A stretch of 64,000 bases of DNA from NCBI GenBank assembly GCA_030704615.1, contig CM060732.1, positions 35,340,001-35,404,000 on the forward strand. Direction: 5' to 3'. The translations under genes were made by a program, and so were the position numbers. This DNA is from Takakia lepidozioides. Taxonomy: Eukaryota; Plantae; Bryophyta. The notes under the pieces were generated by a model. It saw nothing but the letters and a program-made list of their open reading frames with translations. It was not told the origin of the DNA and searched no databases. Positions 1 to 64,000 of this stretch are shown here, one piece after another (within the stretch, counting starts at the first letter, position 1; each line of letters starts with the position of its first letter).

Positions 1-10
1 GAAGAGCATT

Positions 11-1983
11 GTGACCTATAACAAAACCAATGGTATCTCTGCCCTTCGAAAGCATGTGGATCAAGAACATGACATTGTTTTGCGTAGGTGGATTGAGAGG
101 GAAAATGAAGGACCTGAGAAGGCTCGTAGGCTGGCAAAAAAGAGGCCCAGCCCCACTCCTGGAAACATAGCTTCTTTTTTTGGGAGCTCCACTCCATACA
201 ACCAAAATGATGATCAACAGAAGCAGTTCAATGAGAATTTAGTCTTGTTCATTGCAAATGAGTTGGTTCCACTGTCTTTGGTAGAATCCCTTTGGCTAAG
301 ATGGATGGTGTTGAGGCAAAATCCTCGGATTGTTTTCCCTTCTCGACGGACATTTGTGAATGAGGCCATTCCAATCTTGGTAGAGAAGACGAAAGAGCGC
401 TACATGTCCCCATCTCTTCAGAATTGTGCTACTTGCTCTGTGAGTTTTGATTTGTGGATGTCAAGAGGGGGAACTGACACTTTTGTCATCATAGCGCACT
501 TTATTAATGAACAGTGGGAGCAATGTCATGTGACTCTTGGCATGTTTGAGACACCTGACACATCTGGGGCTGCCATGGCACATCAAGTCAACAATCTTCT
601 TGTGAAGTATGGCCTTAATACTCGCATTATTGCTTACGTCAAAGATGAGGGAGGTAACTTGGCCACTTTGACCAATGCTTTGAATTCGGTGGTCTCATGT
701 GCGTGTTTGGGGTTGGATTCTCCATTTGTGGGTAGCTGTTTTGGGCATGCAATGTCCAAGTGTTGCCAGTATGCAACAAATGATGCAAAAGTATGCGCAG
801 ATATGAGATCGGTTTCTATAAAAAAATGCCCAATCAGAGTTGCAAAAAACCATTACTTGGACAAAAAAAAATGGCAAAGGAAGACAAGAATGGGCAAAGG
901 CATGTGTGGACAGCGGCATTCATCCTCGCAAATTGAAGACTCCGGTGAAGACACGGGTTGCTTCCAAGGTGATCCTCTTCCAAGAGACTTTGGAGTTTAG
1001 GCAAGCCATAATCACTTGTTACTCTAGGCAAACCTCATTGGCACTGCAGTCTCGCATACCAAGTCCACAAGTGTGGGCCATTGCCCAATCAATTTCTACA
1101 GTTCTAGGGCATGTGGTTCATGAGTGCATTATGAATGAATCTGGGGGATTTTGGCTGTTGTCCGATGCTCTTAATGTAGTCATTGCACAACAATTCACAT
1201 GCGAGGAAGTAGTGCTCCCAGGGCTGCAACTGTGGATCATTGCATTGGGGATTTCTCGACAGAGTTGACATTGTTGGAATAGCGGATGGCTCGAGATGTG
1301 GTATATGTCTTGGAACCATTTTTTTCTTTTTTGGAAGGGTTTCAATCGCACAAAGCTCACAATATGCTCGCGCTTATGCTTGACCCACGTTACAAGGGGT
1401 TGTCATTGGTATCACAATATGTGGGCAAAGAGCGTGCTTTGCATATTGTGTCCCAATATGATAGCATGGTGTTAGAGCCTCTTTTGGTAAAATGTTTCAA
1501 GGTCTTACATCCGGATACTCCGGCCCAATCACAGCCCACTTCCACAATAGACGAGATGTCCTTATTTGGTGTGCATGACCACAATGAAGACATGACATTG
1601 ACAGTAGTGAGAGAACAACTATCACATTTCAGAAGGACGAAGATAATTGATGGTGAGTGCGTGGCTCCTTTGAAATGGTGGAAAGAACACGAGTCTCTCT
1701 TTCCGTATGTGGGATTTTTGGCATGGCTAATCTTGACATAGTTGGATCTCAGATTGAAGCTGAGAGGGTTTTTAGTATTGCAGGTGTCATAACAAGCTTG
1801 AGACGGTGCAGGTTAAGTATTGAAAACCTTGATATGCTTGTGAGTGTAGTCAAGAATTGGCCAAATGATGCTAGAGTTGGTTGCTTTAGTACTTCCATGA
1901 AAGAGTTTTTGGATAGGGAAGAAGTCCTCTTAGATGAGAATGAGGATTTGATTGCACAGACAAACCTCTTTGAGGTAGAATGA
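11..1983 (+). pseudogene. hAT transposase split over four frames (11-1000, 840-1268, 1286-1741, 1657-1983)
   Basis: Motifs SVSFDLWMS, YVKDEGGN, CFGH, LMLDPRYK and the C-terminal dimerisation motif PLKWWK...SQIEAERVFS. Several frameshifts. Confidence 0.9.
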
Positions 1984-2507
1984 TTTGTCTTAGAGACAAA
2001 TTATCGTTCAACATATTACACTATACTCCTTTGATTGGAGTTTGTTTATTTGTCATTTTTATTGAAAATTTCAGTGACATCCCGTGTACTTAGTTTGTTG
2101 TATGCTACATCGACAAAGCATCATCCCAAAAACACAAATTTATGTAGTTTTTTTTAGTTGTGCTTTTGCTGCACCATAAAAGGTAACCATAGAATTACAC
2201 ATGTTTAATTTGTTTTGTATTTTGAATTAAGATCCTTATGTAGTTAGTTTGTTTTAGTTGTTCTTTGCTACACCATACGAAAACTTATAAAATCTCTGGT
2301 TTTCCGTTTTTAATGGAGACCATGCGTATTTAACTTACCTTAAAAGACAATCACAAAAAACATATAAGTTTATTTACTTCTGTTTTACTAATAAATTCCC
2401 TGGTTTTAGTTGAAAATTCTGAATATTCAGTATGACCAATCAGATCAGTTCATCTAATTTTCCAGAAGAATAAAAAAATTAAAAAAAATTAATATATTTA
2501 AAAAAAA

Positions 2508-2706
2508 GAACCGGAACCTAACCGGAACCGGAGTTTTTTTTCCAGCAACTAACCGGTAACCGGAACCGCCCCCATGTTAAAAAGTCAGAACCTGAACCGG
2601 ACCGGAACCGCCTTAATAAAAAATAACCGGATCCGGATCCAGAACCGTCTCTTCAAAAATTTGTGGAACTGGAACCGAAGGTTCCTTCACAAAGGCAAGA
2701 ACCGCC
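2508..2706. repeat. hAT subterminal repeats (AACCGG/GGAACCG)
   Basis: Numerous copies of the ACCGGA/GAACCG motif immediately inside the 3' TIR. Confidence 0.75.
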
Positions 2707-2712
2707 CAACAC

Positions 2713-3270
2713 TGTTATGTACCTTGTGAGTCCGAAGGAGGAATTAGGCAGCTGACTGCGTGCTACGATGAAACAAGGCTTGAGCTGGAGTTTACAAGAC
2801 AATTGGTGAGAATGAGTAGGGCTGAGAATGGTAAATAGAGAATAGGAGCAGTCTCCTTCACATACATACAATAATTACATAGTTTGGCCATGACAGGGTG
2901 TTGTGGATGGTGTAGATTCTCAGGGGCTGAGAGTGTATCTACTATTTACAAGGGGCAACGGGCGAACCTGAATGGGCGAGAATGGTCGCTTTTCCTTTGA
3001 GTGGTGACAAACAGTAGGAACAGAGTATCCGCTGATTGCTGCAGCGCCGATTCCCAATCCGGTAAACTCCTGTATGGGAATGATTGCATGGGAATGATTG
3101 CATGGGAATGATCGCCACCCACCTGCCTTCATGGCGTGGCAGCCTCGCTGCCAAGTCCAGGACTGCGTATGAGATTTTGAGGGGGGCAAATGCCCATCGC
3201 ACCCCATCGCACAATCTGTCAGTCCGTGGTGGGCAGCGAGGGTGGTCCTGGAGCACAACATTCTCCTTCG
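2713..3270 (-). mobile_element. Putative LTR fragment with adjacent polypurine tract
   Basis: TGTTATGT...GCACAACA ends (2713-3260), followed by TTCTCCTTCG (CGAAGGAGAA on the minus strand). No partner LTR or coding region seen. Confidence 0.35.
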
Positions 3271-3351
3271 CAAAGTTGTAGTGGTCTAATTTGCCAGACA
3301 TATTTTCCATTATACATGGACCAACCCGTGGCATCAAAGGCCAGAGAACAC

Positions 3352-3414
3352 ATTTGAAGGGATTCATGTTATATATCATCCTCAACCTTGATAGTAACAT
3401 GAATCCCTTCAAAT
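3352..3414. repeat. 20-bp perfect inverted repeat / hairpin
   Basis: ATTTGAAGGGATTCATGTTA ... TAACATGAATCCCTTCAAAT, with further inner pairing (TATCA/TGATA). Confidence 0.85.
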
Positions 3415-3995
3415 TCTAGTGACTACCGAAGGTCGGAGACTAGTTTTAGCATAGGGCAGGAATAGGGTGCCCTAATGCCACATCATCATCGTAATGCCAC
3501 ATCATCGTCATCTTTAGAACCTGCCCGGATTGCCCGAAACGGATTGCGACCATTTTCATCCACATGGAATCATACGTGGATGAACTTAGATGGAGGTGAC
3601 ATCTGAATGGAAAATGTGGGCCCCGTTCTCCTCTACGCCAACAAGCGGTGCGTAAAAACGATTAAACCCCTGCACGCTAGAATTTTTGAAGTGCAAGGGA
3701 GGTCCAAGATTTTGGTGGCGCAAAGGATGTTCCCGCAAGTTGACTGCCCACGTGGCAGGTCGGGCGCTTGCCACGTACTTAATTTGCCAATGGCCATTAT
3801 TCATCCAACGTGGCATTTCGCTATAAATCCAGAAACAAATTTTGCGGTGTAGTTCATTTCATTCGCCCAACACCCATTCAACATCTCGTAGTAGTCGAGA
3901 GCAGCTTGCTCGCCGCATAGCCACCTTCTGATTGGCCCTAAGGAGGCCGGCTATGGACTAGGGCCGAAGCTGCAGGCGGTAACCCGTTGGCCTCG

Positions 3996-4726
3996 AGCCG
4001 GTTACCGGACATAACCGGTTTTTCGAAACATCGAGAGTGACAGTTCATCCATGTGCAGCCCGGTTATCGATTCTCGATGTGACAGTCATCCATGTGCAGC
4101 CCGGTTATCGATTCTCGATGTGATAGTCATCCATGCGCAGCCCGGTTATCGAATTTTTACATCCATGCACAGCCAAGGTTATCAAATCTTGTGAGGATTG
4201 CAGGTTACCGCCTGTAACCAGCGTCCAGTGAGCTAGTCGTTTGAAGACGCGTACTCGAGATGCTTCGAAAAACCGGTTATGGACTAGGTAACCGGTTTTT
4301 CGAAACATCGAGAGTGACAGTTCATCCATGTGCAGCCCGGTTATCGATTCTCGATGTAATAGTCATCCATGCGCAGCCCGGTTATCGAATTTTTACATCC
4401 ATGCACAGCCAAGGTTATCAAATCTTGTGAGGATTGCAGGTTACCGCCTGTAACCAGCGTCCAGTGAGCCAGTCGTTTGAAGACGCGTACTCGAGATGCT
4501 TCGAAAAACCGGTTATGGACTAGGTAACCGGTTTTTCGAAACATCGAGAGTGACAATTCATCCATGTGCAGCCCGGTTATCGATTCTCGATGTGACAGTC
4601 ATCCATGCGCGGCCCGGTTATCGAAATTTTTACATCCATGCACAGCCAAGGTTATCAAATCTTGTGAGGATTGTAGGTTACCGCCTGTAACTAGCGTCCA
4701 GTGAGCCAGTCGTTTGAAGACACGTA
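3996..4726. repeat. CpG-rich tandem repeat, 236-bp unit, about 3 copies, with 41-bp subrepeats
   Basis: Units start near 4013, 4290 and 4526. The near-identical spurious ORFs 4105-4329 and 4341-4565 show the 236-bp period. Confidence 0.9.
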
Positions 4727-4794
4727 TAGGGAATTCCAAAAAGGCCTTGATGTGAAATGCATCGCAATTCACTTTATCACCCCCTAAAAGTGCG

Positions 4795-5680
4795 CAATTC
4801 AATTGAATTGCAAGGGCAATTCAATTGAACTAACCCTAATTTGCAATTCAATTGAATTGCTGACTACAATTCAATTGAATTGTAATCTATAATTTTTAAC
4901 TTATTTCTGTATATAATATATATATGTATATATTTAAATTATACATATATACATACACAGGTATAAGCTAAAAATACATGTTGCTTGTCTATTCTTGCTG
5001 TCCGTCTGTCAATCCTTTGCCCGTGGTAAGGCTTGAGCCCAAGATAAGCCTAAGGGAGAGCGAGAGAGGGGAAGTCACGAAGCGCTTGTAAAAGCGGGAT
5101 TGTCTCTCTTTGTGGATGTTGGTGCCAATATATGTAAGAGTATCAACGTGTAAGAGTTTGATATATTAAACTTATATAGAACACACATCCCAACTTCAAC
5201 ATGATACCTTTGTAAGGGTATCCAAATTTTTGATAATTCTCAAGATGAACATACTTTTTGTTTTCTTTGTCATGGGCCAGATACTAGTGTTAGGGACATG
5301 GTGATGCAGGGGAAGCCTTTCATCAATTGTCAGGTTTGATTTTGTCTGTTTTTTTCGGAGCCAGCCATGTTTCTTTTGCCAGTGAATCACAGGAAGCTGC
5401 TGATCTGTCTCCGTCTCTGGCTCTCCCTTTCTCGCTGAGGGTGGTTTCACAACTCCACAATTTCCTCAAGGGCACAAGAAAGAGGGCCAGCAAGAATAGA
5501 CGGGCAACATGTATTTTTAGCTTATATTCTTATATGTGTATAAATATAATTTGAATATATACATGTACATATATATTATATATTATATACAAAAATAAGT
5601 TAAAAAATTATAGATTACAATTCAATTGAATTGCGAGTTGACAATTCAATTGAATCGTGTGCCGACAATTCAATTCGATG
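4795..5680. mobile_element. Foldback/MITE-like element with long inverted arms and CAATTCAATTGAATTG palindromes
   Basis: About 4865-5005 is the reverse complement of about 5480-5635. The palindromic motif is repeated at both ends. TSD not resolved. Confidence 0.6.
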
Positions 5681-6185
5681 TGGGACAATGCTGGACCAAT
5701 GCGATTAATGATTTACGACCTACCTGCTGTTACTTATATAGCGGGAAACAAGCTGAGCGAAACACAAAACTAGTGCAAATGATTGGTTTATCAGGTAGGT
5801 TGAAAGTGGGTAGGTCGGTAGCGGCTTGCAAGCTGCCCGCTACTGCTACGTCAGATAGTGCCTGCCCTGCTACCGTTAATAGTACATAGGGGCTCCGTTC
5901 GACAATTGTACGTGTAAAGGCCATGATTCATAAATGTGTTGGGCAGCAGAGACAAACACAGAGAGAGAGCGGCGTGAATTGGAATTTGGGTGTAGGGCAG
6001 CGCTGCAACGGAACGGGCTCCACAGCATCGAACTTTATTACGTGGGCTGGTGGAGCCGCCTAGCAGGTTGAATGCTAAGTTAGGCTGCGATTCTTTACGC
6101 AGATATTCTGCTGCTTGTTGCCTGAGGGAAAGGATCGGGTTTTCTGTTGGATTTTGATAGTCTAGAAGCATTCGAGTGCGGTGCA

Positions 6186-9100
6186 ATGGTTGCGAAATCG
6201 TCGACTCTGTCTGGGTCGAATCGCGCTCATATAGTCGTTGTTCCGATCCCTGCTCCTGGCCACACTATCCCCTTCCTGCACCTCTCCAAGCAATTAGCCC
6301 TCCGCGACATCACCATCACGTTTGTAAGCAATGAACGACACATGCAGGAGCTGCAGCAGTCCAAAGATACCCACGCCATCTTGGGTGGCTCTGAGGGTCG
6401 TCGCTTCGACATTCGCTTTGTGGGCTTGAAAGATGATTTGCCTCCAGGGCGCTTGGCGTTTGCTGAGAAAACGACTGATGAGACGATGGGAAGACTCATG
6501 GAGGAATTGTTAAGCAAGATGATGGAATCACCCTGCAGCGATGATATCGCAGCTGGTTCAGCTCCTCCTCCTTGCTGCATTGTGTCGGACCTGTACGTGG
6601 GATGGACCCAGGATGTGGCCAACAAGTTTGGTATCCCTAGGCATATTTTCTATCCTTCGCCTGCCGCCTGTATCGCCCTCATGCTTCAGGTACTATACTC
6701 AAGTCCTTATAGAAACCACAACGTTCGAAAGAACAGAGTTTGTTAATTTAAGAGTTCTTTGCGGTGCCTTGCGAAACTAATACCAAGAGAGCGATTTAAA
6801 CCCAGCAGTCTTCTTCGATCATCACACCCACCACCAAGAGGAATAGAGATTCGCCTTCTTCTTTGTAGTTTCGGATCGACACCTTTCGAAGAGTAAGATT
6901 GCTTCTCATGACGTTGATAGCTATCATCATTCTCTGGAGCTGCTCCTAACCTTCCTGAACATCATTTAGTACCATCTGTGAAAGTGATACATCCCACATC
7001 GCCATGAATATTCTTGGTTTGCGGATAATTCCAGCTGTCTTTTGAATTACGTCGTTGGTCTGCTTTGACCTGGGGACCAGGTACCCACACTCCTATCTCA
7101 AGGCCATCTGCCCTGGACCTCAAGCAGCAGGTTGGATCTCATCTTCCTCCATGGTCTTCCCCCGCTCCATCCTTTGGACCTGCCCTCCTCCTTTCTTGCA
7201 CCAGAATTCAGCCTTCTTTACGAATTCATCATGCGCAATGCAAGACGTGTATCAGAGGCTTCCATTATTGTGGTCAACACGTTTTCTGAATTAGAAGTGG
7301 AGGCTCTGGATGCCCTTCAAAATGAACTTCTCGGCACCAAGAATGTGCAGGTCAAAGCATTTCGCTGTTTGAGCACACAACCTGCACATGTGATTGAGGT
7401 TTTCTAAGGAGCTTTCTCATCATAGTGTCTATTTGCATATAAATTGTATGGGCATATTCTGCAACCCTCCTTAATGGAATCTTACCCATAAATATACAAA
7501 TCTGGCAGGTGGAAAGTGTGCTTCCTGTTGGTCCGCTGTTACCTGCAGCATTTGCCTTCTCCAATGGAGCTAATGAAAAAGGGACCCTAGCCAATGGTAT
7601 TACTACAAATGGAAGTAGAGCCACAGCGAATGGAACTCTCTCCCCTGGAACAGAACAGAGACACTCATGCCTACAGTGGCTTGACACCCAACCTCCTGCC
7701 TCAGTTGTTTACATCTCATTTGGAAGCATGGGGACCATCTCTGCCACTGAAGTCCTCGAGCTTGCACAAGGACTGGAAGCTAGTGGTAAAGGTTTCTTGT
7801 GGGTACTCCGACCCCCAGAAGCCCCCACTGCATTCCTAGCTTCGACTCCACCTCCTGCCACCTCTGAGTACCTTCCTCCAGGTGCAGCTTACACTACCCA
7901 AAAAAATGGGGAATAATTCACATGCATGAGGGATAGGATGCAGAATTGCAGCATGGTCACAGTTTGGGATTTTTTCATAGCTTTGTTACATATGCTAGCT
8001 ATTTGTGGGCAGGTACCCCAAGAACTACTAAAACTGTGTCGTACCCAGATTGTAATCAGCAGCTCCTCCCAATTTTTATGTTCCATGGGCTTCTCACAAA
8101 CTGCCTGAGAATCAGTTGTTTTCCTCCACCGTGGTTGTTTCAATCCTGTGTACATTTGTTGTGCTTGGATTTTTTCTCTCAGGATTTGACCTTCATACAA
8201 AGGAGCGGGGGTTAGTAGTATCAGGATGGGTACCTCAGCCGGAGGTGCTCTCACACCCAGCAACTGGAGGCTTTCTGACACACTGTGGCTGGAACTCCAT
8301 ACTAGAAAGTGTTTCATCAGGTGTCCCATTGTTGACATGGCCGTTATTTGCAGAGCAAAGGATGAACTGCAGGTCAGTTGTTCCCATTTGTGCCATGTTA
8401 TGTTTGTATTCAGTTGCACACTTGGGGAGGCCATAATATACTCATGGCCTTGTGGCAGACAGAGGGGGTACAGAGCGAGAAAGTACTCAGAAAATGTTGT
8501 TTGCCGCAGCCTTGTGGCCATAGACCCCATGCCCAGTTTGGGCAGAACAAGAGGGAACAGACACTACCTTTGTGAGGGGTCTCTCTCCAGTAGTGGGACT
8601 TACCTTGGTTTGAACAATTTCGGGGTTTCCAGATTTCCTCCAGAATGCCCTTCTCACAAGCATCAATCTGCTGTGTGTGAGCTGCAATTAGACCCCAGCA
8701 GGGCCAAGGCTTTGGGCTCAGCCTCGAGATTTTGAAAGTTGGTGAACAGAAGTACAGGTACTACGTTCTTGATGGTCCTGAAGAGGGTCGCTCTGTGATG
8801 AGAATATCCCCTACATTGTCTCTGAAAATGGATATCATCTCAGAGCCACCCGCACCTTGGGCATTGACAATCTCTCTTTCGTCCTTGCATCTGTTTCTGC
8901 TTCAAAGGTAGACTCCCTTCCCTAACTTTAAATTTCAGTCTAAGGCCGAGGTTACTTAGGCCCTTCAGATCACTCTTAAGGTCCTCAGCCGATGTCACAA
9001 ACTAGAAACACCTTCAGGAAGGTTTTAGCCTAACTATGTTTTATTCAGACATTCTTTGTGCTTCCATATGTCCTTGTACACTTCAGCCTCCAAATCAGCT

Positions 9101-11112
9101 TCATCTAGCAGGGTCCTGCCTCACATTCAGGTACTTGAAAATCTTCTGCCAGGACTTAGCCTGTTTAACAGGACAGTCTTGCTTCCAAGAGATTCATTCA
9201 ATCACCCAAGGGTATCTGGTATTAGGCATGCGACCAACTGACCCCACCATCTGACCTTGAATTCATTGTTGAGAGCTCAAAGGTGGTATGTCTGAACAGG
9301 CCATGTTAGTTGCTCTAGAGCACGCTGACATGCTCGTTTTGAGCACCGAAAGCTGAATGGGTTCTACGTTCTAGCATGGTTGGAGTTGCCCTCCGACACA
9401 GCAGATGCGTAATCCAAGGTAGGCCTGATAACGTTGCAAAACATGGTCCTTTCCACTTCAGTATTAATCCCTATGCAGTCAAAAAATTGAGTGGGACCTC
9501 AAGCTTGCGTTTAGCTGTTTGAACCACGTTTTGTATATGCACCCTAGTTACAACTGGAGGAAAAGTTAACACCAAGTTATGTGTAGGAAGGGAGCACATC
9601 TCTTCACTGCCCCATGCCCATTTGAGATCCCCTCCTCCGCTCCCATGACCACCACCGCACCTTTACTAATATTGGCTTCCAGCCTCCACGGGTAAAAGCA
9701 CCTCTTCACTGGTACCCCCTAGGCATGCAAAGTCATCCACAAACGTAAGAGCTGGTATGGTGGCATCGCTCACCTTTAACCCAAATCCTTCACTTTCCAC
9801 ATCTTCAAGGAACTGATTAATGAAAGCATTGAAGAGCAGTGGGGAGAGGGTACAACCTTGAGGTACACCTTGGTCCATGTCGAAGTTATTAGGCTTCTGG
9901 CCATTGACAATAACACAACTTTTGGTGTTCACATACAGGTTGCGAGCCATCATGCTCCACATCTTTCCCCTGACCCCAGAAGACCACAGTTGAAGCCACA
10001 GCCTGTTGCACCATACCGTGTCATTACATTTTTTCTTTTTTTCTTCCCTGCATAGTCTGGCTTAGGGTGAAGATACGGTCGACGAAGAGATAGAATGTAC
10101 TCATAAGACATTGTTTGCCGTAGCCTTGTGGCCATGGATGCCGCACCCAGTTTGGGCGGAACAAGAGGGAACAGATACAACCTTTGTGAGGGGCTCACTC
10201 CAGTAGTGGGACTTACCTTGATAAAGACAATTAGTTCGGGTTTTCCAGATATCCCCTACAAAGCCCTTCACACAAGCATCAGCTTGTGCAGCAATTAGAC
10301 CCCAACAGGGCCAGGGCTTTAGGCTCAGCCTCAAGATTTTCAAAGTTGGTGAAGAGAGGTGTGGGGGACAATGTTCTTCTTGATAGTCCTGAAGAGGGTC
10401 ACTCTCTGGTGAGAATATTTGGGACAATGTATCAGAAAATGGGTATTTGTTGTCAGGCACATTGGGCCATTACATTCTCCCCTTCCCCTCTGCATCTGTT
10501 TATTGTTCAAAGGTAGGCTTCCTGCCCCAAGTTTAAATTTCAGTCTAGTGTCGAGGGTAGGTAGGTCCTTCAGATCATCCTTAAGGTCCTTTGCCCATGT
10601 CACAGACTGGAACAAGTTCAGGAAAGTTTTGTGCCTAACTTTCATCAATATAGGGAGGGAGACAGAGAGAGAGAATGGTGATTTCGTGTCCTGTTGAAAC
10701 TTGAAAACCATGAAGTGTGAGTTGTCCATGTCACTAACGGGGTTGCTCCAGCCCCCAGTTGAATCAGAACTTGCAATGACCTACCTTCTTTCCAGGCTCT
10801 CTGGTAAATCAGCCCAAGTGGTGCACATATGGAAGAGATCTGCTCACCATCAAGGACGAAATCTTCTTTTTTTGCTGCAGATTTCTTGTGGATCAAGCAA
10901 AGGTAGCTGTTGAGCTTCACAAAGGATCTAATGGAATTGTTGATAAGGATGAAGTGGAGCAGGCTGTGAGAATCCTCTTTGGCAAGGAGGAAGGGAGATT
11001 TCTGAGACATAATATTTTGAAGCTAAGAAACTTGGCACACAATGCTGTTGCAGAGGGGGGATCCTCACATAGAAACCTCAAAACTTTTGTGGAAAAGATC
11101 AAAATGACCTAG
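6186..11112 (+). CDS. Family-1 UDP-glycosyltransferase, about 522 aa. Exons 6186-6689, 7081-7350, 7509-7881, 8183-8372, 10881-11112
   Basis: [30 protein letters not shown] and an intact PSPG box [44 protein letters not shown]; C-terminal GGSS. GT-AG introns join in frame (1569 nt). Confidence 0.93.
8450..10010 (-). mobile_element. 5'-truncated, degenerate LINE with RT remnant, in UGT intron 4
   Basis: ORF 9666-9962 contains [17 protein letters not shown] and LTFVDDF; YLGVNFSS-like sequence lies further 3'. Confidence 0.8.
10025..10650 (-). mobile_element. Second LINE 3'-end fragment of the same family
   Basis: Colinear diverged match to about 8450-9040 (for example CCCAGTTTGGGC.GAACAAGAGGGAACAGA); T-rich tract at about 10029-10045. 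Confidence 0.7.
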
Positions 11113-12258
11113 CCTTACATTACCTGTATTCTGGCCATCGGAGCTCAGTAGTGAGCAGGCACGGACAGCTTGCACCACATTACAAGTTCTTGAGACTTCA
11201 ATAGAGAATCCTGTGGGGGACCTGCATTATAAATTGATTTGAACCTTCCCTCTCTTTGTCAGCAAAAAATGTGCAATTTGAGTTTAGAGTGTGAGAAGGT
11301 AGCGCCCTTTATCCATTGAACATGCACAAATAGGTACCATGGAGGAGAGATTGTACATGACTACCGCTAGCAGGCCGTTTGGCAGGTGCTAGCTGAGCAT
11401 GTTGCATATCATGTGATGGGAAACATATCATACTTGTTGTATATGTCAAGTTGCAGCATATATGATGAAGTTTGTTTATTTTTTTATTGAAGACAGTTAT
11501 GCAGAATGCAGCTAACACCATTTGACAGCATATGTCTAGCAAGGATTTCGGAAATCCTCCCCTTGAGAATTGTTTCAGAGAAAGATGGACTGTGCCTTTT
11601 GTATCCTTATGTGCTGCACGGTTCAATATGCCAGAGACACTCTTGAACATAAGGCAGGTCCTGAAAAGCCATGTTTTCTGTAGATTTGGAGGAGGCCAAC
11701 TGCTGCTGCTACCATCTGCAAAGTGTATCATCTCTTCTCACAAGAAGGTTGCAAGCAACGGAACAAACAAAGAGCCTGTACGTGGAAAAATAGGGTCGCT
11801 CAGTTTGAGCCACCCCAGGTGATTCTGGGCTCAGATCCTGCTACCTTGATGTGTGTGGTATTGGGTCTGGTCCTGTATCTAGTAAATGAAAGGGGGTTAA
11901 TTTCCCCCCTCCTCTTGCATGGAACTAACATTGAAGACTTTACACAAGGTAGCGTGTTCCAACAATTCCCAAATATATCAGGGTTGTAGACTTTGTACAG
12001 AAAACTTCTAAGACAAATGTCATAGTTCATATTCTATGTAGATCTGTGTACCCACTATAGCATGCACATAGGCCCAGCTTCATTTGGAGACCACAATCGA
12101 CTAATTGCATTTCACAAGCCATAACCACTCTGACATTGCCAAAGTTAATCATCATATCCCCTCCATCTTCCTTTGTTCATCACATTTTGTGACGAAGAAG
12201 TGACAGTAAGATCCCAGACTCACATCATATCATCAACTGGTGTAGATTATCTTGTCAT

Positions 12259-13557
12259 TTATACAACGGCAGCATACGAGGGATTCCAGACGCAGTTGCC
12301 CATAGATGTGTAGCAAGGCTGAAAATGAGGAGCTTTGGTTCCAGAGAAACCCCAGTACTGTGTTAGAGATCTCCAGTTCTTGCCCTTCAAATTAAACCAA
12401 ACCAATGCACCATTCCTTGGGTTATGGAAACATATACATCCTTTGCCAGTTCGGCACTCCCAGTTCAACTTGGCTGGAATGGCTTTGTCATCCTCAAAGA
12501 AGAAGTCATAAAGATCATGTGGCATCTGAGCTACCTCCTCAAAGTTAGACTGAGGACATGTGGTGGGGCATTTTCCAGTCAATTCAAAAATATACACTGT
12601 AAATGGCCGATGTGTTAACCGGGTCACAGCATATAAGGAACTGTTATTCTCTACCACTTTAGGTGGTTGACACCATTTAATCCAGTTGAGGACATATTTC
12701 CAGCTTTCTTTCTGCAGATCAAAGCAGAGGACTCTGGGTTCCCAATTCCCAGCCCATCGTGCCTCCCCTCCAATCCACAACTCATTTCCTTGAATACCAC
12801 ATGTATTAGTGCCTACTGAGAGAGTTTGAGCTGGTCGGAGGCTGTTGGGCAAAGCGCGCCACCCCATCCAGGCATGCCACTTTGAACTGTAAACTGTCAC
12901 AACCATTGCATCTCCTTGTTCGTCCCAACCCAAAATGTAGATAGCATAGTTACCAGTGCAACTGATGACCATGTGACCTACAGGAAACTTCAAAACTGCT
13001 TTCATGGGAGGCAACAACCGCACCTTCTTTGTAAGAGGGTTGCAGACCACAATGACTGGTTGGAGTGGAAAATTGAGCCAGTCCCATTCGGCATGGTTGG
13101 GAACAACATCACGCGACTCCGGTCCATCAACCTGGTAGCGTGGTTGCTCACCTCCCATTACACATAGTAGGCCCCCTGTTCCTGCAAGTATGCAGTTCAC
13201 GTCCTTGGGAAGAAATCCGAGTGCCGGCATATGTGTCCAAGTTTGAGTGTCAATGTTGAAAGCTGACATCCCGCCAGCCCCTCCTTTGTCAAAGAAAGTG
13301 GGGAAATAGGCCTCGGTGCTTCTGTGTATATGTAACAATTTTCTGGGATTTGTCATCACGGCTTCTTTCATATTCTTGCCGCATTTTTGTATCACCCTCA
13401 CTATGTTCAGTATCGGCAACTTCGAGATTATCAAAGCGATCAAATGGGTTGGAAGTTTACTCCATAATTTGGGAGCCAATTCTCGTCTGGTGATCTCATC
13501 AATACCAGCAAAGCGAGAATCTGCTAAATTGCCACAGTGATTATAAGCGCACGACAT
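12259..13557 (-). CDS. Intronless F-box protein with kelch-like/beta-propeller C-terminus (432 aa)
   Basis: F-box-like LWSKLPTHLIALIISKLP; plant F-box-associated motifs LAGTGGLLCV and VVCNPLTKKVRLLPPM; uninterrupted ORF. Confidence 0.85.
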   Translation of the reverse strand: MSCAYNHCGNLADSRFAGIDEITRRELAPKLWSKLPTHLIALIISKLPILNIVRVIQKCGKNMKEAVMTNPRKLLHIHRSTEAYFPTFFDKGGAGGMSAFNIDTQTWTHMPALGFLPKDVNCILAGTGGLLCVMGGEQPRYQVDGPESRDVVPNHAEWDWLNFPLQPVIVVCNPLTKKVRLLPPMKAVLKFPVGHMVISCTGNYAIYILGWDEQGDAMVVTVYSSKWHAWMGWRALPNSLRPAQTLSVGTNTCGIQGNELWIGGEARWAGNWEPRVLCFDLQKESWKYVLNWIKWCQPPKVVENNSSLYAVTRLTHRPFTVYIFELTGKCPTTCPQSNFEEVAQMPHDLYDFFFEDDKAIPAKLNWECRTGKGCICFHNPRNGALVWFNLKGKNWRSLTQYWGFSGTKAPHFQPCYTSMGNCVWNPSYAAVV

Positions 13558-15096
13558 TTAGACTTGGAATCTCAAGCAAAAATATGCTAAGGGTACAAAC
13601 CAAGTAGTCAACACATGAACAAGAAAGCTAGAAAAAGCTTGCCAAAGTGTAGGTCTGTCAGTGATTATAGAGTAGGAAGATCAAGATTCACTCAGTTAAA
13701 TTAGATGTATACTGTCTGATTCCCAGGGGATAGATCTTCCAGACTCACCACTTTTAAAACTTGTGAACTATTCTAATTTGCCAACTCCTATATAACAGAT
13801 TTGGGATGAAACTCAGGAGAAAAGGAAGCTGACAAATCCAGAAGTCCCCAAACAAGCTACAACTATGTATATCATTATCAAAGAACTTAAAAGAACAAGG
13901 GAAAAACATGTCCCCTGTATAGATCTCTAAAGCTTTGGAGAAATTCGCAGAAAGAGTAGGGCTTTGAGCAAAAAGGTAGCCGTAAGGTGGATTCGCTCTT
14001 AATTTGGCCTGCTGGCCCAGCCACAGTCCCCTCTCTCTCTCTTCGGGTTTGAAACATTGCGCTCATATGGAGTTCCAGAGGTGTAGCAACTACCATAACA
14101 AGGGACCACCAGTAGCATGGCTCCTTGGTGCGGGCTTATCGGATCTCGAAACACATAAAAGACAATCCATATGCGACCCAAAAAGAAAAAGAAAAAGAAA
14201 GAGAAAAAAATTTCATTGTCTAGATCATCCTCAATATCCTCAAGGCCTGGACGGTGGTGATTGTGGATCGGATAATAATGTTTATAAGTGTAAGTTGAGA
14301 AAACAAGTTGTGGTAGACAAGTTGTGGTTTGGAAGGCCTGCCCGAGATGCAGCCAACTAGTCTCCCTCCTTTGAGAATCAGCCTGGAGGAATTGAGTGAG
14401 CAATGCATGTCTCGCTGTGGGCTTCGCAGAAAAGCTGGGAAACAATGCTGCTAAGCACGTGGTTGCGAAGGCCGACAGACTGCTGCTGTTGCAGAACCAG
14501 AAGGTTTTCAGGTTCTCCTGTCGGCCCTGTTACGTGTATCCGGAATTTCACCGATTCAATAATGCTGAAGGGCCCCGCAATTAAGTCTTTCCTCTGCAGG
14601 TGTAACCTTGAAAAGTTGTTTCTGGTCTAATCCTTTTCGATAGGCAGATAATATTCAGTCGAAGATTTTGAGAAGTATGGTGGCTGTAGTGAAGTCATAT
14701 TGATTTGTGTCAAGGTAGTGACATGAGGTGATACTGCCAATGCCGAATGGAAGATGTGTCACATCCTCGTCGTTTCAGTTACACAGGTTGATCTCTTTTT
14801 CGGACAAAACAATGTGTATAAGCTTGTCCCCTAACCTCTAGGTTGTGTCTTTCTCTATTTCCTGCAGGGGTGTTCCAACGAACGAGCCAACCAAGAGCAA
14901 GCAACGAGTGAAGTCAACCAACGAGCGGGTGGGATATAGGAGGAGAGAAGTCGGGTTTGAGACTGGAGTCATGCATAGACATACTGAATTGAGGCTAACT
15001 TTGTTCCACTCAGGTATAGGGTGGGGTTTTGACTTCGAAGGACCCAACAATTTGAATTATTTCACCAGATGATCCCTTTTTTACTTCTATGTGGAG

Positions 15097-15162
15097 GTCA
15101 CTGCAGTTCCCACAAAGCGAATCGATGGCCAGAAGACTGGAGCTAGTGGACTCCGCAAGAAA
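15097..15162 (+). pseudogene. PGM: Isolated phosphoglucomutase N-terminal exon (VTAVPTKRIDGQKTGASGLRKK)
   Basis: Matches the conserved PGM motif PTKPIEGQKTGTSGLRKK and is followed by a GTAAGT donor. Weak GAG acceptor; no further PGM exons recognised. Confidence 0.6.
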
Positions 15163-15930
15163 GTAAGTGTTTCTTCAATAGTCTTTGGTTTGCTGAATCT
15201 TACAAAAGTCTGGAATTACTCCGAGGGGGTTGTGGAGTTCTTGCCATCGGTTTGTAGATGATCTTTCTTGCCTACTTTCCTTGCATCCATTGTCTGGTTT
15301 GCTTTCTGGTCAGCTCTGCTGCTGTCAATGCTTAAACCCACTGTGAGCCAGGCTTGCAAAAAGTTACTTAGAAATGATTGTAAGATTGGGTCAATATCTT
15401 GGGAAGCAAGTCCAAATATTATTCAAAGCATGAGGGAAAGACGCAGAAAACTGTATTTGAAACAACAGTTTTGCAACCATCTGCCAAGGCATTTGTCAGT
15501 ATACGACACAACAATATCTAATCAAGCAGACATCTCGTTGAACCTGTTGTTAAATACCTGATTGTTTTCGACATAAAGAAATAAACTGTATGAAGGGAAG
15601 GCCTCACTTCAGAATATGCTATACTCCAATCTCTCATCATCTAAAACACAGTATTTGGAGCTTTACTCTGTTTGCTCTTTATTCTAGAGTGACCTAAACA
15701 TTGTGAATAAACAGATAAATGGTTCATGGTTTGATCATGCATGGACAACTGCTGGAGCAGCCTGGGCCTTGTCATCGTTGTGGTTACTGGGCACAAATTC
15801 CCTTGGCAGTTAGTCAAGTATGTGTTGCAGGATGGTTGAACCAACTAACAAGCACTGGTTTCTTGGAAACCATCCTTGAACTCTCCACCATGTGCTGGGA
15901 TCCCATGGTAGCCTTTACATTGAAGTCAAC

Positions 15931-15967
15931 GTGTGTGTGTGTGTGTGTGTGTATGTGTGTGTGTGTG
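15931..15967. repeat. (GT)n microsatellite
   Basis: Direct reading. Confidence 0.95.
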
Positions 15968-17755
15968 AGCGAGAGGGAGGTCTCCACCAGAATCTCCAAG
16001 CATCAAGGGTGCACACCAAAGCAAGAGCTCTTCCCGGTGCTCTGGTAGTGCCATTCCCTGCAAACGTTGGCTAGCCTTACGGCCATCGACCCTGTGGGAA
16101 GCTAACCCTCCTGGAGCCTTTTGTGGGATTTGCACCCACCAGGGTTTAGCTTATCCCCACAACATTTCTGCAGGTATAAACTTATTTTCCTGCAACTGCC
16201 ATTAAGGTGCTCACAGAGGCACTTGCCTGCATGCAAACTCAACAGCCCTGCAGAGTTATTGATTTTAGTTTTATAGCCTAGGTTTACCACAGAAATGACA
16301 TGCTTGGGGATGTGCAGGGCACAGGAGGGTTCCGCCCGTCACTCTGGGCTGACTGTCATTATCAATATACAAAACTAGGCGCTACATTCTAAACTACATT
16401 CTAACGTGAAAAATACACCCGTTGATTCTTGCAATTAGACATCAAGGATGGTTGAACCTTTATCAATCATCACAGCGCACGTCCGTGGCAGTATCCATAG
16501 CCAAAGTCTCGACAGATTTCACAATGACCTTGGATTCCCTCAACATACATTCACTGATTGGAAGCTATACATCCCTCTACCATTTGACCTCTAAACATAA
16601 GCTGAAAAACAAGTATTTTTCGAAAAATAGTTGTACAGGATCTTGGAATGTCCAAATTCACCTATGAGCCAACCCTCCTTTCAGAATAGAAAGAAAACCA
16701 TGTGTCATAAGAGATTGCCACCGCATGCCATGCAATTTCCCTACGTGATGATAGAGGGTTTAATTCGACCAGTGAATTCTCGCAATTGAGAGAGAGAGTG
16801 CAATGGCATGGAGATACAACACAAAGCCACAAAGAAAATGAGTGAGTAAAATCAGGAGTAAGCTCAATAGTTGCCTGGGATCCTTCGGTAGGGGCCCCTG
16901 TCAAATCCTCTCCACCCCCTCTCACTTGGGGCTCACTATTAAAGATTTTAGAATGTTGATGGTTGTCATAAGAAGCCAGAGAATTCAAACCCCCAAGTGT
17001 CCACTAATTCCTGACAAACCAGCAGAAAGACATATCTCATCACTTTTGACACATACAAATATTCCATGCCAGGAACAGATGTTCAAAGAGCAAGGTCATC
17101 CTCCAAACTGGAGACTCTGATTACTTTGAGTTAAGTGGCAGGTGCACCAACACTTGACACTGGATCCTTGAAAAGGCCAATTGAATTGAGTTTGGGCCCA
17201 CTGTTAAGCACAAAGGAAATGAAAGCTCACCATACTTCCAGTGGTACTGTTGCGTATGATCCCCCCGAAGATGCTCCACCACCTTATTCACACCACTGGA
17301 TTCACATTCCTGTGGTCAAGCATGCTGCTAGAGCCATCACCATGTGGTGGTGCTATGCTGATAACTCTAGCAGCAGCATACATCAATCTGAAAATTAGTG
17401 TGGATATATTGTGGCACTCGCTTTTCACTATTCACTCAACCGCCTCACAAGTGAAACAGTTCATACAGAGTTTTCAATCTTAGATTTAAAATGCTGTCAC
17501 CCAATCACATTATGACAGCACATTGGCAGGTACTACAGAATTGACGCAACGCCCAACCATTCTCCAAATTTATTTAAAATGGTTAAGATCTAGACCTGTG
17601 TGTGCTTTTGAGAGATGAACTGCACTATCATGAAGCACATCTGAAGGTCAAGTCTAACATTTGGCACTCCAGGCTCAGGTACAATGATTTATGAAAATCC
17701 AACAATGATTACAAACTCACCTCCTAGTCATACCGAAGGAAAAAGTTGCAGCCTA

Positions 17756-18822
<1,067 letters not shown>

Positions 18823-20423
18823 CTTCCATCCTGTGGCACATGTAGACAAGAGGACCCATACGAAATCCTTGGAAACTAAGGACCTAGTCAAATGAATGGA
18901 CAAGTCCATGAAGTTTACTGGCCAAATTTCTCCTTGGAAAAGTATGCTCCAATCCTAACGCTGTTGAAAAGAGTTAACAAGGCATAGGATGTCAGCAAGC
19001 ACTGACACAAGCCACATTGTTGCCATGAAGTACTTGGTAGCTATTTATTACAAATGCAAAACTAAACCCCTACACCCTTGTGGGTACAGAACCCCACCTT
19101 TTCCTTGCCTGCCCTTAGAGCTGCACCACAAATAATTTGCAGGCTACTCACCTTCAGCTAATTCTACAGCATACTAGCACAATCCACCATGTGGGTTCAC
19201 GGTCTTAGAGGCTCTGGCTTGTGTCACTTCAAGCTTTCCCTTGACAGATGACAATTGGGTTGAACCACAATGCAAAGAGCCCAGGTGACGCTTTGGAGAA
19301 GCCACTTGGCTTTTCCCTCTGCTTTTTATTTCATTGAAGTACTCCAGGGTTATACAACTGGAGAATGTTTTCCTAATCCCCAGCTATGTTGCTTGTGCCC
19401 CAGTGAGCAAACATTTCGAAAGTTTTGCATTTCCAATGGGTTCACATTTTAGTTTTGCCTAAGCTTCTTGTAAAAACATTCTTGGAATTTTTGGTATATC
19501 CTCTTATGCGCGCGTGGGCGTGAGCATGCGCACATGTTATCCAACCTCCAGGAAAAATAACTGGCTTTTGCTTAGTTCATTGTTAGGATGGGCCAACCAA
19601 TTCGAACTAGGTGATTTTGAATACTATCGAAAAAGAGCAAGATGTGTGCTAAATACATAGGACTCGCAATAGATAGCATAGTCCAAGCAAACCCACTCAA
19701 AATCTTGACTAAACTGTGTAAACAAAGACTCATGGAGGGTCAGTTGCTCAGGCTTCAACACGTTTATGGCTAAGTGCCACCTGCAATTATGGGTTCAAAT
19801 CCTGCTAGTACCCTGTGCGCGGGTCTCATGTTTTCGACTTCTTTTTGGATCTGGGTCTGGTATTTTCATTGAGGGTGGGGGGGAGAGGACTGAGCAGTAC
19901 ACATGATGCAAGGATTTGAGAATTCACCCCAGTACAGGTTATCAAACAAGAGCCATTTTATGCCGCGGGGAGGCGGGCTGCGTAGGCCTTAAATAAAATG
20001 CCGGTCATGTAGGCCGTGGGCCTATTTCCACGTGCCCTGTCCTGTTAAAATAATTAATTTATTACCTAATAGATAAACATATGATATTTATTGAATTAAA
20101 ATACAATCAATGGTTTTTATACTAGTTAACAGCAATTGAGAGCCTGTGTATAACCGCCAGTTATCATCCAAGAAATAACCGGATGTATTGATAATCGGCA
20201 AGGGGTGAAAGAAAATCCGTTATTGATAACCCGCAGGTCACTACAATTTGTAAAATCCCAAATAATAAGCGGAGCCACAGGTTATTAAAAAACAAACTAA
20301 GTATAAAACGGGAGGAACCGCCAGTTATGAATTTTCCAACACTGCATCCACTTCCGACCCAGCCTAGGAAACCCATATATGACATTTGAGACCATCTTGC
20401 ATAGATTATTATTGATGTGACAA

Positions 20424-20590
20424 CCCAGTTGTAGCCCAGTGGGTAATGGGCACATACCACCTCAAAAGTGGTTGTGGTTTTCAATCCACCATTGGTATCA
20501 CAAAGGTGTCCAACTGGCGAGCAGTAGCCCTTCCGGGTAAAGAGACACCATACTTTACGCTTTCTTGGGGACAGCGGCTTCACCGCTTAT
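20424..20590 (+). mobile_element. tRNA-derived SINE-like copy 1
   Basis: A-box-like TAGCCCAGTGG and a degenerate B box; colinear similarity with the copy at 21154. Confidence 0.55.
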
Positions 20591-21153
20591 TCCTCCACAT
20601 GTGCCGATATGTATTTGAAAACTGTGGTCTTGTGGGGGATGTAGGTCAAAGTATTATCGACAAAGGCACTTTTCATTCCTACATGAATGGCCACATGTCG
20701 GTGCATCACTGGTGCCATAGAATAGAGAAAGATGATGCCAACCGAAATTACAGGAAACAAATGCATGGAATTCATGCAAGCCATGCCGTATAGTAATTAT
20801 GAATAGGTAGTAAAAATCTGGAAGATCACATAATTAGTCTAAATATCAAGGTAACAGGATTTGAGCCCTGAATCACCCAGGTGGCACGCACGGTAATATC
20901 CAATGGACTTTCATTTATGGCATGCACAAGAAGTTGAACGGATGTCATTCATTAAAAGAAAGAATATTCTCTTGACAACTGTCTCGATCGAATTGGAAGT
21001 CTAATCGAAAATATCGGTGCTAAAGCAACTGAAACCATTGCGTAGTCCTGCTGTAGGAAGGTAGGGCCAACAAAAACTTTTTCCTCAACTGCAACCATGG
21101 TCCAACGCGCCCAAGCTATACGCTTGAGCTTGCTAGTATGCTACTACACCAAC

Positions 21154-21337
21154 AACCAGCATGTAGCCAAGTGGTAATGGGCACATACCACGTTGGATGT
21201 GGTTGTGGGTTCAAACCACGGTCTGGTGTGTCATGAAGGTGTCCACCTTTCAACTGGAAGGCTGTAGCTGTTGTGGTAAGAGACACCATAATTTATGCTC
21301 CCTTCCGGAGGCGTCCATATATATATATTTATATATT
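21154..21337 (+). mobile_element. tRNA-derived SINE-like copy 2
   Basis: A box TAGCCAAGTGG, B box GGTTCAAACC, (TA)n tail, imperfect flanking duplication TGCTA(C/T)TACACCA. Confidence 0.65.
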
Positions 21338-24300
21338 TGCTATTACACCACCACCGATCCTACCGGTAGTCTCTTCAGTTCAGGGCGTTACTGCCTATGC
21401 TTTCCTCAACCACGGCTTCGGATAGGGGCTTAGCAACCCTAGTTTTCTCTCTTCTCCTTTAAGTGGTGAGCACGATCTAGCACACGCGCGCCTGTCGCAA
21501 GCAGAACGAATTAAATCCTCGAGAAAACACTACTTTTGGTTTGTTCTACCGGAACTACCATGGGAACTTGTTCCCAACATCACAATCAGACAGTAACCCC
21601 TAATGGACGAGGCGACCGCCTCAGGGTGGCTACAAAATTCATCCAGGATGTAACTTCGTCGGATGACCTTGGATGAAAAAAATTCTGAACGAAAGTTGTG
21701 CGCCTTGATGTCAGGCACCTGTCTGTCTTCATAGCACCCTAAAAGAATAAATTTCCTGCCGTCAGTGATTTTCTTAGTGTGCAGGGTACCCAAAATTGGG
21801 TGGTTCAAGGCCCTCCAGCACCTTTGACCTGGTGACATGGCAGGCTAAAGGGTGAGGGGGCGATCAAAAGCCGGCGATTGGCTTACACATGGGGCTGCAT
21901 GTCCGCCCGTGCGGACACACCCAGGCACCCGAAATAATGATGATGACGGGCCCGGCAGGTGGCGGGAAGGGGGGGGTGGGGATCTTCCCGAGCACTGTCT
22001 CCAACCTTCCTTGCACTTTGCTTACGGGCATTTCTCTCGATTGTCGTTGCTTTGTGTTTTTGATGCGCTTCTTTTTGCTATTTGTTGCATGCAAGTGATT
22101 CGCAGGGGGGGGGCTTCTTTGTGTGCTCATTATGAGCGCAGCTCGAGCTGCACAGCCACACATTTTCCATGTAGGAAACCGGCGGGAGCTGTTCCATTTT
22201 GCGAAATATGGCCTTGGAACTTGATCTTCTTGCTTTATGTGCATTGACGATGCTGGTAGGGGTGAATTTGGAGGCGTTGCTGCTTTACTGTCTGTCGTCA
22301 CAGATGCTAATGCACGCTGTTTTTGTGTGTGTCCATGTGTGCTGCATTTCTGTATCTTCATCTCGCTGGTTTTCTACATAGGCTTCCATTCATTGGGCTG
22401 ATCAGTTGGGGTGATCTGTGTGGGGGTTAGGGAATGGATGGCGATGAGGTTGAAGTGGTGGGCTTCACACGGTAATTTGTTTGCCAACTCTAATTCTGAA
22501 AACTCCCTTGTAAAATATTTTAGATTCAACTAATCTTCCATTATCTGCTAATGTGATTAACTTCTTCAATGCTTTGATCATAGGGACCCAATTTGAAAAC
22601 AATGGTTACTGGCGTGGAGATGTTCAAGAAACAACTATATCAGGGTCAGGTATCTGTTTTTCACGTTGTTTGCAGCTATGGATACTTACAACTGCTGTTC
22701 TCACATAGGTCTTGGGAGTTAAAAGGCTGAATCAGCCTCAATTTGACAAGAGCCTGATGAATCTGCGTCTGATGTTTGATCTGTAGGTGCCACAGTCTGT
22801 GCAGACGATAATATTTATGTCCAATTTCTATGGGTATCCCTGGAGATGCAAGCATTCAATAAGCTACTGGTGCCACAGACCCCTAACATGATGGAAATAT
22901 TCCTTGTACAGAGGGTGCCAGAGGGCTTTTCCAAGAAAGGCAGACATCTAGAAAGACGTCATTTTTGTATTAAATGAAATAATGTATTTGTGTGTTTATT
23001 CACTCACTTGATTATATGGCACCCTTGTTTGAACAGTCTCATCTTGTGTGATCCTGTAGTCAGCCACTTACTCTGTTGATGGGTAGGTGAAGTGGCATCA
23101 TACTCTATGCCTCCTTTGGCAGGAGTCAACTTTTCTTTTTGCTTGAGGTTGGGTGTTACTAAAAGCAACAACTGTCCATTTTTATGTTCCTTCGATTGCT
23201 TTTCCAAATCAGGTTTATTATGTGTTATATATGTTTCTATACAGGGCAACGATTTGCACTCCGGGAGGGAGGTTGAACAGTGGGTGCTGGGGTGGTCTCC
23301 AAGCTTCTGGGCTGATGTCACTTCAGCCATATGCTTCCAGTAATAGCCCTACTTAGGCTCAGTTCTGCGCATCTCAACTGAGCAGTCAGTTCATCTGACC
23401 TGAGAGCTGGATAGTCCAATACACACACAACTTCTCCATCCCAGGCGTTGTTACCGTTGCAGCTTCTACTATGTAGCTCCACATGTGTTGTCGTCCCCTG
23501 GAAATTTTGATCACAGTAGTAACTGTCAAATTAGTGACAATATCCAGCAGAGACACCACTTGTCCTGCATGGTCATGCAGACAAATCATAAACCAGCTAT
23601 TTGCAGTGAATTTCAGGCCAAGCACCGTTTAGTCCATCTTCATTTACGAGAGAGAGCTAGGGTTTTCAGTATCTTTTGTCACTTGTCTTGGACCTCCACA
23701 TACAAATAAACGGGGGTGAGATCAACAACTAGCTTCACCCCGGAGTGTTCCTTTTTGTGAGAGAGACATGTCCTGTAGACAACAGAAGAGAAAAGAACAA
23801 GCTTTGAAGCGATAGGGATATGCATATAACGTGTACAAATTCATGCATATCGCAGGCAGTCGTGATATTGGAAGAGAGCTCAGACGGTTGGCAGTTGGGC
23901 GGTTGGTTACTTATAGGTTCGCACGATGAAAGAAAGGGCATGCCTTCATGTCGGGTGCTGAGTTTCGGGTGCCCGTCAATTCCCCATAAATCGATGACGT
24001 ATCCTGATTTTTTGGGCCAGAATCCTCTGCCGGCTCAGGCATGAGTTCCCCGGAATTTGGATTCAAGTAGAAATTGGCCCAAATGGAAATCTATGCATGT
24101 AGATTGGTTAGAATGCTTCCAATTTTTATTATGGTAGTGAGTTTCCACGCAAGGAACAATATGACCAGAGGAATTGACATTGTGATTAAAATTTGGACAC
24201 ATTTGAGGCAGATTTGGGGTCAATTGTAATGGAGACCGTTTTCGACCCATCAATTTTCCCATACAAAGCAACCCTCATGTGGTTTTGGAATTTGGTTCTG

Positions 24301-26540
24301 GAATTTTGGCCCAAGGTGCTCTACATGCCAGGCAATTAGAATTTGGGTATGTTGTATCAATGAAATATCATTTTGCCAGGCCAATTGCTTGGTCAAACCA
24401 TTTTGTCACTCCAAAACTAGAGCAAAGTAAATATTTACAGCTTGCATTTTTGTTATAATTTTTGTAATGACACGGTGAAATCACTTGAAATTTTTACGGT
24501 AGGTTCCTCAAGTAGGTAGGATTACTTTCATACAGTTCATCCCCCTTGGATGTTTGTCAAATGTGAGATATGCCCTCAAACATGAGGGCATATTCTGTTT
24601 TGGAATGGGCCCACCAAAAACAGGCTCGTCCATTAGGGGTTAAGGATTTACAAAGTCCACCCACTGTTCAGCCACCAGCCCAATGAACAACTTGTGAATG
24701 TCGTTTTGAGGCTATTCTGGTGGGATCGCAAATTCTACATGGACCATCCCACCACAATGGGCCCATTCCAAGCGTGTATAGTGCTGAAATACAGTTCCAT
24801 GACTTAAAAAGCTACTAACATACGTTGAAAAACTCAGCATCCTCTTGGCATCAGCCCTTTACAGATGGTTGAAGGCCTTGGCAAGGCACAAGAAGGAGTG
24901 AAATTTTTAAAAATGATGTATTATAAAACTGTTTTTTTAAAGAACTTGTCCGCAAATTATATGCATATCGTCCTCTTGCACTGCCCACCTGCCAATTTCC
25001 AGGGCAATTAGCTCCAGATCCAAAAAAAAAAGAAAAAAAGAAACACCCCCAGAGAATGTTGGGCCCATTGGAAAAACATATCATTTTTTGGCAATTTTTT
25101 ATAAGATTTAAGTGACGGGATCAACTCGGATTGAGGTGAGATTAGTAACACTTCATCCCCTTGGTATTACTCTTCCAACAAGTCGAAAACAATCCAATTT
25201 GGCCGACACATGTAGTGCTGCCACTTGGTCAAACCTAGGCAAATCCCTTAACAATAACCCTCTCACACACACACACACACGTGTGAAAAAAATTTAGCAT
25301 GAAAATACATAACTATCTTCACCAAAACCTGACCCCTTCATCTTCACTTTAACTCGAAATTAAGGCAATCAGTTGCCCAACCTGCATGTGTATGACGGGC
25401 CTAGGGGGTGCACTCTTCATAAACTGTGCATATCACGTGCGTTCGCCGCCTAATAAAAAAAACCCCCTGTATACGGGTACTTGGATAATTTATACCCCCT
25501 CTGTACATACTTTTTGAAAATTATAAAACCCCCTCCTGTAAATATACAAAAAAAATATATAATTTAAAAAAATACCCCCTTATGTATGTGTATTCCCCTT
25601 TTTAATCATTAAAAATACCCTCCAATATGTATATGTATGTTTTTATATTATATCAAATTTATTCATTTAAAACAAAATAACATCTACTAAAATAAATAAA
25701 TTTATTTATTTGCCTTTGATAAAATTGTCAAAGACTTTCCGGTCATTTGCATCAAGTACATATGTGTTTGACTTGACATTGTACTTTAAACATATGCGAT
25801 AATGGTCAACCATCATGTTAGCCGTCAAATCGTACGTATAGACCCCTCCTCAAACCTTTTGGTATCATGCTAACCCATGAGATTTAGCTCATCACCTAGA
25901 ATTTTTGCTCGGATGCATTTGTATGTGACACATTGCATAATGAACACAAAACCAAGCATGTTCTGTGATGCATCTCCTCGTGACTTTTACTTCCAACTCT
26001 TCTTCTATGATGAGTTCACCGGCAAAATGCAATGAAAGCATTTCAAATCATACCTTAATATGTCAATGACAGGGCACCCGGGTTGGAAGGTTCCAAAATT
26101 CTGTTTTTTACAGCCCTATAGGCTGTCCAAGCAAGGACTACGCTGATAAGAGGATGAAATGTGTACAGAAGCAAGTACTTCATTGATTAGTCTGGCGCTG
26201 CTAATTCCTGCTGCTGCTATTAACCAAGTGCTGCTACTTCCACTGCTGGTAGCCCTCTTGGGTGATCCTGAACCCACATTCCATCCCTGCATCAGCAGCT
26301 AGCCCTTCATCCACACTAACAAATTTGAATATAAGTTTTGTCAAACCCCCTTATACGATGTTGCATGAAGAAAGCTCACATTGTTGACGATGTTGTCCCA
26401 CCGTTAGCTATGGAAAATATTTATAGAACTGCCAGCGCTGTTCCATCCTCCAAATCTGGCCTTTTGGATGATTCTGCACCCACAATCCTCTTCTTGCATC
26501 AACAACTAGCTCTTCCTCCACACTAACAATGCATACATCA

Positions 26541-26859
26541 TGTCACGGACATAGCCCAGATGAACTTACAAGGAGTAAATACCAGTGGTTACCAAATTAC
26601 CATATTATCAAAAGTTATCATGATCTATCATGATTTATCACAAGTTATCATTAGTTACCAAGTTATCGGGAGTTTACCAAATTACCGAGAGTAACTTGGG
26701 AAACTACTCAGGAAGCTTTCTTTTGAGGAAACTTCTCTATCAAGATACCTCATTTGTTCAAGAAAACTTCTCCATCAAGATACCTCCTTTGTTTAAGGAA
26801 ATTTCTCCATCAAGAAACCGCCTCTGGGGAAGCCTTTTAGGGAACCTCTTAGTAGCCAA
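26541..26859 (+). mobile_element. U3 half of a Tcn1-family LTR, inverted relative to element A
   Basis: Begins TGTCACGGACATAGCCCAGA, the reverse complement of the LTR end at 27443. Stops just before the position of the TATA box. Confidence 0.85.
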
Positions 26860-27443
26860 TGTCAAGGACGAGAACATGACTGAACAGAAACAAGAAATAA
26901 GACTAGAGATACAAGGCTAGACAAGAAGTCAAGGTCGGCATGGCCGAATGCACGTTGAATAAATAAGAATCAAGACGATCTTTATAATAATGAACAAGAG
27001 TACAAGATATTGGAACACGACTTGAATACTGGAATGCTGGAAACTGGACTGGAGTACCAGATACTGGAAACTGGGCTAGGGTACTGGGAACTGGAAATAA
27101 GAGTAGCTTGAACTGGTGTTGGCGAGACTGAAGAGTATCCAGTCTCGCCTCCTATATATACTTGCTACTAAGAAGCTTCCCTAAGAAGCTTCCCCTATGG
27201 AGGTTGCTTGCTGGAGAAGTTTCCAAGATTAAACAAAGGTTTTTTGATGGAGAAGCTTCCTTAAACAAATGAGGTATCTTGATGGAGAAGTTTCCTCCAA
27301 AAGAAGCTTCCTGAGTAGTTTCCCAAGTTACTCTTGGTAATTTGGTAAACTCCCGGTAATTTGATAAATAATGGTAAGTCATGGTAACTTGGTAACTTTT
27401 GGTATTTACTCCTGGTAAGTTCCTCTGGGCTATGTCCGTGACA
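26860..27443 (-). repeat. 3' LTR of element A (584 bp, TG...CA)
   Basis: 26860-27160 matches 60753-61053; preceded on the minus strand by a purine-rich PPT (27444-27458). Confidence 0.9.
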
Positions 27444-28079
27444 TCACCCCCCTCCTCTAGCGCCGAGTTCCTCGAGGAGCGGTAAAATCTTGGACTTGCT
27501 TAGAGTTGGAGAAAATCCAAAATCCGACGAATGGTACTTGCCAAGTATTCGGCTTTTCGTTCTTGACTCAAATGATTTATAGGTCCCTGCAACCATCGAT
27601 AGTGTCCAACACCTTGAACTTGGGACCACGCAGTGATTGAGCATTCTGATTTTCGAACTGCCTTCAAACATGATTTTGTTGCCCTCTGGGTCTGAAGCAT
27701 CAACCTCCAACAGAATTATCAGACTTTGAGTAGGCTCCACTTGCCATTGTACGGGGTCCAGACGAGGAAGTACGCGTCGCATTGGTGGCCCATCGTCTCG
27801 AGAGCGTCGGCGTGATGTTGAAGGTCGTGAGAGTCGGAACGGCTGATCTGGTAGCTGGGTAAGCGACAACTCCAATGTATCTGGTTCCTACGACTTCATA
27901 CTTCCAATACAAGATGCAAGAGTGCTGGAAATGTAGCTATATATACTGATGTGTGGTACTTCTCCCTCCTTAGCGTGTATCAGGTAAGTCTTTACCTTGA
28001 AGCTAACTTGGCTGGCATCATCGTTGTGACGTCTTATTGACGTGTAGCTCGGGGCTTAGCTGGATATCGTTGATGAAAC

Positions 28080-29078
28080 TTTTGGACTTTGTCAGATGCA
28101 TTGGCGAGGTTGGATGAAGGTTCTCACGTTCGTTCGATGATGTCGTAGCCTTTCCAATGTACGAAATACTCAAGACGTTTATACTTGATGTGAGAGTCTA
28201 AGACTTCATCGACTTCATACTCAATTTCCTGATTGACTTCGATTGGTGGAGGTGGTATGGAAACTCTTCCTGGAATATTCGATGGATGATACAACTCCAA
28301 TAATGAAACATGAAAGACTGGATGGATGCGCATACTTCGTGGGAGTTCAAGCCGAAAACTGACCGGATTTATTTGTCGAATAATTTTGAATGAGCCCAGA
28401 CGTTGATAATCCAACTTCCTTGATGGTCGCGAGGTTTGTATGTCCTGTCGAAAAAACCACACATGATCTCCGACCTTGAACTGGGATTGGAGTTGGCGAC
28501 GTTGATCTGCATACTCCTTGTATTATTTTTGAGCTTCTGCGAGGTGGAATGTAAGCTCCTTGTGAATCGTAGCAAGATAAGTAGCAAGGTTTTTTGCAGC
28601 AGGGCTTCCAACAGTCTTCATGTGGAAAGGGTTTGCTCGAGGATGATGACCATAATTGGAGAAAAATGGAGTTTGCTGGGTCGAAGAATATATAGTGTTG
28701 TTGTAGGCAAACTCAGCCAATGACAGAAGGTCCGTCCAATTATCTTGGTGATAATTTATCGTACAGCGAAGATACTGCTCTAAAATCTGGTTTACACGTT
28801 CGGTTTGACCATCAGTCTGTGGATGATAGCTGTAGAAAGGTTGATCTTAGTATCTAATATGTGAAATAATCCCCTCTAGAAATTTGATATAAACTATGGT
28901 CATCGATCAGATACGATGTCCTTCAGGAGTCCATGAATGCGGTAGATATTATTGAGGAAGAGTCTTGCAGTTTCCTCGCCGGTAACTGTCTTATTACATG
29001 GAATGAAATGTGTCATCTTCGTAAAACGATCTACAATAACAAGGATTGAATTTGTGGTCTTAGAAATTGGAAGGTCTG
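28080..29078 (-). pseudogene. Element A integrase C-terminal half and chromodomain
   Basis: ILVIVDRFTKM, IVSDR, IHPVFHVSLL, EYEVDEVLDS...YFVHWKGY; contains stops and frameshifts. Confidence 0.9.
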
Positions 29079-29802
29079 TGTCGCGGCCCTTTGCCTTGAG
29101 GGCAGGGGGTCGGGACACATGAGGGGCTGCCCCTGTGGTGGGGGCAGCGGCAGCGATAGGTAAAGGGGGCTGAAGCACCCTTGAGTGCCCAAGGCACTCA
29201 GGGAAGCGGAGTCGCTCACTAGGTGGAGCCCCGCACACCGGGTTGCGGTGGGGGTGGCTCCACAAGGGGTGGTGGTAGCTTAGTGGGACTTAGTGGGGGT
29301 GGCATAGGACTCACCATGGGGGCGGAGACCTTATGGTGGGAGTCGTGGGGAGTCTTGGGACTCATCACGGTCCATAGGGGCCGTGGTGAGCGGGCCAAGA
29401 CTCATTGCGACTCACCACCGGGAATCGAGGGTCTTCGTGGTGGTTCGCCATAAAATGGCATGGCTGGTTGTGAAACCCCGCGGACAGCTACAGAAGTATA
29501 TATAGGGAGTAGTAACCCCGAGAACGGTGCAAGCCCGTTGGTGACCAAAAACTAGTGAGTAAACGAGCGAGCCGGAAAGCGACCAAAAAGTGGGGAGCTG
29601 TTCCGGACTGCCATCTACCAAAGGGAATTCCACTAGGCCCAAATAGGTGGAGGGTCTTTCGGAAGAGCAAAGGGGGACCGTTATGTCCCGGTGAGCAGCC
29701 GAAGCTCCAAGTTGGCCCGGCGGCCGGTTGGGAGTCAGGCGCGCGCATCAAAGCGAGTATCTATGACTTGAGGGGGAGCTTACCGAAGTGAGGTGCGCGA
29801 CA
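29079..29802 (+). repeat. 5' LTR of element B
   Basis: Highly similar to 35339-36072. Confidence 0.92.
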
Positions 29803-29804
29803 CT

Positions 29805-29816
29805 TGGTATCAGAGC
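29805..29816 (+). promoter_or_regulatory. Primer binding site, tRNA-iMet (TGGTATCAGAGC)
   Basis: Canonical plant iMet PBS, 2 nt after the LTR. Confidence 0.92.
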
Positions 29817-29857
29817 TTAGAGTTCAGTACGCGATCGTCCTTGGGATTGGCCTCATC

Positions 29858-32800
29858 ATGGGGTCGGGCAAGCCGAAGCGAAAGCGGAACGGCCCAAAAG
29901 ATGATGATCCCGGTGAGCCCGATGGGGGCGGCGTGTCACCGAGGCGGCCGTTTGAGGAAGCGATGCATGTTTCCAAGAACGAGGCCGCCCAAGAGCGGGA
30001 GGAATCCAAGGAGTCGAAGCCCGAGGAATCCTTGAGAGCTCCGACAAACCAAGAGATGCCTCCCATGCCGACGGCCTTTTGGGAAGGGTTGTTGGCGCAG
30101 TTTGGCGGGACGTTGAAAGACGTGTTGAAGGCGGCTAATGCCACTTCCGCTAAGGCAAAGTTTAAGGTGAAGCCTAAGGAACCCGGCACCTTCGAGGGCG
30201 TCCGAAATCGGAAGGCACTCAACACCTGGCTCTTGGAGCTAGAGCAGTACTTCCGGGCGGCCAAGTTGAGTGACGAGGATCGGGTGGAAGTGGCTCCCAC
30301 CTATTTGAGGGGCTATGCTCAACAATGGTGGCAGAAACGCCTTCACGACCGAGGTCCAAGCCCGGAAACCTTGAACTGGAGTGGGTTCAAGGAATTGATG
30401 AAGAGACAGTTTGTGCCCCTCAACGCGTCCTGGCTGCCCGGGACAAGATGAGGAATTTGAAGCAAACAGATGACATTCGGGGATATGTCCAGGCTTTCAA
30501 TGTGCTGTTGCTCAAAGTCGCGGACATGGCAGAACCAGAAATGGTCTTCAACTTTGTGGCGGGACTGGCCCCATGGGCCAGGCGGAAGTTGGAGGAGAAG
30601 CCACCCAAGACTTTGAACGAGGCTATTGAGAGGGCTGAATGTTTCTCAGATGTCCCTAGGGGTGAAAGACAAGGCCGTACGGAGCTGAACCACAAGAAGA
30701 TTCGGCGGGAAGGTGACTCCTTCCGACCGGAAAAGAAGTGGGATAGGCCACGCGGCAAAATGGCACGTGGAAATCGAAGGGAGGGCCTTCACACGTCAAG
30801 GCGGCACCCGGTGCTTCGAAAGGAAAAGCGGGTGGAGCGGCTTATGGCGGACAGAAGGCGACCTTTGATGGAGTGTGTTTCAATTGCGGGGAGCCCGGGC
30901 ACATGGCCAAGAAGTGCACGAAGCCCCGGCAATTGAACATGACTCGGGCGACCACGGAGCTGTCGGAAGATACCATCAGTCGCTTGGTGGAAGCGGTGGT
31001 CGCCAGGACTTGCAAGGTAGGCAAATTTTCTTGTGAGTTGTATCAGGAAACTGGCGCCTTACGAAAAGGGAGTCAGTTATTGTTCGTGGATGGGATAATA
31101 TCCGGAACTAATGTGTCGTTGTTGGTGGACACAGGAGCGTCGCACTCCTTCATGACACCGGCAACGGCACAAAAGCTGGGACTCCGACAAGTGACGTGCG
31201 GGCCTCTATTGAGGTGCGTTCTGCCAAAGGAGAACCACAGTTGGCGACAAGGTTGGCGATTGATGTTCCCTTCAACTGGGGAGTTGGGAGGGACGTGAGA
31301 ACTTCACCATCTGCGAGATCGATGGAGTGGATCTCATTTTGGGGATGACCTTTTTGAGCAAATCCGGAGCGGTCATAGATGGCCGCAAGAGAGTAGTCAC
31401 GCTGCCATGTGGGAATGGTGGCGAGGTTTTACAAGTGTCAGAAACGCCCAAATCCGTGGGAGGGCGAATAAACCTTCTGTCAGCAAAGGAGTGGGCCGTG
31501 GAGGAGGCACACGAGCCCCAGTTTTGCTTTACATTAGAGAAGTGAAAGGAGAAGGCGATGGGGAGCCGAGCCCAGATTGGATCAAGGGGATTTTGGAGAA
31601 ATACCAGGATGTGATGCCGGAGGATTTACCAAGCGGCTTGCCACCGCGAAGAGGAGTTGACCACAAGATTGAGGTGATACCGGGATCGAAACCGCCTGCC
31701 AAGGCGCCCTACCGGTTGAGCCACAGAGTTGGTCGAGCTGAAGACTCAGCTCAAGGATCTAATGTCAAAGGGGTACATCCGGCCGAGTAAGTCACCTTAC
31801 GGAGCCCCGGTGCTATTTGCAGACAAGAAGGATGGGACGCTGCGGATGTGTGTCGATTACAGGGCTCTGAATAAGGTGACTATCAAAAACCGATACCCTT
31901 TGCCAAGGATCGACGACCTCTTCGATCGGTTGGCAGGAGCGAAGTATTTCAGCCGGATCGACTTGCGCTCCGGCTATCACCAAATTCGGGTGGCGGAAGG
32001 AGATGAGGAGAAGACCGCGTGCAGGACAAGGTATGGTTCATATGAGTTCTTGGTGATGCCTTTTGGGCTCACCAATGCACCAGCGACATTTAGCACGCTG
32101 ATGAACAGCCTTTTCCAGGAGTGGTTGGATGACTTTGTGATCGTGTTACATCGACGACATCTTGGTGTACTCGAAAACAAAGGAGGAGCACCTGGAGCAC
32201 CTCAAAAGGGTGTTCCAAAAATTGCGGGAGGGAAGCTGTATGCCAAAGCTTCAAAGTGCGAATTCGGGTCACAAAAGTGGAGTTCTTGGGGCATGTGATT
32301 ACACAGGATGGGATCAAAATGGATGACAGAAAGGTGAGGGGCGATCTTGGACTGGGAGCCTCCGACTTCGGTCCCGGGAGTGCGATCCTTCCTAGGACTC
32401 GCCTCCTATTACCGGAAGTATGTGAGAAATTTCGCCAAGATCGCGGGGCCGCTGTCGGACCTTCTGTGTAAATCCAAAGTCTGGGTATGGAACACATTTT
32501 GTGGCCAAGCTTTTGCTGAATTGAAAGCAGCGGATGACGGAAGCTCCAGTCTTGAAAATCCGGAGTTCGATCGTCCGTTTGAGATTCATACAGATGCATC
32601 GGACTTCGCGATTGGGGGTGTACTTATGCAAGATGGACGTCCAGTGGCTTACGAAAGTAAGAAACTGAATGAAGTGGAGCGACGGTGGCGCCGACGCACG
32701 AAAAAGAGATGAAGGCGGTGGTGCATTGCCTTGAGCTCTGGCGCCACTATGTTGGTTCCAACCCAGTGAAGGTGTTCACGGACAATGTCACGGTGAAGTA

Positions 32801-34418
32801 TTTTGCCACGCAGCCCAAGTTGTCCCCAAAACAACTTAGGTGGCAAGATACTTTGGCAGTGTTCGACGTGGATATCCAGTACAAACCGGGACGAGACAAT
32901 GTGGTGGCCGATGCTTTAAGTAGAAAAGCAGCAGCTCTTGTTGGTGTACAAGGGCGAGACGGGCTCCAAAGGAAGATCCGGAAGGCTTGCCGGAAGGATG
33001 AGCTGGCAAAGTCCGTGATGCAGGACTTGAGAATGGGGGTTAAATCGCAGTTCCACTTGCAAAATGGACTGCTCCGGTATAAGCAAAAGCGTCTCTACGC
33101 TGCCGAAGGGAGGGATCAGAGATAGTCTCTTGAGAGAATGCCATGATAGCCCGCTTGCGGGCCACGGTGGAGCAAGCGCACTGCGGCACTCTTGAAGAAA
33201 GAGTATTTCTGGCCAAACTGAGGGAGGAGCAGAGGAGTATGTCAAGACATGCACCACATGCCAACAAAACCGGAGCGAGTACACAAAAGCAAGCGGGGCT
33301 GTTACAACCCTTGCCGATTCCAGAGGGGACTTGGAAAGCGTCTCGATGGATTTCATGACTGCTATGCCGCTGTCAAAAGGATTCGATGCAATCATGGTGG
33401 TGGTAGATAGGTTCAGTAAAATGGGCCATTTCATCCCCACCAAGGAGACGGCAACGGCGCAGGAGACAGGGCGACTTTACTTCGCCCACGTCTTAAAGCA
33501 TCATGGAGTCCCGAAGGATATTGTCTCGGACCGCGATCCAAAGTTTACGAGTAAATTCTGGAGAGCACTTTGGAAGAAGATGGGGACGAGGCTGAAGATG
33601 AGCACTGCCTTCCGACCTATGACCGACGGCCAAACAGAAAGGGTGAATTCCGTAGTGAAGCAGATCTTGCGGAATTACGTGTCGGCATACCAAACAGACT
33701 GGGTGGAACACTTAGACGCGGCAGAGTTCTGTTATAATAACACAGAACACTCCGCAACGGGAGTTTCCCCTTTCGTATTGTCTATGGAAAAGCACCTCTG
33801 GTGCCGACAAGTTGGGCCGCCCAGGACGTTGAGGAACCGGCAGTAGCGGCGGTACTGGAAGAACGCGAGCGTTTGTTGAAGCTCGCAAAGTACAACATTG
33901 CCAAAGCTAGGAAACGGTATGAAAGGCAGGCGAATCGGAAGCGGAGGGAAGTGAAGTTTGACAGGCACGCGAGGTCTGGTTGAACATCAAGAATTTCCGA
34001 CTACCTCCGGAAGTGAGTCCGAAGTTCGTACCTCCGTATGCGGGACTCTTTTCGCATTCGGAAGGTTATGAATGAGGATGTGTATGAATTGGAGCTGCCG
34101 GCAAACAACAAGGTGCACCCAGTATTCCATGTCTCCCTTTTGAAGCCTTACTTCAAAGATGACGCACGTCCGAATCGGCATCAAGTGTTGCGTCCGCCAC
34201 CTATGCTGTTGGATCATGAAAATGAACCTGAGTACGAGGTGGAGGCAATACTTAAGTCGAGGAGGTTCAAGAACCGAGAAACGGAGTATCTCGTCAAATG
34301 GAAGGGCTATCATCATGTGGAGGCATCTTGGGTGCGTGCCTCAGGAAATGGGAAACGCATCCGAGGCGTCGATGCCAGCGTTCGAAGGGCGACCTCAAAA
34401 AAGCGGAAGAAACGTTGA
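29858..34418 (+). pseudogene. Element B gag-pol (gag, CCHC, protease, RT, RNase H, integrase, chromodomain), frameshifted
   Basis: [74 protein letters not shown]...YLVKWKGY. Confidence 0.92.
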
Positions 34419-35338
34419 TGGGGACATCAACCTTGGAGCGTGGGGGAGGAAATGCATTGCTTAGCCCGGTTTAGCTAGCTTAGGAATCCAATTGCAAAAA
34501 CTTGTATTGTACAAAAATTTGTTATAAAAGAAATGGGTTCCAAATATTGTGCTACCTATTGTGTTTGGAATGGTGATGCATGGTGTGGTTGGCTAGTGTG
34601 TAGAATGCATGCTAGCTTACAAAAGTGGGAGAGGTAAATTGGGTTAATTGTGTGTTTGCGCAGTGCCGAAATCGGGTGACTCCCATCCAAAGGGCAATGA
34701 AACTTGCGCCTTCTTTGGGAGTTCACGTGCTAGTGCGCACCTTGGCGCGTGCGCGTACTATAACTGCCGCTACCGAGGGGGTTGCCTTGTAGTGCGGGCT
34801 AACGCGGAAGCTACGTGCTTCCGTTCACGTACTATAATCGTCGTGTAGCCTCGGGACGAAATCGTAGTGCGGCTTCGGCGCTTTCGGCGTGTTTCCGTAC
34901 CTCAGGCCCAGCTTCCAAGTGGACCCAATTGTCTTTTGATTGGGGCGCACGGTTGGTTCAAGGTTATCTTCCTAGTCAAAGAGGGTTCCAGATGAACCCT
35001 TGCTCAAGGTGATGCCAAAAGCGCCATCATGAGCGATCGCAAGCAATGTTGTTGCAGTAAGGCGATTCGATCCTCGAGGAGGATCGTTCCTTGGCCTTGA
35101 AGTAGGCCAAGAAGAGTGCACTGGGAGGAGCTGAGAGGCCCACCCTTGGCCGAGACTTTGGAGGAAGTCGGCCGAACTAGCTAGTGAGAGAGTAGAGTCA
35201 AGTGTGGGGTTTGGTTCTTTGCCATGGGACGCCATGGTACAGAAACAAACTCCTTGATGTGGGACACACAACTTGGATGTTCGTTTCTACAAAATGGACA
35301 AGTCGATGAGGACATCGACTCCCTGTTGGTAGGGTGTG

Positions 35339-36072
35339 TGTCGCGGCCCTTTGCTTGAGGCAGGGGGTCGGGACACATGAGGGGCTGCCCCTGTGGTGGG
35401 GGCAGCGCGCAGCGATAGGTAAAGGGGGCTGAAGCACCCTTGAGTGCCCAAGGCACTCAGGGAAGCGGAGTCGCTCACTAGGTGGAGCCCCGCACACACG
35501 GGTTGCGGTGGGGGTGGCTCACACAAGGGGTGGTGGTAGCTTATGGGACTTAGTGGGGTGGCATAGGACTCACCATGGGGCGGAGACCTCGTGGTGGGAG
35601 TCGTGGGAGTCTTGGGACTTCATCACGGTTCCATAGGGGCCGTGGTGAGCGGGCCAAGACTTACCGCGACTCACCACTGGAAATCGAGGGTCTTCGTGGT
35701 GGTTCGCCATAAAATGACATGGCTGGTTGTGCCACCCCGCGGACAGCTACAGAAGTATATATAGGGAGTAACCCCGCCGAGAACGGTGCAAGCCCGTTGA
35801 TGACCAAAAACTAGTGAGTAAGCGAGCGACCGGGAAAGCGACCAAAGAGTGGGGAGCTGTTCCGGACTGCCATCTACCAAAGGGAATTCCACTAGGCCCA
35901 ATAGGTGGAGAGGTCTTTCGGAAGAGCAAAGGGGGACCCGTTATGTCCCGGTGAGCAGCCGAAACTCCAAGTTGCGCCGCGGCCGGGTTCAGGGGAGTCA
36001 GGCGCGCGCGCATCACAAGCGAGATATCCTATGACTTGAGGGGGGAGCTTTACCGAAGTGAGGTGCGCGACA
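35339..36072 (+). repeat. 3' LTR of element B
   Basis: Highly similar to 29079-29802. Confidence 0.92.
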
Positions 36073-38961
36073 CGTAATAAAGTCCATAGACACGAACGAC
36101 CATGGACCCTTGGGAATGGGTAATGGTTGAAGAAGGCCGTAAGGTCGATGTCGTGGTCCCTTCGCTCTAGCACACGTGTCGCAAGATTTTATAAATTCTT
36201 TCACGAGTTTCCACATCTACGGCCACCAATAGTCTCTGGATATCAATTCCATTGTTTTGTTGAAGCCGAAATGTCCTGCAGCCGGAAGATCATGACAAGA
36301 AGAATTCGAAGTCAGTAGGTCGTGGAGGTACATAGAGAAGTCCCTTGAAATAAAGTAAGTCATCTTTGAACTCGAAGTCGTTTGTAACATGTGGGTTGTC
36401 TCGAGGTCGATTTAGTTGACTTCGTAGTGTCATAGCGAATTGGTCGCTCTTCAGTGCTTCCTGAATCTCCTTTATGATCTCGGCATCGTCATAGGTGGAC
36501 ATGAATAGCATATTCAATTGGAGATTTGCTGGTTTCAAGATGATGGATTTCTGTTGGTCAAAAGTTGCATCCCTTTCCTTTGGCGCAAGATACGATTGTC
36601 GAGAAAGAGCATCTGGTTTTCCTTGAAGATATCCAGGACGGTAGGTAATAACAAAATCAAACCTTGCTAGTGACATACTTCATCTCACTTGACGTCGATT
36701 CAAACACCGAGCACGCATAAAATATTCGAGGTTTTTATGATCGGTATAGACAATGACCTGATGTTTAGCTCCCTCCAATAGATAACGTCACTCCTCAAAA
36801 GCATCGATAATCGCTAGAAGTTCTTTGTCATGGATTTCATAATTGATCTCCGCAGCGGAAAATTTGCGAGAACGAAAACCAACAGGGTGGAGTCGGCCAT
36901 CTGTACCGTATTGTGAGAGTACCGCGCCAAGTGCAAAGTCCGATGCATCTGCTTCTAAGAAGAATTATTTAGATGGGTCTGCATGTACCAGTATTGGAGC
37001 CGTTGTAAATGCCTGCTTCAGCCTTTCAAATGCCTGCTCAGCCTTATCGTCCCATACAAATTTGTCCTTCCCTGTGAGTCATGTCAATGGTGCAGCAATT
37101 TTGGAGTAGTCATTGATGAAGATTCTATATAAATTTGTAAAACCCAGAAAACATTGTACATCTCGGACCGAAGTTGGTTTAATCCACTCGATGATGGTTT
37201 GTATTTTCTTCTGATCCATAAAGACGTCTTTGTCGGAAATAATGTAGCCCAGAAATTCGACCTCAGATTGATGGAAAAGACATTTCTCCAACTTGACACT
37301 ATAGTCATTTTTCTCTTAATTTATCAAGGACAAGGCGTACATGGCGACCATGTTCTTCTTCGTTCTGTGAAAATATCAAAATGTCGTCCAAATATATGAC
37401 TACAAAGTCATCTAAAAATTCTCGAAAGATGTCATTCATCATATGTTGGAAAATTGCTGGAGCATTTGTAAGACCGAAAGACATAACACTGTATTCAAAA
37501 TGTCCAATTGTTCGAAAGTTGTTTTTCATTCGTCCTTCTTTTTCCGTACAGGTTATAAGCTCCTCTCAAGTCGATTTTGGTGAAAATCTTCATTCGTCCC
37601 AGCTGGTCGAGAAGCCCAGAAATCAGCGACAACGGATAACGATTCTTGATTGTGACTTTGTTGAGACCGCCGCATAGTCGACACACATGCGTAATGATCC
37701 CTCTTTCTATTTCACAAACAAGATAGGTGCCTCCGTGGGTGATTTGGAATGTCGGATAAAGTACTTTGACAAATTTTCATCAATGTATTCGCGTAATGCA
37801 GCCAAGCTCCGTCTGGGATAAGTTATAGATTGGGCCGAATGGTGGTTGGGCTCCTTCTTGTAATTCAATTGCACAGTCATAAGGTCGATGTTCTGGCAAT
37901 ATGTCTGCATTTTTCTTCTCGAAGGAATCTTTGAAATCTTGATATTGAGCGGGTAATGTTGAAGTACCTTTGTCTGTAGTGGTCTTGATCGGAGTCGCAT
38001 AAAGTGCAAATACCGCCCCCTTTTTGGTAGCTCTCATGAAGGCTCTAGCTCCAAGAAACAGGGGTTGAATACCTTTGGTACTTTTGCAATTTTGTCTTGC
38101 CGAAATTTTTCGTGATTGCCAGTCGATGTCAGGATTATGAAGTACAAACCAGGGAAGTCCAAGGATCACAAGATTCATTGGAGACTGGATGACATTGAAA
38201 ACAATCTATGATGCTTGATTTTTAAGCTTCACTTCAAGGGGTCGAGTTTTATGGTCAATATTTCTTGATGCTAACGGTCGTCCATCGATAACTTCAATAG
38301 GGGACGAAAATTTCTTTCTTACGAGCGTTAAATTGTGTTGCTTCGCAAAGTCTTTGTCAATAAAACACGCTGAAGCGCCCGAGTCCAAAAGTGTTTCTAC
38401 GGAGATATCTCGATTTTGCATCCTGATCTTTACTGGAACTGTGAAACAAGATATAGGGTCTGGAGGTAGAAAGAGACCTTTTTTGGGTGAGGAATTTGGG
38501 GTGTCCAGCTGCATGGTCCCTACTGTGACTGGACATCTTCGTTTTCGACCTCCTCGTATCGAACACTTGAGTTGTGCCCCGAGCTTTGAATCTGCTTTTG
38601 TTGGGGCAGTTCAATGCCGTGTGATCATTTTCTCCGCAATAAAGGCATAACCCATTCGAGCGCCGTCTTTGTTTTTCATGTGGCATCAATGGCTTGAATT
38701 AGACAGCATCAATCTGCATAGGATCATTACCGGATGTCTGATGGATCGTTGTATTTGGTGCCGTAGTAGCAGCGGCATGGTGCGTCGTCGACCATCCAAA
38801 TCGCTTCTCTTGACGTCTTTCGAACAAACGATTATCGCATGCAATGACTTGGGTGATGAATTCGTTTAGTGTACTCACGTTTGGCATTATCAGCAACAAA
38901 TTTTTAACATCATCTTTTAGGCCACATCGAAACTGATTAATGAGGCTCTTCTCATTCCAGT
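36073..38961 (-). pseudogene. Element A gag C-terminus, protease, RT, RNase H and integrase N-terminus
   Basis: [50 protein letters not shown]; many disruptions. Confidence 0.9.
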
Positions 38962-39278
38962 TGTCAAGTTATTTTACCACTAGTGTGAAACTAGCTAGGA
39001 AATAGTTAGTTTTTACATATTGACATTTGGGATTGGCCCAAGTGTCAATCCAGGGGTCAAGGCAGATTTAGGCCCTGGAGTGGTTATCTTCACGGCAAGC
39101 GCGGGAGGCTCATCTTTCTCGAGTTGAGCCTCACCGCGCCTAGCTATGGCGCCGTAGTGTGGATTCCCCATGGCGTGGGGTGCACTTGGCTTGACTTGTA
39201 TTTGAGTGATGAGGTTATATATGCATGAGTTTATGCTTCAGATTTGTGAGCTTGTGCTTGTATTCTTCTTCTTTATCA
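38962..39278 (+). repeat. Element C terminal repeat A1 (317 bp)
   Basis: Matches 59601-59917 with about 5 transitions. Confidence 0.92.
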
Positions 39279-40789
39279 CTCGAGAAAGATGAGCTCGTAT
39301 CTGTGAGTGCCAGATACGAGTTAGTTGTAGCACTTGTGGTTTTTGCTTGAGAATGAGAGAAACCAAGTTGTTATGCAAGGAGCACCGTGGAGCTCTTGGT
39401 TGTTAGAAGCGGAGGCGATGTGGGTTACGAGGTGGTAGACCTTGGCATTCGATCTTCAGCTTCAGAGATGAAAGCACCATGCTGCAGGTAATTCCAGAGC
39501 ACCTTGATGGTTTCAGATTGTGTACATGCATGAGCAAGCACGATTGGGAAGAGGACCAGTCAAGAGCAGGTTATAGTGGCTTTGGTGGCAAAGCTGAGAA
39601 CTGGACTTGGGAATGCGAGCTTTCATTGTGAAGGATTGCAAGACCAAGCGAAAGGGCTGATTTGGCTTGGGGCAAATCAGTGCACTTTGTGGTGAGATTG
39701 GGTTTCAATCTCGAGCTTCAGCATTGAGAGGGCTCTTGTCATGGCAAGAGCAGGGCTGGAACAGAGCTAAGAGGTGCGGCAAGGCCATGGAATGTGCACC
39801 TAGGGTTTCAGAGCTTGGAAGAAGAGCTCTTGCACCACAAGAGAAGTGTCTTGTGGCTGGAAATGTAAGCCTTAGGGTTTCAGGAGCTTGGCAAAGGCTG
39901 TGGAGTGCTTAGTCTTGTCTTAGAGAGCATCAAGGAGCCAAGGAGCCAAGATAGGGGGCTGATATCTCTTGTGTGAAGAGGTTGCATGTGTGGAGCATGT
40001 ATTCAGCTCATTGAAGCTTCCATCTTCAAGCTTGGAGGGCAAGCAAGGAAGAGGGAAGGGCTGACTTCCCTTATGGGCAATGCATGTGTGGAGCATGCTA
40101 TCAGCCTGGTGAAGGCTTGCACTTTCAGGTTGGAGTGCAAGAAAGGAAGGAAGGGGCTGGTTTCCCTGTAGGGCATGTGGAGCATGCTTTCAGCCTGCTG
40201 AAGCTTGTATTTTCAGGTTTGTGGGTGCAAGAAATGAAGCAAATGAGCTAATTCTCTTATGGTGAGAGTGGGGCATGTGTGGAGCATGCCTTCAGCCCAT
40301 TGAGGCTCTTGTTTTCAAGCTTTAGAGAGCTAGAACGGAAGGTCTAGGGCTGGTTTCCACTTGGAGTGAAAGAAAAGCACTTGTAGGGCCTATGTGAGTT
40401 GGGGTTTCAACTTCAAGCTTGAAGGCGCAACTCTTGAAGTAGCAGGTGTAGGGGGCTGGAATAGGCTCTAAGACAGATGCTATGGCCAAGGAGAGTGCTT
40501 GAATGAGTGCTCACAAGGGCTGGGAACCAGCAGGGCTTGGTTGTTTGCATTGAGTTTAGCGGCGTGTTTGGGGAGGCTAAGTGAGAAAGAAGGCTTGGTT
40601 TGTGGCAACCACCTCATGGCTTAGGGCTACTATGGTGTGTGTGGGAGCCGAAAGAGCAAGAATACCTTGCTGATTTCCTCACAGCCACCATAGCTCATGG
40701 AAAGAAGCCTAGAGTCCAAGAGACACAACCCTAGCTTGGCGTGGCTAAACCCCTTGGAGAAATGGCTAAACTGCCAGAGTGGCCATGGA

Positions 40790-41530
40790 TGGGGCTGTGA
40801 TGGGCTGTCCCTGTGGCCTTGGGGGCTGTGACGGGCTGCACCCTTGGCCTTTGGGGCTGTGAGGGGCTGTGACAGGCCGTGCCTGAGGCCTTTGGGGCTG
40901 TGACGGGCTGTGGGGGGCTGTGACGGGCTGTGATGGGCTGTGAGGGCTGTGACAGCCGTGCCTGAGGCACGGGCTGTGAGGGGCTGTGACAGGCCGTGAG
41001 GCCTTTGGGGCTGTGAGGGGCTGTGCCGGCTGCGCCGGTGCCTTCAGGGTTGTGACGGGCTGTGGCCTTCGGTCTGTGAGGGCCTGTGACGGGCTGCGCC
41101 GGTGGCCTTGGGGCTGTGATGGGCTGTGAGGGGCTGTGCCGTGGCCTTTTGGGGCTATGACAGGCTGTGCCTATGGCCTTTAGGGCTGTGATGGCTGTGA
41201 GGGCTGTGACACGCCGTGCCTGAGGCCTTGGGGCTGACACAGGCTGTGAGGGTGACAGGCTGTGCCCGTGGCCTTTGGGGGCTATGAGGGGCTGTGATAG
41301 GCCTGCCTGAGGCCTTTGGGGCTGTGACGGGCTGTGACGGGCTGTGACAGGCTGCCTGAGGCCTTTGGGGCTGTGACGGGCTGTGTGAGGCACTGTGACA
41401 GGCTGACAGGCTGTGCGGGCTGTGCCCAGTGGCCTGTGGGACTGTGACGGCTGTGACCAGTGAGCTGTGTGGGCCTGTGCTGGTCTGTGTGGCCCGTGTT
41501 GACCTGTGGACGGCCTGTGCTGACTCGTGG
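40790..41530. repeat. Degenerate GGGCTGTGAC-type minisatellite in the 5' leader of element C
   Basis: Dozens of GGCTGTG(A/C) units interspersed with GGCCTTTGGG. Confidence 0.9.
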
Positions 41531-42206
41531 AGGCACTGGTGGACTGCCTAAGGACTGGCATGTGGTCTTGAAGGCCGAATTTTGAAGCTCGTGGAGGGCG
41601 GTTTGAGGAGTATCTTCATGATATTCCCATGGTCATGCAAGTGAGGGAAGAGAGGAGAGAAAGAGAGGAGATGAAGAGTGTTGGGATGAGGGCATGCTGG
41701 GGTTAGGCATTACTTTAGCTTCTCTTCCTCGTAGTTTCCACCCTCTCATTAGGCCAAGACCTTTCCGTAGGTGGAGGCAAGAGTCAGTCCGGGTTTGGGC
41801 TGGCGTGTCCTTGCAGGAGCAACACCGTGGAGTTGTTTTTGGTGTGGGGGAGTTGTCGTTTTGATTTCTTGTGTTTGGATCCCCTCCATACCTACATGCT
41901 TGACTGTGCGCTATGCTAGTTTTGTGTGGGCGCTTGTTTTTATAGGTGATTGGTTCGGATTTGATCACCGGCCAGTCCTAGAGCATGCTGTCGATGGTGA
42001 GGCTGGGGTGATGACCAGCCAGACCATCATTGTTTCTCCTGTGGTGAGGTTGGAGGTGATGACCAGCCAACCATAGGAGTGCTTGCGATGGATGCAGGTA
42101 CAGGTGTAGGCTATGTTAGGAACTTAGTATTCCAAACCATAAGCCGCAACTGGTTCTCTACCCGGTTACCTTGTGGAGAGGGGGTTAAGGACATATTCAT
42201 GACCGG

Positions 42207-44811
42207 TTGATTGTCAACACGGAGGTGCCACTAGTTGCTGGGGACAGTGCCGGTTCGAGCACTAGCGATACTAGTGGGTACACGAGACAAGGTGTGCGGT
42301 TTAGGCCACCTTCACCTCCTGTGTCTTCTACGGAAGGTTCTGATTCAGATTGTGAATTAGGAGGACTCGTACCGGCGGTGCAAGTTGTTTCTTTGCCATT
42401 GTTGTGGGACACAATGGAGGAGATGTATGGAGCTACCAAGGGGCCACGAAGGTACTCTGGGGCGGTGGGCACCATCGAGTTGGATGATTTTATCCAAGAG
42501 TTTGATAGTTGGTGTGATTTGCAGCAAATGCGCAATCCACAACTATTTACGCCTTTCATGGCATGGAAGGGGTTGTTTCAGCACCTTGAGGAGCCGCCTA
42601 TGGATGATTACCATGTTCAGGCGGGGCATGAGGTTGAGATCGAGGAGTGGAGGATGTACTAGTCACCCGACTATGTCTCCATCACTAGGGGCACTAGAGC
42701 CAAGAGGGCAGTGGCTACACCTGCCGCCGGCAGCTTCAGCAAGTAGCAGAGGGACTAGTGGGACTGGTGGTACAGTAGCTACGACGTCCACCCAAGCCAC
42801 TACCGCACCAGCACTAGTACCCGTGCCTGCCTTCAACCCTGTTGTGGAGTTCTTCGAAGAGTTGAGAGGGAACTACCAAGGGGTGAAGACGGAGAAGTTG
42901 CGGAGCTTGCAAGAGTTCCAACGGAAGCCGACCGAGAGCTTGAGGGAGGCTTTCACTCGCATGAGGCGCTTGATAAATGTAACCCAAGGGGTTACGGAAG
43001 CTCAGGCAGTCCAATTCTGGTATGGGATATTGGACAAGGAGCTGAGGAGAAGGTGCGGGATGCAACTCTCCTACAAGCGGCCCAACCCACCTTAGCAAAT
43101 GTGTTTTTGCTGGCAGAGCGGATAGAGCTCAACATGGTGGAGGAACAAGTGGTCATGGTGGGATTTGCTAAGGAGACACCACGGGGTAGTGGTGCTCCTA
43201 GCCAACCACTACCTCAACGTGGTCAAGGCAACAAGGGGGCTCAGGTGAAGCCCAAGGAAGGGTAGAGAGGACCTCAGATGCAGGGGTCTCTCCCTTCATT
43301 TGCTGGCCAACAACGGGCGGATGTGGTGTGCTGGACATGTGGAGGACCCCATGTCAAGAAGGATTGCCTAGAGGGAGGCAAAGGGCCGGCACATGCACAG
43401 CCTGCACAATTGCAGTGTGGGCATTGTGGCAAACATGGGCATGGAGAGGCCCAGTGTTATGGTTTGCATCCTGAGTTGCGCCAAGCCAGTTCCAAGGGAA
43501 CAATGGTGGCCGGGGGCGAGGTGGAGCAGCCCAGAGAGGACGAGGTGGCCAGCCACGAGGGCAGGCCAAGGGCCAGCTCAACATGGCCAAGGACGCGGAG
43601 GTCAGGGTTGACCAAAGCATGGCCAACCGGCTTCAGCAGCTAGAGCAGAGGCTCGCTGCCATGGCTACAGCTCAGGTGGTACCGGCTCTAAGGCCGGATG
43701 GTCCACCTCCTGCTCCTGAGGGAGGAGATATGGGAGGCATGGGATTCATGTGTGGAGTAGCACTACCACTAGTGCAGGTGGAGTCTGCTGCAGCCGTGAC
43801 TCGAGGAGCAGCACGAGTTCCTGAGCCACGAGGTACAGAGGTGGAGTTGGATCCACAGCGTGGGGAGGCAAGCCGTCAGGCTAGGCTTCCTCAGTCATTC
43901 ACATTGGCGGAGACAGTGTCGACGCCATCCATGGCACCTAGTTCTCGCCCGACTGTTACCAGGCGGAGGTTACTATGATTGGGGAGAGCTACACGGGTAG
44001 CACCACTACCTAGTGTTGCCAAGGCTACGTAGCTAGTGTGCTGCTAGGAGCGGCCACATCTGTGTGCCAGGCTCCATTGTTCTCAGCTACCATGATTGCG
44101 ACGCCGGGGGTAAGACCAGCTGAGGTGTTCAGGCTGGCAGCTACACTCTGTGAGAGTGGGGAGGTTACTTCATCTTCTGCGGAGATAGTGGGAGGTGTAG
44201 TGCCGGAGGGATCCTCGGATTTGAGGGTCAAGACTGCCACGGCGGCGCCATGGCAAGCTGCAGCTGCCAGGTTGATGGAGCTGCCAGCTAGGCCAGCCAT
44301 TGAGCGCACCATGGTGACACTTGGAGTTGTCATGTTAGACAACCAGGATGGCATTTTCTGTTTGAGTGGACCGGCAGGCAGAGGTACCGGCCACTGCGGG
44401 TCTTGTTGGACTCGGAGCTCAGCCACTGATGCTGGGCAGAGCTGCTATTGCAGGCTTGGGCTTCACGGAGGCGATATGGAGCCTTGTCCTTTCCAGATAC
44501 AGACGTCTCTGGGAGGATCGGAGCAGGCTCGGGGCATGACACGGCGTGAGTGGCTATCAGACTACGGCCGGATCACCCTATAGATGGCTCAGTGATGCGA
44601 GCCAAGGCCATTGTGACAGACGCGGTCTCATACGATGTCCTGGTTGGTGGGGCAGTGTTGTACCCCATGGACTTCACCCTGGATTTTTGGGAGGCGTCAG
44701 CTTCCTATAGGCCTGCATGGCAGTCAGGGGAGGGCCAACGTGTGCAGCTCCCTGTGACGTTCATAGGAGGAGTTGCGGTTGCCCAGCTAGGCAAGATGCC
44801 AACACTAGCAG
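42207..44811 (+). pseudogene. Element C gag (two CCHC knuckles) and aspartic protease, frameshifted
   Basis: LDDFIQEFDSW, QKPTESLREA-like gag motif, CWTCGGPHVKKDC, CGHCGKHGHGEAQC, LLDSGAQP near 44404, YDVLVG. Confidence 0.8.
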
Positions 44812-45019
44812 CAGGGATGCCTCGGCGTGAGCCTGGTCACGTGAGCGCGTGAGCGCGACTGCGCTCACGCCACGTCACCTTGCGCAAATGCCACGTCACG
44901 GGTCTCAGTCCACGTCATCACACGTGGAGGCCGAGTCACCACGCACCCAGAAAGAAGTGGAGTGTATTCCCGCGGATTGGCACCCTTTACCTTGGACGAC
45001 ATAATAAAAGGCATTGAAT

Positions 45020-45370
45020 AAATGATGGATGAATGTACAGTTGGATGATAAACAGATGGATGAGTTTGAAAAATCTATGTAGATGGATGAATGACGGATG
45101 GATAAGAGTAAAATGGATGAATGTATAATGGATGTTGAGCAATGACAAAAATTCATGACAGGAAGATGCATGACCAAATCTTTTGACGAATGCACAAAGT
45201 ATATGAAATGAGTGTGGAAGGTTTGTGGGTGGATTAAAGAGTACAGAGGATGAATGTACAATGGATGTTGTACAAAGGAAGCTTTCATGAATGGAGCACG
45301 CATGAATACAGTGTAGATGAATGCACAATGGATATGAGAAGAGTCAGGAAGGTTTGTGAGATGGATTCAT
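45020..45370. repeat. Low-complexity ATGGATGA repeats in the MULE subterminal region
   Basis: Many degenerate ATGGATGA/ATGAATG units. Confidence 0.7.
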
Positions 45371-45495
45371 ACATATAGCAATTTAAACGAAAGTTGATTC
45401 TGTGATTATTATTTGTTCTAAAGGAACAACTACGGTAGAGTAAGGGGATTCAACGTTTTCCAGATAATATGAAAATGAATATTAAAAAATACAGT

Positions 45496-48400
45496 TCAGT
45501 CTGACTCAGAGTCAGTACAATGTATCCCCTCTTCCTCTGCATCTAAGTCTAAGTATTTTAGAACACCGGATCCACGCGGATACACCTACGGCTGGCCACT
45601 AAAAAGTCAGGGGATAGGGACTCGGACGCGTGAAGTGCCATTGCTTCGGCATAAACAGGGAGCAGAAAATTGGAAAGGGGGCTGTCGAAAACAGACTCGC
45701 CAGAAATGACTGTATCTCCTGAAGATCCACCGCTGCTTTCCTGAAAGACAGCCTGAAAAAGTTATTACTGTAACTTTGATGTTATCGAGAAATTGAGTAT
45801 GACTCCCAAAGAGGGTTTAGCACTTACTCACATGAAAAGTCGTTGTCGACCTGCTTATCTTCGGGATCGTCATCATTTCGAATATGAATCCGATCAGTCT
45901 GTGTGCCTGAAGTGGAGCCAGACAAAAGGGGAGGAGCACTGTGTTGTAGAGGTCAGAATCACCCTCCATACCAAAAGGCTTCTTCCGCCTGCCTTGCATG
46001 CGTGGTAAGTTGCTCCTGCACCAGACAGGAGAACATAAACAGTTTGGAGGAGGGGATTTAAGCAGATGAAACTGTTGAAAGGAAACCAATTCGGAAGGGA
46101 GAAAACGAACCTGTGGACACAGAAAGATCGACCACCCGTGCAGAGCGGTGGCTGCATGACTCCAGCAGTATTTGCATGAATGCTGGTGACTTTTCCTTTG
46201 CACCTCTCCAGGGAGTGCCATCTGGTCTCTTCAGAGTCTGACTGGACTGCATGAAGTTGTACAAAATGTCATCGACATGGGGCTCATAGGGGGGGTTGAC
46301 GAAACAACCCTGGTCAGAAATCTCAAAGCTGCGGATGGAGGATGGTGTCTTTGATGTGCGAATCCTCCGCAGGCAGATCGCCTCGAACATCCTCGTCTGC
46401 CAAAGATAGCAGGTTAGTGTGGTAAACACAATCTAAAGTGGAAGTGTGTACATCGGCTATTCAGAACTCTGACACCAAAAAACCATGAATCGTTGATGAT
46501 CGGTGTCGATCATAAAACATTCTACTAGAGTGGAGCTGCAGAGAAAATTGAAACTCATGATCAAAGCATAAGCAGAAGGCAGACGGCATACCAGCTGACC
46601 AGGGAAACCCCCTTTCACAAGGTAGAGGCTGTTCACACAATTCCATGTGCGCAAAACTTCAAACCCTGAAGACTTGAGGTATGATGCCAATGCCCGACGA
46701 CTATCATTGTCACATGACTGAAAAAGCAGAAGTGTCCCTGCATCAGAGAGGAAATTGTTACAGAACCCGAATACCCAACTCCAGTAGTTGTCCTCGAATT
46801 TGTTCCACCCTGGCGTCTTGCCCTTTGGAAGAACTTCTGGCACAGCCTGGCCATCCGGGATGTCGAGAATGACAATGTCGGCCGCATAAGTTTTCTGCAC
46901 ACCGCACACGAAGGTGGGACCTGTGCTCACCTGCAACAGACATGTTTTTTATAAGAACGATGGCAAGAATGTTTTCAAAGAACGAGACTGAAATACTGCC
47001 AACGAAACTTCAGAGAAAAAGGAAAGAAAGTGGAATTCTCACCAGATTGAGGAATGAGATTATTTGTCCCAGGTAGGGGATGGCACCCCAGTGTATCCTC
47101 TCTTTCGACTCTGCATCATCGAAAGCCAACCCTCATTAACAATTTTCATCTCTCCTGCTGAATCAGAACGGGAAGGGTGTGGCTTGGCATCGAACACGCA
47201 CTGAAGAGTGCGGGTATATCTTCCAGCACTAAAGTCCTGCCCACTCTCCATCTCCTTTTCATTCTCCTTCCCCTTGTCCTTTTCCTTCTCTTTGGACTTG
47301 TCTTTGTCCTTGGCTTTGCTGGTGAGATGGCTATGACATCAACAGCCTTGTCTTTTGGTTTGCGGCCCGCCTTCTTTCCCTTCTGCGGCGTTCCCTGAGC
47401 ATCAGGCTCCTTGGCAGCCAAGGTTGCTATGTTTCGTTGATACTCTTCGTCAGTCAAAGGCGCCAGCATCTCAGCGTTATTGTTCAAGTATTTCATATGC
47501 TGTTCTTGAAAGGTCGTGTGCTCAGGTGGGCAGTCAAGGTACCACCCACAGTCTCTGAAGTGAGAAGGACTCCAGTCCTTCAATATCCCTGCAGTATACA
47601 TGGTTGGATCGTTTGCAGGGTCCGACCACATGTCAAGATAGTCGGGAATTCCGCTCAGGTGATTTCCTTCCATAAGCACATATTTCGTGTACCTGAAAAA
47701 AGGAGATAAATCCCAACCCACAAAAGCGCTCAGTGAGTAAGATGCAAGTAGAACAGAAAGAATAAAACATGGATTGAAATGGCTCTGACAACTGCTCCAA
47801 GGACCTTTCAGGACCACACTACTGCTCCAGATATGAATGTCGTCAACGCCATTCAGAACATTCCATTCCATGACACTGTAATACATCCTAATCCAGGTGA
47901 ATGCAAATAAGCGATTAGAAATGACACAGACATAGAAGTGAATGTCGTCAACGACATTCAAGAATGAAGCCAAATTATTACTGAAATGAAGCAAAATCAC
48001 AGGATGGAAATAAAAAATTGAGTAAGGAACCATCCAGGAAAACTCAATGCACATTCATAACGAACCTATCACTGAGGACCTCACAACATCACTGTATGTG
48101 AATGGCGTCAACGCCATTCACAAAAATACAAAAAGAAACCAATTACTTAGCTCCCCAATCCATGAAATTGAATTTGTCGTTTTGAATAATACAGACACAG
48201 CTGTGAATGTCGTCAACGACATTCACTTTGGATTTCTTAAAACAGAGCTTATCAAGCCTCCATATTCATCGCAAGAGGAAAAAACAATGCAGAACAACTG
48301 AATGTCTGCATTGACATTCAGCAAAATGAAGTGATCAACCCTCATGTAACCTCTATGGACATTACAAAAATTTAAATAACCTTGAGGACCACACAACAAC

Positions 48401-50464
48401 TCCGTGTGAATGTCGTCAACGCCATTCAAGGACATTATCAATTCTAATCAGGGACAATATAATTGCACCCTTAGATCCTAACCAGGTGAATTCATATACT
48501 CGCTTAAGAATGACTCAGACAAAGAAGTGAATGTCGTCAACGACATTCAATCTGGATCTAAGATTGCAATCCATATGAAGCCACAATTTTTCCCAAAAAA
48601 ACAGTAGAGTTCAAGTATGACATTTCACCTGTACACAACTCGCATCATGGCCCACTCTCCTCCAACCTGACTGTCAAAGTCGTTGGACCGTAAAATGTTA
48701 CCATCTTTGGAGAACTCCCGGAAAAAACAGTATCTCCAGGTGAGACCTCTCCACTTCCTTATGTATGCCTCCAATGACATTTGGGGAGGGGAAACAATCG
48801 CAATGTTCAGGTCCTTCAAAGTCTGATCCAGCACAATGACGGCGCGCTTTTCGAGCTGCAAATAGTATATTTGTCAGAATTGCAAAAAAGAACACATCAC
48901 ATACTTGAAGAGAAGAAAACAGCATGTTCGAATACACACCTGACTCCAAAATGTAGCCTTGTGGAGCCAGTTATCAAACACCAAATCACTGATTCCTTCC
49001 ACCTTTGTGCCAGGCTGTATGGTGCTCTTTGGGAACTGATTCAAGTCCTTTACTGTTTGATCTGAGTTCCATATCTCCAGCCACCTTATTTTTGTTTGTG
49101 GGTCGACCATCGATATGGCCAGCCGGTGCAATTTCTCCTGCTGCATCTCCGGATGCACATGCTTGTCATAGTGTGTTTTGATCTGCTGAAGGAACTCAGG
49201 ACCAAGTCCAGGATCTACTATTCTAAGCTGCTTTCCGAAGGCTGACATCAATTTGGTTCTTCGCATCTCAAACTCCTTCTTTATTGCAGCTTCCACACCC
49301 TTTGATGTCCTTAGTTCCTCTGGTGTAGTGCGGTAATATTCGGATTTTCCCTTCTCAGCTGCCTCTGCCAGTTCTTGCTGCATTCATTCAAGTAGTGATT
49401 AGCTCCGAAGGGACTCTAAACATGTATTCGAAAAGTAAACAGATTACAGACTCGGGCTTACCGCATACATGTACTCCAGAAACGCCTCTCGTGTCAAAGA
49501 ATACCAAGTGCCTGCAGCTTCCTGTTTCGCACTTCTTGATGATATTGGGTGGTAGTACTGTCCGAAAATCATCCAGCTTCATCAGACCAATCCTCTGAAT
49601 TCGGAATAGTGTGTGAACCAAGCTTGTTGTCACATGCGATTTCTCTGTCGATCTGCAAAAACATTGAAAACATTGCATTCCTTAACACTGTTTTTTTGAG
49701 GATCAACAAGACACTACAGAGGGAATCAAATCTCCTGGATGACTTACTTGTTCACGTCGTGCATAGCTGTAAGAAGCCTAGCGATGTCGTTTCCTGATCC
49801 AAAACCATTGCCTCCACAGCAACATGCTTGTCTTTGTCTTTCGAATGGTGTTTCTGAATGTATCCCATCCATGCCAGCAATCGGTGGTTGCCGTCCCAGA
49901 CGTAGAACATGTGGTTGCAAAATTGCTGGTGTTTCTTTCCCATCATGAGGCCCAGCTCGAACTCCTCATTGGCATCTTTCCAGCACTCATCCCAGTTATC
50001 ACTGATCTCTGGAGAAACTAATGTGCTTTTCCCATTTATATCCGTCAGTGACACATAAAAAACTTGTGCACCAAGTCTATATCCATGCACAAAATCACTC
50101 TCCAATTTTGTTATGTCATGGGAAAGAGGTGGACGCACAACAGGCATTGATATCATCCGGCACAGAGGTATGTCCAGACGCCCTCCAGATACGAGCATGT
50201 CCCTTATAACCTCCTGAGAGTTTACCTTCTGGAATGACATGAGTTCTTTCACCTTGTCAAGGTAGTGCACTTCGGATTCATCTGCTTCATCTGTATTCTC
50301 TGAGCTTTTTGCGGACTCGTCCCCATCTCCAGATCCTTTCCCCTCTGATCCTGTAGGCTTCGACCTCACAGTTTTCTGCACGATGCCATTCAGTTCTGAC
50401 TAAGTGATTTGCAAATAGTGAATGGCGGTAACGACAATCACTCTGTATCAAGGAAACTCACCAT
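45496..50464 (-). CDS. Spliced MULE accessory gene: ParB/Srx-like N-terminal domain plus C-terminal beta-class N4C/N6A DNA methyltransferase-like domain (some apparent frameshifts)
   Basis: ATG|GTGAGT at 50464. FYVWDGNHRLLAW in exon 50399-49748. ADIVILDIPDG...FLSDAGTLLLF in exon 46930-46592. EKSPAFMQILLESCS...VVDLSVSTG in exon 46396-46111, spliced to ATYHACKAGGR...MEGD from 46015. Introns are GT-AG. Confidence 0.72.
47834..48549. repeat. Array of seven 22-bp palindromes TGAATG(T/G)CGT-CA-ACG(A/C)CATTCA in intron 47693-48628
   Basis: Copies start at 47834, 47939, 48099, 48204, 48299 (variant core), 48407 and 48528; spacers are diverged. Confidence 0.9.
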
Positions 50465-50581
50465 GAATGGTGTGAAAGAATTCAGCACAATCTACAGCAA
50501 AGCCGAGACTTATGATTCTTCAACAGACGCAGTAAAGATACTCTGGCGATAGCAAGGTTACTCGATGATGAGGAAGTCACA

Positions 50582-53500
50582 ATGGATTTGCATTGTTCTG
50601 GACAATAAATGGCTCCATCTTTTGGAGAAAGAGGTTTACGATCTCCTGATGAGACTCTCATATCAGCCAGTGGAGAGTGCGAGAGTACTTGGAGAGCTCG
50701 GCGAAAGTCCCTTGGGTCATATGTGACGCCCGGGACTGCTGCTTCGGTCGTTGAAGACAAGAGGGAGGTGGTGGTGAAAAAAGAAACAGACTTCCTCCAC
50801 TCCAATCGTTGAGCTTTCGGATTCTTCCGATGATGACATAAGTGAAATTCCAAATCCAGTCCTTCCTACTGTGGTTGCAGAAGCTGATGAAGAAGAGATT
50901 TGTAGTGTCATTCCAAAATTGCGGGCGATGGGAGGAATGGCTGGATTCAAAGTGAGTTGCGGGGAATTGATTGGGAATCTTTGAAGCAGGTGCCTGTGAA
51001 GTTCTTGCCGGAGACTTTTGATGGCGATATCCTATTCGAGCTGCCTCCTCCTCCGCGAGTTGAGGTGTAACAATCATGATGCATGGAATGGACAAGAAAC
51101 ACGACGGGCACCCGTGGTGCAGAACAAAAACATCCAATATTCAGAATGATGACAAGCTTGTTTTCAGGAGGACAGTTTGCAATGGACACCTTAGGTGTGA
51201 TAATTTGAATTGCAGACACTTTCTTCAGTCTGGAGTTCATAATCAAAGCGAATGGGAGGGTCTGGCGAGAATCCATTTCAGCCTGGGACTGCCCCTCCAC
51301 CGGCAAACACTTTCGTCTGCAAATTCTGCAAACTTGTGCCATCCTGCTTGGCGCTCTGCGGAGCAAGAATGTACTATGTTGTCCACCGTTTGAATACAAT
51401 GACGAGAGCTTGTGTGCATTTTGGATTCCATAACCATCCTGTCTCGAAGGGGGATTACAGGGAGAGTGTTGAGACAGTATCGAGGTTGATCAAACAGGAG
51501 TTCGGGAGAAACCCATCCGCAACAACATCTGCAATTGCTTGGCGCAAAAGTCCTTCTTGGAAAGCCATATTTTGAGTGAAGGAGATTCTGTGGGGACTAA
51601 ACTTGACGGTGCAGCATTGGACCTGGTCATGGATCATTTCTCCACTTTAAGTTCACCTAACATTCGGCATCAGATCAATGCATTGAGAATGGGCTCTGGG
51701 ATCAGAGGCTACATAGACAATATTTTGGAATTGAAACGACTGAGCAAGTACGATTACATCCAGGACAATGTATTCCCAGGTCAAGGTGCCATCAAAGTTT
51801 TTCTTTTCAAAATGTCGACTGTTGGGGAGGGCAGTGGGGTTAGCCTCGTGAAGCGGATGCAGAAGACTGGGGACTTGCAGAACTGTTTTCTTATGTTTGA
51901 TCATGTGAAACGAGTGAAGGATTGGACGACAATGGCTTGTCATGTCTACGATCCAGTGTACCAACGAGTTATGACAATTGCAGTTTGTGACATGCAATCC
52001 GAGGATACGGAATCCCAGAAGCTCATGTGGAATTCCCTGATACGTGTCATGGGCTGCCATGGGCTGCCATCTCCAAATTTCGCAGGTTTCATGGCGGATA
52101 GTGCTCAAGCAAATTTCAATGCTATTCGTATTGTCTTCGGATCGGGCGACCCAAAAGTGCCTATGCCAGGAAGAGAGCGTACATGTCTATTCCATTGGAC
52201 ACAATCTCTGGAAAAACATACAAGTCGGACATCAAACCAGAGATGCAGACTCAGCACCGTAAATTGTGCAAAGAGTACAAAGATGCTAGAACAATGAAGG
52301 AGGCGGACACTTTGTTCCAGACAATTCGTGCCTGGTGGTTCTCTTCTGGAGCTGCATCACTTGAGAGTATGAGAGCATTGGAAGATTGGCTGGCGTTTTG
52401 GCACTTCCGGTATAGACAGTGGGGAGCAGCCATGACAATGGTACGAGGCTTCTATTTCATGCTTTATTCATACATTTGCTTTCCATATTTTTTGCTTTCT
52501 TTCTTGTTTGTTTCCTGTGCACTATTCTGAAGTGTGGTTATCCTCTTTGCAGAACATGTCCATTGAGGAAATGGCAGACATGCCATCTTGCAATTTGGCA
52601 GAAACTGTGCACAATGCATGGTTGCAGCAGTCTGGGAAACGAGGTCGGGATTTGTATGTGGCAACAACAGATGATTTGATACGTGCCTTGCAACAACAAA
52701 CCCGATACCGTGATTTCTTACGAGGTGGGGTTGGTGGCAAGGGTCCGGACAAATCGGAGTTGATGTGCGTGCTGCAAACAGATCTGGGGATCCAATCAAG
52801 ATAGCACGGGCGGTGAGCATGTATGCCCAGGGAACGCCACTTGTTTCTAGAGTTCCACATCTTGAAGGGGAGGAGAGATTCGGCTCCTGTAAGAGGAAAT
52901 TGAACACTCCACCTGGTTCGGATTCAGATTCCCACAGGGCAGACCGTGATAACTTCTCGAAGCCTCGTGTTCCCCTGCATGACAGCTCCGTGTCCGGAAC
53001 CTCCATTGTGGAGGAACCTCCAACACGACGGCAAGCTCCAGCATCAAACCGTGCCACTGAAATGGTGCAGGAGAGAAACAACCCCCTTGATGTGCTTGAG
53101 TCCGCATGCCCCGACCACGTTTGGCACATAGAACGCACAAGTGTCGGGTCTCGTGTGAAATGTACAGCGATCAGGGCAACTAATTTCGAGAAGTGCACTT
53201 CATCTATATCCAGAGGTGGTGCCCGAACTCCTGCTCCGACTTTCACGGGCTTGATGCGTCCATACGGTCAACCAGAAGCCAAGAACCACAAGTTCTGGTT
53301 CTGCGCAGATGATTGTGCCAGATGTGTGCATGGAACTGTGCGTCCTTCCGTAGTGATGAAGCCATCTCCTCCAACCGTTTGGCCCGTGAAGGTGGGAACA
53401 CATCTCAGCTTTCAGGAGATTGAAATGCTGGAGGAGGCAGGTTTTTCCCTTGCGAGACAACCCCAACTCCATGCATGTGCTACTACTCCTGCGTCCTCCC

Positions 53501-53937
53501 GGGTCCCCCCGGCAAATCCTGACTTGTGGCCAACCAAACGAGATGGAAAGCTCGTTCGGCGTTTCCCTCCAACCGCTGAACACTTTGGCAAAGTGGAGTC
53601 CGCAAGAATGCTCCAAGCTCGTGTTGGAAGCACCACGGAAGTACCCGATCCAGGATATGGTCGGGTATTCACAATCATCACTTCCACATCTGCTGTTCAT
53701 GACAGGACCTACGACATCACGGTTTCCAATTTCCCCAATTGCACATGTCCTGATTTTGTGAATATGCTATCAACCAGTTTGGGCAAGAGAGGTAAATTCA
53801 TACCCTGCAAACATTTGTATTTCATATTTTTGAGGAGGATGGTTTGCGATCCCAAACGTGACAACTTCATTCACCAGGCCACTATGAGTTTCAACGAGGT
53901 CGATACTCTTTTGCAGCGGGATACAACACATGGGTAG
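50582..53937 (+). pseudogene. MULE transposase: acidic N-terminus, GCM-like Cys-rich domain, DDE core, SWIM zinc finger; intron about 52441-52552; frameshifted
   Basis: FLMFDHVKR, FMADSAQANFNAI...CLFHW (the MULE D...CxxH signature), CNLAETVH, CTCPDF...PCKH. Start codon uncertain. Confidence 0.82.
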
Positions 53938-54859
53938 CATGAACTATGTAATGTGGTATGTGGATGACCATGATTTGAAATGTGTAATTCACATCAATTC
54001 GTCGGCTGTGCAATGATATGGCCTCCAACTATACGGAGTGAGGTCTGAGTGACAACTTTTAGGTAGTGCACATTTGTCATTGCACCGTTCGAAGTCTACA
54101 TGTCTTGCTGTCGCTATGCACTACAATCATCTTTTGAAGATGATCATAACTCTCATTGTTATTTGAGGAGGGAGGAAGTCTTCTCGTGGCAGCCTTTATG
54201 GCGCACACTTTGTGAGGATATTTTGTCGTCTTCGTAATTGTAAAAGTGAAACAAACATTTGTAATTGCACAATGTTGGATGCTGCAATTGTAGGCCTCAA
54301 CGCTCGTCTTGATTCTATTTAGGCAAGATTCCCTGCATTAATTCCACGGTCATAGGACCATCCACGGTTATAGGCGGCGCATGTTAATGCTGACGTGGCA
54401 GTTGACGGACAGTGCCACGTCATCATTTACCGCACATCAGCATGCTGACATGACGCTCACGCCACGTCAGCATGTGTGCAGGCTCACGCCACGTCACTCC
54501 TGCGTGAGCGTACGCTCGCGCGCTCACGTGCAACGCTCACGCCATTGCGTCGTTGCACTAGCAGCATTCACAGCGGCAGTGAGTTGGCCTAGAGAGTTGC
54601 TTGGGGCAACGCTCATCAGAGGATTACCACCTCCAGAGAGCAGGATGACATGTATGGTATGGCGGAGTTGCCTACCATGGTTGCTCAGACTCCATTGGGG
54701 GCACGAGCACGGATTTGCATCGGATTGCTGATCGACGAGTGCAACAAGCCTGGGTGGAGGCTTTTGTACCGTCAAGATGAGGAGAGTGCGGGGATTGCAC
54801 CAGGACCACCTCAGTTTCTCCATTGGATACCACACCTATTGTGTGGCAGGTATCCGGAT

Positions 54860-55800
54860 GAAGGCATTTGTCTTCTAAACTTGTTTGGCGGGATCAGCAC
54901 CGGATTGGCTGTTGTGTTACAGGCAGGTGTATGAGTTGGGCGTTATCTGTATGTGGAGAGGGAGACTGCATGTCGCGTTTCACTTTGCCATGTTGCTCAT
55001 GGTGCAGCGGTACCCTAATTTTTGTCGGTGTCTGCAATTCGTGGATTAAGCAGGCCTTGCCAGCAGACATTTCGTTGCTGGGGGGCGCATGATTTGGAGC
55101 GGGTTGGCTCCATTGATTTGTAGTGGCAGTTTGGCCCTGCCAAGGGCATCATCAGCCGGCATGGCAATGATGGATTGCGAGACTCGAGGTCGGGTCTGTT
55201 TTGGGAGATGGTGCGGGTTTTGCGCCACTTGCAGCTTCATCAAGCTGTATCTCCAGCATACATCTTGGAGAATGTGCCACTGATGGGCGATTCTCGGGCC
55301 AGGGTGATGGCCAGTGTGCATCAAGTCGGTTGTGGCTTGGGTCAGCAGTGTTGCTAGATGCAGCTACAGTGGGGTCACGGGCTCATCGTCCACGCTATGG
55401 TGGACTAACTTGATGCCACCCGCACTGCTCAAGCGTGCATTTGATGGGGTGCAGTGGCCAGCACATCTCACAGTGGATAGCATTCTGGACACAGGGAGGC
55501 AGTCTCAACATATGAGACACAATAACCGTTCGCCTTTGGCAGTGGTCAACAAGGTGGGTCAACCACGAGCAGCATTACCCACACTGCTCAGCTTCCCAGG
55601 ATCGCATGCTTTCCGGGATAGTGGACCTGGCCTCCTATGGGATGCTCAGTTGCAGCAGTTAGTGGAGCCTAATGCTGACGAGCGTGAGCGGGCAATGGGT
55701 TTTACCACTGGTACCACGGCGGTGTCTCTCTTTCTGAGGCATCACGTCATCAAGTGTTGGGGCAAGCAATGGATCTCAATTGCTTGACCTGGATTATCAG
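54860..55800 (+). pseudogene. DNMT3-like cytosine-5 DNA methyltransferase domain within element C pol
   Basis: Motif I LLNLFGGISTG, IV WPCQG (55132), RSGLFWEMVRVL, VI YILENV, VIII SRAHRPR.WWTNL, IX ERERAMGF and X VLGQAMD, in the correct order across frameshifts. Confidence 0.88.
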
Positions 55801-56159
55801 CTTGGCTCTGCTGAGCAACGCAGAGTGCGGAGTACACTTCCCTCGATGGTCTCTCTGCCTACCGAGACGGTACAGGCAGTGAGTGGGGGCGAGCATGTGA
55901 GGACCACGGGGTGCATGCATCCATGGCACACGTGGGAGGTGCTCGAGGTTCAGAGGGAGTTGGCAGCCAAGGCGGCTGTGATGATGAGGTTGGGGATTCT
56001 TCTCGGGTTGAGGAGGTCCTCAAGGATGAGATGATGGGGCAGGGATGAGGCCTTGTCATTGACTGAGCAGGCATGGAGTACTGCTCAAGAGGTTGCAACA
56101 TAGCAACCACTGGACGCGTCCTCTACCTCTAAGCCCACTGGACTTAAGGTTGCAGTTAC

Positions 56160-58980
56160 GGAGGACAATTGGGAGCCTGACATTGGACCCATTGTCACCG
56201 GAGGAGAGAGACGACGTATACGGCGGTTCCTGAGGGCTTACAGGAATTGCTTTGCCTTCAGTTTGAAAGACTTGGGAGCACTGAAGGGTCAAGAGATCCG
56301 TATTGAGTTGGCCACTGACACGCCAATCTTTCGGAGACCCTATAGATACAGTGACATGGAGAGGTCTTTGATTCAGATGAGGACTCAAGATCTCTGGGAG
56401 GCAGGTTTGGTGGAGCTCTTTGGTGGAGAGTATGCTTCAGCCACAGTGATGCCAGCCAAGAAGGATGTCTATGCAATTGGACGGAGAGACGTATGTGCGG
56501 TGATTACCGGCCTGTAAATCGTCAGACCAAGTCCGATAAGTATGCCATGCCAACACCAGAGGAGATCTTTGATGCCATCGGGCATGCTAAGGCCTTTAGC
56601 ACTTTGGATTTACGATCCGGATATCACCAGTTGCCAATCAAGGAGGCGGACAAGCAGAAGACGGCATTCTGGGGGATCAATGAGCACGGCAAGGATTGCC
56701 TATATCAGTGGCGGTTCTTACCATTTGGGCTTAAGAATGCTCCTGCAGAGTTTCAGAGAGTCATGGAGGATTCTAGCAGGGGTGGACTTTGCTCGGTGCT
56801 ACATAGATGACATCATCATCTTTAGTGTTACGATGGAGGAGCATGAGAGACCCTTCAGGTGGTATTGGAGCGCTTGAGAGCGCACGGATTGAAGTTGCAT
56901 CCGGGGAAGTGCAAGTTTTTCCACAACCAGATTGAGTATCTGGGTCACATGATATATCCTGGAGGATTGGGGATACAGCAGACTAAGGTAGAGGCCATTG
57001 CACAAATTCCACGCCCCACGGATGTGAGCCGAGTTCGAGCTTTCATGGGGTTGGCAAACTATTATAGACGGTTTGTCAAGGGATTTAGTACCATTGCAAA
57101 GGCTCTAACCAAGCTGACCAAGGTGGACCAAGAGTGGCAGTGGGAAGATGAGCAGGAACGAGCTTTTCAAGAGCTCAAGACGAGGTTGACCTCGGCGCCT
57201 ATCCTCACACAGGTGGATGATGAGGGAAGAGAGTTCGTAGTGGCTTATGCTAGCCGCTCGAACAACGCTGCAGAGGCTAAGTACAGCTCATATGAGGGAG
57301 AGTGCTTAGCTGCAGTGTGGGCCGTGACACACTTCAGGTGCTATCTATACGACAATCTTTTCACCCTTGTCACGGATCACCAGCCACTCAAGTGGTTGAT
57401 GGAGTCAGACAAGCTTACGGGGAAGCTTGCACGGTGGGCACTCATACTCCAGGAGTATGACTTTCAGGTTTTGCATCGACCGGGTTTGGTCAATCGGGAT
57501 GCGGATGGATTGAGTCGCAATCCATGCATGAGCCAGCAGGATGACACTGGAGCTCGTGGCATGGTGAGACGGACGAGGAGATGGTGCCGGGATGGCACGC
57601 ATCTGCATTTTTGTGTATCTTGGCATCGGGGAGGTCAGGTTGGACCTACAACAGGGATGACTGTAGACGGAGTGTCTGAGGACCCTGAGGCTAGTGATGA
57701 GTCAGGTGGTGCCAGAGATATACATGAGGATTTTTGTGTTGGACTACCTCCGCACGGGAGACACGCAGCCACTGTGACTGCCAGGGAGAGGGATCGGATC
57801 CTGCAACGAGCCAAGAGGTTCAAGTGGGAGGGGATACACCTACTTCGAGTGTAGGAGGATGGTCGGGTGAGGATTGTGCCTCACCCCACACAGCGTGCAC
57901 GGTTAGTGCGCATGCCCATGAGGAGTTGGGGCATTTTGGAGTGCGACGCACTCACAGTTTACTGCAGGGGCAGTATTGGTGGCGTGGTATGCATACAGAG
58001 GTGCAACAGTTCGTGGCTAGGTGCATGGTGTGTGACAGGGTGCGTGCTTCATTCAAAACCCCTACACCACAGTTGCATCCTTTACCAATCATGGGATTGG
58101 GCTACAAGTGGAGTCTTGACTTCGCAGGGCCGTTGCCACTGACTATGCGCCACCACAGATATGTGTTGGTGATGGTGAGCACTTCTCCAAGTGGATTGAG
58201 TTGGTTCCATTGCCTGACAAGGCTAGTGAGGGGGCTGCGTATGCATTCTTGGATCGTGTGCTTAGCCGATTTGGTGCTCCAGCTGAGGTACTCACGGACC
58301 AAGGGAGAGAGTTCTTGGGGGAGTTTCAGGCTTTGTGTGATAAAGCCTTGATAGACCACCGCACCACTTCTCGGGATCATCCTGAGGCCAATGGCTTAGC
58401 AGAGAGAGTTGTTCAGACGGTGAAGAGGGGTTTGCGCAAGTATGGCTTGCAGAAGGGACACCTAGGAGATTGGGATCTTCAGGTTCCTTGGTTAGCCATG
58501 GGCTACAGGTTCAGCAAACAAGCATCACTTGCCTCTTCTCACCATATTTTCCTTCTCTTTGGCCGAGAGCCGGATTTGCCTGCAGCCATTCATAGGGACA
58601 CTGCTCAAGTCCTTAACCTTGACGATCCGGATGTGTGGGTACGTGCATGTGATCAGCGTGTAGAGTTGTTCAAGAAAGTCATGCCCATGGCTTTTGAGAA
58701 CCTTGCCATTGCACAGCACCGTGATACGTTGAGGTATGCCACTATACGTGGTGATATCATCCTGGGGTTCGGAGGTTTAGCCCTGGTGACTATGTTTATT
58801 TGCAGCAGACTGCTCCTACGACTCTGGATGTTACTGCAGGGCGTGTTATTCTGAGGGTTCGAGAGGTGTTGCCCAGGGGTCCTGATCTTGGAGGGTCGGG
58901 GATGGCATGACTTGGAAGGACCATGTGCGTAATTGTGCGCCATGTCACCTTCCCAATGTCGATGGCAGAGTTGACCCAAA
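56160..58980 (+). pseudogene. Element C RT, RNase H (N-terminal part deleted) and integrase
   Basis: [77 protein letters not shown]. Confidence 0.92.
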
Positions 58981-59008
58981 CTTGGCAGTGGTACCTGCAG
59001 GTTTGAGG

Positions 59009-59152
59009 TGCATGCTCTGTGGGTCTGCCAAAGGGGCAGCCACCATGCTGGTGTGTGATCGATGCTCAAGGGGTTGACATATGGGATGCTTGACACCACC
59101 TCTTGAGAAGGTTCCTTACGGAGATTGGTTGTGTCCACACTGCTTGGGATAG
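59009..59152 (+). pseudogene. PHD finger at the element C integrase C-terminus
   Basis: CMLC...MLVCDRCSRG*HMGCLTPPLEKVPYGDWLCPHC gives the C4HC3 pattern; premature TGA at 59075. Confidence 0.88.
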
Positions 59153-59409
59153 TGGCAGTGGACATGACTGGAGGCAGCTAACAAGACATGGAGGCCAAGC
59201 TCATAGGAGTCAATACATGAGATCCCAAGCTCAAGTCACATGTTGCAAGACGGCGACTAACGATGGGGCAACTCTTGCACCCGGCCTCTTGATCTATCGA
59301 GTTTGAGTGCAGTAGGGATAGTGGTGGAGGACTTATTGAGGCTATGGTCACTATCACATCTTGTGGCTATTTGGACTTAGAGGGACCTAAGCACCAGCTA
59401 GGGGGCGAT

Positions 59410-60106
59410 TGTGTGGACAAGTGACTGCCATAGTGGGCAGCATAGTGGTAGCCTAGTGACTGACTAGTTGTAGCCTAGTGGTTGGACTAGTGGCTGGACT
59501 AGTGGTGGACTAGTGGTATACTAGTGTGTGGTGTGCACATGTGTTGTGTGGTTTTGGACAGCGATGTAGTTTGTGTAGCAATATGTATGCGCACGACAGC
59601 TGTCAAGTTATTTTACCACTAGTGTGAAACTAGCTAGGAAATAGCTAGCTTTTACATATTGACATTTGGGATTGGCCCAAGTGTCAATCCAGGGGTCAAG
59701 GCAGATTTAGGCCCTGGAGTGGTTATCTTCACGGCAAGCACGGGAGGCTCATCTTTCTCGAGTTGAGCCTCACCGCGCCTAGCTATGGCGCCGTAGTGTG
59801 GATTCTCCATGGCGTGGGGTGCACTTGGCTTGACTTGTATTTGAGTGATGAGGTTATATATGCATGAGTTTATGCTTCAGATTTGTGAGCTCGTGCTTGT
59901 ATTCTTCTTCTTTATCATTGTGTGGACTAGTGACTGCCATAGTGGGCAGCATAGTGGCAGCCTAGTGACTGACTAGTTGTAGCCTAGTGGTTGGACTAGT
60001 GGCTGGACTAGTGGTGGACTAGTGGTATACTAGTGTGTGGTGTGCACATGTGTTGTGTGGTTTTGGACAGCGATGTAGTTGTGTAGCGATATGTATGCGC
60101 ATGACA
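59410..60106 (+). repeat. Element C 3' composite terminal repeat: B1 (59410-59598), A2 (59601-59917), B2 (59919-60106)
   Basis: B1 and B2 differ at about 5 positions; A2 matches A1; PPT-like AGGGGGCGA precedes B1. Confidence 0.92.
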
Positions 60107-60110
60107 CAGT

Positions 60111-60714
60111 CAAGGTCGCACGCAAGTTGTCAAAATTCGGCAGCATAAACGGAAGCTGGACGTGCTCCTTATCGAAGATTTCGCATCTTTATCTCTGCAA
60201 CTCTCTCTCTATCATTCTCTCCAAACGTTGCAGTGAACTTGGACATGAACGCTTCAAAATAGTATAGTAAATGCGAATTTTTCTCTAATAGCGGGGCAAA
60301 CCAAGATAGGGCAGTGCCTGATAGAAAGGTGCCTACGAATCCCACTTGAATACCTTCATCATAGTAGCGTTGTGGATATAGTCGTAGGAACAATCGTACT
60401 TGTTGAACAAAACCGCGAAATCTTGATCTCGTCCTATCAAATTTCTCGGGCATGCTGACCTTAGGTTCCCTTGTAATCTGTTGAAGATTTGGAGGAACCG
60501 TTGCAGTAGGATTTGTTGTAGTAGGGACTCGTAAGGTTGAAGATCCATTGTTCGACTCCTTCAACTCTGAAATTTGTTGTTGCAAATTGTTGAGAGCATT
60601 GCCAAGGTCTTGAGACTGATCAACTTGTAGTTGGGCAGTAGAGGCACGAAGTTCTTGCATCTGGAGCTGAAGACTCTGCAACGTGGCAACCATTTCCGCA
60701 AATGTGTCTTCCAT
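60111..60714 (-). pseudogene. Element A gag N-terminal part
   Basis: Coiled-coil start followed by EPKVSMPEKFDRTRSRFRGFVQQ...LSGTALSWF (sushi/PEG10-type gag). Confidence 0.88.
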
Positions 60715-60739
60715 CTTAACTAACTAAGGAACAAACTTT

Positions 60740-60750
60740 AGTCTCGCCAA
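60740..60750 (-). promoter_or_regulatory. Self-priming PBS of element A (TTGGCGAGACT)
   Basis: 11-nt perfect complement of LTR positions 61012-61022, which begin about 30 nt after the start of TATATATA (61046-61053) on the minus strand. Confidence 0.8.
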
Positions 60751-60752
60751 AC

Positions 60753-61053
60753 TGTCAAGGACGAGAACATGACTGAACACAAACAAGAGATAAGACTAGA
60801 GGTACAAGGCTAGACAAGAAGTCAAGGTCGGCGTGGCCGAATGCACGATGAGTAAATAATAATCAAGACGATCTTTATAACAATGAACAAGAGTACAATA
60901 TATTGGAACACCACTTGAATACTGGAATGCTGAAAACTGAACTGGAGTACTAGATATTGGAAACTGGGCTAGGGTACTGGAAACTGGAAATAAGAGTAGC
61001 TTGAACTGGTGTTGGCGAGACTGAAGAGTGTCAAGTCTCGCCTCCTATATATA
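60753..61053 (-). repeat. Truncated 5' LTR (TATA-R-U5) of element A
   Basis: Matches 26860-27160; homology ends at the TATA box. Confidence 0.88.
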
Positions 61054-61059
61054 GGTGTC

Positions 61060-64000
61060 AAGTCTTCATACCCGAGAAATTTGACGGGACGAGATCAAGA
61101 TTTCGCGGTTTTGTTCAATAAGTACAATTGTTCTTACGACTACATCCACAACGTTACCCTGATGAAGGTATTCAAGTAGGATTCGTGGGCACCCTTCTAT
61201 CAGGCACTGCCCTATCTTGGTTTGCACCGCTATTAGAGAAAAATTTGCATTCACTATACTATTTTAAAGCGTTCATGTCCGAGTTCACTGCAACGTTTGG
61301 AGAGAATGATAGAGAGAGAGTTGCAGAGACAAAGATGTGAAATCTTCCACAAGGAGCACGTCCAGCTTTCGTTTATGATGTCGAATTTTGACAATTTGCG
61401 TACGACCTCGACTGGAATGAGAAGAGTCTCATTAGTCAGTTTCAATGTGGCCTAAAAGAGGATGTAAAAGATTTGTTACTGACAATGCCAAATGTGAATA
61501 CATTGAGCGAATTCATCACCCAAGTCATTGCATGCGATAATCGTTTGTTCGAAAGACGTCAAGAGAAACGATCTGGATGGTCGACGACGCACCATGCCGC
61601 TGCTACTACGGCACCAAACATAACGATCCATCAAACATCCGGTAATGATCCTATGCAGATTGATGCTGTCCGATTCAAACCATTGACGCCACAAGAAAAA
61701 CATAAATGACGCTCGAATGGATTATGCATTTATTGCGGAGAAGACGATCACATATCATTAAACTGCCCCAACAAGAGAAGATTCAAAGCTCAGGGCACAA
61801 CTCAAGTGTTCGATACGAGGAGGTCGAAAAACGAAGATGTCCAGTTACAGTAGGGACCATGCGGCTAGACACCCCAAATTCCTCAAAAAAAAAAGGTCTT
61901 TTTCTACCTCCAGACCCTGTACCTTGTTTCACAGTTCCAGTAAAGATCAGGATGCAAAATCGAGATATCTCCATAGAAGCACTTTTGGACTCGGGCGCTT
62001 CAGCATGTTTTATTGACAAAGATTTTGCGAAACAACATAATTTAACGCTCGTAAAGAAGAAATTTTCGGCCCCTCTTGAAGTCATCGATGGACGACCGTT
62101 AGCATCAGGAAATATTGACCATGAAAGTCGACCCCTTGAAGTGAAGCTTAATAATCAAGCATCACAAATTGTTTTCAATGTCATCCAGTCTCCAACGGAT
62201 CTTGTGATCCTTGGACTTCCCTGGTTTGTACTTCATAATCCTGACATCGACTGGTGATCATGAAAATTTTTGGCAGGACACAAATGCAAAAGTACCAAAG
62301 GTATTCAACCTCTGTTTCTTAGAGCTAGAGCCTTCATGAAAGCTACGAAGAAAGACGTAACATTTGCACTTTATGCAAATCCAATCAAAACCACAACAGA
62401 CCAAGGTACTTCGACATTACCTACTCAATATCAAGATTTTAAGGATGTTTTTGAGAAGAAAAATGCAGACATGTTGCCAGAACATCAATCTTATGATTGT
62501 GAAATTGAGTTACAAGAAGGAGTTCAACCATCATTCGGCCCAATCTATAATTTATCTCAGACAGAGCTAGCTGCTTTACGCGAATACATTGATGAAAATT
62601 TGTCAAAGAATTTCATTTGACATTCGAAATCACCCGTGAGAGCACCTATCTTATTTGTGAAGAAGAAAGACGAATCGTTACGCATGTGTGTGGACTATCG
62701 TGGGCTCAACAAAGTCACTATAAAAAATCGTTACCTACTACCGCTGATTTTCAGACTCCTCGAATAACTTGGACGAGCAATTTTTTTTACAAAGATCGAC
62801 TTGAGTTCACTGTCTATACCGATCACAAAAACCTCAAGTATTTTATGAGTGCTCGTGTTTTGAATCGACGTCAAGTGAGATGGAGTATGTCACTAGCAAG
62901 GTTTGATTTTGTTATTACATACCGTCCCGGACATCTTCAAGGAAATCCAGATGTTCTTTCTCGACGATCGTATCTTGCGCCAAAAGAAGATGATGCAACT
63001 TTTGACCAACAGAAATCCATCATCTTGAAACGAACAATTCTCCAATTGAATATCTTATTCATGTCCACCTATGACGATGTAGAAATCATAAAGGAGATTC
63101 AGGAAGCACTGAAGAGCGACCAATTTGCGACGACACTATGAAGTCAACTAAATCGACCTCGAGACAACCCACATGTTACAAACGACTTTGAATTCAAAGA
63201 TGGCTTACTTTATTTCAAGGGACTTCTCTATGTACCTCCAGGACTTACACGACTTCGAATTCTTCAAACATGTCATGATCTTCCGGCTGCAAGAGATTTC
63301 GGTTTTAACAAAACAATGGAATTGATATCCAGGAACTATTGGTGGCCGCAGGTGTGGAAACTCGAGATTTTTTTTGTAAAATCTTGTGACACCTATGCTA
63401 GGGCGAAGGGACCATGACATCGACGTTACGGCCTTCTTCAACCAATACCCATTCCCAAAAGTCCATGGTCGTCCTTGTCTATGGACTTTATTACGGAACT
63501 TCCAATTTCTAAGACCACCGACTCAATCCTTGTTATTGTGGATTGTTTTACGAAAATGGCACATTTCATTCCATGTAATAAGACGGTTACTGGCGAGGAA
63601 ACTGTAAGACTCTTCCTCAATAATATGTACCATATTCATGGACTCCCGAAGGACATCGTATTTGATCGAGGACCACATTTCATATCAAATTTGTGGAGGG
63701 GATTATTTCACATATTGGATACTAAGATCAACCTCTCTACAGCTAATCATCCACAAACTAATGGTCAAACCGAACGCGTAAACCAGATTTTGGAGCAATA
63801 TCTTCGTTGTACGATAAATTATCACCAAGATAATTGGACGGACTTTTTGCCATTAGCTGAGTTTGCCTACAACAACACTATACATTCTTTAACCAAGCAA
63901 ACTCCATTTTTCTCCAATTATGGTCATCATCCTCGAGCAAACCCTTTCCACATGAAAACTGTTGGAGCCCTGCTACAGAAAACCTTGCTACTTATCTTGC
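61060..64000 (+). mobile_element. Element D: second degenerate copy of the element A family (gag, PR, deleted RT/RH, IN), running off the window
   Basis: Reverse-complement similarity to A coding regions; LLDSGAS; jump from RT KIDL to RNase H VYTDHKNL near 62805; many stops. Confidence 0.9.

Follow-up and report, generated by a model that had tools for sequence, protein, structure and literature searches.

Since 2018 it has been an open question why some retrotransposons encode a DNA methyltransferase, in part owing to known hosts that are difficult to manipulate. A methyltransferase within a Gypsy element was found published for one alga only, as KnitGypsy-Dnmt3 of Klebsormidium nitens. According to the text of that description (PMC5890265), the element combines Gypsy domains, a Dnmt3 domain and DIRS-like repeats, and the domain is unrearranged, intron-less and under purifying selection. 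It is placed in the Pol ORF, and the text mentions no PHD finger, target duplication, priming sites or junction palindrome. Note that the comparison made here uses this text description only, and that the figures may show the domain order and the element ends. SymbioDIRS-Dnmt3, from the same text (PMC5890265), is also a retroelement with a DNA methyltransferase but has a different class of reverse transcriptase (RT). The DAM-LTRs and EpiLTRs, as summarized in a preprint (bioRxiv 10.64898/2026.05.21.726589), are retroelements with DNA methyltransferases, some of which also have a chromatin reader; the EpiLTR enzymes are sister to DNMT4 and are accompanied by a chromodomain. The same preprint mentions “streptophytes (Gypsy-DNMT3)”.

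Here we analyze a Ty3/Gypsy element found in a 64,000-nucleotide stretch of a Takakia lepidozioides contig (CM060732.1), designated below as “the window”. It has Gypsy domains, a Dnmt3-type domain and DIRS-like repeats in common with KnitGypsy-Dnmt3, so that the kinship in kind with charophyte retrotransposon DNMTs drawn in the original prediction holds. Its domain is likewise unrearranged, intron-less and, as judged from sequence comparisons, under purifying selection. In contrast to the algal element, the domain is found at the end of the gag-protease ORF and a PHD finger is present; in contrast to the EpiLTRs, the enzyme is a DNMT3 and the reader a PHD finger. In our literature search, which missed most subscription papers, no report was found of a Gypsy-DNMT3 element from land plants or chlorophytes, of the conserved stop codon, or of the replication model discussed below. 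Novel are the occurrence in land plants and chlorophytes, the placement of the enzyme at Gag level together with a probable leaky stop, and the likely permuted LTRs.

Architecture and state of the element

The element occupies positions 38962–60106 (21 kb) and is split by a 9.7-kb MULE. All features given below for the element itself, the MULE apart, are on the plus strand. From 5′ to 3′, it consists of repeat A1 (317 bp, beginning TGTCAAG; 38962–39278), a non-coding leader of ∼3.1 kb that contains tandem repeats of 10–49 bp (40791–41531) and gave no match in an Rfam search, gag with CCHC-like knuckles and an aspartyl protease (42414–44811; 57% identity to Marchantia Mp4g09160), the MULE, the DNMT domain (54860–55800), a stop codon (56101), RT and RNase H (56104–57460), integrase with an H2C2 finger and an rve core (57860–58950), and a PHD finger with one internal stop (59009–59143; PF00628, E=4e-12). 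Downstream of the PHD finger are a polypurine tract (59396–59408), repeat B1 (190 bp, GACA at its end; 59409–59598), the dinucleotide GC, repeat A2 (59601–59917) and repeat B2 (189 bp, TGACA at its end; 59918–60106).

The gag-PR-RT-RH-INT order and the DDE integrase are those of Gypsy elements, and the TG..CA termini (TGTCA at the 5′ end and TGACA at the 3′ end), the 4-bp target duplication and the polypurine tract are those of LTR elements. The duplication, CAGT, is located at 38958–38961 on the left and 60107–60110 on the right, and a paralogous host element (61062–62568, minus strand), in which the site is empty, has it as a single copy. An identical LTR at each end is not found; the layout is A...B-GC-A-B. 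A conventional LTR pair was rejected on the grounds that B is missing from the 5′ end and that the empty site fixes the boundaries. The plain terminal repeats claimed originally were therefore replaced by split direct repeats. The count of about 5 changes in 317 bp was accurate, with exactly 5 substitutions between A1 and A2 (1.6%). B2 differs from B1 by 4 substitutions and 1 gap.

The window copy is dead, because the MULE splits ORF1, ∼7 premature stops are present and the first catalytic motif of RNase H is taken out by an in-frame deletion near 57203. Fairly recent activity, as proposed originally, fits the low divergence of the repeats, but this copy itself is no longer intact. The MULE (44812–54555) has short imperfect terminal inverted repeats and a 9-bp target duplication, CACTAGCAG, at 44803–44811 and 54556–54564. 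Its removal had been said to restore the reading frame across the insertion site; the MULE indeed keeps the register of this frame, but a further break occurs near 54603.

The whole copy has ∼34 frameshifts, mainly losses of single bases, including 8 in the gag-protease region (with 3 stops) and 9 in the core DNMT domain (with 1 stop). Across 18 related loci 135 stops were counted versus 33 frameshifts, whereas the same regions of the window copy have 13 frameshifts versus 1 stop (Fisher p=5e-8; p=0.004 for RT-RH alone, the region for which the related loci were not preselected). Due to this excess of frameshifts, most of those in the window copy are probably assembly errors in repeats. The observed/expected ratio of CpG is 0.45–0.60 in the element and 0.44 in the host F-box gene described below, and this similarity makes the ratio uninformative on self-methylation.

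The methyltransferase domain

As originally predicted, the C5-methyltransferase motifs are found in order between the protease upstream and RT downstream. They are spread across shifting frames from 54881 to 55774 in the canonical, unpermuted (DNMT3) order: motif I, LFGG (54881–54892); IV, PCQ (55135–55143); VI, ENV (55268–55276); VIII, AHRPR (from 55381); IX, ERERAMGF (55680–55703); and X, GQAMD (55760–55774). A frameshift-aware alignment, with X placed at the breaks, recovers LNLFGG, VWPCQ, ILENV, AHRP, ERERAMGF and LGQAMD. One substitution in the window copy directly precedes WPCQ.

The largest single-frame piece of the domain matched PF00145 with E=0.0012, under the Pfam cut-off; fragments scored 18.7 and 18.3 bits, and the curated cut-off is 22. 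Intact relatives that are 70–72% identical to the window domain exceed this cut-off. One of them, P0015 (70% identity over 302 residues), was compared to solved structures and gave DNMT3A first (E=6e-12), followed by DRM-type enzymes (1e-8 to 2e-4) and HhaI (4e-3). Its predicted model (pLDDT 84) was matched to DNMT3A/B by Foldseek (E∼1e-18), with DNMT3 entries in all 33 rows listed. By way of this relative, the window domain is assigned to the DNMT3 type and not to DRM, with DNMT3A/B as the nearest solved relatives, and the DNMT3-like wording noticed in the original prediction is borne out by both sequence and fold.

Human DNMT3A/B and the plant host DNMT3, as outlined in PMC6453930, are alike to this domain in fold and motif order. 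Differences are that elements of the window type are without DUF3444, PWWP and ADD and share 20–23% identity with the human domains. The two features of plant host DNMT3, a C-terminal DUF3444 and a stand-alone gene, are absent from the window domain.

ORF organization and the conserved stop codon

The DNMT had been described as embedded in a Gypsy polyprotein. It does belong to a Gypsy element, but it closes the gag-protease ORF in front of a conserved stop (56101) that separates it from RT-RNase H-integrase-PHD. In the window this stop reads TAG CAA CCA (56101–56109), between ORF1 (gag-PR-DNMT) and ORF2 and in frame with both. To survey the stop, 64 metagenome loci were used, 41 of which extend to the RT start; these 41 include duplicates of the same insertion and represent about two families besides that of the window. 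TAR-CAA-CYN is present in 38 of the 41 at a fixed position, 16 codons 5′ of the RT start, with TAG in 29 and TAA in 9. The ORF1 end in one surveyed family resembles the end of a named Sphagnum protein, and the named Marchantia ORFs terminate 92 residues past motif X. No stop is present in P0061, which represents an unnamed sister clade and has PR-DNMT-RT-RH-INT as a single ORF.

UAG-CARYYA has been described as the type I readthrough signal of plant viruses (PMC5382211, in the portion consulted), and the window stop context fits it exactly. Most related loci have CAACCC, which is one base off CARYYA and is followed by ATG; a strict match to CARYYA occurs in only 4 of the 41 loci. This ATG is missing in the window and in L023. 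When sequences 3′ of the stop were folded, no structure common to the three families examined was found. Since the in-frame TAR-CAA-CYN stop is conserved, RT-RNase H-integrase-PHD is likely made by readthrough. Reinitiation at the stop is possible because of the ATG that follows CAACCC in most related loci, and splicing is possible as well. We expect, with reasonable confidence, that readthrough would keep Pol scarce and that the methyltransferase would be made 1:1 with Gag; large amounts of the enzyme would then likely be packed into the particles.

Repeats, priming sites and element ends

Full A...BAB layouts were found in the window and in L042, the latter with a target duplication of AAGG and a junction of TGACA-GC-TGTCA. 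L049 has B-A-B at its 3′ end and L005 has B-GC-A; B followed by A is present in L005, L049 and L031, and B alone ends L016, L018, L030 and L050. The 3′ ends with B alone (4 of 8) fit one-LTR circles, and fit recombination between B1 and B2 equally well. A polypurine tract was found 5′ of B1 in 8 of 8 elements examined. Of five elements with both flanks available, target duplications are exact in four, and the fifth has 3 of 4 letters matching. L066, a distant relative of algal-type layout, terminates in GCACGACAGCTG, which is the same junction as in the window; this single case suggests that the junction site is old.

The primer-binding position immediately 3′ of A1 (39279–39294) has no initial TGG, and therefore does not match the CCA end of a tRNA. 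Its 16 nt are exactly complementary to 39108–39123, the predicted self-primer within A1; the best of 300 control positions reached 8 nt. In L042/L035 and in L050 the letters differ but the complementarity is retained, and pairing between A and the primer site was obtained by folding in 5 of 5 chosen leaders. Note that an exact complement of at least 9 nt is present in only 9 of the 16 loci that have A1. Tf1/Sushi, Tcn1 and TAR likewise have a primer site complementary to their own 5′ sequence, but their LTR pairs are ordinary, and in the cited text they are described without a methyltransferase (PMC6317226).

The seam between A2 and B2 in the window, L042 and L049 joins the boundaries of the primer site and the polypurine tract with 0–1 extra base. 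From these features, A...B-GC-A-B is likely a permuted LTR that was integrated from a circle cut at GACA-GC-TGTC (59595–59604), the predicted internal integrase cut site. In L032/L034, an A end with ∼10 nt of the primer site is joined to B. This would suit an end-joined circle, but the arrangement is ambiguous because the region also contains an inverted piece of another copy. DIRS and Ngaro elements have a tyrosine recombinase and make no target duplication; the window element has an rve integrase and a 4-bp duplication, and no recombinase family was matched among 94 ORFs scanned.

Relatives, distribution and selection

A search with the C-terminal DNMT piece gave 51 proteins, of which the named ones are from Marchantia, Calypogeia, Riccia and Sphagnum. 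The domains of Marchantia and Calypogeia are 71–72% identical to that of the window. One Marchantia cluster has 18 members, including five gag-PR-DNMT ORFs of 1278–1281 residues; all eight motifs checked are present in four of these, and the fifth deviates at motif X. A profile search gave 101 long proteins, the named ones belonging to five chlorophyte genera (Monoraphidium, Haematococcus, Cymbomonas, Tetradesmus and Hariotina), and a full HMMER scan gave 586 50%-clusters at E<=1e-30. None of the named proteins obtained was from Klebsormidium. The chlorophyte-type order is mainly RT-RH-DNMT-INT-PHD (84 of 107 proteins mapped). In a set of 168 proteins (the best 150 plus 18 cluster members), 119 have another retroelement domain, 45 have DNMT only and 4 have neither; the host companion domain DUF3444 was found in none of the 45 DNMT-only top matches when these were scanned. 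The lineage is thus an old green-plant Ty3/Gypsy lineage, as judged from these sequence matches, spanning liverworts, mosses and chlorophytes. The claim that it persists in a land plant holds as to the moss-like host, but the window element is no lone survivor. This range turns what looked like an oddity of Klebsormidium into an old lineage of green plants, and retroelement copies can be among the genes counted as DNMT3 when bryophytes are annotated.

From a DNA sequencing run of an organism that has this stretch, 57,363 contigs map to 54300–60300, with dozens of variants at sites within the DNMT domain; contig depths were not treated as copy numbers. These variant contigs indicate that other family members carry the domain, as do the metagenome loci, and its absence from the rest of the family, considered in the original prediction, was not observed. 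One run that we guessed to be RNA gave 25 contigs, mainly 90–95% alike, and is uninformative on expression. Scans of GTDB with the DNMT alignment gave 29 pattern matches, none of which was confirmed; in viral scans, all methyltransferase matches were weak, and a single match to the RT region was obtained. L066 (JBAVTE010000030.1), a contig with a DNMT retroelement of algal type, was assigned to a bacterial MAG, in which it is probably eukaryotic contamination.

For the DNMT domain, dN/dS is 0.08–0.18 between families, where dS approaches saturation and one pair could not be computed; values of 0.56–0.86 within a family match the expectation for decayed copies. The catalytic Cys is kept in 34 of 35 listed motif-IV variants in one layout and in all eight of the eight commonest in the other. 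On this basis, the domain is under purifying selection. Trees were built with FastTree from 134 sequences having both domains and were midpoint-rooted; host DNMT3 and Klebsormidium sequences were left out, as were 114 domains without usable RT-RH. The 12 elements with DNMT before RT, six of which come from two clusters, form one clade with support of 0.995 in the DNMT tree and 1.0 in the RT-RH tree. Distances of the two domains correlate (Mantel r=0.73, 0 of 500 permutations), and by these comparisons the DNMT domain is co-inherited with RT.

Further domains occur in some relatives. In many algal-type elements (P0050, residues ∼1700–1881, and its relatives), PHD is followed by an additional C-terminal domain (RT-RH-DNMT-INT-PHD plus this domain in 43 of 107 mapped), in which DPWAGTG and VVTSPWF are suggestive of an amino-methyltransferase; if so, these would be dual-methyltransferase PHD elements, parallel to the EpiLTRs. 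In P0275, the same DNMT family adjoins a Copia-type gag domain, possibly due to transfer to another retroelement class or to a chimera.

Proposed replication route, function and alternatives

Transcription would begin within A1, and reverse transcription would be primed by the 5′ end of the RNA itself in the style of Tf1/Sushi, a step in which we have good confidence by analogy. Given priming at the self-primer site and the polypurine tract, standard two-jump reverse transcription is predicted to yield a cDNA in which B-GC-A is the true LTR. The cDNA ends would join to give a two-LTR circle, generating the A2|B2 seam, with the base 5′ of the primer site next to the base 3′ of the polypurine tract. 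Integrase may then cut 3′ of CA on both strands of GACA-GC-TGTC, so that the circle inserts as A...BAB with TG..CA ends and a 4-bp duplication; we lean towards this step with slightly better than even confidence. At IS3/IS911 circle junctions, a DDE enzyme likewise cleaves a palindrome formed where two element ends meet. The same is described for retroviral two-LTR circles, where HIV-1 integrase cuts the palindromic junction (PMC1905944, as excerpted). In contrast to both, the window element has its predicted cut site inside the LTR; cutting at this site would serve as its regular mode of insertion and would produce permuted LTRs, which standard LTR finders are expected to misread. No description of an LTR retrotransposon integrating from a circle via an internal cut site was found in the literature searched.

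Circle integration predicts two equal junctions, yet B was found upstream of A in 0 of 15 5′ ends (14 distinct insertions), and this one-sided cutting is not accounted for by it. A split-repeat route resembling that of tyrosine-recombinase elements, in which the B1-A2 junction templates both ends without a standard two-LTR cDNA, could account for the missing B-A 5′ ends, and the layout of KnitGypsy-Dnmt3 was called DIRS-like in the cited text (de Mendoza 2018). We consider it distinctly unlikely, in that the polypurine tract abuts B1 and the self-priming site abuts A1 as standard LTR priming requires, the A2|B2 seam joins exactly these two boundaries, and the ORFs scanned gave no recombinase. 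As to the origin of the domain, host DNMT3 genes do exist in bryophytes (PMC6453930, in the part seen), from which this copy or its family could have picked up a fragment in recent times as a passenger. This is extremely improbable given that the same domain is at the same position in liverworts and Sphagnum, that it has no introns, that DUF3444 is lacking from the DNMT-only matches and other retroelement domains are borne by most of the nearest proteins, and that the domain is selected and co-inherited with RT as described above.

Of the roles considered, methylation of cDNA inside the particle is the likeliest, and the placement of DNMT in the Gag ORF fits it. A packaged enzyme may methylate the element's cDNA before insertion, a proposal that we rate just short of an even chance and that is analogous to the cDNA methylation suggested by de Mendoza et al. 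for DIRS-Dnmt3 (PMC5890265, as far as its text goes). In the same text, SymbioDIRS-Dnmt3 domains methylate CG in yeast, and no methylation was obtained with the KnitGypsy Dnmt3 domain, a result that its authors deem inconclusive (PMC5890265). The negative yeast test could also suit a DNMT that acts at or after integration together with integrase-PHD, on the new copy or the target chromatin, or that serves in DNA binding and not in catalysis; its position in the Pol of chlorophyte-type relatives, after RNase H and before integrase, points the same way, and many of these relatives have EC in place of the PC of motif IV and some alter motif I. Such a role is rather unlikely for the bryophyte clade, in which DNMT sits in the Gag ORF, apart from integrase, and the intact ORFs retain FGG, GWPCQ, ENV and RxR. 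The nearest solved PHD fingers to that of the window are those of CHD4, KDM5B, PHF12, KDM5A, ATXR5 and PHF21A. Several of these are readers of unmethylated H3K4. By analogy, we give even chances to the view that the finger directs integrase to nucleosomes without H3K4 methylation.

Overall, we hold with modest confidence to a combination of readthrough, integration from a circle, a packaged DNMT that would methylate cDNA, and an old green-plant lineage. A bolder version, which we regard as doubtful, is that a green-plant Gypsy clade, from algal-type to moss elements, abandoned linear integration for a circle opened by its DDE integrase at an intra-LTR palindrome. Equally doubtful is its further part, in which DNMT3 was moved before a leaky stop in the bryophyte branch and packaged at Gag levels, such that copies are pre-methylated; this methylation could conceivably also determine which junction is cut. 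In the genetic model Marchantia polymorpha, full-length gag-PR-DNMT ORFs are already listed among the hypothetical proteins of the annotation, and a met1 mutant derepresses transposons; the role of a retroelement methyltransferase is therefore directly testable there.

Genomic surroundings

Genes of land-plant type had been noted around the element. The intronless F-box gene at 12259–13557 gave 8 matches, the four named ones being from Ceratodon, Physcomitrium (two) and Sphagnum (42–48%), and streptophytes are commonest in all of the Atlas clusters listed (n=10). By this one gene, the host is likely a moss that is distant from Ceratodon, Physcomitrium and Sphagnum, and algal flanking genes, which the original prediction had allowed for, were not seen.

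The DNMT element sits inside another Gypsy element (36073–38961 and 60107–60459), a second copy of which, ∼90% identical and in opposite orientation, is located just downstream (61062–64000). A second gene, made up of several exons, is found in the interior of the MULE (45950–50400, minus strand). It has a DGNHR stretch like that of ParB, and its C-terminal region presumably resembles a permuted N6-adenine/N4-cytosine methyltransferase by motif reading. Its three best Atlas matches are N6_N4_Mtase clusters (0.85–0.87), which should be considered a lead only; Pfam and PDB searches gave no match, and NCBIfam gave a weak, unrelated response-regulator match. If this reading is true, a DNA transposon with an amino-methyltransferase is nested in a DNMT3 retrotransposon.

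Positions 29150–35930 are occupied by a Gypsy element of chromovirus type, which has a chromodomain and ordinary LTRs; its CpG observed/expected ratio of 0.89 is above that of its neighbors. Positions 1–1983 have a series of frameshifted transposase-like ORFs, hAT-like by eye and without a Pfam match. At 6126–11112 there is a UDP-glycosyltransferase gene, or a pseudogene of one, that includes a duplicated segment of 1.6 kb and a LINE-like fragment of RT. A fragment that we take by motif to be a phosphoglucomutase-like exon is found at 17753–18025, and a 236-bp tandem array containing 41-bp subrepeats at 4012–4726.

Follow-up and report, generated by a model that had tools for sequence, protein, structure and literature searches.

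How can a retrotransposon that encodes a DDE integrase come to carry a single repeat unit, A, at its 5′ end and three units, B-A-B, at its 3′ end? In textbooks an LTR retrotransposon has, by definition, two identical LTRs, and the programs that search for LTRs depend on this. Split, permuted repeats have so far been taken as the hallmark of tyrosine-recombinase elements. The question is raised by one Gypsy element in the bryophyte Takakia lepidozioides, which lies in a 64-kb window, the whole stretch of DNA that was analyzed here. For such elements we now describe the exact ends, the 4-bp target site duplication, a conserved palindrome with a 2-bp spacer, predicted priming sites that define B+A as the LTR, two integrated forms with their polarity, and a wide host range; the sole earlier mention that we found is one figure legend from 2018 (PMC5890265).

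Ends, repeats and insertion site of the Takakia element

All coordinates of the element are those of the 64-kb window, and its parts were placed by self-BLAST, repeat finding and junction reading. Self-BLAST aligned A1 (38958-39278) with 59597-59917 at 98% identity and B1 (59408-59607) with 59917-60114 at 96.5% identity. A 30-mer from the start of A has two exact occurrences in the window, where chance would give 0, and the window holds one copy of the element's family. The following features make up the ends and the insertion site.

38958..38961, no strand: left target site duplication, CAGT; a single CAGT in the empty-site paralogue
38962..39278, + strand: A1, 317 bp, starts TGTCA and ends ATCA, 98% identical to A2; predicted content, the 3′ part of U3 plus R-U5
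59400..59408, + strand: polypurine tract AGGGGGCGA, directly 5′ of B1; a G-run lies at the same place in all relatives
59409..59598, + strand: B1, 190 bp, predicted 5′ part of U3, ends CGACA (repeat comparison)
59595..59604, no strand: palindrome GACA-GC-TGTC, proposed integrase site; spacer at 59599-59600
59601..59917, + strand: A2, 317 bp (repeat comparison with A1)
59918..60106, + strand: B2, 189 bp, right end TGACA; its first T also follows the purine tract before B1
60107..60110, no strand: right target site duplication, CAGT (junction reading)
61411..61414, - strand: empty-site paralogue, an inverted host repeat with unbroken CAGT (BLAST and sequence)

At the 5′ end, A1 stands alone and is followed immediately by internal sequence, while the 3′ block (59400-60106) runs in the order purine tract, B1, GC, A2, T, B2. 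This arrangement had been proposed in an earlier reading of the sequence alone, and self-BLAST together with junction reading bore it out to the base. The two A units are 317 bp each and differ by 5 transitions, and the two B units, of about 190 bp, differ by 4 substitutions and one 1-bp indel. A begins with TGTCA and B finishes with TGACA, and these are the two integrated ends of the element. The same half-sites also meet head to head inside the element, exactly 2 bp apart, where the perfect palindrome GACAGCTGTC (59595-59604) spans the junction of B1 and A2. The joint of A2 and B2, by comparison, connects the end of A to the start of B, with T (59918) as the joint base.

CAGT is found on both flanks, left of A1 and right of B2. 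An inverted second copy of the host repeat (61067-64000) runs across a single CAGT, with BLAST matching 37637-38961 to 62733-61411 and 60107-60454 to 61414-61067. Because this empty-site paralogue in the same window carries one unbroken CAGT, the inserted unit must be exactly A1 to B2, and the 4-bp duplication that had been claimed around A1 and B2 is genuine rather than a chance match. Ty3/Gypsy elements are recognized by two identical, complete LTRs, one per end, and here A was found at the 5′ end and B-A-B at the 3′ end; the TG...CA termini and 4-6 bp duplication that also mark the group are both present (TGTCA...TGACA, CAGT). The element measures 21.1 kb, a length that it owes solely to some 9.7 kb of foreign DNA inserted in pol between the protease and the DNA methyltransferase (DNMT) domain.

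Coding content and nested insertion

Judged by its coding sequence, the element is a degenerate Ty3/Gypsy-type retrotransposon encoding an integrase. Its genes lie in the order gag, protease, DNMT, reverse transcriptase, RNase H, DDE integrase and PHD finger, with gag upstream of pol. Pfam matches on the + strand were gag (weak), RVT_1, RT_RNaseH, Integrase_H2C2 and rve. Although the ORFs are broken by frameshifts, tblastn showed the element to be colinear with a better-preserved relative, L002.

42429..43873, + strand: gag, degenerate and frameshifted (weak Pfam Retrotrans_gag; tblastn to L002 gag ORFs)
44281..44765, + strand: aspartic protease region (tblastn to the L002 ORF bearing Asp_protease_2)
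44811..54503, no strand: foreign nested insertion, about 9.7 kb, borders approximate (L002 colinearity broken between 44765 and 55091)
55091..55398, + strand: remnant of a C5 DNA methyltransferase (DNMT) domain in pol (tblastn E = 3e-17 to a PF00145-annotated L002 ORF)
56155..57206, + strand: reverse transcriptase (Pfam RVT_1 1e-13; tblastn to L002)
57210..58746, + strand: RNase H, then the H2C2 zinc finger and DDE core of the integrase (Pfam and tblastn to L002)
58901..59143, + strand: PHD finger region, C-terminal to the integrase (72% identical by tblastn to the PHD segment, PF00628, of P0043)

Pfam E-values were 4e-29 for RT_RNaseH, 5e-15 for Integrase_H2C2 and 6e-6 for rve. Because of the frameshifts, the direct Pfam match of the DNMT region in short ORFs was sub-threshold (E = 0.011); the DNMT domain occurs in 38 related loci. 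A weak inverted repeat (44811-44843 and 54471-54503) lies at the borders of the nested insertion. No tyrosine recombinase or phage-integrase domain was found among the ORFs scanned with Pfam, in keeping with the earlier reading, and the relatives carry rve. Among named proteins the nearest are those of Marchantia polymorpha (integrase 80% identical), Calypogeia and Sphagnum, a similarity that points to a bryophyte host, most probably a liverwort.

Predicted priming sites and the LTR that reverse transcription should build

The limits of an LTR are set by where reverse transcription is primed, and two predicted sites at the 5′ end bear on this.

39108..39124, + strand: predicted self-primer within A1 and putative 5′ end of the transcript (its 17 nt are the exact reverse complement of 39278-39294)
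39278..39294, + strand: predicted primer-binding site abutting the end of A1, of the Tf1 self-priming type (complementarity and fold)

The predicted primer-binding site at 39278-39294 has no tRNA match. RNA from 39106 to 39300 is predicted to fold with 39108-39124 and 39278-39294 paired (z = -7 against shuffles). In moss relatives and in L093 the two sites differ in sequence from those in Takakia yet stay complementary to each other, which is compensatory change. The transcript start implied by this arrangement lies inside A, as predicted from sequence and fold. At the other end, a G-run purine tract directly precedes B1 in every copy compared. Since the tract adjoins B1 and the self-priming site adjoins A1, reverse transcription should build an LTR of the composition B+A, as the sequence-only reading had inferred. 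U3 would consist of B plus the first 146 bp of A, with R-U5 in the rest of A. The linear cDNA should be B-A-internal-B-A, of which the integrated copy would be a circular permutation.

An alternative is that the true LTR is A+B, that a deletion removed B from the 5′ LTR and that B1 is a secondary duplication. A2 and B2 are indeed contiguous with TG...CA ends and would resemble a 507-bp LTR (317 + 1 + 189 bp). However, the primer-binding site adjoins the end of A1 rather than a B, the purine tract adjoins B1 rather than A2, and about 19 independent 5′ ends from related elements would each require the same deletion (see below). We regard this explanation as very improbable.

With B+A as the LTR, the joint of A and B corresponds to the two ends of the cDNA. 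Among related copies this joint shows differences of plus or minus AT, while the border between the tract and B1 is constant. One copy, L013, has an extra TC at the joint; TC also opens TCTAGAAAAAC, the primer-binding site of the moss group as read in relatives of L013, whose own site lies outside its locus. The joint varies by a few bases and in this respect behaves like joined cDNA ends would.

The split layout across the clade

Relatives were sought in 80 metagenome loci encoding integrase relatives and in further loci from exact-protein look-ups, and A and B were annotated in all of them. The A...B-A-B layout, or its 3′ block, was found in about 18 independent insertions, drawn from metagenomes associated with mosses, from two metagenome contigs of algal type and from the genome of Chlamydomonas eustigma. 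Four of these (L018, L047, L058 and L085) are complete copies of moss type. The two GC-rich algal-type contigs (L104 and L106) carry A...B-A-B with intact 2,000-residue polyproteins; the bryophyte copies examined are all decayed. The C. eustigma copy (L110, from the NCBI genome) is complete, has the duplication ATCA and is built as follows, in the coordinates of its own locus.

5014-5482: A1
16168-16239: B1, followed by GC
16242-16880: A2
16881-16952: B2

A second integrated form, A-internal-B, accounts for about 23 further insertions with the same ACA terminus and is about as common as A...B-A-B. Perfect 4-bp duplications flank 11 copies, with both forms represented; those of the relatives read ACCT, CCTA, GTAG, ATGG, ATAA, ACAA, AATT, ACTT, AGGT and ATCA, alongside CAGT in Takakia. 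Four older copies have duplications that match at 3 of 4 bases. Three young elements (L107-L109) were assembled as cycles and give no terminal information, and in L086 a 780-bp repeat pair considered as LTRs was rejected as an unrelated repeat.

Each of the approximately 19 5′ ends begins with A beside unrelated flank, and in none of them does B or A-B lie upstream of A1. No conventional B-A...B-A copy was seen among these ends either; the earlier reading had named such copies as evidence against its proposal, and the check came out in its favor. The integrase tree shows the two forms intermingled, so that form belongs to the individual copy and not to a lineage. The A-internal-B copies may be primary products or B1×B2 deletions, and the interspersed tree fits either origin.

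These comparisons bear on whether the Takakia layout is a one-off, the product of an aberrant integration or a local rearrangement of a conventional B-A...B-A Gypsy element. The window itself holds a single copy of the family, as such an accident would have it; but the same layout recurs in about 18 independent insertions in distant hosts, the palindrome is conserved among them, and no conventional copy appears among the 5′ ends. We give this explanation next to no credence. From the sequences compared, the split layout is clade-wide, occurring in green algae as well as in mosses and liverworts. The relatives that carry a name belong to Marchantia, Calypogeia, Sphagnum, Haematococcus, Chlamydomonas eustigma and Monoraphidium, and the host range takes in chlorophytes (shown for C. 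eustigma, and for Haematococcus and Monoraphidium by protein similarity only), mosses and liverworts.

The layout could also be imagined as an assembly artefact, in which tandem LTR pieces at the 3′ end were collapsed or wrongly joined. The family is highly repetitive in the source organism, as seen in public short Logan contigs, and none of these contigs covers the 3′ end completely. In two copies from Marchantia polymorpha the assembly gaps fall exactly on the B-A-B block, and such elements can break short-read assemblies. Support for the assembly is indirect and comes from the empty site and from the layout in independent assemblies; the 'skips 511' joints in Logan reflect only the ambiguity between B1 and B2. 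In one contig from the source organism the start of A is immediately preceded by unrelated sequence; a second contig must be another copy because its joint of A and B carries indels. Against an artefact, the precise 4-bp duplication agrees with the empty site in the window, identical architecture recurs in independent assemblies made by different methods, including an NCBI genome, and B1 and B2, like A1 and A2, differ at several positions and are thus distinct copies. The probability that we would assign to an artefact is negligible.

A conserved palindrome inside the LTR

The earlier reading had drawn attention to a palindrome where B meets A, and this feature proved to be present and conserved throughout the clade. 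ACA-NN-TGT stands at the internal junction of B and A in every B-A-B locus, and the spacer is invariably 2 bp long, with the sequence GC, GT, AC, AT or TC. A spacer of constant length and variable sequence would be expected of an enzyme that cuts each strand after CA, with the two cuts 2 bp apart. At the outer ends, the left-end consensus is TGTCATG (17 copies) and the right end in the clade is CACGACA.

It had also been suggested that A and B each start with TG and end with CA. The start of A and the end of B are conserved in this way; the TG at the start of B and the CA at the end of A are peculiar to the Takakia copy and are not kept in relatives. In mosses B starts with ATACATG and A ends with AAT, and in C. 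eustigma B starts with AGTAGTG and A ends with CTT. Since these borders are not TG and CA in relatives, the integrase seems not to use the ends that reverse transcription defines. We infer that it cuts at the conserved palindrome inside the LTR and not at the cDNA ends. Because the clade spans Chlamydomonas-type algae to liverworts and ACA-NN-TGT is conserved, the layout argues for an old, working replication strategy and not for debris.

A model for integration from end-joined cDNA

How would an LTR of B+A give rise to copies that begin with A and finish with B? We consider end-joined cDNA, opened by the integrase at the intra-LTR palindrome, to be the best explanation, and we hold it to be a little more probably right than wrong. 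Transcription would begin within A1, at about 39108, and the 5′ end of the RNA would fold onto the primer-binding site, as in Tf1, and prime minus-strand synthesis. Ordinary strand transfers would then yield linear cDNA, B-A-internal-B-A, whose own ends would not be substrates for the integrase. The end of A would be joined to the start of B, either by end-joining into a 2-LTR-type circle or by a jump of the plus strand onto the other end. Were the plus strand to jump on reaching its template's end, only the 3′ side would acquire the joint and the second B, a possible source of asymmetry. At the palindrome in the upstream LTR the integrase would cut with a 2-bp stagger, leaving two recessed CA-3′OH ends, and insertion of these with a 4-bp duplication would produce A-internal-B-A-B. 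Because its downstream A supplies R for the next cycle, only this form could found new copies. The A-internal-B copies may be dead ends cut at both palindromes, cut 1-LTR circles, or later B1×B2 deletions.

A cut of this kind has a precedent in retroviral integrases, which cut the palindromic LTR-LTR junction of 2-LTR circles (PMC1905944, PMC1180852). The earlier reading had proposed just such a 2-LTR circle, opened at the palindrome. The permuted B+A LTR that it assumed agrees with the priming sites. Random opening, on the other hand, predicts A-B-A...B copies, and these are absent; from the permuted layout we infer a circular or end-joined cDNA intermediate.

The weak point of the end-joining model is its polarity. 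A free 2-LTR circle has two identical palindromes and predicts A-B-A 5′ ends and B-A-B 3′ ends at equal frequency, whereas we counted 0 of about 19 for the former against about 18 of the latter. Since A-B-A-internal-B is absent, the model needs an extra asymmetry. Two further observations concern individual sequences. The A2 unit of L058 runs about 280 bp past the primer-binding site, and for this overlong unit end-joining requires an aberrant priming event. One contig, possibly RNA (the label is a guess), spans the joint of A2 and B2; should it prove to be RNA, the joint could be passed on with the transcript instead of being remade each cycle.

Inheritance through the transcript is the core of the main alternative, in which the ends are regenerated by reverse transcription in the manner of PAT/Ngaro elements, with no circle or end-joining. 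RNA would run from inside A1 into B2, the cDNA ends would be completed by a template switch onto the junction of B1 and A2 that overshoots it, and 3′-processing at the conserved CA would trim the ends. PAT/Ngaro elements have exactly this layout in their split direct repeats (PMC4157794), and de Mendoza et al. called the repeats of a Klebsormidium element DIRS-like (PMC5890265). Such a scheme accounts without further assumptions for A...B-A-B as the only outcome and never A-B-A...B, it would explain the constant 2-bp spacer as the dinucleotide removed by 3′-processing, and the odd A2 of L058 could simply be inherited. The joint-spanning contig would also fit, but its run is no more than guessed to be RNA. 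However, the tract before B1 and the self-priming after A1 suit canonical strong-stop synthesis, whose ends would be the start of B and the end of A rather than the start of A and the end of B, and no primer site was found beyond B2. The indels at the joint of A and B, amid stable surroundings, also fit a joint that is remade in each cycle better than one that is inherited. On this evidence we think regeneration of the ends by reverse transcription unlikely, without dismissing it.

The end-joining model can be carried further, to a reading that we put forward tentatively and would not yet expect to hold in full. The elements would form a DDE-integrase clade with a PHD finger and usually a DNMT domain, living in chlorophyte algae, charophytes, mosses and liverworts, in which the integrase site has moved inside the LTR, integration proceeds obligately from end-joined or circular cDNA, and the integrase opens that cDNA like a restriction enzyme. 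If true, this would be a natural and ancient case of integration through an intermediate of the 2-LTR-circle type and a DDE-integrase counterpart of the DIRS/PAT/Ngaro strategy, possibly with an episome-like stage in an LTR retrotransposon.

Circular or end-joined cDNA as a productive substrate for integration has long been disputed for retroviruses. The clade offers natural material for this question and bears on the origin of the DIRS-type layout. Here a DDE integrase operates with split, permuted repeats. There is also a practical consequence, in that standard LTR tools will mis-annotate or miss such elements.

Comparison with known systems

DIRS-order elements are known to integrate without target site duplication. 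PAT/Ngaro elements have the structure A1-internal-B1-A2-B2, with an internal junction of B and A that is identical to the joined termini (PMC4157794), and the likeness to their split repeats that the earlier reading had pointed out is apt, as the Takakia element has the same arrangement. They differ in that PAT/Ngaro elements use a tyrosine recombinase, whereas the Takakia element has a DDE integrase, TG...CA ends and 4-bp duplications.

Tf1-type elements carry ordinary identical LTRs. The Takakia element resembles Tf1/sushi elements in its predicted primer-binding site, which lies beside the LTR, is complementary to an upstream stretch of the same LTR and involves no tRNA. It differs in that split repeats take the place of ordinary LTRs, with self-priming predicted here from sequence and fold.

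In cells infected with PFV, and with HIV-1 integrase in vitro, the palindrome of the 2-LTR circle is cut and 3′-processed ends are released (PMC1180852, PMC1905944). The junction of B and A in Takakia has the same form, namely end, 2 bp, end. In retroviruses, however, the palindrome exists only in the circle, whereas here it is built into every LTR, and this LTR palindrome would apparently be the only integration site of the clade.

Troyka had been named as a group of similar layout; it is likewise an unusual Gypsy-like lineage with atypical termini, but its defining features are CG...CG termini and 3-bp duplications, and its LTRs are ordinary (Kojima 2025, PMC12440569), against TG...CA, 4 bp and split repeats here, and we rejected it as a match. 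Gypsy-7a_cRei, an element with a PHD finger, is described in the Chlamydomonas v6 genome paper as having ordinary LTRs, save that the last 8 bp of the right LTR are missing from the left.

The closest counterpart is KnitGypsy-Dnmt3 of Klebsormidium nitens, whose Gypsy polyprotein includes a cytosine methyltransferase of the Dnmt3 type within Pol (de Mendoza et al. 2018, PMC5890265). The legend to Fig. 4c of that paper gives its repeats a DIRS structure (A-coding-B-A-B) and its domains as Gypsy; the element is presented there without termini, target duplication, palindrome, primer sites or mechanism, and acquisition of the methyltransferase is treated as specific to the Klebsormidium lineage (PMC5890265). 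Our literature search for split or permuted LTRs in Gypsy elements returned nothing beyond this paper and no other mention of KnitGypsy-Dnmt3. Searches for relatives (DNMT representative, cluster names and long polyproteins) returned no Klebsormidium proteins and only chlorophyte and bryophyte names, and the two elements are likened by description, not by sequence. The host is a charophyte alga in the one case and a bryophyte in the other. With a Gypsy Pol, a DNMT domain within Pol and the A-coding-B-A-B layout, the Takakia element has all three stated features and would thereby be a further member of this barely described KnitGypsy-Dnmt3-like kind.

The host repeat and its insertions

The Gypsy element (A1-internal-B1-A2-B2) is not the only retrotransposon to have entered the host repeat, as a conventional LTR retrotransposon has inserted into the same repeat, and the principal features of this region are as follows.

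Features of the window (positions in the window)
28572-38961 with 60107-60454, against 64000-61067: host repeat, two inverted copies, ~90% identity
60169-60714, minus strand: gag-like ORF in the host repeat
29080-36073: conventional LTR retrotransposon, LTRs of ~740 bp, TG...CA
44811-54503 (approximate), coding mostly on the minus strand: foreign nested insertion of ~9.7 kb, between protease and DNMT

The host repeat is itself a retroelement, and only one of its two copies holds insertions, the Gypsy element and the conventional retrotransposon. The conventional retrotransposon has a primer site of the tRNA-iMet type, TGGTATCAGAGC, directly after its 5' LTR, and its empty site is found in the inverted host-repeat paralogue at ~63493-63495. 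It acts as an internal control, showing normal assembly of ordinary LTR elements in the window. Within the Gypsy element, the foreign insertion has ends rich in GTGAGCG. Elsewhere in the window, a tandem array with a period of 236 bp occupies 3998-4726 (~3 copies, 94-99% identity).

Relatives of the element

Features of the relatives (positions in each locus)
L058 (moss), 1391-1991 and 11050-11670: repeated A unit, ~600 bp
L001, 11878-12488, and L092, 13507-13962: Marchantia polymorpha relatives with N runs (GCA_001641455.1)
L106 (intact, algal-type), 12150-14759: two additional ORFs

The A unit of the moss copy extends ~280 bp beyond the primer-binding site. Its A|B joint, where the end of A meets the start of B, consequently falls within the leader and looks like the outcome of a past event in which priming of minus-strand synthesis took place at a more downstream position. 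In both Marchantia relatives, the N runs immediately precede the terminal 40-110 bases of B. Because this is the expected place of the B-A-B block, the gaps suggest that the layout itself broke this short-read assembly.

Among the GC-rich algal-type relatives, L105 (1-20469) appears as 1.8 tandem units with a period of 11,535 bp that differ by one mismatch in 8,934 bp, and a single B-A with the palindrome TACAGCTGTA lies between the internal regions. L105 represents a tandem arrangement in the genome or, alternatively, a circular molecule. Loci L108 and L109 are the same 14.3-kb contig, rotated relative to each other. The additional ORFs of L106, of 661 and 192 residues, are located between pol and the purine tract.

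A possible parallel comes from Chlamydomonas, where the active, PHD-bearing Gypsy-7a_cRei is described in a figure legend as having a right LTR whose final 8 bp are missing from the left LTR (Chlamydomonas Genome Project v6, bioRxiv 10.1101/2022.06.16.496473, Fig. 8A legend). This difference could reflect a permuted arrangement of the same type in which B is very short.
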